From an uncultured Pseudomonadota bacterium (GTDB taxonomy: Bacteria > Pseudomonadota > Alphaproteobacteria > Rs-D84), in the NCBI GenBank assembly GCA_949298405.1, contig CASFWA010000001.1, forward strand, positions 210,023 through 274,022: a stretch of DNA of 64,000 bases, in the 5' to 3' direction. The translations under genes were made by a program, and so were the position numbers. Each line of letters starts with the position of its first letter. Within the stretch, counting starts at the first letter, position 1. Below are positions 1 through 64,000 of the stretch, in pieces. The notes beneath the pieces were generated by a model. That model had not been told where the DNA came from. It did no database searches and saw only the letters and a program-made list of their open reading frames with translations.

Positions 1-1560
1 AAGAAATTTTTTGCTGTGTTATTTTTAACGCATTGTTTGTTTTATAACAATGCTGCTTTTCCTTATGTAATAAATGATTATAAATATGGTCAGAAATTAG
101 ACCTTCTGGAAAATACTGTTATTACAGAAAATGCACTTGTTGATGTGACGAATATAAATATTATTAATTCAATTTTTATCGCTAATAGTGGGGAATTGTC
201 TGGAAATATAAATGTTGCAGATGGACGGATTTTGCAAATCCAAAATATGGGTAAGGTGAATGCCAATTTTAGGATGGGCGAAAATGCAAGAATTGTTCAG
301 GTAGTTTATACAGATAAAGATTTTAATTCTATCGGGTTAAATAGTGAATATGATTTACTGATAAATAATTCAGAATCTTTATCGTTAAGTTCTGTAATCA
401 ATTTCGGTGCCGCTGCAGATAAAATTATATTTTATGATTCTGTATTAGAATTTAACAGTCTAATGCGGGTGCAAAGAAATAAGATTAATGAACCCAAAAT
501 TGAAATAGTTGGCAATGTAATTATTTATGTTAACTCTGTAGATGATATTTTAAATAGGCCAATATTATCTAATGTGTCTGGTGAAGGTAGTGTGTCTTTT
601 TATGTAGATAACCTTGATGATATGTATGTTATTAAATCATATCTTAGTGATGAAAATGTGTATGGAAAACTTGTTAGAGAAACTGATTATTCAAAAATTC
701 TCAAAAATAAGACAGGTGTCTTTCTTGATGATTTAAGAAGCAATACTCCTGATGATAAATTATTTAGTGCTTTGGATGTTGCTTCTGATAGAACAGAATT
801 AGAAAATGTTATGAATGATTCTGTAAAATTAAACCCTATTAATTTAATGAAACCGATTCGGATTTTTAATAGTTTTCAAGGGTTGAATATTCTTTCAAAT
901 GCTTCTGCGTTAGAAGTTGAACCGGTTTATATGTTTTCTGATGATTTTTATTCTTATGGAATAAATGCGCGGTTGAATTTCCATTCGTCAGATAAAATGA
1001 ATGTCGCTATATCTGGATATGGCGCAAGATTGGATTTTTCTGATTATATAAATGAATTTTCGTCTTGTTTATATGGGGCTAGTTTTAGATTAAATTATAA
1101 TGATGCTTTATTTGTATTGGACGGGGTTGCCGGGTTTACAGTCGCTAAGTTCGATGTAGGTGCTGTCTTTGATGGAAATAATATAGAAAATAACCCAAGT
1201 GGCGTTTCTTATTATTTTACAACTAATGTTGGGCATACTTTTAACATAATAGAAAATTTAGATTTTATTCCTTTTGTTAACATAGGTTTTGATTATGTTT
1301 CTGTGATGAGTTTGTCTGATATAGATTTTGTGACAGGTATTGGTTCAGATATAAAATTTAAATTAAATGATTTTGATATTAAATATGATTATGGATTACG
1401 GTTTCGTTTGTTGGCATCTGGGCAATTGTCTGGTGCGTTTCATGTAAATATTTTATCACCATTTGATAGAGCAGGCGGTAATGCAGAAATTGCTGCTATA
1501 TATGACGATAAAATCGGTGTTTCATATAATCTTAGGTTGGGGGCGATTATAGAATTTTAG
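1..1560 (+). CDS. Outer-membrane protein with C-terminal beta-barrel (autotransporter-like), 5' end at or just beyond the window edge
   Basis: The ORF frame is open from nt 1 and reads KKFFAVLFLTHCLF..., a signal-peptide-like N-terminus, so the ATG probably lies just upstream of the window. Asn/Ser-rich passenger-like region. The C-terminal ~250 aa show alternating hydrophobic beta-strand pattern and end in ...RLGAIIEF, a terminal aromatic residue typical of OM beta-barrels. Confidence 0.45.
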   Translation, partial: KKFFAVLFLTHCLFYNNAAFPYVINDYKYGQKLDLLENTVITENALVDVTNINIINSIFIANSGELSGNINVADGRILQIQNMGKVNANFRMGENARIVQVVYTDKDFNSIGLNSEYDLLINNSESLSLSSVINFGAAADKIIFYDSVLEFNSLMRVQRNKINEPKIEIVGNVIIYVNSVDDILNRPILSNVSGEGSVSFYVDNLDDMYVIKSYLSDENVYGKLVRETDYSKILKNKTGVFLDDLRSNTPDDKLFSALDVASDRTELENVMNDSVKLNPINLMKPIRIFNSFQGLNILSNASALEVEPVYMFSDDFYSYGINARLNFHSSDKMNVAISGYGARLDFSDYINEFSSCLYGASFRLNYNDALFVLDGVAGFTVAKFDVGAVFDGNNIENNPSGVSYYFTTNVGHTFNIIENLDFIPFVNIGFDYVSVMSLSDIDFVTGIGSDIKFKLNDFDIKYDYGLRFRLLASGQLSGAFHVNILSPFDRAGGNAEIAAIYDDKIGVSYNLRLGAIIEF

Positions 1561-2868
1561 TTAGTCTACAATCTCGCCACGTAAAGATGCTTTGTTTGCA
1601 GCAGTTATACGAATGTTCGCAAGTTGTTTTTCGCAGTTCGGCGATGTTGCGTTAACAATGCATTGTTGCATGTATGGTGTGCGATATACTAAATGTTTGC
1701 CGGTTTTGTCCGGTCCTTCGCATAAACACTCCATAGTTTTTCCAATACACGATTCGTTAAAACTTCTTTGCAGTTCATTTAGGTAAGAATCTAATTTTGC
1801 CAAACGCTCTGCTTTAATTGATTCTGGAATCTGGTCCTTCATTAATGCGGCTGCTGTATGAGGCCGAGGAGAATATTTAAAAGAATAAGAATTTATATAT
1901 TTTATTCTTTTTGCTATTTCCATCGTCTGTTCAAAATCAGAATCTGTTTCACCTGGGAAGCCAACAATAAAGTCGCTGGATATCTGAATATCAGGACGTG
2001 CCGACTTTAATTTGTCAACTATATCTATATATAGATTCAGGGTGTAAGGACGGTTCATTCTTGTCAATACATTCTGCGACCCGCTTTGTATAGGCATATT
2101 TAAAAAAGGTAATAATTTAGGTTCTGTTCTGAACATATCTATCAAGTCATCTGTCATTTCTGTTGGATAACTGGATGTAAATCGTATTCTTTTAATATTA
2201 TTCAGTTTTGCAGTTTCCTTTATCAAGTCAGATAAACGATATGTTTTGCCTTTTGCTTCATCTGTGTATTTATAACCATTTACATTTTGACCTAAGAAGC
2301 ATATTTCTATTGCGCCTGTATTTGCAGCGTGCTTTGTGTCGTGCAAGACTTCTTTAAAAGGGCGTGATAGTTCGCGACCGCGAGTGTAGGGCACAATACA
2401 ATATGTGCAGCAATGATTGCATCCTTCTTGAATAGGTATATATGCCACTGCGGGTGATTTTTCCATTCGTGGCAATTCGTCGAATTTTTCAAGCCCGGTT
2501 AAATCTATGTTTAATAATTTTGTTTCAGGATTTTTTAAAATTTCAGGCAGTTTATGATAACTTTGTGGGCCTAAAACAAAATTTAAATCAGGTATTCGTT
2601 GAAAAGCAGTTGCGCCCGCTTCGCGCGCAACGCAACCAACTATTCCAAATAGTGCGTCGGGCTTTTTGGCGCGACGGACACGCCCTAAGGCAGAAAATAC
2701 TTTATTCGTCGCTTTTTCGCGAACTGCGCATGTATTTAATATAATGATGTCTGCTTCTTCGATTTTGTCGGTTTGTTCAAAATCGTGCTTTTCTAACATG
2801 GCGGCGATTCGCTGACCGTCATAAACATTCATCTGACAACCAAAAGTTTGAATAAAGAATTTTTTCAT
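1561..2868 (-). CDS. miaB: tRNA-i6A37 methylthiotransferase MiaB (radical SAM)
   Basis: N-terminus MKKFFIQTFGCQMNVYDGQ matches the MiaB UPF0004 domain. The radical-SAM motif CNHCCTYCIVP and a C-terminal TRAM region are present. The six-frame ORF extends to 2898, but the ATG at 2868 matches the MiaB N-terminus and sits 4 nt after the upstream small ORF. Confidence 0.85.
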   Translation of the reverse strand: MKKFFIQTFGCQMNVYDGQRIAAMLEKHDFEQTDKIEEADIIILNTCAVREKATNKVFSALGRVRRAKKPDALFGIVGCVAREAGATAFQRIPDLNFVLGPQSYHKLPEILKNPETKLLNIDLTGLEKFDELPRMEKSPAVAYIPIQEGCNHCCTYCIVPYTRGRELSRPFKEVLHDTKHAANTGAIEICFLGQNVNGYKYTDEAKGKTYRLSDLIKETAKLNNIKRIRFTSSYPTEMTDDLIDMFRTEPKLLPFLNMPIQSGSQNVLTRMNRPYTLNLYIDIVDKLKSARPDIQISSDFIVGFPGETDSDFEQTMEIAKRIKYINSYSFKYSPRPHTAAALMKDQIPESIKAERLAKLDSYLNELQRSFNESCIGKTMECLCEGPDKTGKHLVYRTPYMQQCIVNATSPNCEKQLANIRITAANKASLRGEIVD

Positions 2869-2872
2869 AGTT

Positions 2873-3043
2873 TTATTTATGTTTTGTGTTTTCTGCACGA
2901 AATTTTTTTGCTTTTATTTTTTGTATATTTCTTAATGTTTCTTGACTGTGAACGAGTTTTTTTATTTCTGGGTCAGGTATTTCAATAACTCCATATTGAA
3001 CGCCCGTTATACAATCGTCTTTTATTATACCTATAACTTTCAT
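2873..3043 (-). CDS. Small ORF (56 aa) between gatB and miaB, hypothetical
   Basis: ATG at 3043 preceded by AAGGA 7 nt upstream. Read on the minus strand it encodes MKVIGIIKDDCITGVQYGVIEIPDPEIKKLVHSQETLRNIQKIKAKKFRAENTKHK. It is tightly packed, 10 nt after the gatB stop and 4 nt before the miaB start. It is below the 60-aa cutoff of the ORF track. Confidence 0.3.
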   Translation of the reverse strand: MKVIGIIKDDCITGVQYGVIEIPDPEIKKLVHSQETLRNIQKIKAKKFRAENTKHK

Positions 3044-3055
3044 ACTTTTTCCTTT

Positions 3056-4576
3056 TTATGCTAGTTTCTTTTTAAGTAGTTCGTTTACAACCGCTGGATT
3101 TGCTTTGCCGCCTGTTGCTTTCATTACGCCGCCAACAAAGAATCCTAGCAGACCAACTTTACCTGATTTATACTGTTCTACTTGTGCAGGGTTCGCAGCA
3201 ATTATATCATCAACGGCTTTTTCTATTGCGCCAGTATCTGTAATTTGCTTCATACCGAATCGGTCTGCAATTTCTTTTGGCGTTCCCGATTCGCCGTCTA
3301 ACATTTTGATAAAGATTTCTTTTGCTTGTTTTCCGTTAATTTCATTCGCGGAAATCATATCTACTAATTCTGCTAAATTTTCAGGTGTAATAATCCGCGC
3401 TTCGCCTTGCTCAGATGTATCCACAGCGTTTTTTGCATCCCAATTTTCTGGGTGTGCAAATAGTTCACTTATCATCCAGTTCGCAATTGGTTTTGCGCGT
3501 TCCGATTTTCCGTTAACAGCAGTATCAAACCATTTTGATATGTCTGTCGATTCGGTAAGTCTTGCTGCATCATATTCGTTTAAACCCATGCTTATATATC
3601 TTGCACGTGTTGCAGCAGGTAATTCAGGCATTGTTTGCTTTATGCGTTCAATCATTTCATCGCTGATTTCCAAAGGTAATAAGTCTGGGTCCGGAAAATA
3701 GCGATAGTCCAAAGCGTCTTCCTTGCTGCGCATTACAGATGTTGTGCCTTCGGATTGGCTATATCTCATTGTGTCTTGTGATACTGTGCCACCAGTTTCA
3801 TATATTTCTATTTGGCGACGTGCTTCGTATTCAATTGCAGATTTTATAAACTTAAATGAAACCATGTTCTTTGTTTCTGTACGCGTTCTGAATTCATTTG
3901 AACCAACAGGTCTGACGGATACATTTACGTCTGCACGCATAGAACCTTCTTCCATGTTTGCTTTTGACACACCTAGTGCACGCGCGATTTCACGAATTTC
4001 ACGTAGATAGCGCTCCGCTTCATCGGGAGAGGTTATATAAGAATTATTTTCAGGATTTTTTGTGTCTAAAAATGTGACAATTTCTAGTAATGCTACACCT
4101 GTTCGGTTGTAATCCGCAAATGATTTTGTTGGGTGTACATCATGTTTTAATTTACCTGCATCTTGTTCCAAATGTGCACGTTCAATTAAAATCTTTTTAG
4201 GTTTTCCGTCGTCCCCCATAATTTCAACCCAACCACGACCTACGACTGGTGGTTCTTCGGCTGGTTGTGAAATCTGATAACCTTGGGGAAGGTCAGGGTA
4301 AAAATATTGTTTACGTGCAAATTTACTCTTTCTGGATATTTCTGCATTTAAACCCAAACCCATTTTAATAGCCTGTTCTACGCAGAATTCATTTAGTACA
4401 GGAAGCATACCTGGCATAGCAGCATCAACCATAGATACCTGAGTGTTAGGGGCGATTGTCGGGTTATAGTTTGCAGATGCACCACTAAAAAGTTTGCTGT
4501 TAGACAGAACTTCTATATGTGTTTCAAGCCCTATGACTAATTCCCAATCTGTTGTTTTACCCTTTATCGTAAACAT
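3056..4576 (-). CDS. gatB: Asp-tRNA(Asn)/Glu-tRNA(Gln) amidotransferase subunit B
   Basis: 506 aa. GatB signature regions are present: LVIGLETHIEV near the N-terminus and a C-terminal YqeY-like tail (GKQAKEIFIKM...). It sits in a gatC-gatA-gatB cluster. Confidence 0.9.
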   Translation of the reverse strand: MFTIKGKTTDWELVIGLETHIEVLSNSKLFSGASANYNPTIAPNTQVSMVDAAMPGMLPVLNEFCVEQAIKMGLGLNAEISRKSKFARKQYFYPDLPQGYQISQPAEEPPVVGRGWVEIMGDDGKPKKILIERAHLEQDAGKLKHDVHPTKSFADYNRTGVALLEIVTFLDTKNPENNSYITSPDEAERYLREIREIARALGVSKANMEEGSMRADVNVSVRPVGSNEFRTRTETKNMVSFKFIKSAIEYEARRQIEIYETGGTVSQDTMRYSQSEGTTSVMRSKEDALDYRYFPDPDLLPLEISDEMIERIKQTMPELPAATRARYISMGLNEYDAARLTESTDISKWFDTAVNGKSERAKPIANWMISELFAHPENWDAKNAVDTSEQGEARIITPENLAELVDMISANEINGKQAKEIFIKMLDGESGTPKEIADRFGMKQITDTGAIEKAVDDIIAANPAQVEQYKSGKVGLLGFFVGGVMKATGGKANPAVVNELLKKKLA

Positions 4577-4629
4577 TTTTATTTTTCCTTGCTTTTTTCT
4601 TTTTAGTATCTTATTATTCGTTTCGCGTT

Positions 4630-4703
4630 GGCTAGATAGCTCAGTTGGTAGAGCAAGGGACTGAAAATCCCTGTGTCAGTGGTTCGATTCCACTTCTAGC
4701 CAC
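4630..4703 (+). tRNA. tRNA-Phe (anticodon GAA)
   Basis: Cloverleaf read directly from sequence: acceptor GGCTAGA/TCTAGCC, D-arm GCTC-AGTTGGTA-GAGC, anticodon stem AGGGA/TCCCT with loop CTGAAAA (GAA), T-arm AGTGG-TTCGATT-CCACT, discriminator A. CCA is not fully encoded (CC then T). Confidence 0.9.
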
Positions 4704-4705
4704 CT

Positions 4706-4727
4706 TAGACCTTCGGGTCTTTTTTTA
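4706..4727 (+). terminator. Rho-independent terminator after tRNA-Phe
   Basis: AGACC-TTCG-GGTCT hairpin followed by TTTTTTT. Confidence 0.7.
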
Positions 4728-6206
4728 TTTCCCCATTACTTTTGTTGGTCTGTTATCTATACCTGCAAATTGCTCGATATGCTTTGCTAGTTGTAGAACT
4801 TTTAAATCATCAAAGCGTTTACCAACAACTTGCATTCCTAGTGGTAAGCCGTTCTCTGCCAATCCACAGGGTACGCTGCATGCAGGAATACCAGCCAAAT
4901 TCATCGCTACTGTAAATAAATCAAGTGCATAGTATTCAAGTGGCGTTAAATCCGAATCAAGTGGCATAGCCGTACCTGCGCCAGAAGGGCATAGTATTAA
5001 ATCGCATTGTTCAAATGCTTTATTGAAACTATCTGCAATCATACGACGTACCCGCGCGGCTTGCATGAAATATACTTCATACGATTCGCTGGATAATACA
5101 GCGGTACCAACTATCATTCGACGTTGTACTTCTTCACCAAAACCAGCGGCGCGTGTCTTTTTATATGTGTCTATTAAATCTTCGCCTTCTATGCGCAAAC
5201 CGTATTTCATGCCGTCATAGCGCGCCAGGTTAGAAGACGCTTCTGCTGGTGCAATTATATAATATGCAGCCAACGCGTCTAATATATTAGGAATAGAAAC
5301 TTCAACTATTTCTGCACCAATGGATTTCAAGTCTTCAATGCGTGCATTAAACAATCGTTTCATATCCGCAGATACTTCAACAGCTGCAAATTCTTTTATT
5401 ATACCGACACGCAGTGTTTTCCCGTCACCTAATATAGGAGATAGGGGTACTGTTGCATTAAATCCTTTATCACTGCTTGTGGAATCTTTTGGGTCGTGTC
5501 CAGCCATGGCAGATAATAATAATGCAGCGTCATCGACTGTCCTTGCAATAGGGCCTGGTGTGTCTAAACTAGATGCAAATGCGACGCATCCCCAACGGCT
5601 GCATAAACCATATGTTGGTTTCATGCCAACTAACCCTGTTATTGCAGAAGGGAAACGAATCGAACCACCTGTGTCTGTGCCTGTGCCGCCAATTGCTAAA
5701 CCACTTGCAATTGCACTTGTTGCACCGCCAGAAGAACCACCAGCAGTTAATCTTTTTTCCATTTGCCATGGGTTTACTGGGGCACCAAAATAACTTGTCT
5801 TGCTGAAAGTCCCCATAGCAAATTCATCAAGGTTTGTTTTCCCCAATAATACAGTTCCTGCATCTATAAATTTCTGGGATACAGTCGATTCGTATTCTGG
5901 TACAAAGTTTTCGAGCATTCTTGACGCGGCAGTTGTTCTGATGCCGCGCGTTGCAAATAAATCTTTCATACCAATTGGAATGCCGTCCAAGGGCAGGGCA
6001 GTACCCGCTGCATAACGTGCGTCAGATGCAGCAGCGTCTGCCATCGCACGTTCTGGTGTGACTGTTATATAGCAATTTAATTCCTTGCCATATTTTTCTA
6101 TTCTGTCCAAATAAGCACGAGTTAGTTCAACTGCACTTATTTCACCTGATTTCAATTTCTGTAATGCTTCTGTAATTGTTAGGTCTATCATTTGTATCAC
6201 TTTCAA
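4725..6206 (-). CDS. gatA: Glu-tRNA(Gln) amidotransferase subunit A (amidase family)
   Basis: 493 aa. Amidase signature GGSSGGATSAIASGLAIGGTGTDTGGSIRFP. Adjacent to gatC and gatB. Confidence 0.9.
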   Translation of the reverse strand: MKVIQMIDLTITEALQKLKSGEISAVELTRAYLDRIEKYGKELNCYITVTPERAMADAAASDARYAAGTALPLDGIPIGMKDLFATRGIRTTAASRMLENFVPEYESTVSQKFIDAGTVLLGKTNLDEFAMGTFSKTSYFGAPVNPWQMEKRLTAGGSSGGATSAIASGLAIGGTGTDTGGSIRFPSAITGLVGMKPTYGLCSRWGCVAFASSLDTPGPIARTVDDAALLLSAMAGHDPKDSTSSDKGFNATVPLSPILGDGKTLRVGIIKEFAAVEVSADMKRLFNARIEDLKSIGAEIVEVSIPNILDALAAYYIIAPAEASSNLARYDGMKYGLRIEGEDLIDTYKKTRAAGFGEEVQRRMIVGTAVLSSESYEVYFMQAARVRRMIADSFNKAFEQCDLILCPSGAGTAMPLDSDLTPLEYYALDLFTVAMNLAGIPACSVPCGLAENGLPLGMQVVGKRFDDLKVLQLAKHIEQFAGIDNRPTKVMGK

Positions 6207-6216
6207 TTTTTATTAA

Positions 6217-6510
6217 TTATTCATCCATAACTTTTGGTACAGCAAAGTATCCACGCGAAATACCTGCATTGTCTGGGGCGTTTGATAAAACTAAATCCCT
6301 GATATTTCCATCTGTGACAACGTCTGCGCGTCGTGGTAATTTGTGTTCCGCTGGATTTAACATAGGTTCAACCCCTGTGGTATTAATCTTTTGTAATTTA
6401 TCCAGCCATTCAATTACAGAATCAATATTCATTTTTTCCAGTTTTTCTTCTGAAATATCAATTCTTATTAAATCTGCAAATTTTTTTAATTGTTGCTTGC
6501 TAAAAGCCAT
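6217..6510 (-). CDS. gatC: Glu-tRNA(Gln) amidotransferase subunit C
   Basis: 97 aa, of GatC size. Sits 10 nt upstream of gatA on the same strand. The N-terminal helical region (IDISEEKLEKMNIDSVIEWLDKL) is typical of GatC. Confidence 0.8.
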   Translation of the reverse strand: MAFSKQQLKKFADLIRIDISEEKLEKMNIDSVIEWLDKLQKINTTGVEPMLNPAEHKLPRRADVVTDGNIRDLVLSNAPDNAGISRGYFAVPKVMDE

Positions 6511-6559
6511 TTCTAATCCTATTCTGTTTATATATTTTACAAACAGAGGAAATTATACA

Positions 6560-7012
6560 ATGATTTTGCCAGAATTCAAGGCTTTTCCACGCACAGGACG
6601 CGTTTTAGGAGTTGACTGGGGCGCAAAAAGAACAGGTGTTGCTATTTCTGATGAAACACGTAATTTCTTTTTTGCAAGAGAGCCTATTGTTGCTTCTAAA
6701 TTGGGGGCTTCTATCGCAAAGCAAATTGCTGATTTAGCAACCGCAGAAAAAGTTGTTGGTATCGTTTTTGGGCTGCCTTTATATGCAGATGGAAAAGAAT
6801 CTGAAACTACTAAGTTAGTTCGTGCGTGTGCCACAGAAACGTGCACATACATCGATTTGCCTGTTGCTTTTATAGAAGAGAATTTAACAAGTTTTTCTGC
6901 CCAGGAAAGTATGGGAAAAGTCCGGATTTCTGATATAAAACAGAAATTGGATTCAGAATCTGCACGATTGATTCTTGAAAATGCGATTGCTTTGTTAAAT
7001 AGATTAATTTAA
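6560..7012 (+). CDS. ruvX: Putative pre-16S rRNA nuclease / Holliday-junction resolvase-like YqgF (RuvX)
   Basis: MILPEFKAFPRTGRVLGVDWGAKRTGVAISDE matches the YqgF/RNase H-like N-terminus. ATG at 6560 with AGAGGA RBS 10 nt upstream. The six-frame ORF start at 6176 is an antisense read-through artefact. Confidence 0.8.
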   Translation: MILPEFKAFPRTGRVLGVDWGAKRTGVAISDETRNFFFAREPIVASKLGASIAKQIADLATAEKVVGIVFGLPLYADGKESETTKLVRACATETCTYIDLPVAFIEENLTSFSAQESMGKVRISDIKQKLDSESARLILENAIALLNRLI

Positions 7013-7026
7013 TTTAAATAAACAAT

Positions 7027-7067
7027 AAAACGCAGAAACGGTGCATATAGCGCCGTTTCTGCGTTTT
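7027..7067. terminator. Bidirectional intrinsic terminator between convergent ruvX and the AI-2E transporter gene
   Basis: AAAACGCAGAAACGGTGC-ATAT-AGCGCCGTTTCTGCGTTTT: long near-perfect hairpin flanked by an A-run and a T-run. Confidence 0.75.
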
Positions 7068-7068
7068 A

Positions 7069-8115
7069 TTATTCTTCTCTTTTATCAGGTATTTTCCCGT
7101 CCGCAGATAGTAATATTGCAATCCAACGTGTTGAATCAAATTGTGCGGTTATTATGAATGTCGCCACTAATAATGGCACACTGAAAAACATCCCAGCAAT
7201 TCCCCAAATCATACCCCAAAATACTAAGTTTATTAATATGGCAAGTGTCGAAAGATTTAATGTTTTTCCAGTGAATTTAGGCTCTAAGATATTGCCAAAT
7301 ATTATTTGTAAACCAATAAGCCCTATGGCTGTTAGTATCGGCTGTTGTAAAGATGGTGCGGTAATCAAAGAAAATATAATAGGTAATCCACATGCAACAA
7401 TTGCACCTATTGTTGGAATATAACTTGTTATAAATACTATAAACGCCCATATCCCAGCAAACTCTACGCCTATCATTTGTAGCCAGAAATAAGATAAAAT
7501 GCCCGTTATACCTGATAATAATGTTTTCATAAACAAATATTTCTTCATGTTATTATCAATACTATCTAAGATATATCTCATTTTTTTTGACTGCGTTTTA
7601 TTTGGAAATAATACAGCAAATTTTTTGTTGAATGTGCTTTGTTCTATGAACATAAAAAGCATGTATATCAAAATCATACCCGCAGATGTCACAAGGTTTG
7701 CCGCAGATGCACCTATGTTAGTCGCGATGTTTGCTATGTTTGGTATCATGCTGGCATCAAAATGTATCCCGAGTGATTCAGATAAGTAATTCCCAAATAC
7801 TATCAGTTTGTGTTGAATTAATGGCATCGCGCCTATTAGTTCTTTGAACATTGGTTGTATCTGTGTCACAAAGAAATAAAGTAGAGCGCATAAAATCAGT
7901 GTTGATAAAATATTGGATGCCCAATCAAAAGAACGAGATAAAATAGGACGGCGTTTCCTATTCTCGTCAGAATTGTATGGCATTATTTTTCTAAAATATG
8001 CAGATGTCGCATTTATTAAATACCATAAGAACGTTGCAACTAGTAAAGGTATTAAAATAGAACGACCTAGCCATAAGAAAAAAATTATGGCAACAAATAA
8101 AATTAACCCATTCAT
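7069..8115 (-). CDS. AI-2E (PerM/UPF0118) family transporter
   Basis: 348 aa polytopic membrane protein. The overall architecture is that of AI-2E family proteins: an N-terminal TM pair, a central loop, and C-terminal TMs with a Gly-rich motif (GIWGIAGMFFSVPL). Confidence 0.6.
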   Translation of the reverse strand: MNGLILFVAIIFFLWLGRSILIPLLVATFLWYLINATSAYFRKIMPYNSDENRKRRPILSRSFDWASNILSTLILCALLYFFVTQIQPMFKELIGAMPLIQHKLIVFGNYLSESLGIHFDASMIPNIANIATNIGASAANLVTSAGMILIYMLFMFIEQSTFNKKFAVLFPNKTQSKKMRYILDSIDNNMKKYLFMKTLLSGITGILSYFWLQMIGVEFAGIWAFIVFITSYIPTIGAIVACGLPIIFSLITAPSLQQPILTAIGLIGLQIIFGNILEPKFTGKTLNLSTLAILINLVFWGMIWGIAGMFFSVPLLVATFIITAQFDSTRWIAILLSADGKIPDKREE

Positions 8116-8158
8116 AAAAACCTCCTATGCCTTGTATCTGTGCATATAGCGCGTTTTT

Positions 8159-9085
8159 TTAGTTGTTTGGTATTGCTGCTGAAACCTCATTAATATTCAT
8201 GGTTATATTTGTTATTTCAGATGCGCTTAAATATACAATTAAGCCGATTAAACAAATTATTAAAATTATGTTTAGTATTATCGCAAAAGACGAGTATTTA
8301 TGAGGTAAAATTTTACCAAAACCGTCCTTGCCATATATATTTAACCATATAGCAAAGATTACTGCTAAAAACAGCGTTAGCAATATTGAATTAAACCCGA
8401 AGAAAAAGCCTGAAAAGGTGACTAATGCTATAAATACTATAATTGTATTAACAGTGTTTGATAATACCCAATCAGTAAATTTATTATACCATTTTGTTTT
8501 TAGTTGTAATGTTTGTTTGCCTTTCTTCACATCTGGTAAAATGTATCCAGGTATCCATAGTAAACCAAACCCCAGCGGCATTGAACATAATATTTTCCAA
8601 GGCGAAATTCCCAATGTTCTGCATCTGCGGAATTTTAAATATAAGTTAGCAATAAATAAACCACATAGGTATAAATAAAATAATGCGGCTACTACAATTA
8701 TAGCAATAAATGATGCACTGGAATGGGTAGGCATTAGTAAAAGTTTTAGCATTATAGTGTTCGCATTCGCGACAATTATAAGTGTTGATATTATAAATGC
8801 TGCAGATGTAAAAAATATTTGTGCATTATTTATGGCGACAAAACTTTTCCTATCCAGATTATCCGACGGCATTTTCCTTAACATTAGATAAGCACTTACT
8901 GCAAATGCAACTGCTAATAATATTGTTAGCAGGCTTTTAGATTCTGTACCGCCATTAAAAATAAGAGATGAAATAACAGCATATATGAATCCCACACCAA
9001 TCATCATAAGAAATGTAATTACACTAAATTTTATCGGTTTCCATAGAAGCCAATCTAATAAAGTTAAAGACTTTTTTTCTGCCAT
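8159..9085 (-). CDS. Hypothetical polytopic membrane protein
   Basis: 308 aa with at least 8 hydrophobic helices. No recognisable catalytic motif. Confidence 0.5.
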   Translation of the reverse strand: MAEKKSLTLLDWLLWKPIKFSVITFLMMIGVGFIYAVISSLIFNGGTESKSLLTILLAVAFAVSAYLMLRKMPSDNLDRKSFVAINNAQIFFTSAAFIISTLIIVANANTIMLKLLLMPTHSSASFIAIIVVAALFYLYLCGLFIANLYLKFRRCRTLGISPWKILCSMPLGFGLLWIPGYILPDVKKGKQTLQLKTKWYNKFTDWVLSNTVNTIIVFIALVTFSGFFFGFNSILLTLFLAVIFAIWLNIYGKDGFGKILPHKYSSFAIILNIILIICLIGLIVYLSASEITNITMNINEVSAAIPNN

Positions 9086-9107
9086 TGTTTTTCCTTTGCT
9101 TTTCTGT

Positions 9108-9803
9108 TTATTCTATCACAACTTTACCTTTTGATAAAGTTGTTATAGCGTCTGGTTTTACTAGCGAAGTAAAGTTTTGTTGATGACTTATGAAAAGAAA
9201 TGTTGTTTCAGGCATTTCTTCCATTGTCTTTACAATTTGTTGTTGCACAGTACTATCTGCACCAGAATCTGGTTCGTCTAATATTGCAAGCCTTGGTTTC
9301 GTTAACATAAGACGCAATAACATAAGTTTTTTTCTTTCACCACCAGAAAAACCAACGTTTATACTTCTGTTTAACCATTCTTTCGGAATTTCTAGTTTTT
9401 CCCTGGCTGCTTCTAAATTTGTTAAAAATTCACCCATTGATAATTCTTTTCCAGTTTGAAAATGTGTGTGTGCAGAAATAGAATGCTTTAAAAAACTAAG
9501 TACTGTTAGACCGGGAATTTCAGGAACATTTTGCGCGCCTAAGAAAATTCCACGTAATGCTCTGTTTGTGGTGTTTTCTTTTGTTATGTCTGTTCCGTCA
9601 AATATTATTTTGCCGGTATCGATAGTGTAATCTGGATTGCCAGCAATCGTTTCAACAAGAGTTGTTTTCCCAGAACCGTTATGTCCCGATAACAGATGAC
9701 GTTCACCATTTTTTATTGTCAGATTTATATCTGATAGAAGTTTTTTCCCGTTTAAAGATACAGACAAGTTTTCTATTTTTAACATATTATTTCCTGTAAT
9801 CAT
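9108..9803 (-). CDS. sufC: Fe-S cluster assembly ATPase SufC
   Basis: Walker A GHNGSGKTTL, ABC signature FSGGERKK, Walker B LAILDEPDSG. It lies downstream of sufB. The true start is probably the internal MLKIENL at 9785. Confidence 0.85.
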   Translation of the reverse strand: MITGNNMLKIENLSVSLNGKKLLSDINLTIKNGERHLLSGHNGSGKTTLVETIAGNPDYTIDTGKIIFDGTDITKENTTNRALRGIFLGAQNVPEIPGLTVLSFLKHSISAHTHFQTGKELSMGEFLTNLEAAREKLEIPKEWLNRSINVGFSGGERKKLMLLRLMLTKPRLAILDEPDSGADSTVQQQIVKTMEEMPETTFLFISHQQNFTSLVKPDAITTLSKGKVVIE

Positions 9804-9805
9804 TT

Positions 9806-11143
9806 TTAATCTTTTGAAATCGCCATTTGAATTAATTGTTTGGATTCAACCAGAAACTCCATAGGCAGACGCGATATAATAGGAGAAGCAGATGCGCCTA
9901 TTATTAGAGCAGTTGCTTCATCTTCTGGTAGACCAGATTGCATTAAAAATTGTAATTGTTTTTTATCTATGGTTCCTGTTGTTGCTTCGTGACTTTGTTT
10001 GTTTGTGCCATTAGAATGAATAATGGTGGGTAAAGTGTTTGCAATTGCGTCGGTACCGATTATTCTTGTGTCACATTTTGAAGCGTTTTTAGCGTTCTTC
10101 CCGTTAAAACTTACTAAACTGCGAAATGTCTGACGTGATTTGTCCAAGGCGACACCGTATGATACAATGTTTGAAATGGTATTATTGCCTATGTGAATCA
10201 TCTTTGTGCCTGTGTCGGCTTGTTGGGCGCCACGCGTTATTGTTAGTGAATAAAAGTCGCTTTTGGCGTTATCCCCAGCAAGAATTGTAGATGGGTATTT
10301 CCATGTCATAGCAGAACCAATTTCTACTTGGGTCCAGTCAAGTCTTGCACCGTTCCCACATTTACCACGTTTGGTTACAAAGTTTAATATTCCACCTTTC
10401 GTTGAAGTTTTTTTTGCTTTCTTGAATTCACCGGCATACCAGTTTTGTACAGTTGCATATTTTACAATCGAATTGTCGTGAGCAATTATTTCTACTACAC
10501 CACTATGTAGTTGATGGTTAGGACGACGCGGTGCACTGCATCCTTCCATATAACTTAATGTTGCGCCTTCGTCAGCGATAATTAAAGTCCTTTCAAATTG
10601 ACCAATTTTTGCGGTTTCAATACGAAAATAACTTGCTAAATCTATTGGGCATTTTGTGTTTGGGGGTATGTATACAAATGTTCCATCTGAAAATACTGCC
10701 GCGTTTAGAGCAGCATAAAAATTATCCGTTGCAGGAACTACACTACCTAAATATTTTTTTACTAAATCAGGGTATTGCTTTACTGCCTCGGCGAAGGGCA
10801 AAAATATTATTCCTAATTTATTTAATTCTGATGTGTATGATGTATGTACTGATTTACTGTCGATTACAGTATCTGTTGCCATACCTAATAAAGCGCGTTG
10901 CTCGCTTTCGGGTAGCCCCATTTTTTCATATGCTTGTTGTAAATCAGAATTATCCAACTGCTTTTGTTCGTTGTAATAATTTAATGAATTATAGTCGATT
11001 TTTTCATAGTTTATTTCTGCCCAATGGGGTTCTGTCATTTTTGACCATGCCTTAAAAGCATCTATGCGCCATTGCAATAACCATGATGGTTCTTGTCTAT
11101 ATGCAGATATTTCACGAATAAGTTTTTCTGACAGTTTTGGCAT
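9806..11143 (-). CDS. sufB: Fe-S cluster assembly scaffold SufB
   Basis: ERTLIIADEGATLSYMEGCSAPRRPNHQLHSGVVEIIAHDNSIVKYATVQNW matches the SufB core, including the conserved Cys of the (L/M)EGC(T/S)AP motif that is present in SufB but absent from SufD. Confidence 0.8.
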   Translation of the reverse strand: MPKLSEKLIREISAYRQEPSWLLQWRIDAFKAWSKMTEPHWAEINYEKIDYNSLNYYNEQKQLDNSDLQQAYEKMGLPESEQRALLGMATDTVIDSKSVHTSYTSELNKLGIIFLPFAEAVKQYPDLVKKYLGSVVPATDNFYAALNAAVFSDGTFVYIPPNTKCPIDLASYFRIETAKIGQFERTLIIADEGATLSYMEGCSAPRRPNHQLHSGVVEIIAHDNSIVKYATVQNWYAGEFKKAKKTSTKGGILNFVTKRGKCGNGARLDWTQVEIGSAMTWKYPSTILAGDNAKSDFYSLTITRGAQQADTGTKMIHIGNNTISNIVSYGVALDKSRQTFRSLVSFNGKNAKNASKCDTRIIGTDAIANTLPTIIHSNGTNKQSHEATTGTIDKKQLQFLMQSGLPEDEATALIIGASASPIISRLPMEFLVESKQLIQMAISKD

Positions 11144-11148
11144 AAAGT

Positions 11149-11697
11149 TTATATTTCGTTACTTTGCGCGGCAAGTTGCTTTGCTTGGGCAAAGAAGGTT
11201 AATGACTGACCCAAAAGCCCATCTGTAAATGTTGCAGATAATATACCGTCTGGGTCCGTTGTAGTTAAGTGGTGCAGAAAACTATCCGCACGGTTCATGT
11301 AGTTGTCAATGCTTCTGGCAACTTCTGAATCTAGTTTTATACATCTGCGCAACTTTTCAAGCGCAAAAGGATTTTTTGCATATTCATCCATAATGCCACC
11401 TAATGCACGCCATAATGGGTGTTCGGATGTGTTGCGCGGCATTATATCAATCGCTGCCATAATTGGAATTAAGTTTTGTAGTAAATCTTGGTAAATCATT
11501 TCTGCGTTTTCTGCAACGGCGTTAGTAGCAGATTTGTTCTTTAAAATAGATTGAATTTTTACTATCAGGTTATATTGATGTGTTAGTGTTTTTGTCGCTT
11601 CGCGAACACGACTGTTGATAACAGTAATAAAATATAGAATACCAAAGTTTATAAGAATTAAAATAATGATTCCTGCTAAAATCAATGTGTTATACAT
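11149..11697 (-). CDS. Hypothetical membrane-anchored protein (N-terminal TM helix)
   Basis: 182 aa with an N-terminal hydrophobic helix (LILAGIIILILINFGILYFITVI). It lies 6 nt upstream of sufB on the same strand. No known motif. Confidence 0.45.
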   Translation of the reverse strand: MYNTLILAGIIILILINFGILYFITVINSRVREATKTLTHQYNLIVKIQSILKNKSATNAVAENAEMIYQDLLQNLIPIMAAIDIMPRNTSEHPLWRALGGIMDEYAKNPFALEKLRRCIKLDSEVARSIDNYMNRADSFLHHLTTTDPDGILSATFTDGLLGQSLTFFAQAKQLAAQSNEI

Positions 11698-11881
11698 TAA
11701 ACGCTCCTGAACAGTTTGTTTTTTCTGAGTTAGTATAACATCTTTTGCCGATTCGTGCGATTTTATCTTGGTATCATAAAAAATAGGTACTGATAATATT
11801 GCGTTTTAGTCTTGCACAGATTCGGTCAAGTTGATATAATAATTATAATAAATAAGAGAAACATTCAGGAAAGGAAGTTTT

Positions 11882-12808
11882 ATGTTCCGCAAGATTTTAA
11901 TTGTCGCAATGTTTGCAACTGCTGCTGGGTATTGCTTTGCAGCAGATGATTTACCACAAGTTGTCACGTCAGAGGTCTTTTATTCTCAGGGGTCTAATAT
12001 TGACGGTTCTCGTTATTCACAAATAGAATCTAGTCAGGTTGTTGAAACTGAAAATGGACAGGTTGCACAAGTTCCTGTTTGGCCTCTTGCTGGGTCTGAT
12101 GCGGATGTTGAAATTGCTTGTGAGGGAAGTGCTTGTTCAAAGTCCAAACAGAACGACAATATTAGAATTGTTTCAAAAATAGGCGCAGATTTAGTCGTTG
12201 AAAATAATTTTAATCTGGGGTCTTCGGACGGTGATTTTGGTGGTTGGTCTGGTGGTGCAAATATGCTTCATGGTACTCAGATACCGGCAGGTTTTGATGA
12301 CGAATGTAATAACGGTTCTGAAATGCCTTTGCTGCATAGAGAAATGCTAGAAGATGACGGCGGTTCTGTTTTGACTGTGTCTCGCAGTTCTCGTAGAGAT
12401 TGCACTAATTACAAAGATGGGTATGAGGCTTTTGTTGCTAAAATGGGATTGTCAGAAGAAGAAGTTGCAAATGCTAATAAAGTAGAAGGTGTCGAAGCAG
12501 AAATTGCTGTAGATGTTTCGGCAGATGCAGAACCACCGATGGTGCTTATCGATCAGGTTCGTTCATGGGTCGTTGCTAGTGGGCAGACATTGCGTGAGGT
12601 TTTGCAGGATTGGTGCAATAAAGAAGGATGGGATTTGGTTTGGGCGACTTCTCGTGAATATCCAATTGAGGCAAGTGCAGTATTTAAGGGGCGTTTCGTA
12701 GATGTCGCATCTGCGCTGGTTAGAAACTTTTCACGCGCAACGCCTGTTCCTTATGCAAAGTTTTACAAGGGAAACCGTGTGTTAGTAATTTCTACATCTG
12801 AAGAATAG
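11882..12808 (+). CDS. Secreted protein with TcpQ-like C-terminal domain (type IVb pilus secretin partner-like)
   Basis: Signal peptide MFRKILIVAMFATAAGYCFA^ADD. The C-terminal ~90 aa (WDLVWATSREYPIEASAVFKGRFVDVASALVRNF...YAKFYKGNRVLVIS) resemble the TcpQ-family domain that accompanies lipoprotein secretins of type IVb pili. The lipoprotein secretin gene follows immediately downstream. Confidence 0.45.
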   Translation: MFRKILIVAMFATAAGYCFAADDLPQVVTSEVFYSQGSNIDGSRYSQIESSQVVETENGQVAQVPVWPLAGSDADVEIACEGSACSKSKQNDNIRIVSKIGADLVVENNFNLGSSDGDFGGWSGGANMLHGTQIPAGFDDECNNGSEMPLLHREMLEDDGGSVLTVSRSSRRDCTNYKDGYEAFVAKMGLSEEEVANANKVEGVEAEIAVDVSADAEPPMVLIDQVRSWVVASGQTLREVLQDWCNKEGWDLVWATSREYPIEASAVFKGRFVDVASALVRNFSRATPVPYAKFYKGNRVLVISTSEE

Positions 12809-12845
12809 GGTGGTGGTTTTATAAGTTGGCCAGAGGAGAAAATAG

Positions 12846-14474
12846 ATGACGAAACCAATTAAATTTTTTGTTATGTGCGGGATTTTGTGCGCAATAGCAA
12901 CAGGATGTGCAAAAGAAGAATCTGCTAAGGTCGCGGCATCTGTTGATCAGGATTTTATAAATGCGTATGATGCGTTTGAAATGGCTAAAACACCGCGTGC
13001 AAAAGTTGCTAGTGGTGATACTGTTTCTATGTCAGAAGGTGTATGGTTAGGCGCAAGTTCTACTGTTTTGGAACATAGAAATAATCTGCCGTCTCAATTT
13101 GAAACAGATACTGGAATCACAATCCTTTTAGATGAACCTGTGACTTTGCAGGTTTTGGCAAATAATATTAATTCTATTACTGGAATTCCTGTGAAAATCG
13201 ATAGTCAGGTTAATCAGGAAAAATTAAAGAAGACAGTAAATATTGCTTATACGGGCAAGTTATCTGGGTTGTTGTCACAAATCGCAACAGATTTAGATAT
13301 ATTGTGGTATTATGATAAGACGTCTATTGTCTTTTATGAAACAGAAACACAAACATTTACTTTGTATGCACTGGGAACAGATGTTTCTTATCAAACTGCC
13401 GTAGAAACAGATGACGGAAATCAGGTGTCTTTGGAATCTACTTTAAAAGAATGGGATGAAATTGAAAACGCAATTAGTTCTATAATAGGAGATAATGAAA
13501 ATACTAATTTTACTGTATCTCGTAGTTTGGGAACTATTACTGTGACGGCACCTCCGTCTATTTTGACAAGAGTAGGCGATTATATAGCGCGTCAAAATAA
13601 ACGTTTGTCTCAATTGGTGACAATCGATGTTAAGGTTTTGCAGGTATCTATTTCTAATGATTCTGCATTCGGGTTGAATCTGGCTGCGGCGATTAATTCT
13701 GCGTCTGGATTAAATATCGTTGCAAACCCAAAGAATAATTTGGCCACAACAGAGGCTAGTTCTATGAATATTGCTGTTCTGTCTAATACCGTTTCCGCAG
13801 TGACAGGTGCAACACATATGGAGGGAAATACAGAAGTAGCAGGTGCTTATACACAAGACCAAATTAAAAATGGTTCTTTGTCAGGTGCTGCTGGTAGTAA
13901 TGCTCTTATTCAGGCTTTGGCAAAACAGGGTAAGGTTTCTTTGGTAACAAATGTCGGTGTCACAACGCGTAGTAATCGTGTCGCGCCGGTTAATAATACA
14001 AAAACGACAGGGTATATTAAACGTTTTGAATCTCGTAACTTTACAACAGTTGAATCAAGTACTGTTGACCAGGATGACTTGGAAACAGGGTTCTCGATGC
14101 AGTTGTTGCCGAACGTCTTAGAAAACGGAAAGATATTATTGCTGTTCAGAATGTCTGTACGTGAATTGTTAAAGATGTCAACTCAGACAATCGGGGAGGT
14201 TACCTTGCAATTACCAGAAGTAGAAGAACGTAGTTTTATGCAGGAAGTAATCATGGAATCAGGACAAATGTTAGTTGTTTCTGGGTTCGAAAAGCAGACG
14301 AATAATGATACCCGTTATGGTTTAGGTGATCCTGACTTTATGGCTCTGTCTGGTTCGCGTGAAACAACCGCAACGCGTGATGTGTTGGTGGTTATCTTGA
14401 CTCCGCAAGTTTTGGTTAGTCCAATGGATGCAGAACGAAATATTCAGCAACATTGGGGGGCACCTCTGAATTAA
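12846..14474 (+). CDS. Lipoprotein secretin (type IVb pilus TcpC/PilN/BfpB-like outer-membrane channel)
   Basis: Lipoprotein signal MTKPIKFFVMCGILCAIATGC. Secretin core LSQLVTIDVKVLQVSISNDSAFGLNLAA.... C-terminal secretin tail MLVVSGFEKQTNNDTRYGLGDPDFMALSG...RDVLVVILTPQVL. Confidence 0.75.
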   Translation: MTKPIKFFVMCGILCAIATGCAKEESAKVAASVDQDFINAYDAFEMAKTPRAKVASGDTVSMSEGVWLGASSTVLEHRNNLPSQFETDTGITILLDEPVTLQVLANNINSITGIPVKIDSQVNQEKLKKTVNIAYTGKLSGLLSQIATDLDILWYYDKTSIVFYETETQTFTLYALGTDVSYQTAVETDDGNQVSLESTLKEWDEIENAISSIIGDNENTNFTVSRSLGTITVTAPPSILTRVGDYIARQNKRLSQLVTIDVKVLQVSISNDSAFGLNLAAAINSASGLNIVANPKNNLATTEASSMNIAVLSNTVSAVTGATHMEGNTEVAGAYTQDQIKNGSLSGAAGSNALIQALAKQGKVSLVTNVGVTTRSNRVAPVNNTKTTGYIKRFESRNFTTVESSTVDQDDLETGFSMQLLPNVLENGKILLLFRMSVRELLKMSTQTIGEVTLQLPEVEERSFMQEVIMESGQMLVVSGFEKQTNNDTRYGLGDPDFMALSGSRETTATRDVLVVILTPQVLVSPMDAERNIQQHWGAPLN

Positions 14475-14475
14475 T

Positions 14476-14503
14476 AAAAACCGCCGAAAGGCGGTTCTTT
14501 TTT
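14476..14503 (+). terminator. Rho-independent terminator after the secretin gene
   Basis: CCGCC-GAAA-GGCGG hairpin followed by TTCTTTTTT. Confidence 0.75.
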
Positions 14504-14605
14504 GCTTCTTTATTATATTGGGTTGCTATTGTTTTATGTGATAACAAATGCTTTGAATTAAAATTATTTGTTTATTTATATGTTTATTGTATTTTTTTCT
14601 ACGAA

Positions 14606-14634
14606 CAAAAAGCGTTCCAGCGGAACGCCTTTTT
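14606..14634 (-). terminator. Intrinsic terminator downstream of rpsT (hairpin with U-runs on both strands)
   Basis: GCGTTCC-AGC-GGAACGC hairpin flanked by AAAAA and TTTTT. Confidence 0.7.
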
Positions 14635-14653
14635 AAAACTGTTTTTTGAAAAA

Positions 14654-14914
14654 TTATGCCATCTTTGCTACTTTCTTTGCCAAACGAGATACTTTGCGAG
14701 CAGCACGTTTCTTTGGCATTACTTTACCAACAGATTTCATAATTTTGCTTTCTGCAGCGCGCGCAGCACTTACTGCAGCATTTTTATCGCCAGATTCAAT
14801 AGCAACTAATGCTTTCTTTGTCGCGGTTTTTACAACGCTACGACGTGCAGTGTTTACAGCATTCTTTTTTGCTGTTACTAAAATTCTTTTTTCAGATGAC
14901 TTGTGATTTGCCAC
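14654..14914 (-). CDS. rpsT: 30S ribosomal protein S20
   Basis: MANHKSSEKRILVTAKKNAVNTARRS... is basic and Ala/Lys-rich, 86 aa, the canonical S20 N-terminus. Confidence 0.9.
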   Translation of the reverse strand: MANHKSSEKRILVTAKKNAVNTARRSVVKTATKKALVAIESGDKNAAVSAARAAESKIMKSVGKVMPKKRAARKVSRLAKKVAKMA

Positions 14915-14987
14915 TTTATTTTCCTTTTATTTAATCACGTTTTCTGCTATTTTATAGAAAACAAACATAAAATCAAGGAAAAATAAA

Positions 14988-15575
14988 ATGATATACGTAA
15001 TTGGAATAATTATTTCTTATCTGTTGGGCTCTATACCTATGGGATTGTTGCTAACTCGGTTAATGGGAAAGGGCGATTTGCGTAAGGTTGGTAGTGGTAA
15101 TATCGGCGCAACTAATGTTATGCGCGTCGGTGGACTTAGAATGGCAGCCGTCACTTGGATTTTAGATATGCTAAAAGCTATCGCAGCCGTATTTGTTGGT
15201 GTTGCAATAGGCGGTGAAGTCTTTGGTGCTTGGTGTGGTTTCGTCGCAATTGTCGGACATTGTTATCCTGTTTGGTTGAAATTCCACGGGGGAAAGGGGA
15301 TTTCGTCTTTGTTCGGTGTTCTGTTGGCAGTAAGTCCGGTTTCTTTCATAATTTGTGGAATAGAATGGTTAATCGTTGCGTTGTCTTCTGGCTATTCCTC
15401 GCTGGGGGCGGTTGTCGCTTTCTGTGTAATGCCAGTATTAGGTTTTGTTATGGGATGGCAAATAGGTTTGCCTTTTTTGGCTATCGCTTTATTGTGTTTG
15501 TGGCGCCATCGTGAAAATATCGGCAGACTAGTTGGGGGTACCGAATCGAAGATTGAATGGAAATGGAAAAAATAA
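14988..15575 (+). CDS. plsY: Glycerol-3-phosphate acyltransferase PlsY
   Basis: LLGSIPMGLLLTRLMGKGDLRKVGSGNIGATNVMRVGG contains the PlsY signature (GSGNxGATN). 195 aa with multiple TM helices. Confidence 0.9.
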   Translation: MIYVIGIIISYLLGSIPMGLLLTRLMGKGDLRKVGSGNIGATNVMRVGGLRMAAVTWILDMLKAIAAVFVGVAIGGEVFGAWCGFVAIVGHCYPVWLKFHGGKGISSLFGVLLAVSPVSFIICGIEWLIVALSSGYSSLGAVVAFCVMPVLGFVMGWQIGLPFLAIALLCLWRHRENIGRLVGGTESKIEWKWKK

Positions 15576-15682
15576 TAAAGGCCGCATAATTAATTTTATG
15601 CGGCCTTTATCTTATTGGATTTATTCTTTATTTATACTGCGTTTTATGATATAATATTTCTATAAAATCGGGGAAGAGAATA

Positions 15683-16525
15683 ATGAAAAAAATAATATCT
15701 TTATTTGCTGTATGTTTGGTTTCTTTACCTTCTTTCGCAGCAACACAAGAAAATCAGGCACGACGTTCGATGACATCTCAGATGGTTATGGCGGCACCAC
15801 GTGCAACGGCTTCAACTGCTGAAATTAGTGCAATGGCCGCAGTTAATACCGCTGTACCGTTGGCAGAAAGTTCTAGTGTTAGGGTTGAACCTATTACAAA
15901 ACCTTCTGCACCTGCAGTAAATAACAGGGAAAAAGAAAAGGCCGCGTGTATAAATAATAATATAGGTGTCGGTAATACTTTCGTTTGGGCTTCACGTTAT
16001 AGTAATTCTAATAATTATGCTTCGATGGTAGAAGATACCGAAAATCCAGATAACAATATTTGTTTCGTTAAAGTAGAAATAAAATCTAATGACCCTAAAA
16101 TAAGCGTATCTGATGTACCTAGTCGTTATTTTGAAATGGGACGTGATATTACTTGTGGTGACTGGGCAGATGAAGGGGTCTTACGTCAACGTATTTTGGA
16201 TGCTAAGAAATCAGCACGTACATGGGCTACGGTCGGTGGTGTTGTCGGTGGCGCAGGTGTCGGGGTTGGTATTATGGAATTGTTTGGTAATCGTTGGATT
16301 GGTGGTAGTGTCGAAGGACAGAAGGATTTAACAGGTGACGAACGCTTGCTTTCTCATCTTTTGGTGCTGAAACGCGATAAGGACCCACAATATAATGATT
16401 TTATAGAAGCACTAGAAACTATGCAGAAAGAATGTAAAAGTATTCAGAGTGCTGGTGCAGAACTGCCAGATGAGTGTAAAAAATATAATTATGAGTACTT
16501 GCTGAATGCAAAAAATATAAATTAA
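15683..16525 (+). CDS. Hypothetical secreted protein with Gly-zipper segment
   Basis: Signal peptide MKKIISLFAVCLVSLPSFA^ATQ. Internal GGVVGGAGVGVGIMELFG glycine zipper. No known domain recognised. Confidence 0.5.
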   Translation: MKKIISLFAVCLVSLPSFAATQENQARRSMTSQMVMAAPRATASTAEISAMAAVNTAVPLAESSSVRVEPITKPSAPAVNNREKEKAACINNNIGVGNTFVWASRYSNSNNYASMVEDTENPDNNICFVKVEIKSNDPKISVSDVPSRYFEMGRDITCGDWADEGVLRQRILDAKKSARTWATVGGVVGGAGVGVGIMELFGNRWIGGSVEGQKDLTGDERLLSHLLVLKRDKDPQYNDFIEALETMQKECKSIQSAGAELPDECKKYNYEYLLNAKNIN

Positions 16526-16528
16526 GTT

Positions 16529-16556
16529 AAAAAGCCCCATTTGGGGCTTTAATTAT
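16529..16556 (+). terminator. Rho-independent terminator
   Basis: AGCCCCA-TT-TGGGGCT hairpin followed by TTAATTATTTT. Confidence 0.65.
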
Positions 16557-16620
16557 TTTATACATATATTATATGTAAATAGTCCTTTTATTATTAACCC
16601 TATATTTTTATAGTAGTGCT

Positions 16621-17643
16621 ATGTCTAATTTATTTAATAAGTTATTAATACTTCGTACGCCTGGAATCGGGCCTGTAAAATATAACGATTTAATAAAACG
16701 CTTCGGTACATTGGATGAGGCTGCGGCTTCTTTATCAGATAATGATTTGGTTCGTGAATCTGTTTTGAATGAATTAGAACGGGCTGAAAAGAATAATATT
16801 CATTATATATGTGATGATGAAGATTTATATCCCGCTAAACTTAAAGAGATAAAAAAACATCCGCCGGTCATATCTGTTAGAGGAAACGTTAATACTTTGA
16901 AAAAGTCAATAGTAAGTATTGTCGGTACGCGTCATGCAACTGTTGCAGGTATGGAGTTCGCCGCAGAGTTAGGAAGAAGGTTTGCAGATAATGGTTATGC
17001 AGTGGCATCGGGCATGGCAATTGGGACAGATGCTGCCGCACATCGCGGGGCGTTAAAATCTGAGGGCACTTCGCAAACAATCGCGGTTGTTGCAGGTGGG
17101 GTTGATTATATATGGCCACTAGAAAACGAATCGTTATATTGGGATATTGTAAATCGTGGTGCAGTAATAAGTGAGATGCCTGTTGGGTTTGAACCAATAG
17201 CAAATAATTTCGTACAAAGAAATAGATGGGTTGCAGGAATCTGCGAAAAGTTGATATTAGGTGAGGCTGATTTAAAGTCGGGTAGTATGACAACTGCGCG
17301 ATTCGCTATTGAATATGGCAAAAAAGTATACGCAATTCCGTCACACCCTTCGGATTCTAGGAGTTTGGGACCAAATTCATTAATAAAAAGTGGTGCTGCA
17401 GAATTGTGTTTAGGAGTAGATGATTTTTTCAAATCAGAAAAAAATACATCTAATGTGAAAAAAAATTCTGAAAAAAATAAAACAGAAAATTCTTTATTAG
17501 ATGCCCTAGGAACAATTCCCGTATCTGAATCTGTATTGGCAGAAATTGTCAAAAAAAATATTTCGGAAATTAAAAGCGATTTAGTGGTCTTAGAATTGCA
17601 GGGTTTGATTCAAAAAGTTGACGGTGGTTATATTCGAAGATAA
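16621..17643 (+). CDS. dprA: DNA processing protein DprA (Smf), natural-transformation ssDNA/RecA loader
   Basis: Rossmann-like DprA core IVSIVGTRHATVAGMEFAAELGRRFADNGYAVASGMAIGTDAAAHRGAL and EMPVGFEPIANNFVQRNRWVAG. There is a C-terminal winged-helix-like extension. Confidence 0.85.
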   Translation: MSNLFNKLLILRTPGIGPVKYNDLIKRFGTLDEAAASLSDNDLVRESVLNELERAEKNNIHYICDDEDLYPAKLKEIKKHPPVISVRGNVNTLKKSIVSIVGTRHATVAGMEFAAELGRRFADNGYAVASGMAIGTDAAAHRGALKSEGTSQTIAVVAGGVDYIWPLENESLYWDIVNRGAVISEMPVGFEPIANNFVQRNRWVAGICEKLILGEADLKSGSMTTARFAIEYGKKVYAIPSHPSDSRSLGPNSLIKSGAAELCLGVDDFFKSEKNTSNVKKNSEKNKTENSLLDALGTIPVSESVLAEIVKKNISEIKSDLVVLELQGLIQKVDGGYIRR

Positions 17644-17655
17644 AACTTTTTGTGT

Positions 17656-17677
17656 ATATACAGTGTATATACAAAGC
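17656..17677. repeat. Two tandem copies of a perfect 10-bp palindrome TGTATATACA (candidate operator)
   Basis: TGTATATACA-G-TGTATATACA starts 13 nt after the dprA stop, in the 320-bp region upstream of dnaA. Each copy is its own reverse complement. Confidence 0.6.
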
Positions 17678-17963
17678 GCGGAAATCGGGCAAAAAAACGA
17701 ATCGTTGTCAAAAACTAAATGTTAAAAATTTGGTTAACAATTGGTTGCAAACACGAATTAATCTTATACATTATCAGACGTATCCAAAACGATTGAGAAA
17801 CACTCAATCACCAAAGCGAGAGAGTTATAAAAGTAGGCTGATATAAAACTAAATTTTTATTAAATCTGTAAAGGTTAAATAAGATTTAGCGTTTATGGCG
17901 GGGTGTTTTTTATACTCTTGCGCGGGCAGGAAACTCTTTTAAAGGAAGGAAAGGAGAAACGAC

Positions 17964-19250
17964 ATGCAAGTAGCGGCAAAAAAAATGATGACTAACTTGG
18001 AACAAATCAAGGGGGCCATAGCCGCAAAAATGGATGTCGCAAGTTATTCTTCTTGGATTTCCCCATTACAGTTTGATGTTTGTGGTGATACTTTGGTGCT
18101 GACTGCACAAAATCAATTCTCTGCGGATTTTATCGGCAGTGTACACGCAAATGTTTTATCTTCTGTTGCGGCAGAATTTGGTTTGAACGTAAAAATTTGT
18201 GTTCGTGGTGCAACAGTTTCTGCAAATGTTGCAAATGACAACAATGTTCAAACTTATACACCTGCAAAAGCAGAAAAGGTCGCAACAGTTGCAACTAAAA
18301 ACGCTTTTGATTGTTTCGTATCTTGTGAAGAAAATTCATTCGTTTTATCTGCGTGTAAAAAATTAGCAGCGGGTGCGGTTCCTTTCTCCCCGCTGTTTAT
18401 TTATGGACCTGCAGGTTGTGGTAAGTCTTTGTTGGTAAACTGCATTGAAAATGCATCAGAAGGTCGTGTAATCAAAATGTCTGGTGGTCAGTTCGTTGCA
18501 GAATTTACACGTAGTCTTCATGATAAATCTGTCTTCGCATTCAAAGACTTCTGCCGTAATTGTGATACTTTCATTTTAGATGATGTTCAGACTTTGGCTG
18601 GTAAACGTGCAACTTGTGAAGAATTTGTACAGTTAATCGTTGATTTACGTGCAGCAGGTAAGAATGTTGTTTTAACAGCAAATGCCGCACCAAATAATTT
18701 GTCTGGGTTTGATCGTCGTATGCAGTCTTTGTTGGCTTCTGGTTTGGTCGCAGATGTTGTCGCACCAAACGCAAATGTAAAACGCGTTATGTTAACGCGT
18801 GCAGGGGTTTCTTCTGAAGTTGCAGAAGCACTTGCAACACGTATCGCAGGTGATGGTCATTTGGTTGGCGGCGTTGCAACAAAAATTAAAACATATTCTG
18901 AATTGATGGGTGAAACAGTTACATTAGAAATTGCACAACGTTTATTGGCAGACACATTGCAGAAGTCTAAGACACCAATTGCAATGGTAAAATCTATGTG
19001 TGAAAAATTGGGTGTTGCGTATGACGCAGTATGTGGTAAAGGACGTAGCCGCGCAGTAGTATTGGCGCGTCAGATGATGATGGCAGTATTGAAGGGTGCA
19101 ACAAATATGTCTTTAACAGAAATCGGTCGCGCGTGTGGTGATCGTGACCATGCAACAGTTTTGTATGCAATTTCACAAGTTGAAAAATTAAAGAAAACAG
19201 ATTTGGTTTTGGCCGCACAAATAAACCAGATGATAGAAGAATGCAGATAA
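17964..19250 (+). CDS. dnaA: Chromosomal replication initiator DnaA (divergent, compact)
   Basis: AAA+ Walker A IYGPAGCGKSLL. The C-terminal domain IV (MSLTEIGRACGDRDHATVLYAISQVEKL) matches the DnaA DNA-binding signature. 428 aa. Confidence 0.8.
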   Translation: MQVAAKKMMTNLEQIKGAIAAKMDVASYSSWISPLQFDVCGDTLVLTAQNQFSADFIGSVHANVLSSVAAEFGLNVKICVRGATVSANVANDNNVQTYTPAKAEKVATVATKNAFDCFVSCEENSFVLSACKKLAAGAVPFSPLFIYGPAGCGKSLLVNCIENASEGRVIKMSGGQFVAEFTRSLHDKSVFAFKDFCRNCDTFILDDVQTLAGKRATCEEFVQLIVDLRAAGKNVVLTANAAPNNLSGFDRRMQSLLASGLVADVVAPNANVKRVMLTRAGVSSEVAEALATRIAGDGHLVGGVATKIKTYSELMGETVTLEIAQRLLADTLQKSKTPIAMVKSMCEKLGVAYDAVCGKGRSRAVVLARQMMMAVLKGATNMSLTEIGRACGDRDHATVLYAISQVEKLKKTDLVLAAQINQMIEECR

Positions 19251-19377
19251 TTGAATCTTGGGAAAAGTTTAGTATTTAGTTGTTGGTTCCCCAGTGAAAA
19301 TATGATAAAATAATATAAAATTGTATAGGTATAAAAAGCCTGACAAAGGTTCGAAAATTCGACCAAATGGGGGAGAA

Positions 19378-20658
19378 ATGAAAAAGTTTTTATTATTTCC
19401 AGTTGTATGTTTGTTAATATGTGGCGCAGTCATAGATGCACGTGCGGCGTGCGAATTTAGAGAACTTGGTCTATTTGATATAAAAAATAGTAATGAATAT
19501 TTATATCAAAACCCTTCGGATTATAATGCTAATTATACTTTAGAATGTGGTGGTGGGTATTGCCCAAGTCAGCAAAAAGTTTTTATGAATGCTAACCATT
19601 ATCATGACGGTAAAAAAATACCAACTGCTAAAATTTACACTTGTGTAGCATCTGGGGATACACGTTGGTCGGAATATAATGTTATGGATTTGGCAGAATG
19701 TACAAAAGTTGTATGCAAAATAGATAATGTTTTATATAACATTGATGGTTGGTATATTATGGATGCCAGAGATGGTACTTCTGGTGTGGCAACTGGCAGA
19801 AAAAATCAATTGTTGGTTCAAAGCGAAACAGATTTGTGTAGATGTAAAAATCCTACAAATAGTTCTAACCCAGAACCTGTAAAACCAGAACCTGTAAAAC
19901 CAGAACCTGTAAAGCCCGTTCAACCAACAAATCCTGGAACAAAGACTTCTTGTGTACAACAAAGATGTGGTGGTTTGACTGGCAGTCAGAAATCTGAATG
20001 TGTGACTTGCTGTTATGTCCCTGCATCCCTTGCAAAGTGGGAAAATGGTGTATGCAAGTGTCAACAAAATCCTAATCAGAAGTTTAACCCTGCAACTTTG
20101 CAGTGCGAGGATGTTGCAACTGTTGCGCCACAACCTGTGGCACCACAATATGATTGTGATACAACAAAACTTGCACAAGTTGCAAAGTGGAAAGTTACAT
20201 ATGGTTCTAATTTAGAAGTTTCTACATTAATAAATATCATTCTTGATTATTGTAATGGTGCAACAAGAGTGGAAAGCGTATTTAATGCATATTATGTTGA
20301 ATTGCAGGCATTGATTGATAGCCTTCAAAAATCAGAAGCAGAGGCAGCGGCGGCAGCTAAAATTACTGCACAGATTAATGCTTCTAAAACTAAAATAAGT
20401 GCCGCAGTTGAAGAAATGAACGCTATTTCTGCTGGATTTGATGATAGTGTTTGGAAAAATGAAGAAGGTAAGTTTAATACTTCGCGTCTTGTTTCCGATT
20501 CTGTCGCAGGGGTGGTTTTAGGTACTGCTGGTGGCTTGATTACAAGTAATGTCGTTAAAAAGAATCAAGTAGAAAATGGATTTGAAGATATACAATGCAC
20601 CGTCGGTGGACAAGTCGTCGCCGGTTGGGGCGATCAGTTCCGCGTCGGTATCCAATAA
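19378..20658 (+). CDS. Secreted Cys-rich protein with PEPVK tandem repeats
   Basis: ATG at 19378 with GGGGGAG RBS. Signal peptide MKKFLLFPVVCLLICGAVIDARA. Many Cys residues and a (PEPVK)x3 linker. C-terminal Gly-rich hydrophobic segment GVVLGTAGGLITSNVV. Confidence 0.6.
   Translation: MKKFLLFPVVCLLICGAVIDARAACEFRELGLFDIKNSNEYLYQNPSDYNANYTLECGGGYCPSQQKVFMNANHYHDGKKIPTAKIYTCVASGDTRWSEYNVMDLAECTKVVCKIDNVLYNIDGWYIMDARDGTSGVATGRKNQLLVQSETDLCRCKNPTNSSNPEPVKPEPVKPEPVKPVQPTNPGTKTSCVQQRCGGLTGSQKSECVTCCYVPASLAKWENGVCKCQQNPNQKFNPATLQCEDVATVAPQPVAPQYDCDTTKLAQVAKWKVTYGSNLEVSTLINIILDYCNGATRVESVFNAYYVELQALIDSLQKSEAEAAAAAKITAQINASKTKISAAVEEMNAISAGFDDSVWKNEEGKFNTSRLVSDSVAGVVLGTAGGLITSNVVKKNQVENGFEDIQCTVGGQVVAGWGDQFRVGIQ
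19870..19914 (+). repeat. 15-bp tandem repeat x3 (CCAGAACCTGTAAAA) encoding PEPVK
   Basis: Three consecutive copies. The third copy has a single A to G change. Confidence 0.85.
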
Positions 20659-20673
20659 TCTAGATGGGGAAGA

Positions 20674-20708
20674 CAAAAAAATACCGGGGTTAACCCGGTA
20701 TTTTTTAT
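20674..20708. terminator. Bidirectional terminator between convergent genes
   Basis: AAAAAAATACCGGGG-TTAA-CCCGGTATTTTTT palindromic hairpin flanked by an A-run and a T-run. Confidence 0.7.
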
Positions 20709-21139
20709 TTTTGATTCTGTTTTTCAATAACTTTGTATAATAAGTTATCGCGAATTTTTATTTGGCGGAAAAAGTCTTGGCGTGTTTTGTGATTTAGACA
20801 TTTTAGAAAATCTGCTAAATCACCACGTGTCATAACTTCGTTTGTTGGAAATAACATTGCTACTGGGTCGCCAGTTTCTTTGTCTAAGTATTCAATAATT
20901 GTGCTTGCCAATTTTTCGCCCATAATAGGTTTTAGTTTTTCAAATGACTTTACCATATTCGCAGCGGCAGGATTTGGAAAATCAAGAGAAGTTAACCAAC
21001 CTGATTTGTTGTCTACTGGTTTGCCATTTATTGTTACAACTGCAAGTGGTGTACTTTGACATAATTCAAATGCAGAATCGCCACCTAAAACAGGTTGTTT
21101 AATTACATATGTGTTTTTTTTCTTTTTTGTCGGTTTCAT
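20705..21139 (-). CDS. Hypothetical protein (144 aa, basic N-terminus)
   Basis: ORF with an MKPTKKKKNTYVIKQ start. No recognisable motif. Confidence 0.45.
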   Translation of the reverse strand: MKPTKKKKNTYVIKQPVLGGDSAFELCQSTPLAVVTINGKPVDNKSGWLTSLDFPNPAAANMVKSFEKLKPIMGEKLASTIIEYLDKETGDPVAMLFPTNEVMTRGDLADFLKCLNHKTRQDFFRQIKIRDNLLYKVIEKQNQK

Positions 21140-21333
21140 ATTTTACATCCGTTTATTAATAAATTTACATATAGTATATACCAAAAACAAAATTTGTCAA
21201 GCATGCTTGCTCTTGGAATGCTAGGGGTAAAGATTTTGCCATGTTTTTAGCGATTTGTACAGGCAGAATAATTTCCGTTTGTTTTTGCTTTTGTGGCAAG
21301 TTTCTTTACCGTATTGTTTGAAAGAATATTCTG

Positions 21334-23313
21334 TTATACGAATAAGTCTTTTACAAATTGGGCATGTTCTGTTATAAACTTGAATCTAAATTCAGGTTTT
21401 TTACCCATTAATTCAGATACGATTGTACGTGTCTTTTCTGTATCTTCTGCACCTTCATCTGTGCGTGGGGGCAGGTCAACACGAATCAAACGTCTTGTCT
21501 TTGGTGACATTGTTGTTTCTTTTAACTGATTCGGCATCATTTCACCAAGACCTTTGAATCGAGATATTTCTATCTTCTTATTTTTATATTTATTATTTTT
21601 TAGTTCTTCTAATTCTTCGTCTGTATCAACATAAATCGATTCGGTTCCACAAGTTAACTTATAAAGTGGAGGACATGATAAATACAAGTGACCACCATAA
21701 ATTAATTGTGGCATGTGTTGATAGAAGAATGCCATTAATAGTGATGCAATATGGCTGCCGTCAACATCAGCATCGGTCATAACTATTATTTTTTCATACC
21801 TTAATTTACTATCGTCCCAATCCTTTGCGGTTCCTGCACCAATTATATCAATTAATTCATTTAATTCTTTATTTGCCCCAAACCTTTCATCTGAATTAGA
21901 TATAACATTTAAGACCTTACCACGCAGAGGCATAATCGCTTGTGTAGCGCGGTCACGTGCTTGCTTTGCGGTACCACCAGCAGATTCCCCCTCTACTATA
22001 AATAATTCTGTACCTTCAACACCGTGCTTAGAACAGTCTGCTAACTTCGCAGGCATTCTGATTCGTTTTGTCGGTGTCTTCCTTGCAATGTCTTTTACTT
22101 GTTTGGTTTTTATTCTGGCGTTCGCAAGATTTATAACAAAGTCCAATAATGCATTTGCTGTTTTAGGGTCTGACGCCAAGAATATATCCCACGGATCACG
22201 CAATGCATTTTCTGTATATCTTGCAATTTCTGGATTAGATAACTTCTCTTTCGTTTGACCTAAGAATTGTGGGGTCTTGTAAAAAACAGATACTATCGCT
22301 GCAACAGAGTCGAACACATCGTCACCGATTATAGATGCTGCTGCTTTGTTGTTTACTTTTTCCCCATACGCTTTTATCCCCTTGGTTATCGCAGATTTAA
22401 ATCCTGTTTCGTGGGTTCCGCCATCTATTGTTGCAATTGTATTACAATATGATGAGAAAAATCCGTCATCGGATGCGGCACCATTTTCATCCGTTAAAAA
22501 TGTCAGTGCCCATTCAACGCGCCCCATATCATCAGGGAAATCTACACAACCACTGAAGATTTTAGGTAAAATACGCGGTTTTTCTTTTGTCTTTTCTTCT
22601 AAGAAATCTGCAACACCATTCGGATAATAGAATGTTGTATCCGCAGGAATATTCATGTCCTCTGTTAATAAACTTGGGTTGCAGTGCCATTCAACGCGTA
22701 CACCTTTGGATAAGAAAGATTTTGCGCGTGCCATGCGATATATTTTTATAGGCTTAAATACAGCGTTTGCACCAAATATTTCATCGTCTATTGTGAATCT
22801 TATCTTTGTACCGTGATTTTTTGTTGCCTCCCCACGTGTCATTGAACTGGTTGGTTTACCACGTGAAAACGTTTGACGCCATTCATACCCATCACGAGAG
22901 ATTGTCACAATCATCTCAGATGTTAGCGCATTTACCACCGCGCTTCCAACACCATGTAAACCACCACTGGTTTTATATACATTGTTATTAAATTTACCAC
23001 CAGAATGTAGGGTGGTTAATATGACTTCAAGTGCTGATTTCCCAGGATATTTAGGATGCTCGTCAACAGGAATTCCACGGCCGTCATCTGTAATTTCAAT
23101 GGTTTTTGCATCAATTAAGTTAACTATAATTTTTTTTGCAAAACCAGCAACTGCCTCGTCAATTGAGTTATCCATAATCTCAATCGGCAGATGGTGCCAT
23201 GCCTTTTCGTCTGTGCCGCCAATATACATACCAGGACGTAGGCGAACTGGCTCCAAACCTTCTAATACTTGAATATCTGATGCGTCATAAGAGTGTTTAT
23301 TTTGTTCTGTCAT
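21334..23313 (-). CDS. parE: Type IIA topoisomerase ATPase subunit, most likely topoisomerase IV subunit B (ParE) rather than GyrB
   Basis: GHKL ATPase N-terminus (YDASDIQVLEGLEPVRLRPGMYIGGTD), Toprim region (EGESAGG...KQARDR) and PLRGKVLNV motif. At 659 aa it lacks the ~170-aa insertion typical of proteobacterial GyrB. Confidence 0.7.
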   Translation of the reverse strand: MTEQNKHSYDASDIQVLEGLEPVRLRPGMYIGGTDEKAWHHLPIEIMDNSIDEAVAGFAKKIIVNLIDAKTIEITDDGRGIPVDEHPKYPGKSALEVILTTLHSGGKFNNNVYKTSGGLHGVGSAVVNALTSEMIVTISRDGYEWRQTFSRGKPTSSMTRGEATKNHGTKIRFTIDDEIFGANAVFKPIKIYRMARAKSFLSKGVRVEWHCNPSLLTEDMNIPADTTFYYPNGVADFLEEKTKEKPRILPKIFSGCVDFPDDMGRVEWALTFLTDENGAASDDGFFSSYCNTIATIDGGTHETGFKSAITKGIKAYGEKVNNKAAASIIGDDVFDSVAAIVSVFYKTPQFLGQTKEKLSNPEIARYTENALRDPWDIFLASDPKTANALLDFVINLANARIKTKQVKDIARKTPTKRIRMPAKLADCSKHGVEGTELFIVEGESAGGTAKQARDRATQAIMPLRGKVLNVISNSDERFGANKELNELIDIIGAGTAKDWDDSKLRYEKIIVMTDADVDGSHIASLLMAFFYQHMPQLIYGGHLYLSCPPLYKLTCGTESIYVDTDEELEELKNNKYKNKKIEISRFKGLGEMMPNQLKETTMSPKTRRLIRVDLPPRTDEGAEDTEKTRTIVSELMGKKPEFRFKFITEHAQFVKDLFV

Positions 23314-23441
23314 AGTATTTTATTATTAGTACATTATTTGTTTTCTTGCAAGCGAAAGAATTTTTTTGTGACCTTTATGGGCTTGATTTTTTTAATAAAG
23401 AACTTATATATTTTGAGAAATAATTATGCAGGCATATAAAA

Positions 23442-24572
23442 ATGAATAAAAATCCTTATGAAGTACTTGGCGTGGCGCGCGATGCGTCAGATGCAGATAT
23501 TAAAAAAGCATATCATAAATTAGTTTTAAAATATCATCCTGATAAAAATCCTGGTGATAAAGAAGCAGAAGAAAAGTTTAAAGAAGTTAATAATGCTTTC
23601 GATATTTTGAAAGACCCGCAAAAACGCGCTGCTTATGATAGATTCGGGGATGCCGCATTTGCAGGTGGAAATGCGTCAGGTGCAAATCCTTTTGGGGCGG
23701 GCGGTAATCCGTTTGGTAACGGTGCTTTCCACTTCAATATGGGTGGTGGCGCAGGTATGGAAGATATCCTGCGCGAGGCTATGCGTGGTTTTGGTTTTGA
23801 TGGCTTTGGTGGCGGTGCACGCGCTGAAAATCGTCGTGGTGGACGCGATTTGCTAGACGAGGTAGTTATTGATTTAAAAGATGCTTATTTCGGAAAAACT
23901 CATACAGTTAAATTTTCTAGCGAAGTAAAATGTGATAAATGTAACGGCTTTGGGACAGCAGACGGGAAAGAAGCACCCGTTTGTTCAAGGTGTGGTGGTA
24001 CGGGGTATGTGCATACCAGTCGCGGTTTCTTTGCTATGGAAACACCTTGCCCAGATTGTAATGGCTTGGGGCATAAGATAGATAAAAAATGTTCACAATG
24101 TAATGGTGATGGTACTGTCAGAAAAAGTCGTACACTGGAAGTTAATATTCCTGCTGGCGTAGAAGATGGAACGCGGTTGCGTTTGGCGGGGCAGGGCGAA
24201 GCCGGACAAAATGGTGCGCCCGCAGGTGATTTTTATTTAGATGTTCGTGTTCGCCCAGATAAAAGATTTGAACGTAATGGTGCAGATTTAATTACCAAGA
24301 TAGATGTACCTTTTACTACACTTGCGCTGGGGGGTGAAATAGAAGTCGGAACAATCGATGATAAGAAGTTGGCAGTAAAAGTTCCAGCAGGTACACAAGT
24401 TGGCGAGAAGTTACGTGTGCGTGGGCATGGTATGCCAGGTAGACGTGCAGGTACTTTTGGGGACTTATATGTCGATATAACTATGACTGTTCCAACAAAG
24501 TTAACTGAAAAGCAAAAGAAAATATTAAACGAATTTGCAGGAACAAAATCAGAGAAAAAAGGTTGGTTTTAA
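23442..24572 (+). CDS. dnaJ: Molecular chaperone DnaJ
   Basis: J-domain with HPDKN. Gly/Phe-rich linker. Four CxxCxGxG zinc-finger repeats ([32 protein letters not shown]). C-terminal substrate-binding domains. Confidence 0.9.
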
Positions 24573-24589
24573 TTTAATATTTTTTCCAA

Positions 24590-24617
24590 TAAAAAACCGG
24601 CAAGTGCCGGTTTTTTA
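24590..24617. terminator. Bidirectional terminator (dnaJ / pgsA convergent)
   Basis: AAAAAACCGGC-AAGT-GCCGGTTTTTT. Confidence 0.8.
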
Positions 24618-25217
24618 TTTCTTTATCTGTTTTAGTTTTTCTGCAAATGTAAATGTATATTGTGTTGCAGACCACAATGATGCAATAAGGGATAACCATG
24701 TTCCCCAAATACCAATCTGTGGCAAGATATAAATCAAAAACATCATTGTTTGACTATTTGATTCTGGGGTAATTAATGTGCCAATTGCAAATAATAACAA
24801 GAAAGCAGCAATTGTTATCATCTGTAAAGTTGTTTTGATTTTACCCATTGAAAAACGTGCTTTTGGTACAGGCATTTCAATTTTTTGTGTGCCCAAGAAT
24901 TCACGTAGACCGCTGATGTATAACTCTCGTGCAATCATAATGATTACAGGTACAACGATAAACCATACTGGCATCATTACTGTTAACATAATTAATGTGT
25001 TAACTACTAATAATTTATCACCGATGTGATCCATTACGCCGCCAAGTTTTGAACAGACATTATATTTGCGCGCAAGGTAGCCATCAAACCAGTCTGATAT
25101 TGCGGCAAGTACATATAAAATAAATGTTGTCCAGTACAATCCAAACATTAGTGTTGGGATAATCGCAAATGCCGCGGTAATGCGGAATGCTGATAAAAAG
25201 TTAACAAAAAATTTCAT
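24615..25217 (-). CDS. pgsA: CDP-alcohol phosphatidyltransferase, probable CDP-diacylglycerol--glycerol-3-phosphate 3-phosphatidyltransferase
   Basis: DWFDGYLARKYNVCSKLGGVMDHIGDKLLV matches the CDP-OH_P_transf motif D-x2-DG-x2-AR-x8-G-x3-D-x3-D. 200 aa polytopic. Confidence 0.7.
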   Translation of the reverse strand: MKFFVNFLSAFRITAAFAIIPTLMFGLYWTTFILYVLAAISDWFDGYLARKYNVCSKLGGVMDHIGDKLLVVNTLIMLTVMMPVWFIVVPVIIMIARELYISGLREFLGTQKIEMPVPKARFSMGKIKTTLQMITIAAFLLLFAIGTLITPESNSQTMMFLIYILPQIGIWGTWLSLIASLWSATQYTFTFAEKLKQIKK

Positions 25218-25251
25218 AATTTACTCCTTTTTAGAATCATCAATGCTTTGA

Positions 25252-26676
25252 TTATATCACTTCTGAATGGAAATATGCATAGATTTTTTCTGCAGCAGAT
25301 TTACCAAGTCCAGGTACGCGTAATAGTGCAGGTAAGTCTGCATCTGATATAGCGCGAACAGAACCAAAATGGGTTAAAAGTGCTTTTTTTCTGGTTGGAC
25401 CTATGCCGTCTATTTCGTCTAAAACAGAAGATGTCATAGTTTTTGCACGTATTGTTCTATGAAATGTTATTACAAATCTATGCGCTTCATCGCGAACAGC
25501 GCGTAATAATAAGAACAGACTGGAATCTTTCGGTAAATCTCGGTATACGGAACCGTCTGGCATTATAAAATGTTCGTCCCCGTCACGAACTTCTCCTTTT
25601 GTTACACCAAGAATAGGTATATTAGGTGCAGTTTTATGTGCGATATTCCATTGGGCCGGCCCCCCGTCAACAATGATTAAATCTAATTTCGGACCGCGTT
25701 CAACTGCGCGAGATACGAATTCCTCCATCATGGCAATATCATTTCCTGCGCGTGCCGAATCGCGTAGTTTAAAATGTCTGTATCCCGACTTAATAAAACC
25801 CTCGTGACCAAATGTTATCATCGCACCAACTGGGTTTTTACCGAATAAATGTGAATTATCAAAAACGCCTGCACATTTAATTTTAAAACCTAACCATTTT
25901 TCTAATTTTTTTACATTTTCATCCCAGTTAAAATTCGTGCTATGTGCATGATTTCGCCGTATACCGCGATTTGATGTGTGCGTTAATTCTGCAATTTTAT
26001 CCCTGCATGCAGCAGCGGCTTCAAAGTCCATATTGTCAGAGTGTTTTTTCATCTCTTTTGTTAAGTCCGCAATTATTGGTTCGCTGTCACCAGTTAAAAT
26101 TTTTCGCGCCAGTTGTACATTTCTTTCGTAATCGGATTGTTGGATTGTACATGGTGCACTGCATCTTCCGATTTGATAAAGTAAACAGGGACGGGTCCTA
26201 TTGCGCATGAATGTATCTGTACATGTTCTTATTTTACAAACTTTCTGAATCGTTTTTATTGTTTCATTCAGCGCAGATACAGAAGGATAGGGACCGTAAA
26301 CGTCACGACGTTGCGATATTTTTCCACGAAATTTTAATAGTCTGGGATATTCGTGTTTTGTTAATGCTATCATCGGGTACATTTTCCCATCGGTAAGCAT
26401 TATATTATATTTTGGTTTTTGGGTCTTTATTAAATGCTGTTCCAATAATAAAGCATCCGATTCGGTTGCAGTTATATCCCATTCAACGCGTGCAACCAAT
26501 GAACGCATGACTTGTTTGTGAGGTTCTAACTTAGAGATGTCCAGATATTGGTGCAATCTATTAGATAAGTTTTTTGCTTTGCCCACATACAATAATGTAC
26601 CTTCGGCATCATACATCTTGTATATGCCTGGGGCGTTGGGACTATTTTCAATCAAATCAGAAAATTGAATATTCAT
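25252..26676 (-). CDS. uvrC: Excinuclease ABC subunit C (compact form)
   Basis: N-terminal GIY-YIG (GIYKMYDAEGTLLYVGKAKNLSNRL). Cys cluster CKIRTCTDTF...CLLYQIGRCSAPC. UvrB-interaction region. Endonuclease V-like region (AGVFDNSHLFG, DEAHRFVITFHR). C-terminal HhH (LLRVPGLGKSAAEKI). Confidence 0.85.
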   Translation of the reverse strand: MNIQFSDLIENSPNAPGIYKMYDAEGTLLYVGKAKNLSNRLHQYLDISKLEPHKQVMRSLVARVEWDITATESDALLLEQHLIKTQKPKYNIMLTDGKMYPMIALTKHEYPRLLKFRGKISQRRDVYGPYPSVSALNETIKTIQKVCKIRTCTDTFMRNRTRPCLLYQIGRCSAPCTIQQSDYERNVQLARKILTGDSEPIIADLTKEMKKHSDNMDFEAAAACRDKIAELTHTSNRGIRRNHAHSTNFNWDENVKKLEKWLGFKIKCAGVFDNSHLFGKNPVGAMITFGHEGFIKSGYRHFKLRDSARAGNDIAMMEEFVSRAVERGPKLDLIIVDGGPAQWNIAHKTAPNIPILGVTKGEVRDGDEHFIMPDGSVYRDLPKDSSLFLLLRAVRDEAHRFVITFHRTIRAKTMTSSVLDEIDGIGPTRKKALLTHFGSVRAISDADLPALLRVPGLGKSAAEKIYAYFHSEVI

Positions 26677-26725
26677 GCTATTTATGATAGAATATTATAA
26701 ATTAAATAGCAAATAGGGGTTTATT

Positions 26726-27190
26726 ATGAGACAAGAATCCGGTCGTTCAATGATAGAAATGATGGGCGTTTTAGCAATTATGGGTGTTATAACTGTTGGC
26801 GCAATTGCCGCTATATCTAGTGCGATGAGTTTGCAGAAAAGAAACACTGTAAATGATGAAGTTCTGCAAATGGTGACTCAAGTTCGTCAGTTGTTTAGCG
26901 AATATGATGATTATTCTAATATCAATAATTCTACGATTTTCGGGGCAATTGGTATGTCTAATAAAAACCCATACGGCGGAACGTATGAATTGTCTGTAAA
27001 TCCATCTAATTCTCGTCAATTTATTGTATCTATAAATGGGCTTTCGCAATCGGATTGTGAATATTTTGTGACAAAGGGTTGGGATGGTTCGGTTGGTTAT
27101 GAGATGTCTGGACGGACTGCCAGTGGTGCTTCTGGGAATTGTAATAATCAAAATGGTAAAAATGTCGTTCAGATAACATATGGCGAATAA
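26726..27190 (+). CDS. Type IV pilin-like protein (class III signal peptide, atypical +1 Arg)
   Basis: MRQESG^RSMIEMMGVLAIMGVITVGAIAAI has Gly at -1 and Glu at +5, followed by a hydrophobic alpha1 helix. The C-terminal Cys pair (CEYF...GNCNN) is consistent with a D-region disulfide. Confidence 0.65.
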   Translation: MRQESGRSMIEMMGVLAIMGVITVGAIAAISSAMSLQKRNTVNDEVLQMVTQVRQLFSEYDDYSNINNSTIFGAIGMSNKNPYGGTYELSVNPSNSRQFIVSINGLSQSDCEYFVTKGWDGSVGYEMSGRTASGASGNCNNQNGKNVVQITYGE

Positions 27191-27205
27191 TTATTTTGTC
27201 GGGGC

Positions 27206-28183
27206 GTGATAATGGCAGAAATGATAGAGGTTTCTAAGACAGAAGAAGGAACACGCTTGTTGCGCTGGTTCCTGCGCCGCTATCCATCTATGCCACAACG
27301 CGAGTTTTATAAATTGTGTCGCGGGGGACAAATAAGAGTTAATTCATCCCGAGCGCACGGTCAAGAAATATTAAGGGCAGGGGATGTTGTAAGAATCCCA
27401 CCGACTGTTGGAAGTTATGCACATACAAATGTAAAGAAAACAGAGTCTGGCGAAATGTTTTCTTTGGCGGATTTAGAAAAACTGCGCAAATGTATTATTC
27501 ATTCTGATGAAGATATTGTTGTATTCAATAAGCCGGCGGGTTTGGCTGTCCAAGGCGGGACAGGAATTCGTAAGTCTGTGGATAAAATGGCTGCCGCCTT
27601 GTTTCCATATGACAAAATTTCTTTGGTTCATCGTTTGGATAAAGAAACAAGTGGTATTTTAGTAGTTGCTAAAAATCAAAGAGCAGCACAAATCTTGGCA
27701 GATGCATTTCAAACAAAAACCGCCCATAAAGAATATCTAGCGTTATTAAATGGTGATGTAAAACCTAAACGCGGTATAATAGATAATTATATGATAAAAG
27801 GGCAGGTGTTTGATAGTGCGGCACGTGTAAATGGGGGTACAGGGCAACGCCCACAACGCGCAATTACTGAATATGAAGTTTTAACTCAGGCGGGCGGGCA
27901 TCTGTCGTGGGTTTTGTTTTCACCTAAGACAGGAAGAACACATCAACTTCGTATTCATAGTGCTTTTTCATTGCATGCACCAATTGTCGGAGATACTTTG
28001 TACGGTACAGAAAAAAAACTGGATGGTACTTTAAGGTCAATGTTTGCAACAAATAACTTGTTTTTATTGGCTTATAAGATAACATTTCAGCACCCAACTA
28101 CGGGAAAAATGATGACTTTGCGGGCAGATGTCCCAGATTTTATGAAGCCTGTTATTTCCTTCTTGGAGTTTAAGTTGCCTTAA
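27206..28183 (+). CDS. RluA-family 23S rRNA pseudouridine synthase (RluC/RluD-like)
   Basis: N-terminal S4-like region. Catalytic motif HRLDKETSGILVVAKN containing the conserved Asp. Confidence 0.8.
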   Translation: MIMAEMIEVSKTEEGTRLLRWFLRRYPSMPQREFYKLCRGGQIRVNSSRAHGQEILRAGDVVRIPPTVGSYAHTNVKKTESGEMFSLADLEKLRKCIIHSDEDIVVFNKPAGLAVQGGTGIRKSVDKMAAALFPYDKISLVHRLDKETSGILVVAKNQRAAQILADAFQTKTAHKEYLALLNGDVKPKRGIIDNYMIKGQVFDSAARVNGGTGQRPQRAITEYEVLTQAGGHLSWVLFSPKTGRTHQLRIHSAFSLHAPIVGDTLYGTEKKLDGTLRSMFATNNLFLLAYKITFQHPTTGKMMTLRADVPDFMKPVISFLEFKLP

Positions 28184-28198
28184 ATTGCGTGATATAAA

Positions 28199-30268
28199 AT
28201 GGTAAAAAAGAAAAAAAAACAGAATGTATTTTTTATCGTATCTCGTGTGATAGTCCTATTTTTTATGGGATTGGTGGTGGCTTTTGTTATCGCGTTTTCT
28301 CAACTGAATCTTGAAACTTTGCGTGGCGATGTCTTGGCTATTTTAAAAGATGCGACTGGGTTGCCCGTTGAAATTGATGGTAGTGTTTCTTGGAAGTTAT
28401 CACTAAGACCGCAGATTGAATTAAATAAAGTTAGGGTTCCTAATGCAGAATGGGCAAAACATAAAGATGCGTTTAGCGCAGAAAAAATTGATGTGACCTT
28501 AAATTTAATTTCTTTATTCCGTGATAGACCAACAATTCAAAACGTTAAAATTTATGATGCTACGATATGTGTAGAGCAAAATGAAAAAGGTGAGTTGTCA
28601 ATTAAATCTGATAAAGATATTTCTGACAATAAGGCAGAAAATGCTAAAGCCGATTATCCTTTTGAAGATCCTGGACTTGGTGGGGTAGAAGTTAAAAATC
28701 TTAGTTTGGATTTGTTCGGAAATATTTATTCTTTAACAGGTTTCCAAGTACGGTATTCCCCACGTGATGATACACGCGAATATAGTGGTTGGGTTAAATC
28801 GGATAATGATGTTTTTCCGTTTATTGTTTCTTTTTCTAAATATAATGCAGAAAGAAAGGTTTATCCTGTCAGAGTTGCTTTTGCAACTGGTGGTGATGCA
28901 TTAATTGCAAATATTGCTTTGGAGGGAACTAGCAAAGCTCCCATAGATTTTATCATAAAAGGTGATATCCCTGATATTACCGCTGTTGGTGATGTTTTTG
29001 ATTTAGAAATACCAGAAATGCCTTTGATGAAAGTTGATATTACAGGCGGTTTTGATAGAAATAAACTTAGCTTTCGTAATTCTTCTATAAAAATTAAGGA
29101 TAATATCCTTGCTTTTTCTGGAGATATAGATTGGTCTAAAAATATTCCGATGGTAAATATGTCTTTGGATTCTAAATATATAAATTTGAAAGATTTGTTC
29201 CCAGAAATGTATTCTAGGGAGTGGATTAGACCTAATCGGGAACTTAATGTTTTTAAAGATGTTCCTTTGTTTGGAAGTGTGTTTTTGAATTTTAATTTGA
29301 ATCTGCACTTAATGTTGGACGATTTTATTATTTATCGCGATTTTTCTATAAAAGATATTGATTTGAATGTAGATTTAAAAGATGGACGTGCACGTGTTGA
29401 TACAACTAATGTTATAGGTAATGGGAATGTGCAAGTTGGCGGTACCGTAGATATTGATACAGACGGTAATATGTATGTAAAATTAGGTGGAATAGGAAGA
29501 AATGTTTCTGTCGGGGAAATTTTAAATCAAATACAAATAAAAGATTTAATTTCTGACTTGCCTGTTAATTTTGAAACTTATTTGGAAGCAAACGGCAAAA
29601 CCCTTTCTGAATGGATGCAAACTATTACTGGGCCTGTGCAAATTTATTCCGCAGGTCAGGGATATGCACATTCTGCGTTGGTCGCAAATATTTATGGTAC
29701 GGATTTCTTAACGACTTTGCGTCATAGTATTCAGGATCTTTTCCGTACAGAAAAGAAATATAATCAAATGACTATTTCTTGTGTTGCGCTTAATGCGAAA
29801 CTTCGTGATGGTGCTTTTGAAACTCAACATGGTGTCGCAATAGAAACAAATGCTATAAATATAAGATTTGCAGGAAAGTTAGATTTGGGAAATGAGAATT
29901 TAAAACTTTCTTTAACAACCGTTCCTGTTAGAGGTATTAAATTGTCCTTGACGGGAAATGTTGTTAATTCTATAGAATTTACCGGTAATCTTGCAGAACC
30001 AGATATTAAAATAAGTGGTGCTGCTGTTGCCGGCAAAGTAGCGTCTGCAACTGGTATAGGACTGCTATTAGCCCCATTTACGGGAGGAATAGGTTTAGTC
30101 GCTGGTGCAGGTGTGGGGCTGTTGGCAGGTGACTTGCTGGAAAATTGGTTGGCGGATGACCATCCTTGTGAAACCGCAATGGAAAAAGGTGCGCCGGCTC
30201 GTAGAAATGACTCAGAATGGTTGAATTTGCCGGTGACGGAATTACTAAACGGAATATTAAAGAATTAA
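28199..30268 (+). CDS. AsmA-family outer-membrane assembly protein
   Basis: N-terminal TM anchor followed by AsmA-like N-domain (LRGDVLAILKDATGLPVEIDGSVSWKLSLRPQIELNKVRV). 689 aa, beta-rich, with a C-terminal AsmA_2-like region. Confidence 0.65.
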   Translation: MVKKKKKQNVFFIVSRVIVLFFMGLVVAFVIAFSQLNLETLRGDVLAILKDATGLPVEIDGSVSWKLSLRPQIELNKVRVPNAEWAKHKDAFSAEKIDVTLNLISLFRDRPTIQNVKIYDATICVEQNEKGELSIKSDKDISDNKAENAKADYPFEDPGLGGVEVKNLSLDLFGNIYSLTGFQVRYSPRDDTREYSGWVKSDNDVFPFIVSFSKYNAERKVYPVRVAFATGGDALIANIALEGTSKAPIDFIIKGDIPDITAVGDVFDLEIPEMPLMKVDITGGFDRNKLSFRNSSIKIKDNILAFSGDIDWSKNIPMVNMSLDSKYINLKDLFPEMYSREWIRPNRELNVFKDVPLFGSVFLNFNLNLHLMLDDFIIYRDFSIKDIDLNVDLKDGRARVDTTNVIGNGNVQVGGTVDIDTDGNMYVKLGGIGRNVSVGEILNQIQIKDLISDLPVNFETYLEANGKTLSEWMQTITGPVQIYSAGQGYAHSALVANIYGTDFLTTLRHSIQDLFRTEKKYNQMTISCVALNAKLRDGAFETQHGVAIETNAINIRFAGKLDLGNENLKLSLTTVPVRGIKLSLTGNVVNSIEFTGNLAEPDIKISGAAVAGKVASATGIGLLLAPFTGGIGLVAGAGVGLLAGDLLENWLADDHPCETAMEKGAPARRNDSEWLNLPVTELLNGILKN

Positions 30269-30280
30269 AAGGGTGAAAAC

Positions 30281-31039
30281 ATGTTTAATTGGATTGGTTT
30301 AGTTCAGGTTGTAATAATTGCAATTGTAATGTGGTTGTTTTATAGAAGTTTTATTCAAAATACTTCATCAGAACGTTTGGTACGCGGTTTGTTGGGGCTT
30401 GCGTTTTTATGGGTCTTGAGTTTTGTGCTTTCTTGGGCGCATTTAGATTTGTTAAGCGGCTTTTTACATTGGACTGCATTGTTCTTGTCGATTAGTTTAA
30501 TCGTGGTATTTCAACCAGAGTTACGTAAGTTTATGGCTTTGATGGGAAATATTGATGAATGGCGTAGAATATTTAAACGGGGTGGGGTGACCACAAAAAA
30601 TACAAGCGCATTAGATGCAATTGTTTCTGCTGTAGAATATATGTCTGCGAAACATACGGGGGCATTAATCGTTTTCCCAAGTAGTGTTGATGAAAGTGTC
30701 ATAGAAAAGAAAGGGGTTGCTATTGATGCAGAGATTTCAAGTGAACTTTTGCTGACGATATTTTTTAATAAAACACCTTTGCATGACGGCGCGGTGATAA
30801 TAGAAAAGGATCGTATCGCTTATGCAGGAGCAATTTTGCCGTTGTCCCAGAATAATTTGAACTGGAAATATGGAACGCGCCACCGCGCAGCACTTGGCTT
30901 GTCAGAAGTTTCTGGTGCAACGGTTTTGGTTGTTTCAGAAGAAAGTGGTGATATATCAATCGCAGAAAAGGGTAAATTTATCAAATACGATGATATAAAA
31001 AAATTACGCGCAAAATTAGAAAAAGTTATGTCTAAATAA
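30281..31039 (+). CDS. cdaA: Membrane-anchored diadenylate cyclase (CdaA/DisA_N, c-di-AMP synthase)
   Basis: Three N-terminal TM helices, then the DAC domain: GALIVFPSSVDESVIEKKGVAIDAEISSELLLTIFFNKTPLHDGAVIIEKDRIAYAGAILPLS and RHRAALGLSEVSGATVLVVSEESGDISIAEKG. Confidence 0.75.
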   Translation: MFNWIGLVQVVIIAIVMWLFYRSFIQNTSSERLVRGLLGLAFLWVLSFVLSWAHLDLLSGFLHWTALFLSISLIVVFQPELRKFMALMGNIDEWRRIFKRGGVTTKNTSALDAIVSAVEYMSAKHTGALIVFPSSVDESVIEKKGVAIDAEISSELLLTIFFNKTPLHDGAVIIEKDRIAYAGAILPLSQNNLNWKYGTRHRAALGLSEVSGATVLVVSEESGDISIAEKGKFIKYDDIKKLRAKLEKVMSK

Positions 31040-31057
31040 TATATTAATGCTTGTATG

Positions 31058-31087
31058 TGGCCCAGTCAGAAAGACTGGGCTTTTTTG
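31058..31087 (+). terminator. Rho-independent terminator after cdaA
   Basis: CCCAGTC-AGAAA-GACTGGG hairpin followed by CTTTTTT. Confidence 0.75.
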
Positions 31088-31206
31088 ACGTATTTATTTT
31101 TTTGTATATTTAATATAAATTCTTTTGCTCTTGCACCGAATCGGCATTTTTTGATAAACTTTAACAAAAGAATGTAGGGCGTATTTTTAATAACAGGAGC
31201 ACATAC

Positions 31207-32325
31207 ATGGAATTTTCAGTATTTCGCCAGGTTTTAATTCGTGCGCTGGGGCATATGCAGTCTATTGTGGAAAAGCGTGCAACCCTGCCGATATTGATGA
31301 ATGTTAAAATAGAAGTTGCAGATGATTTGGTCTTGTCTGCGACAAATGTTGATTTAGAATTGGTTGAACATGTCGAAGCCGATATCACTTTGGGTGGGAA
31401 AATAACAGTTCCTGTTCAGATGTTGTATGATATTGTTCGTAAGTTGCCAGATGCATCAGAAATTTCTTTTAAGCAGTCTGGCGATCAGTTGGTTGTTTCC
31501 AGTGGTAGGGCAGTTTTCCGCTTGCCTACATTGCCAGCAGAAAACTTCCCAGCGATGGCGGGCAGTAATTTGACAACTAAATTCCAAATGACTACGGGTG
31601 ATTTGGCCCATCTGATTAATCAGACTAAATTCGCAATTCCAACAGATGATGTTCGCTATCATTTGGGGGGGATTTATTTCCATATTTCTGATGAAGGTAA
31701 AGAAAAAATGTTAACTGCTGTTGCAACAGATGCACAGCGTATGGCTTTGTGCGCGATGCCGGCACCGGCGGGTAGTGCAGAAATGCCAGCAGTTATTTTA
31801 CCACGTCGTGTAATTGGTGAACTATCAAAATTGTTGGAAGATGCAAATGTAGATGATGTGACGGTTGAATTGTCTGATACAAAAGCACGCTTTACTGTTG
31901 GCCCAGCAACGCTTACAAGTAAGTTAGTCGATGCACAATATCCTAATTATAGGGTCGTTATACCTAAAGGAAATGACAAAATTGCCATTTTGGATAGAAA
32001 GCAGTTTTTGAATGCAGTTGATTTGGTTTCCGTTGCTAGTGTTGATAAAACAAAATCTGTTCAGTTAACTTTCTCGATGAATAAATTAGTTGTTAACGCT
32101 TCTAGCCCAGATGCAGGTACTGCAACACAAGAATTGGATATTGAATATAATGGTGATGCATCATTTACCGTAACGTTTAATGTAAAATTCTTGATGGATG
32201 TTGCGGGACAGGTAGAAGGTGAAAAGTTCCAGATGGAAATGCAAGATCCTCTGTCGCCAACGATAATAAAATCTACTGATAAAAATACAGATGCATTATT
32301 TATATTAATGCCGATGAGGATGTAA
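31207..32325 (+). CDS. dnaN: DNA polymerase III beta sliding clamp
   Basis: 372 aa. The N-terminus (MEFSVFRQVLIRALGHMQSIVEKRATLPILMNVKI) and the three-domain length are typical of DnaN. It is not adjacent to dnaA here. Confidence 0.85.
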   Translation: MEFSVFRQVLIRALGHMQSIVEKRATLPILMNVKIEVADDLVLSATNVDLELVEHVEADITLGGKITVPVQMLYDIVRKLPDASEISFKQSGDQLVVSSGRAVFRLPTLPAENFPAMAGSNLTTKFQMTTGDLAHLINQTKFAIPTDDVRYHLGGIYFHISDEGKEKMLTAVATDAQRMALCAMPAPAGSAEMPAVILPRRVIGELSKLLEDANVDDVTVELSDTKARFTVGPATLTSKLVDAQYPNYRVVIPKGNDKIAILDRKQFLNAVDLVSVASVDKTKSVQLTFSMNKLVVNASSPDAGTATQELDIEYNGDASFTVTFNVKFLMDVAGQVEGEKFQMEMQDPLSPTIIKSTDKNTDALFILMPMRM

Positions 32326-32350
32326 AAACTGCCGTAAGGCGGTTTTTTTA
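32324..32350 (+). terminator. Rho-independent terminator after dnaN
   Basis: AAAAACTGCC-GTAA-GGCGGTTTTTTT. Confidence 0.7.
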
Positions 32351-32414
32351 CGGATTTTATAATTGCAAAGTGTTGTTTTTATGATATTATTGCCGCCACA
32401 AAAAAGGTTAAATT

Positions 32415-32957
32415 ATGTCTATAGAAGAAATTTCGGCTGGTAAAATGCCACCAAAAAAAATGAATGCTATCATAGAAGTGCCGGAAAACGGCTTCGTAAA
32501 ATATGAAATCGATAAAGAAACGGGGCTGCCACGTGTTGACCGTATTTTGCATACTCCAATGGCTTATCCTGCAAACTATGGCTATTTCCCAGGAACTTTG
32601 GGTGATGATGGTGACCCATTAGATTGCGTGGTAGTTTGTAATGCCCCTTTGCGCCCAGGGGTTTTAATTGAGGTTAGACCAATAGGTGCTTTGTTAATGG
32701 AAGATCAGGCAGGTGGAGATGAAAAAATTATCTGCGTTCCACGCGATAAAATCGATCCTTTCTATACTAATACTGAATATGTTGAACAGTTGCCTGCAAT
32801 ATTGCGTTCTAAGATAGAATATTTCTTTCAACATTATAAAGATTTGCAGCCAAATTCTTGGTCAAAAGTGACAGGTTGGGCAGACCGTGAAACTGCTGAT
32901 AAGTTAATTATGGAAAGTATCGACAGATATTGGGCTCATAAGCGCGAAGTTCAATAA
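32415..32957 (+). CDS. ppa: Inorganic pyrophosphatase (family I)
   Basis: IIEVPENGFVKYEIDKETG...YPANYGYFPGTLGDDGDPLDCVVV carries the family I PPase motif (DxDPxD). Confidence 0.9.
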   Translation: MSIEEISAGKMPPKKMNAIIEVPENGFVKYEIDKETGLPRVDRILHTPMAYPANYGYFPGTLGDDGDPLDCVVVCNAPLRPGVLIEVRPIGALLMEDQAGGDEKIICVPRDKIDPFYTNTEYVEQLPAILRSKIEYFFQHYKDLQPNSWSKVTGWADRETADKLIMESIDRYWAHKREVQ

Positions 32958-33019
32958 TCTTCTTGCGTTTATGCGATTGTTCCGTATAATTTGAAAAGTG
33001 AAAAATAAGAGGTAGTACA

Positions 33020-33589
33020 ATGGCTTCATACATTGCTAATGATATGCGTGTGGGTTGGGTTATTGCTCATAACGGTAAACGTTATTCTGTTATGTCCATT
33101 ACAAAAGTAAAACCAGGTAAGGGTGGTGCTTTCGTTCAAGCTGATTTACGTGATATCGATTCTGGAAATAAGGGCGGTGACCGTTGGCGTGCAGAAGATA
33201 AGGTTGAAAAGTTGATGGTCGAAGATTTTGATTGTCAATATCTATATTCTGACGGAACGGATGCTTTCTTTATGAATTTGTCCGATTATGAACAGTTTAC
33301 TATGCCTGTCGAATCTTTGGGTGAACAAATGAAATTCTTGGCACCTGAAATGCAGGTAAAGGCAAACTTTGTAGAAGGTCAACCTGTTTCTATTTCTTTG
33401 CCAAAAACAGTTGTCGCAACAGTCGAAGAAACAGAACCTGCTTTAAAAGGTCAAACCGTTTCAAGTAGTGGTGGTAAACCTGCTATCTTGGATAATGGCG
33501 TTCGTGTTCAGGTTCCTTTGTTTATTGAACAAGGCGAAAAAATTGTCGTTAATACAGAAACTTTGGAATATGTAGAACGCGCAAAATAA
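33020..33589 (+). CDS. efp: Translation elongation factor P
   Basis: 189 aa. KPGKGGAFVQ loop carrying the conserved modifiable Lys. KOW-like N-domain and OB-fold domains. Confidence 0.9.
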   Translation: MASYIANDMRVGWVIAHNGKRYSVMSITKVKPGKGGAFVQADLRDIDSGNKGGDRWRAEDKVEKLMVEDFDCQYLYSDGTDAFFMNLSDYEQFTMPVESLGEQMKFLAPEMQVKANFVEGQPVSISLPKTVVATVEETEPALKGQTVSSSGGKPAILDNGVRVQVPLFIEQGEKIVVNTETLEYVERAK

Positions 33590-33754
33590 ATAAAAATAAA
33601 TTATAATAACACATCTGTGCACGGTGGCAACCAACTCGTGTAACATTTGTACACTTCGTGGTTGTCACTGCACGTATCTATGGCGTTCTAATTTATTTTA
33701 CAGTGGCATTTTACGCAAATTTTTTGTCGCCATTTTGGCGACTGTTTTTTAACC

Positions 33755-33783
33755 TTGCATAGTTTATGTGTGTGCGATAGTAT
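33755..33783 (+). promoter_or_regulatory. Sigma70-like promoter (TTGCAT-17 bp-TAGTAT) driving a ~200-nt leader and the downstream Cys-rich secreted-protein gene
   Basis: -35 TTGCAT at 33755-33760, a 17-nt spacer, and -10 TAGTAT at 33778-33783. An upstream hairpin GTCGCC-ATTTT-GGCGAC followed by a T-run (33727-33750) looks like a terminator. Confidence 0.5.
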
Positions 33784-33989
33784 GTTTGTGCCAACGGGTG
33801 TTCCGTTGGCGGGGTGTGGAAACCCTTCAATTGCGTCGCGATTTAGCGATGAAAAGAAAATCCCTGATTTTGGTCAGGGGGGTCGTGAATATACTGAATA
33901 AGCGACACAATTCAATTGATTGTTTCCAACCTCCTGACCACCAAAAAAACGGTGGTTTTTGTTTAACCAAAACAAAACAGGGGTTTGAA

Positions 33990-34601
33990 ATGAAAAAAAT
34001 TTTTATTACAGCATTCTTGCTGGGGGCGGTTGTGCCTGATGTTGGGCGTGCAACAGCAATAATTCCACCAGAGCAAACAGAAACAGAAAAATATGTTGGC
34101 AAATTGGCCGGGTATGTTAGTTGTGTGTTGTGTATGGACAATGCGGTGCATTTGCGTGATTTTATTTTGGCGTATGGATTTGGTGGCAGCGGTTCGTGCG
34201 ATTATGAAATGCTGAATAATTCGGACTATATAGAATATACTGATGCTTTACGCGAAAATAATTTGTATGATGCAGAACAGTTTGGGGTGCCAGATTCTGG
34301 TGCATTGGTAAATAGTTATTTGGATGTGATAGGACAGGAATTGTGTCTAGGGGTGCCACCGGCACATTCGTGTATGTATTACGCCTTGTGTATATGTGCT
34401 GATGATCATTATCCATATATCGGGGAAGGATCGAATGGTGAAGTTGGGTATGGCTCTTTGGAATGTGTGGCGTGTCCCAGTGGTGGCACGTCAGAACCAG
34501 GCGCGCGAAGCATTACATCGTGCTATCTGCCGTCCGGCACAACCGGCAGTGATGCAAGTGGTAATTTTATTTATGCGGATGATTGTCATTATGTCGAATA
34601 A
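33990..34601 (+). CDS. Secreted Cys-rich protein, paralog family with C-terminal CxxCPS...CY(L/I)P...SDxxG...C(H/Y)Y module
   Basis: ATG at 33990 with AGGGG RBS. Signal peptide MKKIFITAFLLGAVVPDVGRATA. The C-terminus CVACPSGGTSEPGARSITSCYLPSGTTGSDASGNFIYADDCHYVE aligns with the C-terminus of the 40281-40859 product. The six-frame ORF start at 33768 is an upstream read-through. Confidence 0.6.
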   Translation: MKKIFITAFLLGAVVPDVGRATAIIPPEQTETEKYVGKLAGYVSCVLCMDNAVHLRDFILAYGFGGSGSCDYEMLNNSDYIEYTDALRENNLYDAEQFGVPDSGALVNSYLDVIGQELCLGVPPAHSCMYYALCICADDHYPYIGEGSNGEVGYGSLECVACPSGGTSEPGARSITSCYLPSGTTGSDASGNFIYADDCHYVE

Positions 34602-34637
34602 AATTATAATCCCGGCAATAATGCCGGGATTATAATT
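34602..34637. terminator. Bidirectional terminator between convergent genes
   Basis: AATTATAATCCCGGCA-ATA-ATGCCGGGATTATAATT, a perfect 16-bp stem. Confidence 0.8.
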
Positions 34638-34642
34638 TGTAG

Positions 34643-35590
34643 TTATTTCGTTTTTTCGTTTGAGCCCATAATATTTTTGATTTCATCAACGCAATTATCA
34701 TAGATATTTTTGCGTCCTGTACCCAGATAGTCACGTGGGTTAAAGTTTTCTGGTTTTGTTGCCAATGTTTCGCGAACACCAGCGGTGAATGCTAAGCGGG
34801 AATCGCTGTCCACATTTATTTTGCATATATTCATTTCAACTGCATGACGTAATTGTTCGGCAGGTATACCAAGTGCGTTGGATAGTTTACCGTCATATTC
34901 GTTTATTGTTTTTACAAAGTTTTGCGGAATGCTGGATGCGCCATGTAATACCAATGGAAAATCTGGTAACTGTTTTGCTATTTTTTCTAAAATATCAAAA
35001 CGTAGTTCTTCGTTTTCTGTTTTCCTTTTATATGCACCGTGACTTGTGCCGATTGCAATCGCAAGAGAATCTATATTTGTTGCGTTTACAAAATTTACAA
35101 CGTCATCAGGGTTGGTATAACTAGATTCTGTGTTTTGTGTGTTTTCGTCTTCTATCCCTGAAAGAGTACCTAATTCTGCTTCTACACTTACATCGTATTT
35201 GTGTGCAAAGTCCGCAACTGTTTTTGCTAATTCTATGTTCGCATTAAATGGTAATTTTGACCCGTCTATCATAACACTTGAAAAACCAAGTTTTATAGCA
35301 TTAACGCACGATTCAAAACTGGAACCGTGGTCTAGGTGCAGACTTATTTTTTCTTCCGGTTTTATATGTAAACCCCATATCATACCCATTAGTAGGCTAG
35401 GTCCCATATATTTTAATGCAGATTCTGATACTGCAAGAATGACAGGGCTTTTTGTGTCTCGTGCAGCGGATACAATGGCAGACAATGTTTCCATGTTGTA
35501 AAAGTTGAATGCGGGTACTGCATAATGCTTTGAAATTGCGTCAGAAAAAACTTCTTTTGTATTAACTAAACCGAAATCTTTATAGTCCAT
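34643..35590 (-). CDS. fba: Class II fructose-bisphosphate aldolase
   Basis: MDYKDFGLVNTKEVFSDAISKHYAVPAFNFYNMETLSAIVSAARDTKSPVILAVSE is a class II FBA N-terminus. The Zn-binding His residues (LHLDHG, LVLHGASS) are present. ATG at 35590 with AAGAGGAAG RBS. The six-frame ORF extends further upstream. Confidence 0.85.
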   Translation of the reverse strand: MDYKDFGLVNTKEVFSDAISKHYAVPAFNFYNMETLSAIVSAARDTKSPVILAVSESALKYMGPSLLMGMIWGLHIKPEEKISLHLDHGSSFESCVNAIKLGFSSVMIDGSKLPFNANIELAKTVADFAHKYDVSVEAELGTLSGIEDENTQNTESSYTNPDDVVNFVNATNIDSLAIAIGTSHGAYKRKTENEELRFDILEKIAKQLPDFPLVLHGASSIPQNFVKTINEYDGKLSNALGIPAEQLRHAVEMNICKINVDSDSRLAFTAGVRETLATKPENFNPRDYLGTGRKNIYDNCVDEIKNIMGSNEKTK

Positions 35591-35758
35591 AATGTCTTCC
35601 TCTTTTCTTGGTATTATAGCATAATAAACTTTGCGGTGCGTAAATAAATATAGGAATCTTTTAGTTGACAAATACTTGACAATGAATATTTTTGTGCAAC
35701 AATTATAATACGAATCGGGAGATGGTCTGAGGATAGGCAGAGTTTAAAAGGTGTTATT

Positions 35759-36139
35759 ATGAAAAAGATTTTGGTTTCTGCAATTGCTTTGACTGCTTTG
35801 GCAGGTTGTGGTGGTTATTATGATTATTATAAAGGTGGCGTAAGATATACTCAAGATGGTCAGGATTGTATATATTATGCAGGTGAACAGGGACGTAATT
35901 TATCTAGTTATGTAAGCGGTTTGGATAACGGTAAAAAAATAGTATATCGCAATACTCGTTGCGAAGATTTGTATGCTCGCGATATGTTTGGTCAGGAACC
36001 ACGTCATGATCGTCAAATTTTAGTTCCAGCAGCGCAAGAAGTTCCTTGTAATGCATGTGAAAACAAAATCGAAAAAGTTTCCTATGGTTGCCAAACTTGT
36101 GCAAAACCAGTTTTAACACGTAGATACATTATTATGTAA
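35759..36139 (+). CDS. Small Cys-rich lipoprotein, hypothetical
   Basis: Lipobox MKKILVSAIALTALAGC. 126 aa with eight Cys. Confidence 0.55.
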   Translation: MKKILVSAIALTALAGCGGYYDYYKGGVRYTQDGQDCIYYAGEQGRNLSSYVSGLDNGKKIVYRNTRCEDLYARDMFGQEPRHDRQILVPAAQEVPCNACENKIEKVSYGCQTCAKPVLTRRYIIM

Positions 36140-36250
36140 GTTTGTTTGCTTGTTATAAAAGCGTCCCTTGGGGCGCTTTTTATTTTTGTATCTTTCTTGA
36201 ATAAAGTGTTTTTTTGTGGTAAAATTACAGAAAAGGAAAAGGGGTTTTAT

Positions 36251-36628
36251 ATGAAAAACTTGTTGAAAAAAATCGGATTTGCTGGCTTGGTTGTTGTTGC
36301 TGGTGGGGCGGCGGCTTTGGCAGCACCTGCGGCAGGCGGTGTTAATAATGCGGGGCTATGCGGCTTAATTGCCCAAATGTACGGTGTGTTTAAAATTCTG
36401 CGTACATTGGCTTTCGTAGGTGCGGCATTTATTATCGCAGGCTGGGCCTGGGGATATATCTCCAAGGGTGAAGTAAAACTTGATGATTTGCAGAAGAAGG
36501 GTACTGGTATGTTGGTCGGTTTTATATTGTTGTTCGGTATCGGTGTAGTTTTGCAATTCTTCTTAAGTTCTGCTGGGTTGGCGGCAATCGGATGCCAAGA
36601 TGTAATTTTGAATTGGGGTAGAATGTAA
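36251..36628 (+). CDS. VirB2/TrbC-like type IV secretion pilin paralog
   Basis: ATG at 36251 with AAAGGAAAAGGGG RBS. Long signal peptide MKNLLKKIGFAGLVVVAGGAAALAAPAAGG followed by two hydrophobic helices separated by a short polar loop (...ISKGEVKLDDLQKKGTG...). This is the VirB2/TrbC fold. Rickettsiales rvh type IV secretion systems are known to carry several scattered virB2 paralogs. Confidence 0.55.
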   Translation: MKNLLKKIGFAGLVVVAGGAAALAAPAAGGVNNAGLCGLIAQMYGVFKILRTLAFVGAAFIIAGWAWGYISKGEVKLDDLQKKGTGMLVGFILLFGIGVVLQFFLSSAGLAAIGCQDVILNWGRM

Positions 36629-36629
36629 T

Positions 36630-36662
36630 AAAAAAAGACGGTTTTATAACCGTCTTTTTTTT
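36630..36662. terminator. Bidirectional terminator
   Basis: AAAAAAAGACGGTT-TTAT-AACCGTCTTTTTTTT. Confidence 0.8.
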
Positions 36663-36664
36663 GC

Positions 36665-37612
36665 TTATCTTATTTTTGTGAATGCGAATTGTTTTATAAA
36701 TTCGCGTTCTTTTTTATTTAATTCGGTTTTTACTTCGTTGACTGACTGTTTTTCAATGTCTTGTTCTGGGTATTTGCCTGTCGTCTGAATCATTTTGATT
36801 CTTTGATTATATAATGCTTTAAGTAATATATCGGAAAATTCAGAAAAACTCATTGATGGTTTAGTATCGTGTTGTCTTATTGTCATGTATAATGCTTTCT
36901 GGCGCGCTAATAATGATTCTGCGCCCATATAATTCGCGATAGGGTCGTTGTCTTTTATTGCTATGCCATGAATCTCTTTAAGGGTTTTTGAATCTATGTT
37001 ATAGAAAAATGCGTTTATTCTTGCGTGATTAAATAGTTTCATATTTGCTTTTTTTCTAATTGCAATACCGCTTATTACTTTTTCTGCTTTTGTAAGATTT
37101 TCACGTAAATAGATTCTTGAAAATTTATATGCCATTTCATTTAATTGCTCGAATTTTGTGTTCGGGTTCATGAAATATAGTTGGGCGAAAATCATATAGG
37201 GGTATTGTTTCATTATGCTCCAACAGGCATATCTGCTTAATTTCGCGTCTAAACCTTCTTTTTTATATTTTACACCGTTAGGTGCGTGTATTGAGTAATT
37301 GTTTGTTATAGTTATTATGTGCGATGTTATGAAGTCTTGAAACTTTTCTGGTGATAAAAGATTGGACTCGCCTTTTTGGTGTAGTTTTTTAGGTGTGTGT
37401 CTGGTTATTGCGTTATAAGCAGTTGAATATGCGTTTTTGTGTTCGCCCATTAAATCTTCGCCAAAAAGATTATATAAGTTTGAAAATAGCCAATAATCTG
37501 AAAGTTGAACGGAAAAATCTGTTTCTGGTGAAAATAAATTTGTTTCTTGTTTGGAGCGTAAAATTTGGCCCTGTAAATATTCGTATGTTGTTTTGGCTTG
37601 TGGACGTGGCAT
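36665..37612 (-). CDS. Hypothetical 315-aa protein, immediately downstream of the RHH-like gene
   Basis: ORF 17 nt after the stop of the 37630-37869 gene, so probably co-transcribed. No recognisable catalytic motif. Confidence 0.5.
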   Translation of the reverse strand: MPRPQAKTTYEYLQGQILRSKQETNLFSPETDFSVQLSDYWLFSNLYNLFGEDLMGEHKNAYSTAYNAITRHTPKKLHQKGESNLLSPEKFQDFITSHIITITNNYSIHAPNGVKYKKEGLDAKLSRYACWSIMKQYPYMIFAQLYFMNPNTKFEQLNEMAYKFSRIYLRENLTKAEKVISGIAIRKKANMKLFNHARINAFFYNIDSKTLKEIHGIAIKDNDPIANYMGAESLLARQKALYMTIRQHDTKPSMSFSEFSDILLKALYNQRIKMIQTTGKYPEQDIEKQSVNEVKTELNKKEREFIKQFAFTKIR

Positions 37613-37629
37613 GTTTTGTTCCTATAAAT

Positions 37630-37869
37630 TTATACGATTGTTTGCTGCTTTTGTTCTTCTATGTTCGCGATAGAGAATAAAACAGAAGATATTAATGATT
37701 GATATGGTACGTGCTGTTTTTCTGCCAACTGTTTTATGCTGTCTAAAACAGGGCGTGGAATACGCATGTTTATTACGCAGTCTGATTTGTTAAATGTTTT
37801 ATATGCTGCGTACTCTTTTAATAAAGATTCCATGTTCATTATAAACAGTTGCTGCATAACGTTTGGCAT
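37630..37869 (-). CDS. Ribbon-helix-helix (CopG/BrnA-like) antitoxin-family DNA-binding protein
   Basis: INMRIPRPVLDSIKQLAEKQHVPYQSLISSVL has the RHH beta-strand/helix/helix pattern and resembles BrnA-type antitoxins (RIP..L....A...G.PYQ.LI). AGGAGA RBS upstream. Start is ATG 37869 or GTG 37875. Confidence 0.55.
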   Translation of the reverse strand: MPNVMQQLFIMNMESLLKEYAAYKTFNKSDCVINMRIPRPVLDSIKQLAEKQHVPYQSLISSVLFSIANIEEQKQQTIV

Positions 37870-37916
37870 ATACACAATCTCCTATACGAACCACAATACC
37901 ATAGTCTTTACAAGTG

Positions 37917-37944
37917 ACTATAACATTGTATTGGCATTTGTCAA
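37917..37944 (-). promoter_or_regulatory. Sigma70-like promoter (TTGACA-16 bp-TATAGT) for the RHH gene
   Basis: On the minus strand: TTGACA (37944-37939), a 16-nt spacer, and TATAGT (37922-37917), about 45 nt upstream of the start codon. Confidence 0.5.
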
Positions 37945-38173
37945 TACATTTGTGATTGCAGGTGTGATGGCTTTTGTAATGTCGTGTGTGATGGCGTTTG
38001 TGTTGAGTATTGGCGGAAGAGGGTGGTTTTGTGTTCTTTTATTGTTTTATTGTTTTGTTTTTAGGTGCATGTTTAGGAATCTTTTTATTTGATAAAATCG
38101 GGGTGTGTGCCTTGCTTTTTTGTAAATATGCATATAAAATTACAACGAAATCTTTTTGGGAAAGGAATTTAAA

Positions 38174-39493
38174 ATGTTAAGAAAAATATTATCCTTGTTT
38201 GTGGTATGTTTTTTTACGGTATCGCCTGCGTTCGCAGAATTGAAGGTTGATATTATTGCAGGTGCAACAGAACCCATTTCTGTTGCTGTGCAAAAGTTTG
38301 AAACAGTTGGGAAAGTGTCTTCTGATGATGCGGCGATGATACGTGAAGTTGTAGAAAATGATTTAAAGTCTACGGGGCTATTTAGAATTGTTTCTCATGA
38401 TGCGCTGCCAGAGTTTGTAAAAATGGGTAATATGCCAGATTTTAATTTGTGGATGGCGATTAAAGCACAGGTTTTAGTTCAGGCAAAGTTGTCCGCAGAA
38501 TCAGACGGTAAATATAATCTAGAATTTTATGTATGGGATGTTAATGGGAAAGAGCAAATAGAGGCTCAAAGTTTAGTGGCATCAAAAAAGTCTGCACGTA
38601 GATTGGCGCATATCATGGCAGATGCTATTTATGAAAGACTAACAGGTGAAATTGGTTATTTTGATACGCAAATAGTATTTATTGCGGAAACGGGGCCGGT
38701 TCATAATCGTGTGAAACGTATGGCAATTATGGACCAAGATGGGTATGGGTTGCGTTATTTGTCTGATAAAAAGACTTTTGTTATGTCGCCTCATTTTTCG
38801 CCCAATATGCAAACTATCGTATTCTTATCCTTTAAAGACGATGACCCGATGGTTTGGACTTTGGACTTAGATACTGGTGAACAAAGAAGATTAGGACAGT
38901 TTGGTGGAATGAACTTTGCACCTCGTTTCTCGCCAGATGGCTCAAAAATTGCATTGTCCTTGGTAAAAAATGGAATTACGCATATATATGAATATGATAT
39001 TGAATCTAAATCTTTAAAGCAGTTAACGTTTGGGAACTCTTTAAATACAAGTCCTTCTTATTCCCCAGATGGAAAAAAGTTAGCGTTTAACTCTGACCGT
39101 AGTGGTAATCAGCAGATTTATGTCTTGGATTTGGAAAGCGGCGAAGTAGAACGTTTGACTTATGGAGCAGGGCGATATGCAACACCTGCATGGTCACCAG
39201 ATGGGCAGTTTATAGCGTTTACAAAAATGGCAGACGATACTTTTTATATCGGTATTATGGACCCACGCGGAAGAAATGAAAAAATATTAGCAGGTGGTTG
39301 GTATATGGAAGCGCCTTCGTGGGCACCAGGGTCACGTCGCGTTGTTTATTATGAAACAGAACGTGCGCTGGACGGTATTGAACGCATTAGTCATATTCGT
39401 AGCGTCGATATTACTGGTAGAAATGTTTATGACATAGAATTACCAGACGATGTAAATGGTGTAGAACCTACTTGGTCACCTCGTTTGCCTTGA
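38174..39493 (+). CDS. tolB: Tol-Pal system periplasmic beta-propeller protein TolB
   Basis: Signal peptide. TolB N-domain followed by repeated WD-like blades (FSPDGSKIAL, YSPDGKKLAF, WSPDGQFIAF, WAPGSRRVVY). ATG at 38174 with AAAGGA RBS. Confidence 0.85.
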   Translation: MLRKILSLFVVCFFTVSPAFAELKVDIIAGATEPISVAVQKFETVGKVSSDDAAMIREVVENDLKSTGLFRIVSHDALPEFVKMGNMPDFNLWMAIKAQVLVQAKLSAESDGKYNLEFYVWDVNGKEQIEAQSLVASKKSARRLAHIMADAIYERLTGEIGYFDTQIVFIAETGPVHNRVKRMAIMDQDGYGLRYLSDKKTFVMSPHFSPNMQTIVFLSFKDDDPMVWTLDLDTGEQRRLGQFGGMNFAPRFSPDGSKIALSLVKNGITHIYEYDIESKSLKQLTFGNSLNTSPSYSPDGKKLAFNSDRSGNQQIYVLDLESGEVERLTYGAGRYATPAWSPDGQFIAFTKMADDTFYIGIMDPRGRNEKILAGGWYMEAPSWAPGSRRVVYYETERALDGIERISHIRSVDITGRNVYDIELPDDVNGVEPTWSPRLP

Positions 39494-39906
39494 TGAGTAT
39501 GCGGATTATTTGTTTTGGTTTGATGTTGTGTGTGGCAGGCGCTGCTTATGCGGTTCCTGCCACTGTTGATTATATTTTTGACGGTGATACTTTTGCAGCA
39601 ACCGTGCACTTAGATGACGAAGTCGATGTTTCTACGCGCGTTCGCTTGATGAATGTTGATACTCCAGAAATTCATGGTATGTGTGAACGTGAAATAGATA
39701 TGGCTAATCGTGCCAAAAATCGGCTCGCTGAATTGTTGCCAATAGGAAGTAAAGTTGAACTAAAAAGTATAAAAGATGATAAATATCTGGGCAGAATAGA
39801 TGCTTATGTTTTGATAGATGGTAAAAAGGATGTTGGCGAGATTTTAATAAAAGAAAATTTAGGGCGAGCATATAGTGGTGGGCGACGTGAAAGCTGGTGC
39901 GAATAG
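39472..39906 (+). CDS. Secreted thermonuclease (SNase/micrococcal nuclease) family protein
   Basis: Signal peptide followed by the SNase fold: DGDTFAATV...VRLMNVDTPEIHG...YLGRIDAYV...GRAY. Overlaps the tolB 3' end. Confidence 0.75.
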   Translation: MVTSFALMSMRIICFGLMLCVAGAAYAVPATVDYIFDGDTFAATVHLDDEVDVSTRVRLMNVDTPEIHGMCEREIDMANRAKNRLAELLPIGSKVELKSIKDDKYLGRIDAYVLIDGKKDVGEILIKENLGRAYSGGRRESWCE

Positions 39907-40009
39907 GAATATTTACTTGTATAAACAAATTGAATAACTTTTATGTGTCTAGTATAATTAGAATAAACACTTGCTTTTTTGCGGTGTTTGTATTTTTAGA
40001 GAGAATGAT

Positions 40010-40252
40010 ATGACACATAATGATGTATGGTCTGCTATAGATAAGTTGGCCAGAAAAAATAAAATTTCTTGTTCAAAATTGGCTCTTTCAAGTGGTTTAG
40101 ATGCAACAACTTTTAATAAAAGTAAAAGGTATTCTGTTTTCGGCAAGCCACGTTGGCCATCTATGCATAGTATTTCGAAAATATTAGAATCTACTTCAAC
40201 TTCGCCGACTGAATTTGCGGCTTTTATAGAAGATAATAAACAAGAACGCTAA
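40010..40252 (+). CDS. Small helix-turn-helix DNA-binding protein (conserved alphaproteobacterial phage-repressor-like HTH)
   Basis: MTHNDVWSAIDKLARKNKISCSKLALSSGLDATTFNKSKR...GKPRWPSMHSISKILESTSTSPTEFAAF matches a small HTH family. ATG at 40010. Confidence 0.55.
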   Translation: MTHNDVWSAIDKLARKNKISCSKLALSSGLDATTFNKSKRYSVFGKPRWPSMHSISKILESTSTSPTEFAAFIEDNKQER

Positions 40253-40285
40253 AATTTTACCCCCGCAATGGCGGGGGATTTTAGT
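40251..40285. terminator. Bidirectional terminator
   Basis: AAAATTTTACCCCCGC-AATG-GCGGGGGATTTTAG. Confidence 0.7.
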
Positions 40286-40859
40286 TGCTGTAGTAGCAAT
40301 TGCTGGGGGTAAAAACGTATGTCCCTGCACTATCGGATAAATTTGTGTTTGCAGGTATATAACAATTCGTTATTGTTTGGGTTCCTGACGCGGAATTTCC
40401 GGATATGCCATCCAGTGAAGGGCATTTTATGCATCCTGAAGTTCCGTTGGTTGAAGAACCATAATATCCCTCTGCGCATCTGTACTCTGTCTTTTTACTG
40501 CATATGCAGGTTAAGGTATTGCAATTTGCAACAGTTCTTTTTTGGTAGCCGGTTGAATGGTTTGACCAACTGCTTGTTTCGCAATCTGGACAACCAGAAG
40601 AACAATCTGGATATGGCGTACATATTCCTGGAAAACTGTGGGATAAGTCACAATAAAAACCGTTTCTGCAGTCTGTTGTTTCATAGCAAGAACTTCCACT
40701 GCCACCATCTCCGTTCTCTATACATATACCGCTGGAACAATCGGCGTCGAAGACACAAAGGCTTCCATCATCTGGGCCACCAGAACATGTACCAGATAGG
40801 GATTCTGTCGGTACAAATAATATTGTACATAACGTTAGAGGTATAAAAATTTTTTTCAT
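40281..40859 (-). CDS. Secreted Cys-rich protein, paralog of the 33990-34601 product
   Basis: Signal peptide MKKIFIPLTLCTILFVPTESLSG. The C-terminus CIKCPSLDGISGNSASGTQTITNCYIPANTNLSDSAGTYVFTPSNCYYSN aligns with the C-terminal module of the 33990 gene product. Confidence 0.6.
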   Translation of the reverse strand: MKKIFIPLTLCTILFVPTESLSGTCSGGPDDGSLCVFDADCSSGICIENGDGGSGSSCYETTDCRNGFYCDLSHSFPGICTPYPDCSSGCPDCETSSWSNHSTGYQKRTVANCNTLTCICSKKTEYRCAEGYYGSSTNGTSGCIKCPSLDGISGNSASGTQTITNCYIPANTNLSDSAGTYVFTPSNCYYSN

Positions 40860-40864
40860 TCAAG

Positions 40865-41146
40865 CTCTCCTTGTTTTTGATGAAAATCAAAAAACCGCCG
40901 AATTCGTGTAGGCGGTTGGAGGCTTGAAACTATCTTATAAAATAGCGGGCTTATTTAATTATATCGCCACCCTCCAACCTTTTATAAGTTGGAGTTGTTT
41001 ACATACTATCGCAATGCAACGCGTTATAAGAGAGGTTTCAAGTCCTCGTCCAGGGAATACCCCTAGACAAATTTAGTGTAGTATAAAATTTTTTATCTGT
41101 AAAGATTAAAAGAAATCGCCCCGTAACACGGGGCGTTTTCTTATGC
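40865..41146 (+). ncRNA. Candidate structured non-coding RNA / regulatory element, unclassified
   Basis: 280-bp region with no ORF. Mutually exclusive helices: GGTTGGAGG (about 40928) pairs with CCTCCAACC (about 40972), or alternatively CTCCAACC pairs with GTTGGAG (about 40985). Long-range pair GGAGGCTTGAAAC ... GTTTCAAGTCCTC. 5' hairpin CCGCC...GGCGG. 3' hairpin CGCCCCG-TAACA-CGGGGCG followed by TTTTCTT (41117-41146). Confidence 0.3.
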
Positions 41147-41848
41147 ACTATGACGATTTATTGCTTCACTTATTTCTTCCAAGGACGCATTACATGGAAG
41201 TAGCGGTTCAAACCAGACGTTTGCTGTCCCGCTGCGGATTTGACCGTGTTTGGGCCAATATAGACCTGCATCTGTGCCAACTGGTAAAATAGGTAATTTT
41301 AATTGATGTGCTAAAAATAACAAACCACGTTTAAGAGGTATCTTTTGACCAGGTTTTGCACGCGTTCCTTCTGGGAATATTATTAATATTTTTCCATCCA
41401 TTATTTTTTCTGCTACTGCATTAGTTAATTTTTGCATGTTTGTTGCACCACGTGCGCGATTTACAGGTTGTAAACCCATGCGCCAAAATGCCCAACCATA
41501 AATAGGTATCCATAATAATTCACGTTTTATTATGAAAAACGCGTTTGGAACAACCTTAGATAATATCGCTATTTCTAAAATAGACATATGCTTTGCAGCG
41601 ATTATCGCTTTGCCGTCTAGACGAATGTTGCCATTTGGTGCAACTGGAACACCGTTTTCTTCCAATAGTGGATAGTGGACTGTGTATTTTATGCCTGCAA
41701 CTAATCGGGCAACCATCAAAACCCCATATGCACATGTTAATACTAAAAACGTATTTAGTTTTTTTGATATTAAACCGATAAGTAATATCGGAGACCACAA
41801 TACAAAATATATGCCTAGTACCGTTTTAAAAATAATTGTTTTTAACAT
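41141..41848 (-). CDS. plsC: 1-acyl-sn-glycerol-3-phosphate acyltransferase (LPLAT family)
   Basis: N-terminal TM. Acyltransferase motifs AAKHMSILE and FPEGTRAKPG. Confidence 0.7.
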   Translation of the reverse strand: MLKTIIFKTVLGIYFVLWSPILLIGLISKKLNTFLVLTCAYGVLMVARLVAGIKYTVHYPLLEENGVPVAPNGNIRLDGKAIIAAKHMSILEIAILSKVVPNAFFIIKRELLWIPIYGWAFWRMGLQPVNRARGATNMQKLTNAVAEKIMDGKILIIFPEGTRAKPGQKIPLKRGLLFLAHQLKLPILPVGTDAGLYWPKHGQIRSGTANVWFEPLLPCNASLEEISEAINRHSA

Positions 41849-41851
41849 TTT

Positions 41852-42361
41852 TTACCCTTCTTTTATTCCCATCATTGTTGCGATGTATTTTATATATTCT
41901 ATAGTCCATCTTTCAAGTCTTTTTGTTGTTGGCATGCCAGTTAATGGTACGGGACATGCAACTATTTCTGATTCTGGTAATTCTTGTTTGATTAAGTACT
42001 TTGCTCGGTTCATATGGTCTTCGGTTGTTATTATTACAAGTCTGTCTAAACCCGCACGATTTGCAATTTCTTTTATTGCAAGGGCGTTTTCATATGTTGA
42101 CTTGGAGTCTGATTCAATCGTGACTTTCTTTGCCATTTCATAAGAGCCTTGGGCGCCAGCACCAATAATGTAAAGGTCTGCATCTGGGTGTTGGCGTAAT
42201 TGACGCATCGCAAATGGTATTCTGCGTACATCGCCAGTTAAAACAAATATACTGTCGTCTGGTAATATAGTTGCACAATTGCTGGGGGCCATTGATTTAA
42301 ACATCAAACCTCCTAAAACAAAACAACTAAGTAATAATAAAGACGGTGTCAGAAGTTTCAT
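41852..42361 (-). CDS. DUF218/YdcF-ElyC family protein
   Basis: ...LYIIGAGAQGSYEMAKK...SDSKSTYENALAIKEIANRAGLDRLVIITTEDHMNRAKYL matches the DUF218 core. The ATG at 42361 overlaps the ftsX stop (TAATG). The six-frame ORF extends further 5'. Confidence 0.6.
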   Translation of the reverse strand: MKLLTPSLLLLSCFVLGGLMFKSMAPSNCATILPDDSIFVLTGDVRRIPFAMRQLRQHPDADLYIIGAGAQGSYEMAKKVTIESDSKSTYENALAIKEIANRAGLDRLVIITTEDHMNRAKYLIKQELPESEIVACPVPLTGMPTTKRLERWTIEYIKYIATMMGIKEG

Positions 42362-43203
42362 TAGTTGTCTTTTAGGATATTTAATGTCGTTTTCTTCGTT
42401 ATCCATATCGCAAAAATTATAATTGCAATAGGTAATAATAGTAGTAGTAACCAACCTGTCCCGGAAATATTAAGCATTGCCATAAGGCCAACGCGGGCGC
42501 TGTGCGCGGTTGATAATATTAAAAGCAAAATCGGGGCGGCTACTAAAAAGCCAGATGCTGAAGCAATAATACTAATTTTCGCAATTATTATTTGCATTTG
42601 GTGTGCTACGAAATTGTCACTGGCACCAATTTGATTTAATATCTCTAATTCACGTTTATGCAATAATGCGGTATTCCGTGCAATATAAGAAATGCAGATG
42701 CCGATTGCACCCAGTGTCAGAATTAATACAAATGTTGAAATGAATATCATTTTCCAACCCGCAGAAGTTGAACTTTTTAATGCCTCTGCATGAGTTAAAA
42801 ATCTTGCATGTTTTGATATTTGCGTACCCACATTTTCTAAATCTGATGTACTTTTGAATTTTAATTCATACATTTTGGGAAGGTAGTTTTCTAATGCGTC
42901 GCCGCCGCCAGAAAGCCATGGACGCATTAAATCTTTCATTTGTTCTGTGGAAATTTCATTGGCTTCGATTATTTTGTCCTTATTTTCATCTAATATTTTT
43001 TTTACATTTTGATTGTTTTCAGGATTCATTATTTGAACTGTGGCAAATAAGTCCCATTGCGTGTTCCAGCGCATTACACCTGTGCCAATGGATAGAGATA
43101 TGCCCAAGGCCAAAACTGCAAGAAATGTTAATAACGCCATGATGGCGGTCATAAAAATTGATTGCTCTTGAACTAATGAAAATACAATAGGTTTTTTTGT
43201 CAT
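42361..43203 (-). CDS. ftsX: Cell-division ABC transporter permease FtsX-like
   Basis: 280 aa. TM1, a large periplasmic loop and three C-terminal TMs form the FtsX topology. The start overlaps the ftsE stop. Confidence 0.65.
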   Translation of the reverse strand: MTKKPIVFSLVQEQSIFMTAIMALLTFLAVLALGISLSIGTGVMRWNTQWDLFATVQIMNPENNQNVKKILDENKDKIIEANEISTEQMKDLMRPWLSGGGDALENYLPKMYELKFKSTSDLENVGTQISKHARFLTHAEALKSSTSAGWKMIFISTFVLILTLGAIGICISYIARNTALLHKRELEILNQIGASDNFVAHQMQIIIAKISIIASASGFLVAAPILLLILSTAHSARVGLMAMLNISGTGWLLLLLLPIAIIIFAIWITKKTTLNILKDN

Positions 43204-43988
43204 GCTTTCTCTATATCGTCAAATTGTTTAGATAATTCTGTAAAATAATTTTGAGGTTTTGGACCCTTCCATATTTTCTTAGTTTCTTGTGTTTCGTTTT
43301 TTATACCCGAGCCCCCAAGAAAACTTACCTTGTGATTTTCAACATGAATGACGGGAAATTTGTATGTGTCCATAAGTTTTGTGCTGTGGGTCGCCAATAT
43401 TATAGTGGTTCCAAATGTTTTGTTCATTTGAATAAATAATTCCATCAAGCGTGACGCGTTTTCATCGTCAAGATTACCAGTCGGTTCGTCCGCAAGTAAA
43501 ATTGAAGGCTGTATTATTATAGCACGCGCAACGGAAACCCTTTGCTGTTGACCGCCAGATAGGGTTTTGGGGTTTGCGTCTGCATATTTACCAAGTCCTA
43601 CCCATTCTAATGTTTTTGTCACTAATTTTTTTATCTTTGATTCTGGTAAACCGCGTACGCGTAAGGGCAGGGCAACATTATCAAATACGGACATGTGTGA
43701 TAGTAGTGAATATTCTTGAAATACTATAGCCATTTTATGTCGTAATTTTGTTATATCGTCACGCGTCATATTATTTGTCGCTTGGCCGAATAGTTTTATC
43801 TGACCGCGACAAGGTTTGTGTAATTGATAAATTAGGCGCAATAAGGTTGTTTTTCCTGCGCCAGATGCGCCAGAAAGAAAATAAAATGCACCGTTGCTGA
43901 TATTAAATGATACATCAGACAATACCTCGCGGGCATTGTCATATTTTGCACCAACATTTGCAAAAGAAATTGCGGTATTGTCTTCCAT
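43200..43988 (-). CDS. ftsE: Cell-division ABC ATPase FtsE-like (with ~40-aa C-terminal extension)
   Basis: Walker A GASGAGKTTLL, signature LSGGQQQRV, Walker B ILLADEPTGNLD. Coupled to ftsX. Confidence 0.7.
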   Translation of the reverse strand: MEDNTAISFANVGAKYDNAREVLSDVSFNISNGAFYFLSGASGAGKTTLLRLIYQLHKPCRGQIKLFGQATNNMTRDDITKLRHKMAIVFQEYSLLSHMSVFDNVALPLRVRGLPESKIKKLVTKTLEWVGLGKYADANPKTLSGGQQQRVSVARAIIIQPSILLADEPTGNLDDENASRLMELFIQMNKTFGTTIILATHSTKLMDTYKFPVIHVENHKVSFLGGSGIKNETQETKKIWKGPKPQNYFTELSKQFDDIEKA

Positions 43989-44055
43989 AAATTAGATAGT
44001 AGTAAAAAAAGATATATAGGTCAAGTTTTCAAGCCCATTTTTACTGATTGACAAA

Positions 44056-44085
44056 TTAAAAAAACGCGCTTTCACGCGTTTTTTC
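44056..44085 (-). terminator. Intrinsic terminator downstream of pal
   Basis: AACGCG-CTTTCA-CGCGTT hairpin flanked by an A-run and a T-run. Confidence 0.65.
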
Positions 44086-44486
44086 TATTCTTCTACAACT
44101 TTGGTTGTTGCATTTCTATTCTTTGCCCAGACTTCTTCGCCCGTACCTGGATATTGTGGACGTTCCTTGCCATAAGAAATTGTTTTTACTCTTTCTGGTT
44201 CAATTCCTTCTTTTATTAAAACGTGTGCTGCGTTGCCTGCACGTAAAGCGCCCAGAGCCAAGTTGTATTCAGTTGAACCGCGTTCGTCACAATGGCCTTC
44301 CATTATTACATTTATTTCTGGATTTTTTTTCATGTACAATGCTTGTTCGGATAAATTTTCCTGTGAAGCATCACTGATTACAGCAGAATCAAATGCAAAG
44401 AAAACTTTGTCATCGTTAATGTTGCTAGGAACGCTGCTGCATGCTGCTAAACTTATTGTTAGCATACAAAATAGAAATTTTTTCAT
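44085..44486 (-). CDS. pal: Peptidoglycan-associated lipoprotein (OmpA-family)
   Basis: Lipobox MKKFLFCMLTISLAAC. OmpA-like domain with NLALGALRAGNAAHVL and FAFDSAVI. Confidence 0.8.
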   Translation of the reverse strand: MKKFLFCMLTISLAACSSVPSNINDDKVFFAFDSAVISDASQENLSEQALYMKKNPEINVIMEGHCDERGSTEYNLALGALRAGNAAHVLIKEGIEPERVKTISYGKERPQYPGTGEEVWAKNRNATTKVVEE

Positions 44487-44631
44487 TTTTCCCCTCAGTC
44501 TTACTATATTGTGTAATTACCTATATGAAATTTAGCAAATTTTTTTAAAAGATGTCAATATTTTGTTTTTTTATGCTTTGGAATGAATGCCGTTTTGTGA
44601 TAGAATGGGTAAAAAAGTAGGAGTGTTTAAA

Positions 44632-45363
44632 ATGAAAAAAGTTATTTCCGTTTTAGGTTTGTTTAGTTTGGTCGCAACCGCAGCAAATGCGGCACCCAGT
44701 CATATTATGCGTGATTCCAACGGTGGGTATCTTGTCACATATGATTATACGGATAAGGCAAAAACTGGTTGGTATGTCGGTGCGCGCGCAGATTTAAATT
44801 TTCTGAATTGGGAAAATAAATATAGCGTAGATTCTGGGCTGACTGCTTCGGAAGACTATGCTTCGGATAAATATTCTTTTGAACCTGTTTTTGGTGGTAG
44901 TGTTTTTGCAGGTCGTAGTTTCTCATATTTTTGGCGTGCTGAATTAGAAGCAGGTTATATGGGTTATTTCGAAGATAAAGATGGTGAATCTGAATTTACT
45001 ATGCAGATACCTTATTTAATGGTTAATGGATATTATGATTTCACAAATGGTTTGTATTTAGGCGCAGGCGTTGGTGTTGCTATGCCTATTACAACAATTG
45101 ATTTGGGTGCTACTTTGGCTACAACGGATGGAAGTGACCGTAAAGAATATGGTTTTGCACCTATGGCTGGGGTTATGTTGGGATATTCACATAAATTGGA
45201 TGACAATTTAGTTTTAGATGTTCGTTATCGTTTAGCTGGAATGACCGGTTTGGATCAGCGTGTAAATATGTTTATTGAAGGTGAAAATTCTCATTGGTTT
45301 CAAAATGATATAGATTTTATTTTGGATAATTCTATATCAATTGGTTTGAGATATGAATTTTAG
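44632..45363 (+). CDS. Small outer-membrane beta-barrel protein (OmpA/OmpW-like porin family)
   Basis: ATG at 44632 with AGGAG RBS. Signal peptide MKKVISVLGLFSLVATAANA^APS. Alternating amphipathic strands. C-terminal ...IGLRYEF. Confidence 0.65.
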   Translation: MKKVISVLGLFSLVATAANAAPSHIMRDSNGGYLVTYDYTDKAKTGWYVGARADLNFLNWENKYSVDSGLTASEDYASDKYSFEPVFGGSVFAGRSFSYFWRAELEAGYMGYFEDKDGESEFTMQIPYLMVNGYYDFTNGLYLGAGVGVAMPITTIDLGATLATTDGSDRKEYGFAPMAGVMLGYSHKLDDNLVLDVRYRLAGMTGLDQRVNMFIEGENSHWFQNDIDFILDNSISIGLRYEF

Positions 45364-45426
45364 TATAGGAAAACAGTTGACCCGATTCGCAAAAATGTGA
45401 TATTATGTGATACGTAGAGAGAATAA

Positions 45427-47553
45427 ATGAAAAACGAATTAAAAATTTCAACGCTTGCGATAGTTTGTGTGTTGTGTACCGCTTTATCAAGTGCGTATGG
45501 TGCATCTTCTGTACGTTCTTTGGGTGGTACGGGTACTTATAGTAGTGCGTCAAGTGCTAGTGCTGCAAGTTCAAGCAGTACCGCGGCGGCGCGTAGTGGC
45601 TCTGTACGTGTTACACCGACCACGGGTGTTTCAGGTAGTAGTGCAACTAATACTAGTTCAACGAATAGTAGACGCGTTACAACAACACCGCGTTTATCTA
45701 TAGGTAAGTATCTTGGGGGTAGTACTTCTGTTAGTACAGGAAGTTCTTTGCGTCCACAAACACCAAGTGGTGGCTCGTCTTCTGGTGGTGATGGTTCTAT
45801 GGATCCTGAGGTTGCGGCAAATTTGCAAAAAGCAGTTGAGGACTTACAGGATAATATTGTCGACTTGAAAGATGCAGATGATGAGATAAAGGGGTTGTTG
45901 GAAGAAAAACAGAATGCTTTAATTCCGACAGATGATTATATCACTATCGAAAACGATGAAATTTTTGTAAACGTTGATAATTTGAAAGAAGCACTTGCGG
46001 GTGCTACTGGTGAAGATGGTCGTGAAATTGAATTGGATAAGGTTGGCGATTATTTGGTTTGGCGTTATGTAGGTGATAGTTCTTGGAATAATTTAATAGC
46101 TATTGCAGATATTACTGGACCACGAGGTCCCCAAGGTGAAAAAGGTGAACCGGGTGACCCTGCTAATTTGACTGATTATCCTACAAAAACAGATATGGAA
46201 GATGCGATAAGTGCGGCAGTTGATAATTTGGCTGCAACTTATGCAACAAAAGAAGAATTGGCAGATTATGTCAAGACGGAAACTGCAAATGCAATTTATG
46301 CGACAAAAGACGAATTGTCAGGAAAGTTGGATAGTGATGCTTTGGCAGGTTATGCCACAACAGTTGGTGTGCAAACTGCTATTAGGGAAGCGACTGATGG
46401 TTTGGCTACAAGCGCAGAATTAACCACGGGTTTGGCGGGTAAGGCAAATGTTGCTGATGTTTATACTAAATCCGAAGTTTATAATAAAACAGAAGTAAAT
46501 GACCTTGTTGCCGATGTTGCTGCCGGTGATATGCAAGAAGCTTTAAAGGATTATGCAAAAACAAGTGATGTAGAGGCTGGTTTGGCTGAAAAAGCAGATA
46601 AGACTGCATTGGATTCAAAGGCTGACGCAACAGTTGTAGATGCGCTTTCTTCAAAAGTAGATACGATTGGGGTGGCTGCGGATAATGCAGGTCTTGCGGC
46701 GACGGCGGCAGCGGAAACTGCTGGTGCTGCAAAAACAACTGCGGAGGCGGCGCAAGCAATTGCAAATGCTGTTTCGGGTGAAGTAGAAACTGTTAAAACT
46801 ACTGCTGATACGGCTAAAACCACGGCTGATGCAGCAAAGACAGCGGCGGATGAAGCGAAAGAATTGGCAAGCGGGGCAAGTGACGCGGCACAAGCAGCGC
46901 AAGATACTGCGACTGCGGCACAGGACAAAGCGGATGCGGCTGCATTGGCGGTGGCTTCGAAAGCAGATAAGGCCACTACTCTTGCTGGATATGGTATTAC
47001 TGATGCTTATACAAAAACAGAAGTTGACTCTAAAGTAGAAGGCTTGGCGACGGATGCAGATTTGACCGAGTTAGAAGGAAAAGTTCAGACGAATACTTCA
47101 AATATAGGCGCGTTAAAAAACACAGTTGGTGAAGGTGCTTTGACAACTACTGCACAAAACTTGGTTGGTGCGGTTAATGAATTAAAAACCAAGACTGATG
47201 GTATGGCAACTGACGGTAATTTTGAAGAAATGAATAACAAAATTACTCAGATGGAACAGACGGTTAATACTGCGGTTGGGGCTATAGAAGGTAAGGCTGA
47301 TACAACTTATGTTGATGAACAGTTGGCAACAAAAGCAAATACAGCAGATTTAGGTACTTTGGCTACAAAATCTAAAATTACAAATGATGACGTTGCGGAT
47401 GATGCGGCTATTGCACGTACAAAATTAGCAGAGGATGTACAGGCGTCTTTGGATAAGGCAGATGCTGCTATAAGTATGGTTGGTGCAGGAACAGATGCTG
47501 TTTTGGGCGTGGATAGTAACGGTGACAAAGTTTGGTATGAGATAGCATTTTAA
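45427..47553 (+). CDS. Secreted fibrous surface protein 1: Ser/Thr-rich spacer, collagen-like Gly-X-Y run, phage-tail-fibre-like repeats, Ala-rich coiled-coil
   Basis: Signal peptide MKNELKISTLAIVCVLCTALSSAYG^A. 110-aa S/T/G low-complexity region. GPRGPQGEKGEPGDP. Repeats YATKEELADYVKTETANAIYATKDELSGKLD, DKATTLAGYGITDAYTKTEVDSKVEGLATDADL and ARTKLAEDVQASLDKADAA. Confidence 0.7.
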   Translation: MKNELKISTLAIVCVLCTALSSAYGASSVRSLGGTGTYSSASSASAASSSSTAAARSGSVRVTPTTGVSGSSATNTSSTNSRRVTTTPRLSIGKYLGGSTSVSTGSSLRPQTPSGGSSSGGDGSMDPEVAANLQKAVEDLQDNIVDLKDADDEIKGLLEEKQNALIPTDDYITIENDEIFVNVDNLKEALAGATGEDGREIELDKVGDYLVWRYVGDSSWNNLIAIADITGPRGPQGEKGEPGDPANLTDYPTKTDMEDAISAAVDNLAATYATKEELADYVKTETANAIYATKDELSGKLDSDALAGYATTVGVQTAIREATDGLATSAELTTGLAGKANVADVYTKSEVYNKTEVNDLVADVAAGDMQEALKDYAKTSDVEAGLAEKADKTALDSKADATVVDALSSKVDTIGVAADNAGLAATAAAETAGAAKTTAEAAQAIANAVSGEVETVKTTADTAKTTADAAKTAADEAKELASGASDAAQAAQDTATAAQDKADAAALAVASKADKATTLAGYGITDAYTKTEVDSKVEGLATDADLTELEGKVQTNTSNIGALKNTVGEGALTTTAQNLVGAVNELKTKTDGMATDGNFEEMNNKITQMEQTVNTAVGAIEGKADTTYVDEQLATKANTADLGTLATKSKITNDDVADDAAIARTKLAEDVQASLDKADAAISMVGAGTDAVLGVDSNGDKVWYEIAF

Positions 47554-47565
47554 GGGGTTTAAACA

Positions 47566-49410
47566 ATGAAGAAAATAAATTTCATTTTTTCTGGATTTTT
47601 AGCATCATTGTTGCTTGGTGTCGGTAATGTTAATGCTGCAACAAGCGGTGATCCTGTTAGAATTGCTAGTCAAAAATATGTTGATGATAAAGAAACAGCT
47701 ATATTAGAAAATGTAGAACAGAATTATGCCAAACAGGAAACTGTTAATCAAATAACAGAAAATGTTACTACTGTGACACAGCAGGTAACACAGTTAGGTG
47801 ATACGATTAATAATGAAGAAACAGGCCTTGGTGCACAGGTAGAACAGGCTGTTACAGATGCGGCGGCTGCACAAGAAGCAGTTAGCGGTTTAGAAAGTTC
47901 TGTATCGTCTTTGACAGAAACTGTAAATCAAAAAGCAGATGCGGCAGCCCTTGCAACAAAAGAAGATAAGGATAATAAAGCGGCATCTATTACTGCTGAG
48001 AATCAGACTTCTGGTACTGCGTATCCATCTGTTGGTGCAATCGTAGAATGGACAAATAAGAAAATAACAGAATTATCAGATACAGGTTTGCCAGTTAATC
48101 CAGATAATATAAATGATAATTCTATTGCTGGCAGCAAGTTGGAAAATGGCGCAGTTACAACAGATAAAATTGCTGATGAGGCGATAACAGAAGATAAGTT
48201 GAGCCAGGATTTAAGCACAACTATTGCAGGCAAAGAAGATAAGTCCAATAAAACTCAGACTATTGATGAATCTTCTACATCAGAACAATATCCGTCTGCG
48301 GCAGCAGTTCATACGGCGTTGCAGGGTAAGGCAGATACAAGTGTGTTGGAAAATTATGTCACAACAACTGAGGTCGAAGAAATAAATCAGAATATTACAA
48401 ATGTGAAACAGCAGGTGACGCAGTTAGGTGATACAATTAATAATGAAGAAACAGGCCTTGGTGCACAGGTAGAACAGGCTGTTACAGATGCGGCGGCTGC
48501 ACAAGATGCTGTTAGTGGTTTAGAAAGTTCTGTATCATCTTTGGCAGAAACTGTAAGTCAAAAAGCAGATGTGGCAGACTTGGCGAAAAAAGAAGATAAA
48601 GATAATAAAATACAAGAAATAACAGCAGAATCCACTGCGGAACAATATCCTTCTGCGGTTGCGGTTCGTACTGCTTTGGGAGCCAAGGCAGATGCAAGTG
48701 CTGTTGAAAGCATTACACAAAATATAACGAATATAAAACAGCAAGTAGAACAAATTACCGACCCAGAAACTGGTTTGGCTGCTGATGTTGAACAATTACA
48801 GACGGACATTGCTGGTAAAGCAAGTGCAGAATCTGTTGCAACATTAGAAGGAACTGTGACAAGTCAGGGTGGGCGTTTAACAACCGCAGAAGGTGAAATT
48901 GATGCTTTGCAAACGGCTTCTGCAACACATGCGACGACGGCTGCATTAACAGAAGGATTGGCATTGAAAGAAAATGTTGCGAATAAGGCAACGACTATTG
49001 GGACAGATAACCAAAGTTCGCCGACTGTATACCCATCTGTTGGTGCAATCGTAGAATGGACAAATAAGAAAATAACAGAATTATCAGATACGGGCTTGCC
49101 AGTTAATCCAGATAATATAAATGATAATTCTATTGCTGGCAGCAAGTTGGAAAATGGCGCAGTTACAACAGATAAAATTGCTGATAAGGCGGTGACGCAA
49201 GAAAAGTTAAGTGACGATTTAGTTAGTGAAATTTCCGGTAAAGCAAACGTGTCTGACGTTTATACAAAACTGGAAACAAATGAAAAGATTGTGGAACTGG
49301 CGGTGCCTCAACCAGAAGGTGAATGTATGGCAGAATCCGGTTTGTGTGTGTTGTCTGTTGGAACAGACGGGCAGTTCAAATGGGTAAATGTAACAGAGCC
49401 GGCACAATAA
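47566..49410 (+). CDS. Secreted fibrous surface protein 2 (tail-fibre-repeat family, internally duplicated)
   Basis: Signal peptide ...GVGNVNA^ATSGDPVRIASQKYVDDKE. Near-identical internal blocks: QQVTQLGDTINNEETGLGAQVEQAVTDAAAAQ... occurs twice, and SVGAIVEWTNKKITELSDTGLPVNPDNINDNSIAGSKLENGAVTTDKIAD occurs twice. Confidence 0.7.
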   Translation: MKKINFIFSGFLASLLLGVGNVNAATSGDPVRIASQKYVDDKETAILENVEQNYAKQETVNQITENVTTVTQQVTQLGDTINNEETGLGAQVEQAVTDAAAAQEAVSGLESSVSSLTETVNQKADAAALATKEDKDNKAASITAENQTSGTAYPSVGAIVEWTNKKITELSDTGLPVNPDNINDNSIAGSKLENGAVTTDKIADEAITEDKLSQDLSTTIAGKEDKSNKTQTIDESSTSEQYPSAAAVHTALQGKADTSVLENYVTTTEVEEINQNITNVKQQVTQLGDTINNEETGLGAQVEQAVTDAAAAQDAVSGLESSVSSLAETVSQKADVADLAKKEDKDNKIQEITAESTAEQYPSAVAVRTALGAKADASAVESITQNITNIKQQVEQITDPETGLAADVEQLQTDIAGKASAESVATLEGTVTSQGGRLTTAEGEIDALQTASATHATTAALTEGLALKENVANKATTIGTDNQSSPTVYPSVGAIVEWTNKKITELSDTGLPVNPDNINDNSIAGSKLENGAVTTDKIADKAVTQEKLSDDLVSEISGKANVSDVYTKLETNEKIVELAVPQPEGECMAESGLCVLSVGTDGQFKWVNVTEPAQ

Positions 49411-49461
49411 AGAACTAACTAACGAAACTAATTAACTAACAAAACAAAAAAGGAAAGGAAA

Positions 49462-50673
49462 ATGAAAAAACTAACAGCAGGTATATTTGCAACATTATTG
49501 ACAGTTGTCACTGTCGGAGCTGCAAATGCAGAAATCGCATCAAGAACTTATGTTGATGATCAGGTCGGTACAAGAGCCACAACAGCAAGCGTAACTACTT
49601 TGACAGGTCGTGTAGATACTGTAGAAGGTACTGTTACAAGTCAGGGTGGGCGTTTGACAACCGCAGAAGGTGAAATTGATGCTTTGCAAACTGCTTCTGC
49701 AACACATGCGACAACGACTGCATTAACAGAAGGATTGGCAGGTAAGCAGGATAAAGCATTGATTCAATCTGCACAGTATAGTGATAATACGACCAACGAT
49801 ACGTCATATCCATCTGTAAAAGCAGTTGCAGATGCTATCGATAGTGTAACTGGTAATGTGTCTGGCGTTAAAGAAGATGTTACAGAATTACAGGGAACTG
49901 TTGCTGGTTTACAAACAGGTAAAGCAGATAAAGCCACAACATTACAAGGTTATGGTATCACAGATGCTTATACAAAAACAGAAGTAGATTCTGCTTTGGA
50001 TGCAAAAGCAAATACAGCAGATTTGGGCGCTTTGGCAGAAAAAGACACAGTAAGTGCAGCAGATATTGATGCAAACGCTGTCACAACGGCAAAAATTGCA
50101 GATAAAAATGTAACAAAAGCAAAATTGGCAGATGACGTTCAGGCGTCTTTGGGTAAGGCAGATTCTGCTTTGCAACAGGCTGCTTTGGCAGATTATGCAA
50201 AAACTGCAGATGTTGATGCAGATTTGGCGTTGAAGCAAGATAAAACAGATAATACTCTTGCAACTACACAAAAAACAGTTGTTGGTGCTATTAATGAAGT
50301 AAATACTAAAGCAGGAACTGCAGCGGCAGATGCAACACAAGCAAAATCTGATGCAGCACAGGCAAAAACAGATGCAACACAGGCGAAGTCTGATGCAGCA
50401 GCAGCAACGGCTGCAGCAGAAGAAGCAACAACTGCTGCGACAACTGCAACACAGACTGCAACACAGGCAAAGAGTACTGCTGATACAGCAAGTCAAACTG
50501 CAACACAGGCAAAGAGTACTGCTGATACAGCAAGTCAAACTGCAACAGAAGCAAAGGAAGCGGCTTTGGCAGCAATACCAAAACCAACAGATCCTAGTTG
50601 TGAAAACCCAACAAATAAGTGTGTTTTGACTTATAATAACTCTGCTTATGAATGGGAAGTTGTTGCAAGATAA
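49462..50673 (+). CDS. Secreted fibrous surface protein 3 (tail-fibre-repeat family, Ala/Thr tandem repeats)
   Basis: Signal peptide ...VGAANA^EIASRTYVDDQV. Shares TVTSQGGRLTTAEGEIDALQTASATHATT with gene 2 and GYGITDAYTKTEVDS with gene 1. Tandem TATQAKSTADTASQ repeats. Confidence 0.7.
   Translation: MKKLTAGIFATLLTVVTVGAANAEIASRTYVDDQVGTRATTASVTTLTGRVDTVEGTVTSQGGRLTTAEGEIDALQTASATHATTTALTEGLAGKQDKALIQSAQYSDNTTNDTSYPSVKAVADAIDSVTGNVSGVKEDVTELQGTVAGLQTGKADKATTLQGYGITDAYTKTEVDSALDAKANTADLGALAEKDTVSAADIDANAVTTAKIADKNVTKAKLADDVQASLGKADSALQQAALADYAKTADVDADLALKQDKTDNTLATTQKTVVGAINEVNTKAGTAAADATQAKSDAAQAKTDATQAKSDAAAATAAAEEATTAATTATQTATQAKSTADTASQTATQAKSTADTASQTATEAKEAALAAIPKPTDPSCENPTNKCVLTYNNSAYEWEVVAR
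50455..50538 (+). repeat. Exact 42-bp tandem duplication inside fibrous protein gene 3
   Basis: ACTGCAACACAGGCAAAGAGTACTGCTGATACAGCAAGTCAA occurs twice consecutively, encoding TATQAKSTADTASQ x2. Confidence 0.85.
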
Positions 50674-50753
50674 TCTTGTTGGTATCTTGATGTGCGGTAT
50701 TTCATAAATATATCGCACATCAAAAAAAGTTTGCGTGAGTTGCGATTTAGATA

Positions 50754-52457
50754 GTGAAACGAAACAGTTTTTTAGGTAGAATAAAAATGATGAATACAAA
50801 AGGTCTTTTTGCAGTTTCTTTAATAGCAATGCTTGCTATGGGAACAGCTAATGCAGATATCGCATCCAAAAAGTATGTTGATGTACAGGTTGGTGGACGT
50901 TTGTCTAGCATTAGTGGTTCTACCAGTGGAACAGGTAATGTTGTCACTTCGGTTTCTGCTAGTGGTAGCACTGTTTCTGCAACAAAAGGTATAACTGCAG
51001 AAGAAACAAAAAATAAAGTTACAACTGTTCGTGCAACTGCATCTGCAACAGATACGGCTTATCCTTCTGAAAAAGCGGTTGCTACTGCTTTGGCAGGTAA
51101 GGCGGATTCTGCAGATATTCCAACTGTAAATAATGCAACACTGACAATTCAGAAAAATGGTTCTAATGTCGGTACGTTTACTGCAAATGCGGCTTCACCA
51201 GCAACTATCAATATTACAGTACCTACAACAACATCTCAGTTGACTAATAATAGTGGTTTTATTACTGCTGATGATTTGCCAGAAGATTATGTCTTAACTG
51301 CGGCTACATCTGATAAGTTGGGTGGTGTAAAAAGTGGTGGGGATATAACTGTCGGAACAGACGGTACTGTCACAGTAAATAGTGCAACAAGTGCAGATAA
51401 AGCAACAACCGCAACTAGTGCGACTAATGCTACAAATGCAACGAATGCTACAAAAGCAACACAAGACGCATCGGGTAATGTTATTACAACTACTTATGCT
51501 ACGAAGACTGAATTAACTTCTGGGTTGGCAGATAAGGCCAATGTTGATGATTTAGCAACGGTTGCAACATCTGGTTCGTATAATGATTTAACAAATAAAC
51601 CAACTATACCTACTGTGGATTCTGCTTTGAGTTCTTCAAGTACAAACCCTGTTCAGAATAAGGTTATAAATTCTGCTTTGGCAGGTAAGTTAAGTACATC
51701 TGGTACGGCTGCAAAAGCAACTGCAGATGCAAACGGGAATAACATCGTTAATACTTATGCTACAAAAACAGCATTGGCTTCTGTAGAAGCTGATGTTGCT
51801 ACTGCGCAATCTACTGCAGATGATGCGGCAGATGCAGCGGCAAGTGCGCAATCTGCTGCAAATACAAAGGTTGCAAAAGCACAGGGCTCTACGAATGCAA
51901 ATAAAGTTTTAATTACAGATGGGTCGGGTAATGTTGCAACTGGTACTGTCAGCAGTGCTATGATAACAGATGGTACAATAACAAATGCAGATATTTCTTC
52001 TTCGGCTGCAATTGCACAGTCAAAGATATCTGGCTTGACAAATTCGTTAAATGCAAAGGCTAATACCGCGGATTTGGCAGATGTCGCAACGTCTGGTTCT
52101 TATAACGATTTAACTGATAAACCTTCTATCCCTGCTGCAATAACAGTAGATAGCGCTTTAAGCAGTACAAGTACAAATCCTGTTCAGAATAAGGTTATAA
52201 ACACCGCTTTGGCAGGTAAGTTAAGTACAACTGGTACGGCTGCAAAAGCAACCGCAGATGCGAATGGCAATAATATTGCTAGTACTTATGCAACAAAGTC
52301 TCAGATTACTGCTTTGGATAGCACTTCTTCTGGTACAGGGGCCGTTGTCACAGCGGTTTCACAGACTGATGGTAAGGTTTCTGTCACAAAAGGAAATGTT
52401 AAAATCCCTGTTGGCAGTGAAAGTGCTACGACTTATGCAACCATCTGGGTTGAATAG
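50754..52457 (+). CDS. Secreted fibrous surface protein 4 (tail-fibre-repeat family)
   Basis: Signal peptide ...MGTANA^DIASKKYVDVQV. Two copies of ATSGSYNDLTNKPTIP...DSALSS(S/T)STNPVQNKVIN(S/T)ALAGKLST(S/T)GTAAKATADANGNNI, a phage-tail-fibre-type repeat. Confidence 0.7.
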   Translation: MKRNSFLGRIKMMNTKGLFAVSLIAMLAMGTANADIASKKYVDVQVGGRLSSISGSTSGTGNVVTSVSASGSTVSATKGITAEETKNKVTTVRATASATDTAYPSEKAVATALAGKADSADIPTVNNATLTIQKNGSNVGTFTANAASPATINITVPTTTSQLTNNSGFITADDLPEDYVLTAATSDKLGGVKSGGDITVGTDGTVTVNSATSADKATTATSATNATNATNATKATQDASGNVITTTYATKTELTSGLADKANVDDLATVATSGSYNDLTNKPTIPTVDSALSSSSTNPVQNKVINSALAGKLSTSGTAAKATADANGNNIVNTYATKTALASVEADVATAQSTADDAADAAASAQSAANTKVAKAQGSTNANKVLITDGSGNVATGTVSSAMITDGTITNADISSSAAIAQSKISGLTNSLNAKANTADLADVATSGSYNDLTDKPSIPAAITVDSALSSTSTNPVQNKVINTALAGKLSTTGTAAKATADANGNNIASTYATKSQITALDSTSSGTGAVVTAVSQTDGKVSVTKGNVKIPVGSESATTYATIWVE

Positions 52458-52469
52458 TAATAAAATTAT

Positions 52470-52498
52470 AAATCCACCAAAAAGGTGGATTTATTTTT
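52470..52498 (+). terminator. Rho-independent terminator after fibrous protein gene 4
   Basis: ATCCACC-AAAAA-GGTGGAT hairpin followed by TTATTTTT. Confidence 0.75.
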
Positions 52499-52544
52499 CC
52501 CCTTAAAACTTGATTTAATCATCTTTCTTATAATATAATTACCC

Positions 52545-52747
52545 TGCTTTTAAGATTCTTAAAAGCGGACCATGTTAGTAGACGGGTTTAGTCACCCGAA
52601 TATAACAGTTTTAACTAACTTGTTGTCCCGACTTCTCGGTCGGGAAGTCGTTGCTATACAATAACTGCTTTGCGGTAAAGGCAACGAATTCATCGTTATA
52701 TTTGAATGACTAACTTCCCGGCACCTACTTTCATAGGTGTCTTTTTT
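52545..52747 (+). ncRNA. Candidate small RNA (~200 nt) with its own promoter-like and terminator-like elements
   Basis: Upstream TTGATT-18 bp-TATAAT (52509-52538). 5' hairpin GCTTTTAAG-ATTC-TTAAAAGC. Internal helices (CGGGAAGT...ACTTCCCG, CGTTGC...GCAACG). 3' hairpin CACCT-ACTTTCAT-AGGTG followed by CTTTTTTCTTTCTTTTT. Only a 30-codon ORF without RBS is present. Confidence 0.3.
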
Positions 52748-52772
52748 CTTTCTTTTTACACAAGGATAAAAA

Positions 52773-53327
52773 ATGAAAGTACTATTGTCGGGACTATTAT
52801 TCTTTTGTTGGGTTTTATTTCCTAATAATCTTAGAGCAGGGGATTTTATCGGTAATTTAGGGGATATTATTTCTTTTAAAGTTTTGCCTGTTTATTCATT
52901 TGCTGCAACTGTATATAATTCTGATTGGAATACTTGGTATGATTATGACTGGAACGGGTTAAAGCAATTAATTGTTGTTAATTTAATAAAATCAACTGTC
53001 ACAGATACTTTGAAAGAAAATATTTCTGAACAAAGACCTAATAAAAAAGGCTTTGATAGTTTCCCGTCTGGTCATACCGCAAATGCTTTTGCAAATGCGG
53101 CTTTTATACACAGGCGTTATGGTATAAAACAGGCAATTGTTCCTTATGTCTTGGCTTCGTTCGTAGGATATTCAAGAGTACAGTCGCGTTGGCATTATAC
53201 TCATGATGTTCTGGCGGGGGCGGCGGTAGGCTTCTTGTCTGCGTGGATATTTGCAGAAAGAAAGCAGAATATGTTTATTGCTGCAGATACTGAAAGCGTT
53301 GCACTTAGGTTTAGTACCCAGTTTTAA
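52773..53327 (+). CDS. PAP2-family phosphatase (undecaprenyl-diphosphate/lipid phosphatase-like)
   Basis: PAP2 motifs KenisEQRP (KX6RP), PSGHTA and SRVQSRWHYTHDVLAG (SRX5HX3D). Signal/TM N-terminus. Confidence 0.8.
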   Translation: MKVLLSGLLFFCWVLFPNNLRAGDFIGNLGDIISFKVLPVYSFAATVYNSDWNTWYDYDWNGLKQLIVVNLIKSTVTDTLKENISEQRPNKKGFDSFPSGHTANAFANAAFIHRRYGIKQAIVPYVLASFVGYSRVQSRWHYTHDVLAGAAVGFLSAWIFAERKQNMFIAADTESVALRFSTQF

Positions 53328-53920
53328 AAAAGCGATATTAAAAAAACACCCAGACCTGCTGCAATAATTGCGGTAATCGTTAGCGGCCAAAAATATTTTT
53401 TTACAATCGCATTTGCGCGTTCTTGGAAAAAATAAAGTAGCGCAGCAATTATTCCAAAGCGGCCTGTGCGGAATATCGCAGATACTGCCAAGAATATCCA
53501 AATTGGGTAACCAATAAAACCAAGCCATATTGCAAGTAGTTTATATGGAATAGGGGTGACCGCGGTTAATACTATTATCAGAATCCCATATTTACTAAAC
53601 ATTGGCTTTATTGCTGTTTCTATTAGTTCTGGATTTGAAAATGTGTTTATTAACCAAATACCTACGGAATCCCAAAGCCAGGCACCTATAAGATATGCAA
53701 TTGCACCGCCTACAATAGACCCAAGTGACGTAGCAACCGCAATCGGTACAGCACGTTTTTTGTTGGCTATTATTGGTGGAGTCATAAATACTTCTGGTGG
53801 AATAAACAAAAATATGGATTCGCATATTGTTAAAAGGAATACTATCCATGAATATGTTTTGCTTTCTGATTTCTGTAAAATATATTCTGCGAATTTCATT
53901 ATTTTTCCCTTGGCTGACAA
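53324..53920 (-). CDS. YqaA/DedA-related small inner-membrane protein
   Basis: 198 aa with 4-5 TM helices. ESIFLFIPPEVFMTPPII and ...AIWLGFIGYPIW pattern resembles YqaA family proteins. Confidence 0.5.
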   Translation of the reverse strand: MSAKGKIMKFAEYILQKSESKTYSWIVFLLTICESIFLFIPPEVFMTPPIIANKKRAVPIAVATSLGSIVGGAIAYLIGAWLWDSVGIWLINTFSNPELIETAIKPMFSKYGILIIVLTAVTPIPYKLLAIWLGFIGYPIWIFLAVSAIFRTGRFGIIAALLYFFQERANAIVKKYFWPLTITAIIAAGLGVFLISLF

Positions 53921-53989
53921 AAAATTTACTTGATTGTAATTAAATATTTTATACTTTACAATTAATAATTATATGCAGTGGAAATAAAT

Positions 53990-54349
53990 ATGATTAAAAA
54001 GCAAAATAATTCTAATCGTGCCGCAAAAGTTGCAAGTAAAGTTCAAACACTTGTTGCAGAAATCTTGCGTGATAAGTTTGGCGAAGATAATTTGTTGTCT
54101 GGGGTTTCTTTGGTCGGTGCCGTTGCACATGGCGGTTTGCAATTCGTTCGATTGTTTTATTATTCGCGTAATGAAAATATTGAAACGGTACAAAAACGTC
54201 TGGATGATACAACTAAGATGATTCGTTATGAACTGGCTGCACGCATGAATCAAAAGTATGTTCCTGATATTCGTTTTGAATATGATGATACGCTAGAAAA
54301 AGCAGACAGAATTGATAAACTTTTAGATAATTTGGATTTAGGTAAATGA
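53990..54349 (+). CDS. rbfA: Ribosome-binding factor A
   Basis: RAAKVASKVQTLVAEILRDKF...VSLVGAVAHGGLQFVRLFY and the KH-like fold length (119 aa) match RbfA. ATG at 53990. Confidence 0.8.
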   Translation: MIKKQNNSNRAAKVASKVQTLVAEILRDKFGEDNLLSGVSLVGAVAHGGLQFVRLFYYSRNENIETVQKRLDDTTKMIRYELAARMNQKYVPDIRFEYDDTLEKADRIDKLLDNLDLGK

Positions 54350-54780
54350 CAGGGATTTCACAAATTTATCAGGTGCCATATTCTTTGGTAAAAGATTGTT
54401 ATTATATTGTTAATCAAACAAGACCAAGTGAAGCAATTAAGTTATATCATTCTTTGAAATATGATGTTGAAAATCGCAATCATATAATGTTTATATTTAA
54501 TGGGGTTTATTCACCGTTAGGTTTTATAAAAGGTTCTTTGCGTGATTCACTTAATGGCAGAGATTCTGTAATTGATTATTTGTTCGTTGATAAAAAGTAT
54601 CACCATAGTGGAATAGGTACTTATTTATTAAAAACTTACGAATCTTATTGCCTTGAAAGTGGGGCGCAGGAAATTTCTTTGTACAGCGCACCAACTTTGC
54701 AGGCGCGAAAATTTTATGAGAAAAATGGTTATTCTTTGGTTAATCCTAATTATTTGATGGTAAAATCGTTATCAAGATAA
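54346..54780 (+). CDS. GNAT-family N-acetyltransferase
   Basis: Acetyl-CoA binding motif VDKKYHHSGIGTYLLKTYESYC (Q/RxxGxG/A pattern). C-terminal ARKFYEKNGY. Confidence 0.75.
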   Translation: MTGISQIYQVPYSLVKDCYYIVNQTRPSEAIKLYHSLKYDVENRNHIMFIFNGVYSPLGFIKGSLRDSLNGRDSVIDYLFVDKKYHHSGIGTYLLKTYESYCLESGAQEISLYSAPTLQARKFYEKNGYSLVNPNYLMVKSLSR

Positions 54781-54861
54781 ATTGTTAAATTTTCGTAAAA
54801 AAACGAATTGCAACTTTTAATATGCTGGTGTATCATTGCCGCATAATGTTAGGGTTGTAAT

Positions 54862-56658
54862 ATGAATCAAAAGAATATCAGAAATTTTGCTATTGTTGCT
54901 CATATCGATCATGGTAAATCGACTCTTTCAGATAGATTAATTGAAATTACAGGTGGTTTGCAGTCCAGAGAAATGAAAGCGCAAGTTTTGGATTCTATGG
55001 ATATAGAACGTGAACGCGGAATTACAATTAAAGCACAAACTGTTCGCTTGAATTATACGGCAAAAGACGGACAAACTTATCAACTAAATTTAATGGATAC
55101 ACCTGGACATGTGGACTTTTCTTATGAGGTTTCACGTAGTTTGGCGGCTTGTGAAGGGGCTTTAATCCTTGTCGATGCAACACAAGGTGTGCAGGCGCAG
55201 ACTTTGGCTAATGCGTATTTGGCGTTGGATAACGATTTAGAAATGTTGCCTGTTTTGAATAAGATTGATTTACCTTCTAGTGATGTTGAAGCAGCGCGCG
55301 AACAAATTTCAGATGTTATAGGTTTGGATGCTAAAAATGCTATCTGTGTTTCTGGAAAAACTGGGGCAGGGGTAACAGATTTGTTGGAAGAAATTGTCGC
55401 AAAATTGCCTTCCCCTAGGGGAAATGAAAAGGCTTCAACTCGTGCACTGTTGGTTGATTCTTGGTATGATTCTTATTTAGGTGTTGTTATTTTGGTTCGC
55501 GTTGTTGACGGGCAATTACAACGCGGGCAAAAAATAAAGTTTATGGTGACAGGGGCAGAGTATGTGATTGAAAAAATCGGATATTTTACTCCAAAAATGG
55601 TCGATGCAGATAAATTAGAAACAGGTGAAATTGGGTTCATTATTACTGGTATGAAAACAATTCATGACTGTAAGGTTGGTGATACGATTGTAGATGCAAA
55701 AAATCCTTCTGATGAACCTTTGCCAGGGTTTAAACCTTCTATTCCTGTTGTGTTTTCTTCGTTCTTCCCAGTAGAAGCAGATGACTATCCTAATTTGCGT
55801 GACGGTGCGGAAAAGTTGGCCTTGAATGATGCGTCGTTTATGTTTACTACTGAAAAGTCTTCTGCGTTGGGTTTCGGGTTGCGCTGCGGGTTCTTGGGGC
55901 TGTTGCATATGGAAATTATAAGCGAAAGATTGCGTCGTGAGTTTAATCTTAGTTTGATTAATACTGTCCCAAGTGTGCTTTATAAAGTTCATTTGCGCGA
56001 CGGGAGTGTTACGGATTTAGAAAATCCCGCGGATATGCCAGATTTAACAAGAATTCAGTCCATAGAAGAACCTTGGGTGCGCGCCACTATTATGATGCCA
56101 GATAAGTATATGGGCGGAATAATGTCTTTGTGTTCTGAAAGACGCGGTGTGCAAGAAAATATTTCTTATGTCGGAAATAGGGCGGTATTGGTTTACCTTT
56201 TGCCTTTGGCAGAAATTGTATTTGATTTTTATGATAGAGTAAAATCTTTATCTTCGGGTTACGCTTCGTTTGATTATGTTTTGCATGGATATCAGGCTTC
56301 AGATTTGGTAAAGGTTTCTATTCTTGTCAATGATGAAAATGTAGAACCGTTGTCTTTTATGTGTCACAGAAGTTTTGCTGAAAAACGCGGAAGACAAATT
56401 GTAGAAAAGTTAAAAGATTTAATACCGCGTCATCAGTTTAAAATTCCTTTGCAGGCTGCGATTGGTGGAAAAATTATTGCACGAGAAACGATCGCGGCTT
56501 ATCGTAAAGATGTTACTGCAAAATGTTATGGGGGGGATATTACTCGTAAAAGAAAACTTCTTGAAAAACAGAAAGAGGGAAAAAAACGTATGCGTACTTT
56601 CGGTAATGTAGAAATACCTCAGTCTGCATTTATAAATGCTTTAAAGGTTAATTCTTAA
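54862..56658 (+). CDS. lepA: Elongation factor 4 (LepA)
   Basis: G-domain [33 protein letters not shown]. The LepA-specific C-terminal domain is present. 598 aa. Confidence 0.95.
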
Positions 56659-56677
56659 AAAAAAGAGTAGTTTCGGC

Positions 56678-57073
56678 ATGTTGAAAGATTTTTTTAAATA
56701 TTTAATAAGAGCACCTTATTTTTATATGAAAAAGGATTTTAAAGAGTACGCGGAAGTTAAAAAGAAAATAGAAGTGTTGAAAAGAGATTGTGATGATGCG
56801 CGTGAAAAAATTACCAAATATAAGGAATTCTCAGAAAATATTTGTAGGGTAATATATACTTTTCCTATGAGAAGTTTTAGAGAACTAGATAGAGATGTGT
56901 TGTGTAATCAAATCATTCATTGTAAATTTTTTTATGACGAAGATAATTGTCAGAATCAGAATTGTAAATATTATGAAAACAAACTACATTATAACAATAT
57001 AAAAAAAGAATTGGCGAATACTTTATATTTAAAAAAATCTTTTTGGGAAAAAAAGAATGATAAGTTAAAATAA
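56678..57073 (+). CDS. Hypothetical small Lys/Cys-rich protein (paralog pair member 1) in AT-rich islet
   Basis: 131 aa. CDDAREKI...C...CKFFYDEDNCQNQNCKYYEN...FWEKKNDKLK. Markedly AT-rich codon usage relative to its neighbours. Confidence 0.5.
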   Translation: MLKDFFKYLIRAPYFYMKKDFKEYAEVKKKIEVLKRDCDDAREKITKYKEFSENICRVIYTFPMRSFRELDRDVLCNQIIHCKFFYDEDNCQNQNCKYYENKLHYNNIKKELANTLYLKKSFWEKKNDKLK

Positions 57074-57101
57074 ATTTATATTAAAGATAAAAGGATATTT
57101 T

Positions 57102-57512
57102 ATGGGAATGTTTTCTTATTTTGTTAGTGCTTCTTGGAAATCTATGCGTGAAGACTTTGAAGATTATATGAGTTTAAGAGAAGAAAGAAGCGCAAAACGT
57201 AAGATTTTTTATGCTGCATGTGATGACTTATATAATAACGTAACTGAAAAGTCCGAATATGATAGTTCTTGTGCTTGTTTTACTAGATTGGATAATACAG
57301 TAAACAATCATTCAGATTCAATTGTATCGCAAGAGTATGAAAAAGTTTGCTCTAATTTTAAACCAGAAAAGTTATGTGCAGTTAAGGATTGCCCATATTA
57401 TTTAAATAATTGGAATTATATTAATACTTTAATGGAATATGGTGAGAGTCAAAGCAAAGTAAAAAATTTTTGGAAAAATAAGTTTAAACAAATACAGGAA
57501 AACAAACGCTAA
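57102..57512 (+). CDS. Hypothetical small Lys/Cys-rich protein (paralog pair member 2) in AT-rich islet
   Basis: 136 aa. CDDLYNNV...C.C...CAVKDCPYYLNN...FWKNKFKQIQENKR. Shares the spacing pattern (EDF/KDF, CDD, C-x2-[QK]-[ND]-C-x-YY-x-N, FW-x-[KN]-K) with the preceding gene. Confidence 0.5.
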   Translation: MGMFSYFVSASWKSMREDFEDYMSLREERSAKRKIFYAACDDLYNNVTEKSEYDSSCACFTRLDNTVNNHSDSIVSQEYEKVCSNFKPEKLCAVKDCPYYLNNWNYINTLMEYGESQSKVKNFWKNKFKQIQENKR

Positions 57513-57513
57513 A

Positions 57514-58512
57514 ATGGCTCACCAATTCTTTTTTAATCCTTTTATACTAGATAATCTGCCGGCACCAAGTTCTGGATTTGATGTCGTGCAAGATATATCA
57601 GAACCAAGATTGCGCATGTATATAACTAGCCGTGGTGTAAAAAGTTTCTTTGTTAGAAAACGGGTTCACGGTAAGGACAAAAGAATAATAATAGGTAATT
57701 ATCCTGAAACTGATATAGAAACGGCTAGGGCGGCTGTGCCAAATATTTTACAAGAGGCTGCGAAAAAGAAGCCTATTCGTCATAAAAAAATTTTAATGCG
57801 TAAATTGTTAGATTTATATATGACGAATCGGGTTAGAAGAAATAGTTATTCTTATGATAAATTAGAACGTGCTATTGATAGACATTTAAAAACTTTGTTC
57901 GAAAGATATGTTTCAGAAATTTCTTCTCTGGATATTGCAAATGTTATTAGTGCGATAGAAGGTCGGGCGATTGCAGGTAGAATGCAGGAATTTTTGCAAA
58001 GTGTTTTTAAATATGCTATTGATATTGGATATTCTAAACAGAACCCTGTATTAGGGTTACCGAAGATAGAACAAAAACGTCGCGTTAGACCTTTAAATAA
58101 ATTCGGGTTTAATAAGCTTGTTCGTGTTATAGAAAAAGAAAAAAATCAGAATCTTCGTGCTGCTTTCTTAATGCTGATTTATGGTTTTGCGCCAAAATCA
58201 AAGATTTTTTCTATGCAATGGAAAGACCTTGATTTTAACCATTATACTTGGTGTGACAGACCTTTGTCGGATGCAGCGGTTGTTTTGTTGCAGGATTTAC
58301 CACAAGATAGTAAGTGGGTGTTCCCTGGTCGTGGTAGAGGACATTTAACAGACCCAAGATTAGCATGGAAACATATTGCAGAAAAAGCAGGTATCCCAAA
58401 TTTAACAATGGATGATGTTTATAAGTTTTTATCCCGTCAACTTGTTTGGGCTTCTGATAAAGAAGATTTTAGAGCAAATATGAATGCTGTTATTGATGAT
58501 GTGATGGCCTAA
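57514..58512 (+). pseudogene. Integrase-like protein (P4-type tyrosine recombinase N-terminal arm-binding/SAM-like domains) lacking the catalytic residues; probable mobile-element remnant
   Basis: The N-terminus (FFFNPFILDNLPAPSSGFDVVQDISEPRLRMYITSRGVKSFFVRKRV) matches the integrase arm-binding domain. At the catalytic-domain positions, GFAPKSK replaces the first Arg, MDDVYKFLSRQ replaces HxxR, and the protein ends before the catalytic Tyr. The 332-aa reading frame is intact. Confidence 0.55.
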
Positions 58513-58645
58513 TCATAGAAAAGTGCTTTTGTCAAGTTTTGTTATTGTTTGTTATAATTTCTTGACACTGTTGTCATAAAATGATAGTTTTTATTAATGA
58601 CGCCCATGGTTGGGCCAAAAATTTAACTGAAACAAAGGATAAAAA

Positions 58646-58879
58646 ATGACAACTTTTGAAAAAGTAAAAAAAATTGTAACTGAAAAATTGGGCGTTTCAG
58701 AAGCAGAAGTTACAGAAGAAGCATCTTTCATTAATGATTTGGGTGCTGATTCTTTGGACGTTGTTGAATTCATCATGGAAGTTGAAAAAGAATTTGATAT
58801 CACTATTTCTGATGAAGATGCAACAAAGTTAGTTACAGTTGGTGATGCAGTTAAATATATCGAAGCTCATCAGAAATAA
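58646..58879 (+). CDS. acpP: Acyl carrier protein
   Basis: 77 aa with the phosphopantetheine-attachment motif [11 protein letters not shown]. Confidence 0.95.
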
Positions 58880-58911
58880 TAGTTTGTAATGAAACTTTGG
58901 TAAAGATTATA

Positions 58912-58950
58912 ATCCGTCTCGCATTTGTTTGTGGTGACGGATTTTTTTCT
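58912..58950 (+). terminator. Rho-independent terminator after acpP
   Basis: ATCCGTC...GACGGAT stem with a 17-nt loop, followed by TTTTTTT. Confidence 0.6.
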
Positions 58951-59016
58951 GTACGTTTTACCAGAAACAGGTTATTATATAACCAATCGATTAAAACTTT
59001 ATAAAGGATGTTTAGT

Positions 59017-60270
59017 ATGAAAAGAGTTGTTATTACTGGTATGGGAATTGTGTCTCCTGTTGGTACTGGTATCGAATACGCATGGAAGAATATCGTAAAT
59101 GGAGTTTCCGGGGTACGTAAAATTGATACGTTTGATGTGTCCGATTTGAATTCTCAGATTGCAGGGTTGCCAGTCGTTGGTACAGAACCAGGGCAATATA
59201 ATCCAGATGCAGTTGTGGAACCACGTGAACAACGTAAAATGGATAAGTCTATTGTTTATGGTATGGTCGCTGCTGATGAGGCTATTCGTGATGCAGGGTT
59301 AATAGACTATGATGGTGATAAAAATCGTATAGGGGTTTCTGTCGGTGCAGGTATCGGTGGCTTAAATACTATCTATGATAATTGTGTCGAATTGTATGCA
59401 GGTGGCCCGCGTCGTATAAGCCCCTTCTTTATACCAAAAGCAATTATTAATATGACTGCTGGGAATATTTCAATTAAGTACGGTTTGAAAGGACCAAATT
59501 TATCTGTTGTGACTGCATGTGCGTCTGCGGCTCATTCTATTGGTGAAGCAGTTCGTTTGATTCAGCATGGTGATGCAGATGTTATGATTGCAGGTGGTGC
59601 AGAAGGTGCAGTCGGTAAAATTGGTGTTGCTGGGTTCTGTGCAATGAAGGCTTTAAGTACTCGTAATGATGACCCTGCTGGTGCTTCTCGACCTTGGGAT
59701 AAAAATCGTGATGGTTTCGTTATGGCAGAAGGCGCTGGTATCTTGGTCTTGGAAGAATACGAACATGCGGTTGCGCGTGGCGCAAAAATTTATGCCGAAG
59801 TTGCTGGATATGGTTTATCTGGTGACGCGTATCATATTACTGCGCCGGCTCCTGGTGGGGAAGGCGGTATGCGTGCAATGCAGGCGGCTTTAAAAGATGC
59901 TGGGTTGCAACCAAAAGACGTTGATTATATTAATGCGCATGGTACATCAACTGGGTTAGGTGATATGGGTGAATTGACCGCAGTTAAGACCTTGTTTGCA
60001 GGAACTGATGCATGTATGTCTTCAACTAAATCTATGACAGGGCACTTGTTGGGTGCGGCTGGCGCGGTTGAGTCTATATTCTGTGTATTGGCGATTCGTG
60101 ACGGTATTGTCCCGCCAACAATTAATTTACAAGACCCAGAAGATGAAGTTGGTGATTTCAACTTGGTTCCGAATAAAGCACAAAAACGTGATGTTAAAGT
60201 TGCGTTAAGCAATTCGTTCGGGTTCGGTGGTACAAATGCAAGTTTGATTTTGAAAAAATTTGAAAAGTAA
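59017..60270 (+). CDS. fabF: 3-oxoacyl-ACP synthase II
   Basis: KAS fold: active-site Cys in VVTACASAAHSIG, His-His in NAHGTSTGLGD and MTGHLLGAAG, and C-terminal NSFGFGGTNASLI. ATG at 59017 with AAGGA RBS. Confidence 0.9.
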   Translation: MKRVVITGMGIVSPVGTGIEYAWKNIVNGVSGVRKIDTFDVSDLNSQIAGLPVVGTEPGQYNPDAVVEPREQRKMDKSIVYGMVAADEAIRDAGLIDYDGDKNRIGVSVGAGIGGLNTIYDNCVELYAGGPRRISPFFIPKAIINMTAGNISIKYGLKGPNLSVVTACASAAHSIGEAVRLIQHGDADVMIAGGAEGAVGKIGVAGFCAMKALSTRNDDPAGASRPWDKNRDGFVMAEGAGILVLEEYEHAVARGAKIYAEVAGYGLSGDAYHITAPAPGGEGGMRAMQAALKDAGLQPKDVDYINAHGTSTGLGDMGELTAVKTLFAGTDACMSSTKSMTGHLLGAAGAVESIFCVLAIRDGIVPPTINLQDPEDEVGDFNLVPNKAQKRDVKVALSNSFGFGGTNASLILKKFEK

Positions 60271-60288
60271 AAATTACAACTGTATTTG

Positions 60289-60320
60289 ATAAAAACGCGG
60301 GTTTTACCCGCGTTTTTTTC
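60289..60320. terminator. Bidirectional terminator (fabF / acyl-CoA synthetase convergent)
   Basis: AAAAACGCGGG-TTTTA-CCCGCGTTTTTTT. Confidence 0.8.
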
Positions 60321-60331
60321 TTATGTGTTTT

Positions 60332-62047
60332 TTATTTTTCTTCGTCTTTACCAAGACCAATTGTACTTTTGATTGGTTCGATAATTGTATTCTTGGCACT
60401 GTCTAATGTGCGAATTAAAGCACGACGAATTTTGCCGCTAATCGTCATAGGCAGGCTATCTACGAATTCTATCACTCGTGGATATTTATATGATGCAGTG
60501 CGACTTCTTACATGGTCTTGTAATTGACGGATTAGAATGTCGGTTGATTGGAAGTATTTATTTAATACTATTGTTGCTTTAACCGCCATACCACGCGATG
60601 GGTCTGGAATACCTGTTACTGCTACTTCGCGAACGGCTGGATGTTCCAGTAATACACTTTCTACTTCAAATGGGCTTACGCGATAACCAGATGTTTTTAT
60701 TAAATCGTCGTTTCTGCCGACAAACCAATAATATCCATCCGAATCGCGATATGCTACATCGCCTGTGTGGTAATAACCATCACGAAATACTTGTGATGTT
60801 AATTTTTCGTTTTTATGATAGCCCTGGAACAGTCCTGTTGGACGGGCGTCTTTTAGGGAAACACAGATTTCACCCACTGTGCCGTCTGGAACGGGACGGC
60901 CACTTTCGTCTAATAATTGAACATCCCAACCCGCCGCAGGCATTCCCATACTGCCTGGTTTTGGTTCAATCCATTCATTGCAAAATAACATCACGCATGT
61001 TTCTGTTTGTCCGAAACCTTCATGTAGCTTTATGCCAGTTGCTTTAAAGAAGCGTTCGAATACTTCTGGATTTAAAGCTTCACCAGCGATATCTGCTTTC
61101 TTTAATGAAGATATATCGTATTTTGTAAAGTCTGCATGTATTAACATTTTATATACCGTTGGTGGTGCACAGAATGATGTAATATGATTTTCAGAAATTG
61201 CAGTTAATAAATCGTGGGCTGTTGCAATACTTGAAAAATCAAATACAAATACTGTTGCACCAGCCAGCCATTGACCGTACATCTTGCCCCATGAACATTT
61301 GGCCCATCCCGATTCAGATAAAGTAAAGTGAATGTCATCATCTTTTAAACGTTGCCAAAATAGAGCAGTATTTATATGCCCCAGGGGATATATGAAATTA
61401 TGTGCAACCATTTTTGGCATATCTGTTGTGCCACTAGTAAAGTAAATTACCATTGTGTCTGTATTCTCGTTGTAAACACGTTCTAGGGTTTCAGGCATTT
61501 TAGATAAAGAATCTGCAACTTCATCATTTGTTATGAATTGTATTTCTTTATCACCGATAGCGTTTTTAATTTCGTTTACAACATGACCGTCATCAAATGC
61601 AATGATTGCTTTTACATCGGCCTGTTGAATACGGTATTCAATATCTTCTGTTTTTAACTGGTTCGTTGAAGGAATAGGAATTACCCCGATTTTATGCATC
61701 GCTAACATTAAAATCCAATATTCCCAACGACGGCGTAAAAATAAAAGTACTGTATCGCCTTTTTTTAAGCCGCGACTTGATAGAAAATTGGCAGCCGCGT
61801 TCGACATTTTTGATAAATCTTTGAAAGTAAAAGATTTCTTTTCCCCTGAATCATTTGTCCAAAGTAGTGCAACTTTATCTGGTTCTTCATTTGCAAGCAC
61901 ATCAATTACGTCATAAGAAAAATTAAAGTTGCTAGGAATTTGTGGGGCACCGTTTTCTATGTAATCTTTATAATCGTCAAATTTGTTTTTCTTTAAAAAT
62001 TTAAGTGCATACATATATGTATCCTTTATAAATTTATACCTTCGCAA
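60332..62047 (-). CDS. AMP-dependent synthetase/ligase (acyl-CoA synthetase family)
   Basis: AMP-binding motif IYFTSGTTDMPKMV. Hinge/A8-like GYYHTGDVAYRDSDGYYWFVGRNDDLIKTSGYRVSPFEVE. C-terminal ...ISGKIRR. Confidence 0.75.
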   Translation of the reverse strand: MRRYKFIKDTYMYALKFLKKNKFDDYKDYIENGAPQIPSNFNFSYDVIDVLANEEPDKVALLWTNDSGEKKSFTFKDLSKMSNAAANFLSSRGLKKGDTVLLFLRRRWEYWILMLAMHKIGVIPIPSTNQLKTEDIEYRIQQADVKAIIAFDDGHVVNEIKNAIGDKEIQFITNDEVADSLSKMPETLERVYNENTDTMVIYFTSGTTDMPKMVAHNFIYPLGHINTALFWQRLKDDDIHFTLSESGWAKCSWGKMYGQWLAGATVFVFDFSSIATAHDLLTAISENHITSFCAPPTVYKMLIHADFTKYDISSLKKADIAGEALNPEVFERFFKATGIKLHEGFGQTETCVMLFCNEWIEPKPGSMGMPAAGWDVQLLDESGRPVPDGTVGEICVSLKDARPTGLFQGYHKNEKLTSQVFRDGYYHTGDVAYRDSDGYYWFVGRNDDLIKTSGYRVSPFEVESVLLEHPAVREVAVTGIPDPSRGMAVKATIVLNKYFQSTDILIRQLQDHVRSRTASYKYPRVIEFVDSLPMTISGKIRRALIRTLDSAKNTIIEPIKSTIGLGKDEEK

Positions 62048-62150
62048 AGAAAAGTATTGCAGATATTTTTTATAAGTGAAAGAAAAATAACATATAAAAA
62101 GAGTTGATTTTTTTGGCGTCCAGTAGCATAATCCGGCTACTTAGATTGTG

Positions 62151-62227
62151 CGGAGTGTAGCTCAGTCTGGTAGAGTGCTACGTTCGGGACGTAGAGGTCG
62201 CTGGTTCGAACCCAGTCACTCCGACCA
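62151..62227 (+). tRNA. tRNA-Pro (anticodon CGG)
   Basis: Acceptor CGGAGTG/CACTCCG, D-arm GCTC-AGTCTGGTA-GAGT, anticodon stem CTACG/CGTAG with loop TTCGGGA (CGG), T-arm GCTGG-TTCGAAC-CCAGT, discriminator A, encoded CCA. Confidence 0.85.
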
Positions 62228-62299
62228 AAAGTTTTTCAGTATTTAAGTGATAAATTTTACTTTTGCAATTTGTCTTTTATTTGTAATAATTTGTCGGTC

Positions 62300-63304
62300 A
62301 TGAAAAAAAGAAAACTTTCAAAAAATATTATCTTTAAATCAGTCGGGCTTTTTGCTGGACTGCTATTGTTATTCTTATTTTATTTTTTTGGTGTCAAATC
62401 TACAGTAAAAAATGATTCTCTTTTCGAAGTCGCTAAGGGGGCTAGTGTTTCAGCAATTGCTTCTCAGTTGCAGGATTATGGCTTAATCGATTCTATTCCG
62501 ATGTTTAAAATAGCTGTGCGTGGTAATGGTGGTAAAATACAAACTGGTAAATATGAAATACCAGAAGGAACAAGTGTTTGGCGCATTGCACGTATGTTTG
62601 CAACTGGTGATATTGCAACCGTCACAGTTGTTGTTCCAGAAGGATTAACAGTTAAGCAAATAAAGCAGTTGTTGTTAGATACTCCTACATTGACAGGTTC
62701 TGTTGAGTGTGGAAAAGGTACTGACTTGCCTGTGTGCGATTTGCATGATGGTGATCTGTTCCCAGATACTTATAAAGTTGCCAGGGGAACTTCCAGATTG
62801 GCGTTCTTGGATTTGATGCGTAAAAAAATGGATGATACAAAAGCAGTTTGGGAAAAAACTGGTCGAATGATGCCAAAGCAACTTAAAAATTGGAATGATA
62901 TTATTACTTTGGCTTCTATCGTTCAAAAAGAAACACCAAAAGCATCCGAAATGCCGATAGTAGCAAGCGTTTATTTAAATCGTCTTGAAAAAGGTATGCG
63001 TTTGCAAGCAGACCCAACTGTCGTTTATGCTATTACTAATGGGGTGGGAGATATGCAAGGCGCACCTTTATTGCGGGGGCATCTGAAAGTAGAAAGCCCT
63101 TATAATACTTATGTACGTTATGGGGTGCCGCCAGCACCAATAGCAAATGTTGGAATGGATGCTATAAAATCGGTTTTGCAACCAGCGGATACAAATTATT
63201 TATTCTTTGTCGCAGATGGAAATGGTGGACATAAGTTTTCAAAATCTTATGAAGAACATATGAAAAATCATGCCAATTGGCGTAAAATAAAAAACAGTAA
63301 ATAA
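62300..63304 (+). CDS. mltG: Endolytic murein transglycosylase MltG (YceG family)
   Basis: N-terminal TM anchor. YceG-like domain with LASIVQKETPKASEMPIVASVYLNRLEKGMRLQADPTVVYA. ATG at 62300. Confidence 0.85.
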   Translation: MKKRKLSKNIIFKSVGLFAGLLLLFLFYFFGVKSTVKNDSLFEVAKGASVSAIASQLQDYGLIDSIPMFKIAVRGNGGKIQTGKYEIPEGTSVWRIARMFATGDIATVTVVVPEGLTVKQIKQLLLDTPTLTGSVECGKGTDLPVCDLHDGDLFPDTYKVARGTSRLAFLDLMRKKMDDTKAVWEKTGRMMPKQLKNWNDIITLASIVQKETPKASEMPIVASVYLNRLEKGMRLQADPTVVYAITNGVGDMQGAPLLRGHLKVESPYNTYVRYGVPPAPIANVGMDAIKSVLQPADTNYLFFVADGNGGHKFSKSYEEHMKNHANWRKIKNSK

Positions 63305-63544
63305 TTTTTATTTGTTATGTTTTTTAATAATTATATTTGTTTAATGCTTTGAAAGCCTTGAAATATGCGTGTTTGGTTGTGTCAATAAGAATCTAATCCG
63401 AATCACAAATCCGCCTGATTATAGCATATTTCCGGGCTTTTTGCAAAAATCTTTTAACTTGAAAATGGTTTAGGTTGCGGTCTAAAATATTCCTAGCTAG
63501 ATAAATATTTTCTAGTTTGAATAACTCAACTGAAAGGATAGAGT

Positions 63545-64000
63545 ATGAAAAAAGTAGTTTTAACATCATTGTTGGCTGTTTTTGCTGTGTCGGGCGCAAA
63601 TGCTGCTGTTATTAATGATAATCCATTGTATCGTCCAGATGCAGGAAAGTTCTACAGCATGACAGAATTATCTTCTAATACAAATTCTACAACTTTAGTA
63701 AATTTGGACGAAGAATTTGGTTATGGTATTACTGATAGACTGGCTGTTGGTGTTGCAATGTCTATGGCGGAAAATAATTGGTTTGATCAATCTCAATGGG
63801 GTACATTGGGAATTGGTGTAAATTATCGTCTGTTAGATATGGCTAATTGGAAAGCAGATGTTTACGGTAGTTATGGCGTTAACCCTGTTTGGGATTATGG
63901 CGCAAGTTTTATGGATGAAGACCTGACTTGGTACAATTGGAATGTCGGCGTTCGCGCAGGTTATATGACAGGCGCTTGGACTGTTGCAGGACACGTTGAT
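63545..64000 (+). CDS. Outer-membrane protein (small beta-barrel/porin-like), 3' end beyond window
   Basis: ATG at 63545 with AAAGGATAGAG RBS. Signal peptide MKKVVLTSLLAVFAVSGANA^AVI. Alternating amphipathic beta-strand pattern. Truncated by the window end. Confidence 0.5.
   Translation, partial: MKKVVLTSLLAVFAVSGANAAVINDNPLYRPDAGKFYSMTELSSNTNSTTLVNLDEEFGYGITDRLAVGVAMSMAENNWFDQSQWGTLGIGVNYRLLDMANWKADVYGSYGVNPVWDYGASFMDEDLTWYNWNVGVRAGYMTGAWTVAGHVD

Follow-up and report, generated by a model that had tools for sequence, protein, structure and literature searches.

A conserved chromosomal array of four Sec-exported, phage-tail-fibre-like proteins, likely surface fibres, in gut Alphaproteobacteria related to Ca. 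Enterousia

The explanation that we favor, with moderate confidence, is that the genes g1 to g4 (Table 1) make up a conserved, vertically inherited chromosomal operon of four Sec-exported fibres, which are likely surface fibres for contact with other cells; both surface display and adhesion are what we infer for their products. The host is a reduced-genome gut alphaproteobacterium related to Ca. Enterousia (order Rs-D84). Genomes of Rs-D84 are smaller than 1 Mb and lack biosynthesis and standard transporters, and dependence on partner cells has been proposed (PMC12306168). The gene order FtsX-FtsE-Pal-OMP, g1-g4, (PAP2)-DedA-RbfA-(GNAT)-LepA-FabF is kept in about 20 species-level MAGs from related gut Alphaproteobacteria, among them Ca. 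Enterousia and also a circular genome of 0.96 Mb. In these species, the locus is inherited vertically with the chromosome, in conserved synteny, which fits the suggestion of an earlier, sequence-only reading that this is a domesticated family in a host-associated bacterium. Across the relatives, LepA is 88–94% identical, compared with 30–57% for most of the fibre proteins.

Table 1. Features of the array and its flanks; positions refer to the window, i.e., the whole 64 kb stretch of DNA that was analysed.
Feature	Position	Strand	Description
Outer-membrane beta-barrel protein (OMP) gene	44587-45363	+	258-aa ORF, signal peptide from Met16
Sigma-70-like promoter	45377-45406	+	TTGACC, 18 nt, TATTAT, with TG; 20 nt 5' of g1
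g1	45427-47553	+	ORF, 708 aa
g2	47566-49410	+	ORF, 614 aa
g3	49462-50673	+	ORF, 403 aa
Hypervariable heptad-repeat cassette in g3	50215-50556	+	Tandem repeats and contig comparison
g4	50787-52457; 50754-52457 from GTG	+	ORF, 556 aa; 567 aa from GTG
GC-rich hairpin with flanking A/T runs	52468-52494	.	10 nt past the g4 stop codon

The four consecutive same-strand ORFs at 45427-52457 were confirmed, with 556 or 567 aa for g4; the ATG start of g4 is more likely than the GTG, and the sister contig is called at ATG. The promoter-like site upstream of g1, judged by consensus match alone, agrees at 10 of 12 positions and is joint-best within 44400-52900. The array appears to close with a terminator, as had been stated: the hairpin past g4 has an 11-bp stem, was scored on the minus strand by the terminator scan and reads AAATCCACCAAAAAGGTGGATTTATTTTT on the plus strand. 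It is likely a bidirectional terminator, its use on the plus strand being read from the T-run. To call the four genes paralogous was an overstatement: what they have in common is their architecture and a handful of segments (BLASTP matches of 39–185 aa), and they are separately conserved positions across species, not global paralogs.

The N-termini of all four products fit the Sec-type signal peptides that had been assigned to them, as scored by a heuristic combining K/R count, Kyte-Doolittle hydropathy of a 10-mer and the residues at -3/-1. Each has one or two K/R, a hydrophobic 10-mer (mean Kyte-Doolittle 2.2–2.8) and small residues at -3/-1 (AYG/A, VNA/A, ANA/E and ANA/D in g1 to g4), the signal peptides spanning aa 1–25, 1–24, 1–23 and 1–23, respectively. 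A hydrophobic N-terminus (Kyte-Doolittle >=2.0) is present in all 59 array proteins examined from alphaproteobacterial loci and in only 3 of 82 related viral ORFs, which we read as over-extended ORF starts. Profile searches and inspection of the N-termini of g1–g4 detected no autotransporter barrel, lipobox, sortase-like or known secretion signal.

As judged from their sequences, the shafts would be heptad coiled coils with beta-layer motifs and modules common to phage tail fibres. The 3.5-residue hydrophobic periodicity reaches z = 8–12 in g1 (395–512), g2 (40–135) and g3 (273–371, z = 11.8), bearing out the Ala/Thr-rich heptad-like repeats of the sequence-only reading, and every one of the repeat motifs listed there was located in the four proteins. 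Beta-layers described in the literature for trimeric alpha/beta coiled coils, such as AATKAYVD and VYTKAES of the tail fibre 2C3F from a Streptococcus prophage (PMC4786415), correspond to the array motifs; the sole PDB sequence match is a GCN4 fusion containing KADVYTKDQLYTKTEIN. Since the mosaic of the shaft resembles phage tail-fibre shafts, the proteins are most likely parallel homotrimers. In Pfam and NCBIfam profile searches, g1–g4 had no match to a curated family at the curated cut-off, and the Phage_fiber_2 and Collagen Pfam families, which had been expected, did not match the array proteins. A likeness between the C-terminal cap and the T4 foldon had no statistical support, and their homology is not supported.

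In g1, the signal peptide is followed by a conserved ASSVRSLGGxGTY motif, Ser/Thr/Gly-rich spacers with a conserved RLSIGKYLGG, a short coiled coil, a ~55-aa DGREIEL...W..L..ITGP module containing Gly-X-Y triplets, beta-layer motifs, an Ala-rich heptad coiled coil (aa ~395–512), GYGITDAYTKTEVD (at 521, and at 163 in g3) and a cap ending ...VLGVDSNGDKVWYEIAF. The collagen-like Gly-X-Y run reported earlier is present, in g1 alone, but comprises merely five triplets (aa 231–245) and has no Collagen Pfam match. The beta-layer-type motif occurs five times in g1, compared with 0.48 +/- 0.67 times in shuffled sequences, and YATKEEL and YATKDEL lie at 272 and 291. The N-terminal module of g1 (aa 1–260) is kept in the orthologs and is matched end to end in about 64 of the best 150 representative clusters; the few named matches are "hypothetical protein", mostly from alphaproteobacterial MAGs.

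The shared mature N-terminus proposed for genes 2 to 4, IASxxYVD, was located at positions 33, 25 and 25 of g2, g3 and g4, i.e., beginning at mature residue 9 in g2 and at mature residue 2 in g3 and g4. In g2, IASQKYVD (aa 33) is combined with two large internal duplications, heptad coiled coils, AVTTDKIAD modules (AVTTxKIAD at 196 and 532, and at 206 in g3) and a cap, PQPEGEC..SGLCVLSVGTDGQFKWVNVTEP, that is conserved among orthologs; internal DNA repeats of this gene measure 255 nt (85% identity) and 230 nt (90%). The g3 protein comprises the mature N-terminus EIASRTYVD, a mostly helical shaft with an Ala/Thr heptad coiled coil (aa 273–371) and the C-terminal cap IPKPTDPSC..NKCVLTYNNSAYEWEVVAR, a predicted beta-hairpin. 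Its residues 1–32 are almost invariant in the ortholog alignment, and its AF2 monomer model has a helix at 273–371, mostly with pLDDT >90 (aa ~290–370), and a hairpin at 387–400 with pLDDT ~77. In g4, the mature N-terminus DIASKKYVD precedes Ser/Thr-rich tail-fibre-type modules and a conserved cap, LDSTSSGTGAVVTAVSQTDGKVSVTKGNVKIPVGSESATTYATIWVE; the modules SGSYNDLTNKP (SGSYNDLT[ND]KP at 262 and 436), STNPVQNKVIN (at 285 and 462) and TGTAAKATADANGNNI.TYATK are duplicated internally, and the AF2 monomer model (pLDDT 45) is unusable.

At each position in the array, the N-terminus and a small C-terminal cap are specific and conserved, and the shaft differs widely in length and sequence. Mean pairwise identity is 0.42–0.75 over the first 32 residues, 0.45–0.69 over the last 35 and 0.21–0.34 in between, and lengths range from 311 to 642 aa for g2 and from 420 to 1064 aa for g1. 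The g3 cassette, whose tandem repeats are in frame and have periods of 21 and 42 nt (50329-50556), has been replaced within one species: aligned with a contig of the same species (L001), segment 50215-50499 shows about 75% identity, with gaps, and its flanks 98%. Another segment, with 93.8% nucleotide identity to L004 and flanks at 78–82%, apparently reflects a recent exchange between species, and a 130-nt segment is common to g2 and g3 (92% identical). Copy number and repeats, for which a comparison of related genomes had been suggested, do vary: relatives farther away, Ca. Enterousia among them, have arrays of 6–7 genes, in which g2- and g3-type positions are duplicated.

It is unlikely, in our view, that the g1–g4 products form one composite, segmented appendage, arranged end to end or on a common base like the T4 long tail fibre. 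Four distinct positions in fixed order, conserved ends of their own around a variable shaft, as inter-subunit joints would need, and a long anchor-like N-terminal module in g1 alone are all compatible with such an assembly, but export and trimerisation explain the conserved ends equally well, and the larger arrays with duplicated positions better fit a family of alternative fibres. Profile searches of g1–g4 revealed no recognizable ligand-binding or lectin-like tip domain which, together with the conserved C-termini, weakens the case for a specific adhesin. The same features, conserved tips, variable shafts and no detected lectin-like domain, along with the Ala/Thr/Ser-rich composition (30–46% of residues across the relatives examined), would suit a non-adhesive surface coat, that is, a dense, antigenically varying brush that evades phages, IgA or predators and has no specific partner. 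We regard this as quite unlikely. The proposed partner-cell dependence of the clade favors a contact function, although nothing specific speaks against a coat. The coat overlaps with the surface fibres that we prefer and differs from them in function alone.

The tail-fibre type of the repeat modules, recognized earlier by eye, holds for g4, the sole array gene used as a query in the module scan of the viral collections. Its modules occur in at least 359 IMG/VR stretches and in annotated tail-fibre genes of phiRSL1 and PA5oct-like phages, residues ~100–540 match viral contigs and annotated phage tail fibres, and viral ORFs sharing the modules match PHROG tail-fibre families; g1–g3 have weak PHROG tail matches. 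The last ~35 residues of g4 were not found in the viral loci fetched, and no IMG/VR contig encodes a g3 relative with the conserved N-terminus. The shared modules, along with an integrase-like ORF 5 kb downstream, might point to a remnant of a prophage, tailocin or gene-transfer agent in which the tail-fibre genes survived. Such an origin is very improbable: signal peptides are present in all four proteins and absent from the viral relatives, chromosomal position and gene order are constant in ~20 species, the conserved N-terminus is not seen in IMG/VR, and the integrase-like ORF has no catalytic-domain match and is syntenic in all relatives. In agreement with the earlier statement, Pfam scans of ORFs >=150 aa (several of which are matchless) found no phage structural or other phage genes in the 64 kb window, the matches being to housekeeping families only, including dnaA, dnaN, gyrB and tolB. 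The array is not a prophage; its housekeeping neighborhood is fixed.

Sec being the sole export signal detected, a periplasmic location would follow by itself, and there is a small but appreciable chance that the proteins are periplasmic or envelope-structural fibres, coiled-coil trimers that serve as spacers, tethers or a filament (cf. Lpp or CrvA). The locus lies amid envelope genes (tolB, pal, ftsEX and an asmA-family gene), the Lpp/OprI alanine zipper yields weak, sub-threshold profile matches, and the paired Cys of the g2 and g3 caps would suit folding in the periplasm. However, a lipobox is missing, 400–1000 residues of extended coiled coil would measure tens of nm, i.e., several periplasm widths, and periplasmic structural proteins are not expected to be so variable, to exchange modules with phage fibres or to undergo replacement between species.

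The closest known concept to the proposed surface fibres is that of the mosaic adhesive trimer (MAT) fibres of Bdellovibrio bacteriovorus, phage-like trimeric fibres with signal peptides whose presence on the cell surface has been demonstrated (Caulton et al., 2024, PMC10769870). Both groups consist of bacterial, non-virion proteins in which a signal peptide precedes a long phage-tail-fibre-like fibre, and both are multi-copy families with mosaic evolution, in a bacterium that lives off other cells in the MAT case and is proposed to depend on them here. Going by their descriptions, the MAT proteins are nevertheless set apart by a conserved ~130-aa beta-rich N-terminal domain, an architecture absent from the array, where the mature N-terminus of g2–g4 would lead straight into coiled coil. 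MAT shafts are beta-prism or beta-helix, whereas those of the array appear to be largely alpha/beta coiled coil; the C-terminal tips of MAT proteins are variable (S74 protease, TNF-like, lectin), whereas array caps are conserved and the shaft varies; and MAT genes are dispersed, whereas the array is one syntenic operon. Phage tail fibres and fibritin-type proteins (2C3F, phiRSL1, PA5oct, T4 fibritin) have in common with the array sequence modules, beta-layer motifs and a general plan, a shaft of coiled coil or beta structure with a small element at its C-terminal end, but they lack signal peptides and are encoded within structural modules, the opposite of the array genes on both counts. The phage N-terminal baseplate-attachment region is missing from the array proteins, and phage receptor-binding proteins have variable C-termini, unlike the conserved ones here. 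Trimeric autotransporter adhesins (type Vc; YadA, BadA, OMP100) resemble the array in joining a signal peptide to a long stalk with beta-layer motifs, and they function as adhesins (PMC4786415). However, no YadA-type C-terminal membrane anchor, head or neck domain had a Pfam match in the array proteins even at E = 1, and the C-terminus past the last helix, ~30 residues, charged and Cys-braced, lacks such an anchor. Lcl of the Gram-negative Legionella, like other bacterial collagen-like proteins, is a trimeric fibrous adhesin that is exported by Sec and needs no autotransporter domain to arrive at the surface; the array differs from these proteins in having only the short Gly-X-Y run of g1.

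We propose that each precursor would pass Sec unfolded and be cleaved by signal peptidase I. Mature g2–g4 would open with the IASxxYVD beta-layer capping a coiled coil, and the shaft would continue as a mosaic of heptad coiled coil, beta-layer hexads/nonads (YATKEEL, VYTKSEV, AYTKTEV) and Ser/Thr-rich modules. The position-specific C-terminal cap, in g2 and g3 a putative Cys-Cys-braced beta-hairpin, probably sets the chain register and locks the chains after complete export. The constant ends would serve export, assembly and retention, and the shaft would be free to vary by slippage of heptad units, segment exchange among the four genes, exchange between species and module sharing with the gut phage gene pool. 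The fibres would most likely be surface-displayed and bring the cell into contact with partner cells, host mucus or particles. Candidates in the window for crossing of, or attachment to, the outer membrane include a type IVb-pilus-like secretin and the adjoining OMP gene.

In most related loci that were retrieved, the OMP gene lies directly upstream of the array, and this adjacency makes its product a possible partner or anchor of the fibres. Its C-terminus, GLRYEF, is typical of OMPs, and the protein has weak matches to Opacity-porin (Pfam, E 4.5e-4) and Rickettsia Adr (NCBIfam, E 8.7e-5). When the two closest relatives are set aside, the copies in the other loci are 40–71% identical to that of the window, compared with 81–89% for FtsE.

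The four fibre genes (g1 to g4 in their order along the array) belong to a locus whose organization is conserved in about 20 loci of related metagenome-assembled genomes (MAGs). In all of these, genes for a PlsC-like protein, DUF218, FtsX, FtsE, Pal and an outer-membrane protein (OMP) precede the fibre genes, in this order, and (PAP2), DedA, RbfA, (GNAT), LepA, an integrase-like ORF and FabF follow them. The flanking proteins are 82-94% identical to those of the window (LepA of related MAGs, 88-94%) and most of the fibre proteins are 30-57% identical. Two ENA gut-metagenome contigs encode a LepA identical to that of the window, and one of these, from the same species (L001), carries the same four genes, of 708, 607, 391 and 556 aa. 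Pfam scans of the window ORFs of at least 150 aa, several of which gave no match at all, recovered dnaA, dnaN, gyrB, uvrC, EF-P, SufB, GatAB, TolB, the AsmA family and other housekeeping functions, and no portal, capsid, tape-measure, baseplate or sheath genes. Because synteny is conserved in about 20 species and only housekeeping families are matched in the window, the locus is a core chromosomal feature of the lineage; the prophage assignment is accordingly rejected, in agreement with the sequence-only reading, which had noted the lack of phage structural genes nearby. The observation is thus real and does not represent an ordinary prophage. A role as a virion tail fibre was likewise discarded, given that the genes lie outside any phage, prophage or tailocin module and that their products have putative signal peptides, unlike cytoplasmically assembled fibres. 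Since dnaA, gyrB and dnaN are all found in the window, the fibre operon, located ~27 kb from dnaA, is probably close to the replication origin.

When a single genome from each GTDB species was scanned, all full-length relatives of g4 came from MAGs with the label uncultured Alphaproteobacteria or Proteobacteria, among them a circular chromosome (OZ007020.1, 958,618 bp), and the more distant matches came from Candidatus Enterousia. The latter belongs to the order Rs-D84, whose members, with genomes below 1 Mb, have no biosynthesis of amino acids, nucleotides or lipids and no standard transporters; an obligate symbiotic or parasitic life on other cells has been proposed for them (PMC12306168). 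The window is linked to this order by synteny and by the LepA identity of 88-94%.

The integrase-like ORF of the right flank (57514-58512) matches the Arm-DNA-binding and phage-integrase central domains, with no catalytic-domain match. It is syntenic in all relatives (65-74% identity) and hence no recent mobile element, but perhaps a recombinase that has degenerated or been repurposed. The array also differs in composition, with a GC content (46001-52000) of 0.40-0.42 versus 0.36-0.38 and an AT skew of +0.14 to +0.21 versus negative values in the flanks, which we attribute to Ala/Thr/Ser/Lys-rich coding rather than to foreign origin.

Features of the fibre locus, with the conserved ends of the four proteins (/, putative signal-peptide cleavage site; positions refer to the window unless a related locus is named)
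Feature	Position	Strand	Description
dnaA	17964-19250		in window
gyrB	21334-23313	-	in window
dnaN	31207-32325		in window
sigma-70-like site	45377-45406	+	best match of the region, directly before g1
g1	45427-47553	+	ORF, 708 aa
g1 N-terminus			MKNxLKISxLAIVCVLCTAVSGAYG/ASSVRSLGGSGTY..., then ~250-aa conserved composite module
g1 cap			...VLGTDxxGxKVWYEI
g2	47566-49410	+	ORF, 614 aa
g2 N-terminus			MKKxNIVFSGFMAAIL...ANA/ATxIASKQYVD
g2 cap			IPKPxxxCxxxSxLCVLSVxxDGxxxWVNVTxP
g3	49462-50673	+	ORF, 403 aa
g3 N-terminus			MKKLTAGIFATLLxVVSVGAANA/EIASKGYVD
g3 cap			AIPKPxGxCxxPxNKCVLTxNNSxYxWEVIxR
g4	50754-52457	+	ORF, 567 aa from GTG; ATG at 50787 gives 556 aa
g4 N-terminus			MxKxKGIFAVSFIAM...ANA/DIASxGYVD
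g4 cap			LDSTSSGTGAVVTxVSQTDGKVSVTKGNVKIPVGSxxATxYATIWVE
expanded arrays	L022 2505-11578; L031 677-12211; L074 5865-11098		signal peptide, [IV]ASxxYV start, W-containing cap

The genes are separated by gaps of 12, 51 and about 80-113 nt; for g4, the ATG start, which is the one called on the sister contig, is more likely than the upstream GTG. An 11-bp GC-rich hairpin (52468-52494) follows g4, supporting the proposed terminator at the end of the array. As to the ribosome-binding sites proposed for each gene, a purine-rich Shine-Dalgarno-like stretch precedes most of the starts. The four genes had also been described as paralogous; they are not global paralogs, given that BLASTP among the proteins yields only segmental matches of 39-185 residues.

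All four N-termini consist of 1-2 Lys/Arg residues and a hydrophobic stretch (mean Kyte-Doolittle hydropathy of 2.2-2.8 over 10 residues), followed by small-residue -3/-1 sites, namely AYG/A in g1, VNA/A in g2, ANA/E in g3 and ANA/D in g4. By this heuristic scoring of charge, hydrophobicity and -3/-1 residues, the assignment of Sec-type signal peptides is upheld for all four proteins, and the hydrophobic segment is present in 59 of the 59 array proteins of the alphaproteobacterial loci. The same crude hydrophobicity threshold is passed by only 3 of 82 related viral ORFs, which we read as over-extended ORF starts; the remaining viral N-termini are of the ordinary phage-fibre type, without a hydrophobic segment. 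The alternative that the g1 signal peptide is that of a lipoprotein was rejected, since it lacks a lipobox and its Cys residues are missing in some orthologs.

Across species, the N-terminus and the C-terminal cap are conserved and specific to each of the four positions in the array: mean pairwise identity is 0.42-0.75 in the first 32 residues and 0.45-0.69 in the last 35, but only 0.21-0.34 between the ends. In the mature g3 and g4 proteins, the IASxxYVD motif begins at residue 2, in mature g2 at residue 9, and it leads into a helix. In g1, its place is taken by a Ser/Thr/Gly-rich, low-complexity module, which matches end to end ~64 of the best 150 representative clusters (50% identity); the few named matches are all "hypothetical protein", mostly from Alphaproteobacteria MAGs. 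The caps are ~30-45 aa long, polar or charged, and predicted to form a two-stranded hairpin. None of them turned up in the viral loci fetched, and a scan of IMG/VR contigs with the g3 profile gave pattern matches only, with no confirmed relative carrying the conserved N-terminus. The cap profile had no match in the PDB. Homology to the T4 fibritin foldon was rejected (hhalign of the cap alignment against the foldon sequence, probability 0.7%); the resemblance to T4 fibritin is one of analogy only, in that a long helix precedes a predicted hairpin, an arrangement that on the g3 side comes from an AlphaFold2 (AF2) model.

The variable shafts between these ends contain modules of the tail-fibre type, as the sequence-only reading had proposed, and the motifs listed there were all located at defined positions. 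The g1-g3 proteins match PHROG tail and tail-fibre families (E of 5e-8 to 2e-3), and g4 matches phrog_17509 (function unknown), which is also matched by viral tail-fibre ORFs; the related viral ORFs themselves match PHROG tail-fibre families with E = 1e-8 to 1e-25. On IMG/VR viral contigs, at least 359 stretches are similar to residues ~100-540 of g4, and an 84-aa module of this protein matches annotated tail fibre and minor tail protein genes of phiRSL1, PA5oct and related phages in INPHARED, as well as an ORF of a crAss-like phage. Whole-protein tblastn searches of INPHARED phages with g3 and g4 gave no match at E <= 1e-5, perhaps owing to low-complexity filtering. The expected Pfam families did not materialize: against Pfam and NCBIfam, nothing in g1-g4 reached a curated cut-off, and only weak coiled-coil noise was detected.

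Hexad and nonad motifs are known to form beta-layers in trimeric alpha/beta coiled coils of trimeric autotransporter adhesin (TAA) stalks and phage fibres, for example, MATKDD, or, in the tail fibre 2C3F of a Streptococcus prophage, VYTKAES and AATKAYVD (Hartmann et al. 2016, PMC4786415). The IASxxYVD motif at the mature N-termini of g2-g4 corresponds to the AATKAYVD layer between beta structure and coiled coil, and YATKEEL, VYTKSEV and AYTKTEV correspond to internal beta-layers. Because of this correspondence, we infer from the sequences that g1-g4 would form parallel homotrimers. Beta-layer-type heptapeptides occur 5 times in g1 versus 0.5 expected, three long segments show a 3.5-residue hydrophobic periodicity (z = 8-12), and the sole PDB sequence match in searches with g1, g2 and g4 is a GCN4 beta-layer fusion (7OAA) carrying KADVYTKDQLYTKTEIN (E = 0.04). 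The AF2 monomer model of g3, built from a 31-sequence alignment and usable for secondary structure only, consists of long helices, including helix 273-371 (mostly pLDDT >90 at residues ~290-370) followed by a short beta-hairpin at 387-400; a Foldseek search of the PDB with this model gave no match below E = 6. The g4 monomer model (pLDDT 45) is unusable.

Residues ~189-245 of g1 (window 45991-46161) contain a ~55-aa module, DGREIELDKVGDYLVWRYVGDSSWNNLIAIADITGPRGPQGEKGEPG, which also matches phrog_19976 ("tail assembly protein") and is repeated, with up to 17 copies each, in unrelated giant proteins as long as 4092 aa; the whole 260-aa g1 N-terminal query gave 2418 library matches at E <= 1e-3. 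This module has the appearance of an uncatalogued repeat unit at which collagen-like runs nucleate. The collagen-like run reported earlier is indeed present in g1 but amounts to just 5 Gly-X-Y triplets (residues 231-245), with no match to PF01391 among the window proteins, on which grounds membership in the collagen-like proteins (Scl, Bcl, Lcl) was rejected. Some orthologs and extra paralogs have longer Gly-X-Y runs; in particular, two of the related loci (L024 and L025) encode an additional g1-like protein with a long collagen run.

The comparison of related genomes bears out the expected variation in copy number, repeats and length. Ortholog lengths range from 420 to 1064 aa for g1, 311 to 642 for g2, 344 to 467 for g3 and 293 to 736 for g4, and copy number varies between lineages, given that more distant relatives (Ca. 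Enterousia, sheep and roe-deer MAGs) carry 6-7 tandem genes of the same plan. At the DNA level, repeats are found within g2 (255 nt at 85% and 230 nt at 90%) and g4 (155 nt at 85%), and the heptad region of g3 contains in-frame 21- and 42-nt tandem repeats (50329-50556). Segments are also shared between g2 and g3 (130 nt at 92%) and between g1 and g3 (72 nt at 82%), which indicates exchange within the array. In the same-species contig, 98% identical overall, it is exactly the heptad region of g3 (50215-50499) that is replaced by a sequence of about 75% identity with gaps. The locus of another related MAG, L004, has flanks of 78-82% DNA identity and a segment of 93.8% identity (47929-51514; L004 7185-10728) that spans the 3' part of g2, all of g3 and the 5' part of g4. 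Because this fibre segment exceeds the flanks in similarity, yet the fibre genes are the most divergent of the locus in every other comparison, recent inter-species exchange of part of the operon is the best explanation. The combination of constant ends with a variable, recombining middle is typical of exposed structures under diversifying selection.

Among known systems, the closest concept is that of the Bdellovibrio mosaic adhesive trimer (MAT) fibres, phage-like, trimeric, mosaic, multi-copy proteins with a signal peptide that have been shown on the predator surface (PMC10769870). The signal peptide, the long phage-like fibre and the presence of several copies are features of g1-g4 as well, but membership in this family is not supported by the comparison of architectures: in MAT fibres, the signal peptide is followed by a ~130-aa beta-rich domain, whereas in g2-g4 the beta-layer and helix follow directly, and MAT fibres have variable tips or an S74 domain, whereas g1-g4 combine conserved caps with a variable shaft and have no Pfam match to Peptidase_S74 or another tip domain. 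With TAAs (type Vc), g1-g4 may share the grammar of the stalk, heptad periodicity and beta-layer-like motifs being present; this assignment was rejected for lack of the YadA-like 12-stranded beta-barrel anchor (PF03895) in Pfam and NCBIfam searches. Alanine-zipper lipoproteins of the Lpp/OprI type were rejected on sub-cut-off scores (19.4 and 16.0 versus 23.1 bits; 18.1 versus 43) and the lack of a lipobox. Literature searches, including those for literal motifs, exported tail-fibre-like symbiont proteins and Rs-D84, found no paper on these genes; the exact g2 sequence has no database record, and none of the NCBI clusters of 10 relatives is named. The operon is an uncharacterized, lineage-wide one that encodes exported fibres made of phage-fibre-type modules.

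We propose that the precursors would be exported via Sec and cleaved by SPase I, and that the mature chains would form homotrimeric fibres of alpha/beta coiled coils and beta-modules. The caps could set the register or trimerize once the chain leaves the Sec channel, N-to-C, with the cap hairpin of g2 and g3 possibly braced by a periplasmic disulfide. The fibres would then be displayed on the cell surface and might mediate contact with partner cells or host material. That g1-g4 are exported, non-phage, chromosomal fibre proteins appears highly probable, and the full explanation, a chromosomal operon of Sec-exported, surface-displayed contact fibres, seems to us reasonably likely. A broader scenario, in which gut alphaproteobacteria of the Rs-D84 type, obligately dependent on partner cells, fused Sec signals and lineage-specific caps to phage shaft modules to obtain a cell-to-cell attachment apparatus retuned via module swaps with gut phages and with each other, is speculative and rather doubtful; under it, the operon would be the cellular counterpart of a phage host-range determinant that sets the partner cells, and the four proteins might form one composite fibre.

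Two candidate routes across the outer membrane are suggested by gene location. The OMP gene always found before g1 encodes a fast-evolving beta-barrel ending in GLRYEF and is a candidate by adjacency. The other candidate, by presence in the window, is a TcpQ-like gene (PF10671, E 3.7e-18) followed by a secretin (PF00263) at 11882-14474; in NCBIfam, the secretin scores best against the PilN-family type IVb pilus outer-membrane protein (235 bits, short of the equivalog cut-off). A DprA gene (16621-17643) is located near this pair. Retention of a secretin in a reduced genome suggests a pilus, competence or secretion apparatus, and folded fibres could conceivably cross the outer membrane through it.

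Alphaproteobacteria of the Rs-D84 type occur widely in the guts of humans and animals, with genomes below 1 Mb and a presumed lifestyle of living off other cells. The operon is conserved and takes up ~7 kb of a genome of roughly 0.9-1 Mb; because it evolves as expected of a contact or antigenic determinant, it is the obvious contact candidate in bacteria that presumably depend on touching other cells for their lifestyle. It would be the second, independent case, after the Bdellovibrio MAT fibres, of phage-fibre building blocks on the surface of the bacterium itself. Several of the sequence modules and the end-caps fall outside all Pfam and NCBIfam models, and the four proteins with constant ends are concrete targets for antibodies, FISH-coupled imaging, metaproteomics and binding assays.

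Two further observations concern other genes of the window. A class II fructose-bisphosphate-aldolase family gene (34643-35671, minus strand; PF01116, E 6.5e-92) has a 71% homolog in the Ca. Enterousia locus L070, whereas the published survey describes Rs-D84 genomes as lacking FBP aldolase (PMC12306168); the gene may encode an aldolase of the tagatose type, or it could have been overlooked in that survey. Eight sizeable ORFs gave no Pfam match (16-1560, 8159-9085, 11149-11697, 15683-16525, 19321-20658, 36146-36628, 36665-37612 and 40281-40859), with a weak DinD-like NCBIfam match for 36665-37612 and a faint GltG-like one for 15683-16525; they could encode proteins specific to the lineage, possibly envelope proteins, in this reduced genome.

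Follow-up and report, generated by a model that had tools for sequence, protein, structure and literature searches.

The four adjacent genes at 45427-52457 of the DNA analysed here (a stretch of 64 kb, called the window below) code for putatively exported, phage-tail-fibre-like proteins, and they quite probably form a conserved cluster for modular fibrous proteins whose repeats recombine both within and between lineages. Judging from the sequence comparisons, the repeated blocks in these genes are recombination sites that yield length and sequence variants, and the largest signal is exchange of fibre-gene DNA across strains and species, not inside one genome. Recombination of surface fibres is a familiar route in bacteria; here, it takes place in a protein family that has not been described before.

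The host is an uncultured gut alphaproteobacterium with a small genome, related to Candidatus Enterousia. Genomes of the Rs-D84/Enterousia lineage are mostly smaller than 1 Mb, flagella are absent, and the lifestyle is probably partner-dependent (PMC12306168). The order of the four genes and their chromosomal site are constant in all fully covered loci, from 16 further related species. FtsEX-Pal-OMP genes flank the cluster on one side and VTT-RbfA-LepA genes on the other, an arrangement that holds in the loci of 16 further species; on partial contigs, whichever flank is reached by the contig adjoins the cluster. The species used for comparison are uncultured Alphaproteobacteria, Candidatus Enterousia among them, and every locus used for comparison comes from a metagenome contig or a MAG, in which co-occurring strains may be mixed. 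The window also contains a DprA gene and a TcpQ-like/secretin pair, and its sole integrase-like gene is located 5 kb from the cluster at a conserved position.

The cluster is probably an operon with a second start ahead of gene 4. A putative promoter upstream of gene 1 (45377..45406, on the + strand like all features below unless mentioned otherwise) consists of TTGACC, 18 nt, and TATTAT with a TG extension; it is the best consensus match of the region, and its hexamers are kept in 7/7 compared loci, those of other species included. An AACT-rich imperfect tetranucleotide tract was detected by TRF in the spacer between genes 2 and 3 (49413..49440). The spacer between genes 3 and 4 carries a hairpin, GATGTGCG...CGCACATC, followed by an A-run (50689..50721, no strand assigned), which was read from the sequence and is kept in 7/7 loci.

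Each of the four proteins starts with a signal-peptide-like N-terminus (assigned by eye rather than with a predictor), continues with a coiled-coil shaft that contains phage-fibre motifs and ends in a short β-hairpin. The N- and C-termini of all four are conserved over 13 species-level loci, while the middle parts vary widely in length. The C-termini are hairpin motifs of 17-22 aa that are gene-specific and conserved across species. Gene 1 (45427..47553, an ORF of 708 aa) specifies a signal peptide, a Ser/Thr-rich region, coiled coils, a tail-fibre-like module, an alanine-rich coiled coil and the C-terminal hairpin motif VLGVDSNGDKVWYEIAF. Its phage-tail-fibre-like module (about aa 187-251) contains five collagen G-X-Y triplets and is matched in tblastn by genes annotated as phage tail fibres. 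Residues 197-246 match phrog_19976, a family of the tail category (E 5e-8), the PHROG matches being weak overall, and residues 338-364 match a GCN4-fusion coiled-coil construct in the PDB (7oaa, E 0.04). Orthologues of gene 1 in related species measure 557-929 aa.

Gene 2 (47566..49410, an ORF of 614 aa) encodes a signal peptide and IASQKYVD, followed by the repeat blocks A1-B1-A2-C-B2 and, at the end, C..C and LCVLSVGTDGQFKWVNVTEPAQ. It has 505 homologues, and its close alleles range from 393 to 642 aa. The AF2 model of the monomer is mostly helical with a C-terminal hairpin, at low confidence (pLDDT 54). In gene 3 (49462..50673, an ORF of 403 aa), the signal peptide and IASRTYVD are followed by block C, a module shared with gene 1, Ala/Gln-rich arrays of 7 aa (21 nt) and the C-terminal CVLTYNNSAYEWEVVAR. 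Its AF2 monomer, modelled with moderate confidence (pLDDT 70), is predicted to contain a helix at mature residues 250-348, mostly with a pLDDT >90, and a β-hairpin at 363-378. The models of genes 2 and 3 are both helical from within ~10 residues of the mature N-terminus. Gene 4 (50787..52457) encodes 556 aa from an ATG, the size at which its orthologues are also called; the mechanical ORF begins at a GTG at 50754. Its product comprises a signal peptide, IASKKYVD, β-rich repeated modules (DLATVATSGSYNDLT..NPVQNKVIN..TYATK) and a C-terminal YATIWVE.

No family in Pfam, NCBIfam or the PDB fits the four proteins. The label fibre genes is nevertheless reasonable, for proteins that are outside every described fibre family. 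T4 fibritin, the P22 tail needle gp26 and the HylP1 tail fibre are trimeric coiled-coil fibres with β-layers (PMC4786415), and the proteins studied here resemble them in having segmented coiled coils that are broken by 'A(T/S)KxYVD' and 'DxYTKxE'; their motifs are similar to the 'HAATKAYVDKAI' and 'KADKETVYTKAESKQE' β-layers of HylP1 (PMC4786415). A profile of the gene 3 family gave weak matches to P22 gp26 (E 0.006) and T4 fibritin (E 0.027), whereas single-sequence searches yielded no fibritin or gp26 match and a Foldseek search of the PDB returned nothing. No fibritin family was among the Pfam matches; AF2 predicts a small C-terminal β-hairpin at the position that the foldon (Fibritin_C) has in fibritin. 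The three phage proteins differ in that they are parts of virions and lack signal peptides, and their sequence similarity to the proteins of the cluster is marginal. Scanning the four proteins with Pfam at E-values up to 1 gave no YadA-like anchor family of trimeric autotransporter adhesins (TAA), nor any TAA head, neck or stalk family, the only likeness to TAA stalks being short β-layer-like motifs. S74 or lectin-type domains were not found with Pfam in the four proteins, and neither an outer-membrane anchor nor a dedicated secretion partner was recognised. The motif resemblance and the weak profile matches (E 0.006-0.04) point to trimers, and the proteins are probably Sec-exported, trimeric and fibrous. 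From the features described we infer that the proteins reach the cell surface as trimeric fibres, that they have a part in binding to a partner cell or a host, and that diversity is selected for.

Repeats were analysed by self-BLASTN of 45-53 kb, a repeat search and TRF. All the blocks listed in the initial annotation were recovered by self-BLASTN and the repeat search, the BLAST E-values being far beyond chance, and their coordinates were right within a few bases. Block A is a coiled-coil segment, predicted to be helical by AF2, with one copy at 47750..47979 (gene 2 aa 62-138) and another at 48380..48609 (aa 272-348). The copies are 230 nt long and 89.6% identical (E 1e-85), with 71 nt as the longest exact run; the ~205-nt block reported earlier (47779-47985 and 48409-48615) is identical at 186/207 positions. 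Block B, with YPSVGAIVEWTNKK...LPVNPDNI...GAVTTDKIAD, has its first copy at 48016..48213 (aa 151-216), which is better conserved than any other module in the gene 2 family; the second copy (49024..49221, aa 487-552) carries B1-type sequence. Over 198 nt the two are 92.4% identical (E 4e-80), with exact runs of 90 and 59 nt. A ~165-nt repeat described before in this block is real (158/165 matches between 48026-48190 and 49034-49198), although its second copy had been placed one base off: the true offset is 1008, and only 45/165 positions match at an offset of 1007. Block C is shared between gene 2 (48845..48963, EGTVTSQGGRLTTAEGEIDALQTASATHATT.ALTEGLA) and gene 3 (49622..49740, from self-BLASTN). 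First noticed as a block of 117 nt, it extends over 119 nt at 95% identity (E 9e-50), is in frame in both genes and differs by five synonymous and one non-synonymous codon changes.

Other repeats connect genes 1 and 3. The KADKATTL.GYGITDAYTKTEVDS module, a sharing that had been pointed out before, is present at 46960..47031 in gene 1 and, by self-BLASTN, at 49921..49992 in gene 3, the copies being 82% identical. A KLA.DVQASL.KAD module at 47420..47469 is 88% identical to its gene 3 copy at 50120..50169 (self-BLASTN and repeat search), and 47330-47363 of gene 1 is 91% identical to 50003-50036 of gene 3. Within gene 3, TRF detected a 21-nt (7-aa) tandem array of 3.3 copies with DATQAKS units (50329..50397) and a 42-nt tandem repeat of 2.4 copies at 96% (50455..50556). 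The latter comprises the exact duplication proposed earlier (50455-50496 equals 50497-50538, 42/42) and a partial third copy. Gene 4 contains an internal repeat, found by repeat search and self-BLASTN, of which the copy at 51549..51766 is ~80% identical to that at 52071..52297. The 47420/50120 and 47330/50003 pairs, the internal repeat of gene 4 and the 21-nt array had been absent from the first list.

Comparison of orthologous loci directly displays recombination at the repeated blocks. Alleles of gene 2 of 393-397 aa lack exactly the 210-aa unit from A1 to A2, and their junction falls within block A. This block comes in two versions whose positions, A1 or A2, are exchanged between strains, and in locus L026 a patch in A1 is nearly identical to the A2 of other strains while the surrounding sequence is otherwise identical. 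Block B2 of the window is 71-80% identical to the B1 blocks of other species and 53-60% to their B2 blocks; within a genome, B1 and B2 share 87-91% protein identity here vs 43-54% elsewhere. B1-type sequence has overwritten B2 in the clade of the window. Gene 2 has two B-type blocks in most other species examined, which makes it unlikely that the 393-aa allele represents the older state. In gene 3, L026, L027, L028 and L004 have a diverged version in place of block C, the KADKATTL.GYGITDAYTKTEVDS module of L028 is swapped for a different, gene-4-like cassette, the number of 21-nt units varies between alleles, and in L026, L027, L004 and L029 the 42-nt repeat region has been shortened or has given way to other sequence. 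Gene 4 has lost an 87-aa module, i.e., one internal repeat unit, in L001 and has gained 98 aa in L004; in L031, genes 1 and 2 are fused. The initial annotation had suggested that the repeats drive recombination leading to length and antigenic variants. Length and sequence variants were indeed found, which supports that view in part.

A tract of fibre DNA shared across species begins near aa 325 of gene 1 and runs on until gene 4 ends (46400..52457). It is 93.5% identical to that of L001 and 92.3% to that of L029, whereas the flanks reach only 74.6-78.5%, and it carries lineage-specific insertions common to L001, L028 and L029. Relative to L001, dS is 0.039 for gene 3, 0.27 for gene 4 and 0.32 for gene 2 vs 1.85 for LepA. 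Such a core identity (92-93.5%, against 75-78% in the flanks) together with the low dS indicates that fibre DNA moves between species. This tract was unexpected and had been overlooked in the initial annotation. Between the window and L026, the upstream flank differs by 2 mismatches in 4,426 nt, and the fibre core by 156 mismatches and 192 gapped nt in ~6 kb, arranged in about ten discrete patches. Gene-wide dN/dS of the fibre genes (0.09-0.70) is higher than that of housekeeping genes and, being below 1, is no demonstration of positive selection; the variation may be antigenic in nature.

In the proposed explanation, the proteins would be built from coiled-coil segments, β-layer motifs and short modules of the phage-tail-fibre type, the shaft being a string of repeated modules between a conserved N-terminus (signal peptide, with IASxxYVD in genes 2-4) and a gene-specific hairpin. 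Since copies of the modules, in one gene or in different genes, are 80-95% identical in DNA sequence, homologous recombination could act on them. Unequal crossover would remove or duplicate the DNA lying between two copies, gene conversion would write one block over another, and slippage or unequal exchange would alter how many 21-nt units gene 3 contains. Fibre-gene DNA from other strains or species would replace parts of the locus, the patches measuring 0.07-0.7 kb; natural transformation is a candidate entry route for this DNA in view of the DprA and secretin genes in the window.

Tandem paralogous surface-protein genes with shared blocks resemble known variation loci, and this likeness, with the AACT-rich tract between genes 2 and 3, could suggest a programmed, high-frequency antigenic or phase variation within the clone that makes use of silent cassettes, an invertible segment or frame-shifting repeats. 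Such a program is unlikely. Blastn of the 64-kb window revealed no fibre-like partial copies elsewhere, that is, no promoterless donor cassettes of the pilE/pilS, msp2 or vlsE type; the four genes are complete, and in every species examined all are full length with a signal peptide of their own. Inverted repeat pairs of at least 30 nt, as would be expected for a shufflon or fimbrial switch, do not occur in 45-53 kb. The window is also free of the frame-shifting simple repeats of contingency loci: the tandem units in coding sequence are all 21 or 42 nt, multiples of 3, so the reading frame is kept. The AACT tract varies in length among lineages but is identical in the three closest strains, and the one integrase-like gene is at a distance of 5 kb, in a conserved position. 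A tail-fibre locus of a prophage, tailocin or gene transfer agent, displaying ordinary phage mosaicism, is quite unlikely as well. The PHROG and tail fibre matches of gene 1 described above are consistent with a phage origin, as is the presence of short modules of genes 1, 3 and 4 in IMG/VR contigs, e.g., in a 726-aa viral protein with 'DLALKQDKTDNTLATTSKTVVGAINEVN'; the KADKATTL.GYGITDAYTKTEVDS module is found in viral-contig genes at 75-86% DNA identity, once tandemly repeated. However, these viral matches are short (45-85 nt) and no more than 75-86% identical, a tblastn search of 50,697 phage genomes gave no match for gene 2 or gene 4, and gene 2 has no relative in IMG/VR. Moreover, all four proteins start signal-peptide-like, unlike virion fibres, no other phage genes are located nearby, and the site between housekeeping genes is fixed in the related species loci examined.

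Metagenome assembly could have created a false mosaic, the assemblers collapsing, skipping or mixing sequence because of the repeats and the co-occurring strains; this possibility deserves attention with comparison loci that are all metagenome contigs or MAGs and with exact runs (90 and 59 nt in B1/B2, 71 nt in A1/A2) that could confuse short k-mers; a 2.4-kb scaffold, L030, which joins B1 to B2 and continues into unrelated 3D-domain sequence, may be a misjoin. Yet samples and assemblers that are independent of one another gave the same architectures. Gene 2 was seen in its two-copy layout in independent assemblies (P0002-P0004, of 614 aa, and L026/L027), the 614-aa form is present in P0001-P0004, the 642-aa form is present on 3 contigs from 3 samples, and the single-A allele of 393 aa (P0017) is present on 19 contigs, among them k-mer-graph Logan contigs that are unbroken through block A. 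Collapse is also made unlikely by the 5-10% of positions at which the repeat copies differ, and the cross-species tract is 92-93.5%, not 100%, identical, with the same lineage-specific insertions in three loci. An artefact is therefore very unlikely. That the repeats are old duplications held similar by selection on protein structure alone, with no ongoing recombination, is highly improbable. Two B-type blocks in gene 2 across most of the clade indicate that the duplication itself is old, but the similarity of the copies reaches synonymous sites (6/66 codons differ synonymously in block B and 5/~39 in block C), B1 and B2 are far less alike in other species, the window's B2 is nearer to foreign B1 than to foreign B2, and discrete patches separate near-identical strains. 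A diversity-generating retroelement (DGR) that rewrites one repeat copy from the other is hardly credible. The gene 1 module does match phage tail-fibre N-terminal domains, presumably the N-terminal domain type of the DGR target protein Mtd. The mismatches between the block A copies, however, are not adenine-specific (C>A 5, A>G 6, G>A 4, A>T 3, C>T 3, and others), and the neighbouring genes examined include no reverse transcriptase.

Recombination among modules of a conserved fibre cluster, the reading preferred here, has parallels in other surface proteins. Streptococcal M proteins vary in size by recombination between repeats within the gene. They, too, are coiled-coil surface fibres that become longer or shorter through recombination of in-frame repeat blocks; unlike the proteins described here, they are dimeric, anchored to a Gram-positive wall and the product of a single gene, and they have neither a four-gene array nor a cross-species allele pool. 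The mosaic adhesive trimer (MAT) proteins of Bdellovibrio bacteriovorus are likewise phage-tail-fibre-like, bear signal peptides and occur as several mosaic paralogues; their producer depends on other cells, and one end is conserved for retention on the cell (PMC10769870). Members of the MAT superfamily carry a conserved β-rich domain of ~130 aa directly after the signal peptide (PMC10769870), whereas the proteins of the cluster are predicted to be helical there, have both ends conserved and vary in the shaft. They also lack a diverse adhesive tip or S74 protease/chaperone, their C-termini being short and conserved per gene.

In the badA island of Bartonella henselae, the trimeric autotransporter adhesin BadA is flanked by badA pseudogenes (PMC8859334). 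Both organisms are Alphaproteobacteria in which an otherwise conserved genome has one variable island, with a long, modular and repetitive surface fibre beside paralogous copies, and in both, isolates vary in length and domain order, which is attributed to recombination among homologous domain arrays. BadA differs in that it belongs to the type Vc autotransporters, has head, neck and stalk domains and is anchored in the membrane by a C-terminal barrel, while the proteins described here end in a ~20-aa hairpin and contain no BadA domains according to Pfam. Unlike at badA, the four paralogues are intact, constitute four separate orthologous groups and share DNA across species.

The four fibre-like genes are arranged head to tail on the plus strand: gene 1 at 45427-47553 (708 aa), gene 2 at 47566-49410 (614 aa), gene 3 at 49462-50673 (403 aa), and gene 4 at 50787-52457 (556 aa, counted from the ATG used in orthologous gene calls). 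A 295-aa minus-strand open reading frame at 49942-50829, antisense within gene 3, was dismissed as a by-product of the repetitive sequence of that gene. The cluster was found at the same site in 16 further species loci, 6 of which are on contigs that are cut short and show one flank only. The upstream order is TolB ... FtsX-FtsE-Pal (minus strand), then an outer-membrane β-barrel gene and the fibre genes, which are followed downstream by VTT/DedA-RbfA-(GNAT)-LepA. Wherever a contig covers the whole locus, the four genes are present in unchanged order. At each position the N- and C-termini of the product are conserved, and its length ranges from 557 to 929 aa for gene 1, from 393 to 668 aa for gene 2, from 324 to 595 aa for gene 3, and from 302 to 724 aa for gene 4. 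Phage genes are absent from the neighbourhood of the cluster; together with the fixed site in related species, this rules out a prophage and marks the cluster as a core locus of the clade. Rs-D84 and Enterousia are uncultured gut residents about whose surface, to our knowledge, nothing is known. The closest loci are in metagenome-assembled genomes titled "uncultured Alphaproteobacteria bacterium" and in two Candidatus Enterousia species. Genomes of the order Rs-D84 are mostly smaller than 1 Mb and lack flagella, and an obligate symbiotic or parasitic lifestyle is probable (PMC12306168).

The N-termini of all four proteins, read by eye, are signal-peptide-like, with basic residues, a hydrophobic stretch and a small-x-small site. 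The mature N-terminus of the products of genes 2-4 opens with IAS(K/R/Q)xYVD, and the C-termini of all four carry a short motif of the form VL....G...W..V. In AF2 models this motif is a β-hairpin (residues 363-378 of protein 3, in a block with pLDDT 76-82, and residues 570-584 of protein 2), and the remainder of both proteins is mostly helix. The model of protein 2 was built with 54 sequences and has a pLDDT of 54, at which the structure of block B, a repeat described below, is not resolved. Scans of the four proteins against Pfam, NCBIfam and PHROGs gave nothing above curated thresholds, only weak matches to coiled-coil or tail categories; searches of the PDB with single protein sequences gave zero or marginal matches, and a Foldseek search of the PDB with the gene 3 model gave nothing with E < 4. 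The gene 3 family profile weakly matches the P22 tail needle gp26 (E 0.006) and T4 fibritin (E 0.027). Residues 338-364 of protein 1 (GKANVADVYTKSEVYNKTEV) marginally match PDB 7oaa, a GCN4-fusion coiled-coil construct (E 0.04), and its residues 187-251 comprise a module matching phage tail fibres, followed by five collagen G-X-Y triplets. The sequences "HAATKAYVDKAI" and "KADKETVYTKAESKQE" of the phage tail fibre HylP1 form β-layers in homotrimeric fibres built from α/β coiled coils (eLife, PMC4786415), and the motifs "IASKKYVD" and "DAYTKTEVD" of the cluster resemble them. Taken together, these likenesses argue that the four genes probably encode exported α/β coiled-coil fibres, which would be trimeric and located at the cell surface.

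Directly upstream of the cluster, at 44587-45363, lies a gene for a 258-aa protein with a signal-peptide-like start, which weakly matches the Opacity porin family (E 4.5e-4) and the Rickettsia Adr adhesin family (E 8.7e-5). Its position is conserved in all loci that include the upstream flank, and the gene is fairly divergent (dN/dS 0.26 in comparison with L001, the representative of a separate GTDB species). Its product could be the anchor for the fibres.

The initial annotation had described a mosaic of near-identical DNA blocks in these genes, and all blocks that it listed were recovered by self-BLASTN of 45-53 kb and a repeat finder. On the plus strand, block A of gene 2 pairs 47750-47979 with 48380-48609 (230 nt, 89.6 % identity, E 1e-85; copies A1 and A2), and block B, also within gene 2, pairs 48016-48213 with 49024-49221 (198 nt, 92.4 %, E 4e-80; copies B1 and B2). 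Block C is shared by gene 2 (48845-48963) and gene 3 (49622-49740; 119 nt, 95 %, E 9e-50). A module of gene 1 (46960-47031) recurs in gene 3 (49921-49992) at 82 % identity, and an exact 42-bp duplication (42/42) at 50455-50538 is followed by a partial third copy. The limits first assigned to the blocks located them but were slightly narrower than the true ones, and the second copy of block B had been placed one base off: the true offset of 1008 gives 158/165 matches, against 45/165 at 1007. Further repeats came to light as well, namely two more modules common to genes 1 and 3 (88 and 91 % identical), an internal repeat of about 220 nt in gene 4 (80 %), and a 21-nt array at 50329-50397. Every repeat block is in frame.

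Comparison of orthologous loci, the check proposed with the original observation, provided direct evidence of recombination among the repeats. In four protein alleles of gene 2, P0014-P0017 (393-397 aa), a segment of exactly 210 aa is missing, which starts within A1 and stops at the equivalent point of A2. At the DNA level, the single A copy of L004, a locus from a related assembly, carries A1-type polymorphisms at its 5' side and A2-type polymorphisms at its 3' side, which is the pattern that a crossover between A1 and A2 would give. P0017 was found on 19 contigs, including Logan contigs unbroken across block A. In most other species examined, gene 2 carries two blocks of the B type (B1 and B2), which makes it probable that the short allele is derived. 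Block A itself exists in a long version, "VEQAVTDAAAAQ.AVSGLESSVSSL", and a short one, "VDKAVADATAAKEAVDG-L", and each occupies A1 or A2 depending on the strain. In L026, a near-clone of the window, the middle of A1 is a patch that almost matches the A2 copies of other strains, and the sequence here is otherwise that of the window. The protein sequences of B1 and B2 are 43-54 % identical in six other species and 87-91 % identical in the window and L001. The B2 of the window shows 71-80 % identity with foreign B1 and only 53-60 % with foreign B2, as expected if B1 had converted B2.

The other genes vary in a similar manner. Block C of gene 3 is present in the window, L001 and L029 and in a diverged version in L026, L027, L028 and L004, and the L001 group has a C-like insert of 28 aa within A1. 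The Ala/Gln-rich 21-nt arrays of gene 3 vary among alleles in unit number and content, and its 10-aa repeat TYETKANATA is present in two or three copies, or in none, depending on the allele. In gene 3 of L028, a gene-4-like cassette takes the place of the GYGITDAYTK module. Gene 4 has lost one 87-aa unit in L001 and gained a 98-aa duplicate in L004. In L031, an array of three fibre genes, a fusion of genes 1 and 2 (8001-9962, 653 aa) joins residues 1-291 of protein 1, with the signal peptide, a Ser/Thr-rich region and the collagen module, to protein 2 from B1 onwards. The suggestion that recombination at the repeats generates length variants was thus borne out by the orthologous loci, although it had overlooked exchange between strains and species.

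Such exchange is evident in two comparisons. The window and L026 differ by 2 mismatches in 4,426 nt of the upstream flank, as opposed to 156 mismatches and 192 gapped bases in the fibre core (46400-52457, from about residue 325 of gene 1 to the end of gene 4). The differences occur in about ten patches of 66-700 nt, each 2-10 % divergent, with identical stretches between them. Compared with L001 and L029, the flanks are 74.6-78.5 % identical and the fibre core 92.3-93.5 %, with sharp change-overs at about 46.4 kb inside gene 1 and at the end of gene 4. The synonymous divergence (dS) from L001 is 1.85 for LepA, 1.09 for the barrel protein and saturated for FtsE, compared with 0.039 for gene 3, 0.27 for gene 4, 0.32 for gene 2 and 0.42 for gene 1, so that the difference between fibre genes and flanks is seen independently of protein constraint. 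Moreover, gene 3 of the window resembles its counterpart in the foreign species (97-99 % along most of its length) more closely than its counterpart in the near-clone L026. This closeness and the low dS of gene 3 indicate that fibre-gene DNA has moved recently between species; as judged from these alignments, it has also moved repeatedly between strains.

DprA is a recombination mediator of natural transformation. Its gene is present in the window at 16621-17643 (PF02481, E 3.6e-62), just before DnaA and 2 kb past a TcpQ-like gene (PF10671, E 3.7e-18) that adjoins a secretin gene (PF00263, E 2.9e-13; 11882-14474). This makes natural transformation a candidate route of DNA entry. In a lineage of mostly <1-Mb genomes, the TcpQ-like/secretin pair and DprA may represent machinery for taking up DNA, or a way out through the outer membrane for the fibres.

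No silent cassettes were present in the 64-kb window, where a tblastx search for extra fibre copies gave only chance-level fragments; the repeat finder detected no inverted repeats of 30 nt or more in 45-53 kb, and no frame-shifting repeats were found. These searches gave no sign of switching within a clone, and silent cassettes, invertible segments and frame-shifting repeats were rejected on these grounds; a diversity-generating retroelement was excluded because the mismatches between copies are not adenine-specific. The three closest strains do not differ in an AACT-rich tract of the spacer that separates genes 2 and 3. Between lineages the AACT/CTAA repeat pattern of this spacer (49413-49440 region) differs, its length being 51 nt in the window, 50 nt in L028 and L029, and 30 nt in L001. 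With respect to selection, gene-wide dN/dS values are 0.09-0.70 for the fibre genes (0.40-0.70 for gene 3); in the comparison with L004, those of FtsE, LepA and the barrel protein are 0.02-0.06. The fibre-gene values indicate relaxed or diversifying pressure and fall short of proving positive selection.

A mosaic of this kind could also be produced by faulty assembly, and all loci used for comparison come from assembled metagenomes. The main structures were found again in other samples and with other assemblers, 5-10 % of the positions distinguish the copies of a repeat, and lineage-specific features of the cross-species tract are common to three samples. A variant of gene 2 in L030 (393-1427 of a 2.4-kb scaffold) has a B1xB2 junction and, in place of its C-terminus, a 3D domain (PF06725). 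This may be a genuine chimera, e.g., with a cell-wall-binding or lytic protein, or a misjoin at a 90-nt exact repeat; this scaffold is regarded as suspect, and the conclusions rest on other loci.

Of known systems, the badA island of Bartonella henselae, also alphaproteobacterial, behaves most similarly: in it, a repetitive fibre gene and its paralogous copies are reshuffled by recombination (PMC8859334). In contrast to autotransporters such as BadA, the four proteins lack anchor and head domains in the Pfam scan and are therefore not autotransporters. In structure, phage fibres of the fibritin, gp26 and HylP1 type are closest, but the fibre genes described here encode signal peptides (read by eye) and have a housekeeping neighbourhood. 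The likely biology recalls the MAT fibres of Bdellovibrio (PMC10769870), although the MAT N-terminal domain and the variable tips are missing: the ends are fixed and the shaft varies.

A tblastn search of 50,697 phage genomes with genes 2 and 4 gave no match, and an IMG/VR scan with the gene 2 family found no relatives. Short modules of genes 1, 3 and 4 do occur in phages, and one 726-aa viral protein contains "DLALKQDKTDNTLATTSKTVVGAINEVN". Viral DNA matches to the fibre modules are short (45-85 nt) and 75-86 % identical, which points to a common pool of modules rather than to recent transfer. On the viral contig L033 (IMG/VR, GC 35 %), the "ADKATTL.GYGITDAYTK" module common to genes 1 and 3 is repeated in tandem at least five times at 7935-8831. 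Short repeats after block B ("GAVTTDKIADEAITEDKL"-like; A3 profile positions 196-270, ~48150-48260) have matches in giant proteins 1,000-5,400 aa long, as many as 32 stretches being matched in a single protein. The search with this profile covered representatives of a 1.8-billion-protein library and gave 595 at E 1e-30 or better. As the giant proteins match only at short "GAVTxDKIAD"-type repeats, the other matches being a few dozen family-sized proteins, the search says little on the range of the family. The fibre repeat after block B is widespread, and none of the families in the Pfam scan of the four proteins covered it.

That repeat-rich surface-fibre genes diversify via recombination is known, and the general principle is no surprise here; what is new is that it operates on exported fibres of an undescribed family, specific to this clade, in gut bacteria about which little is known. 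The locus of about 7 kb is present in every related species examined, specifies four putatively exported fibres, and varies more than any other part of genomes that are otherwise identical; this makes it a strong candidate for the structure through which the cell contacts a partner cell, the host or a phage. With flanks of 75-78 % and fibre DNA of 92-93.5 % identity, it presents a clear-cut case, open to testing, of gene flow between species limited to one locus, and it can serve as a marker for strain tracking. A rather speculative reading, which we consider unlikely in its full form, is that the fibres are the partner-attachment apparatus of an obligately partner-dependent, genome-reduced gut alphaproteobacterium: built with phage-tail-fibre modules, their shaft DNA would be a pool of alleles shared by co-resident species and acquired by natural transformation, the diversity being kept by phage, host-immunity or partner-specificity selection.

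Some features of the surroundings deserve mention. A PAP2 phosphatase gene just 3' of gene 4 (52773-53327) is missing from L001, L028, L029 and several other species, and the PAP2/VTT region (52850-53723) contains two divergent patches between the window and L026, so that the variable zone reaches slightly past the fibre genes. An integrase-like 332-aa protein (57514-58512) matches Arm DNA-binding and central integrase domains only, with no catalytic-domain match at E up to 1e-4; the position of its gene after LepA is conserved in related species. Rs-D84 genomes are said to lack class II fructose-bisphosphate aldolase (PMC12306168), and yet such a gene is located at 34643-35671 on the minus strand (PF01116, E 6.5e-92): either the organism of the window differs in this respect, or it falls outside the surveyed set.
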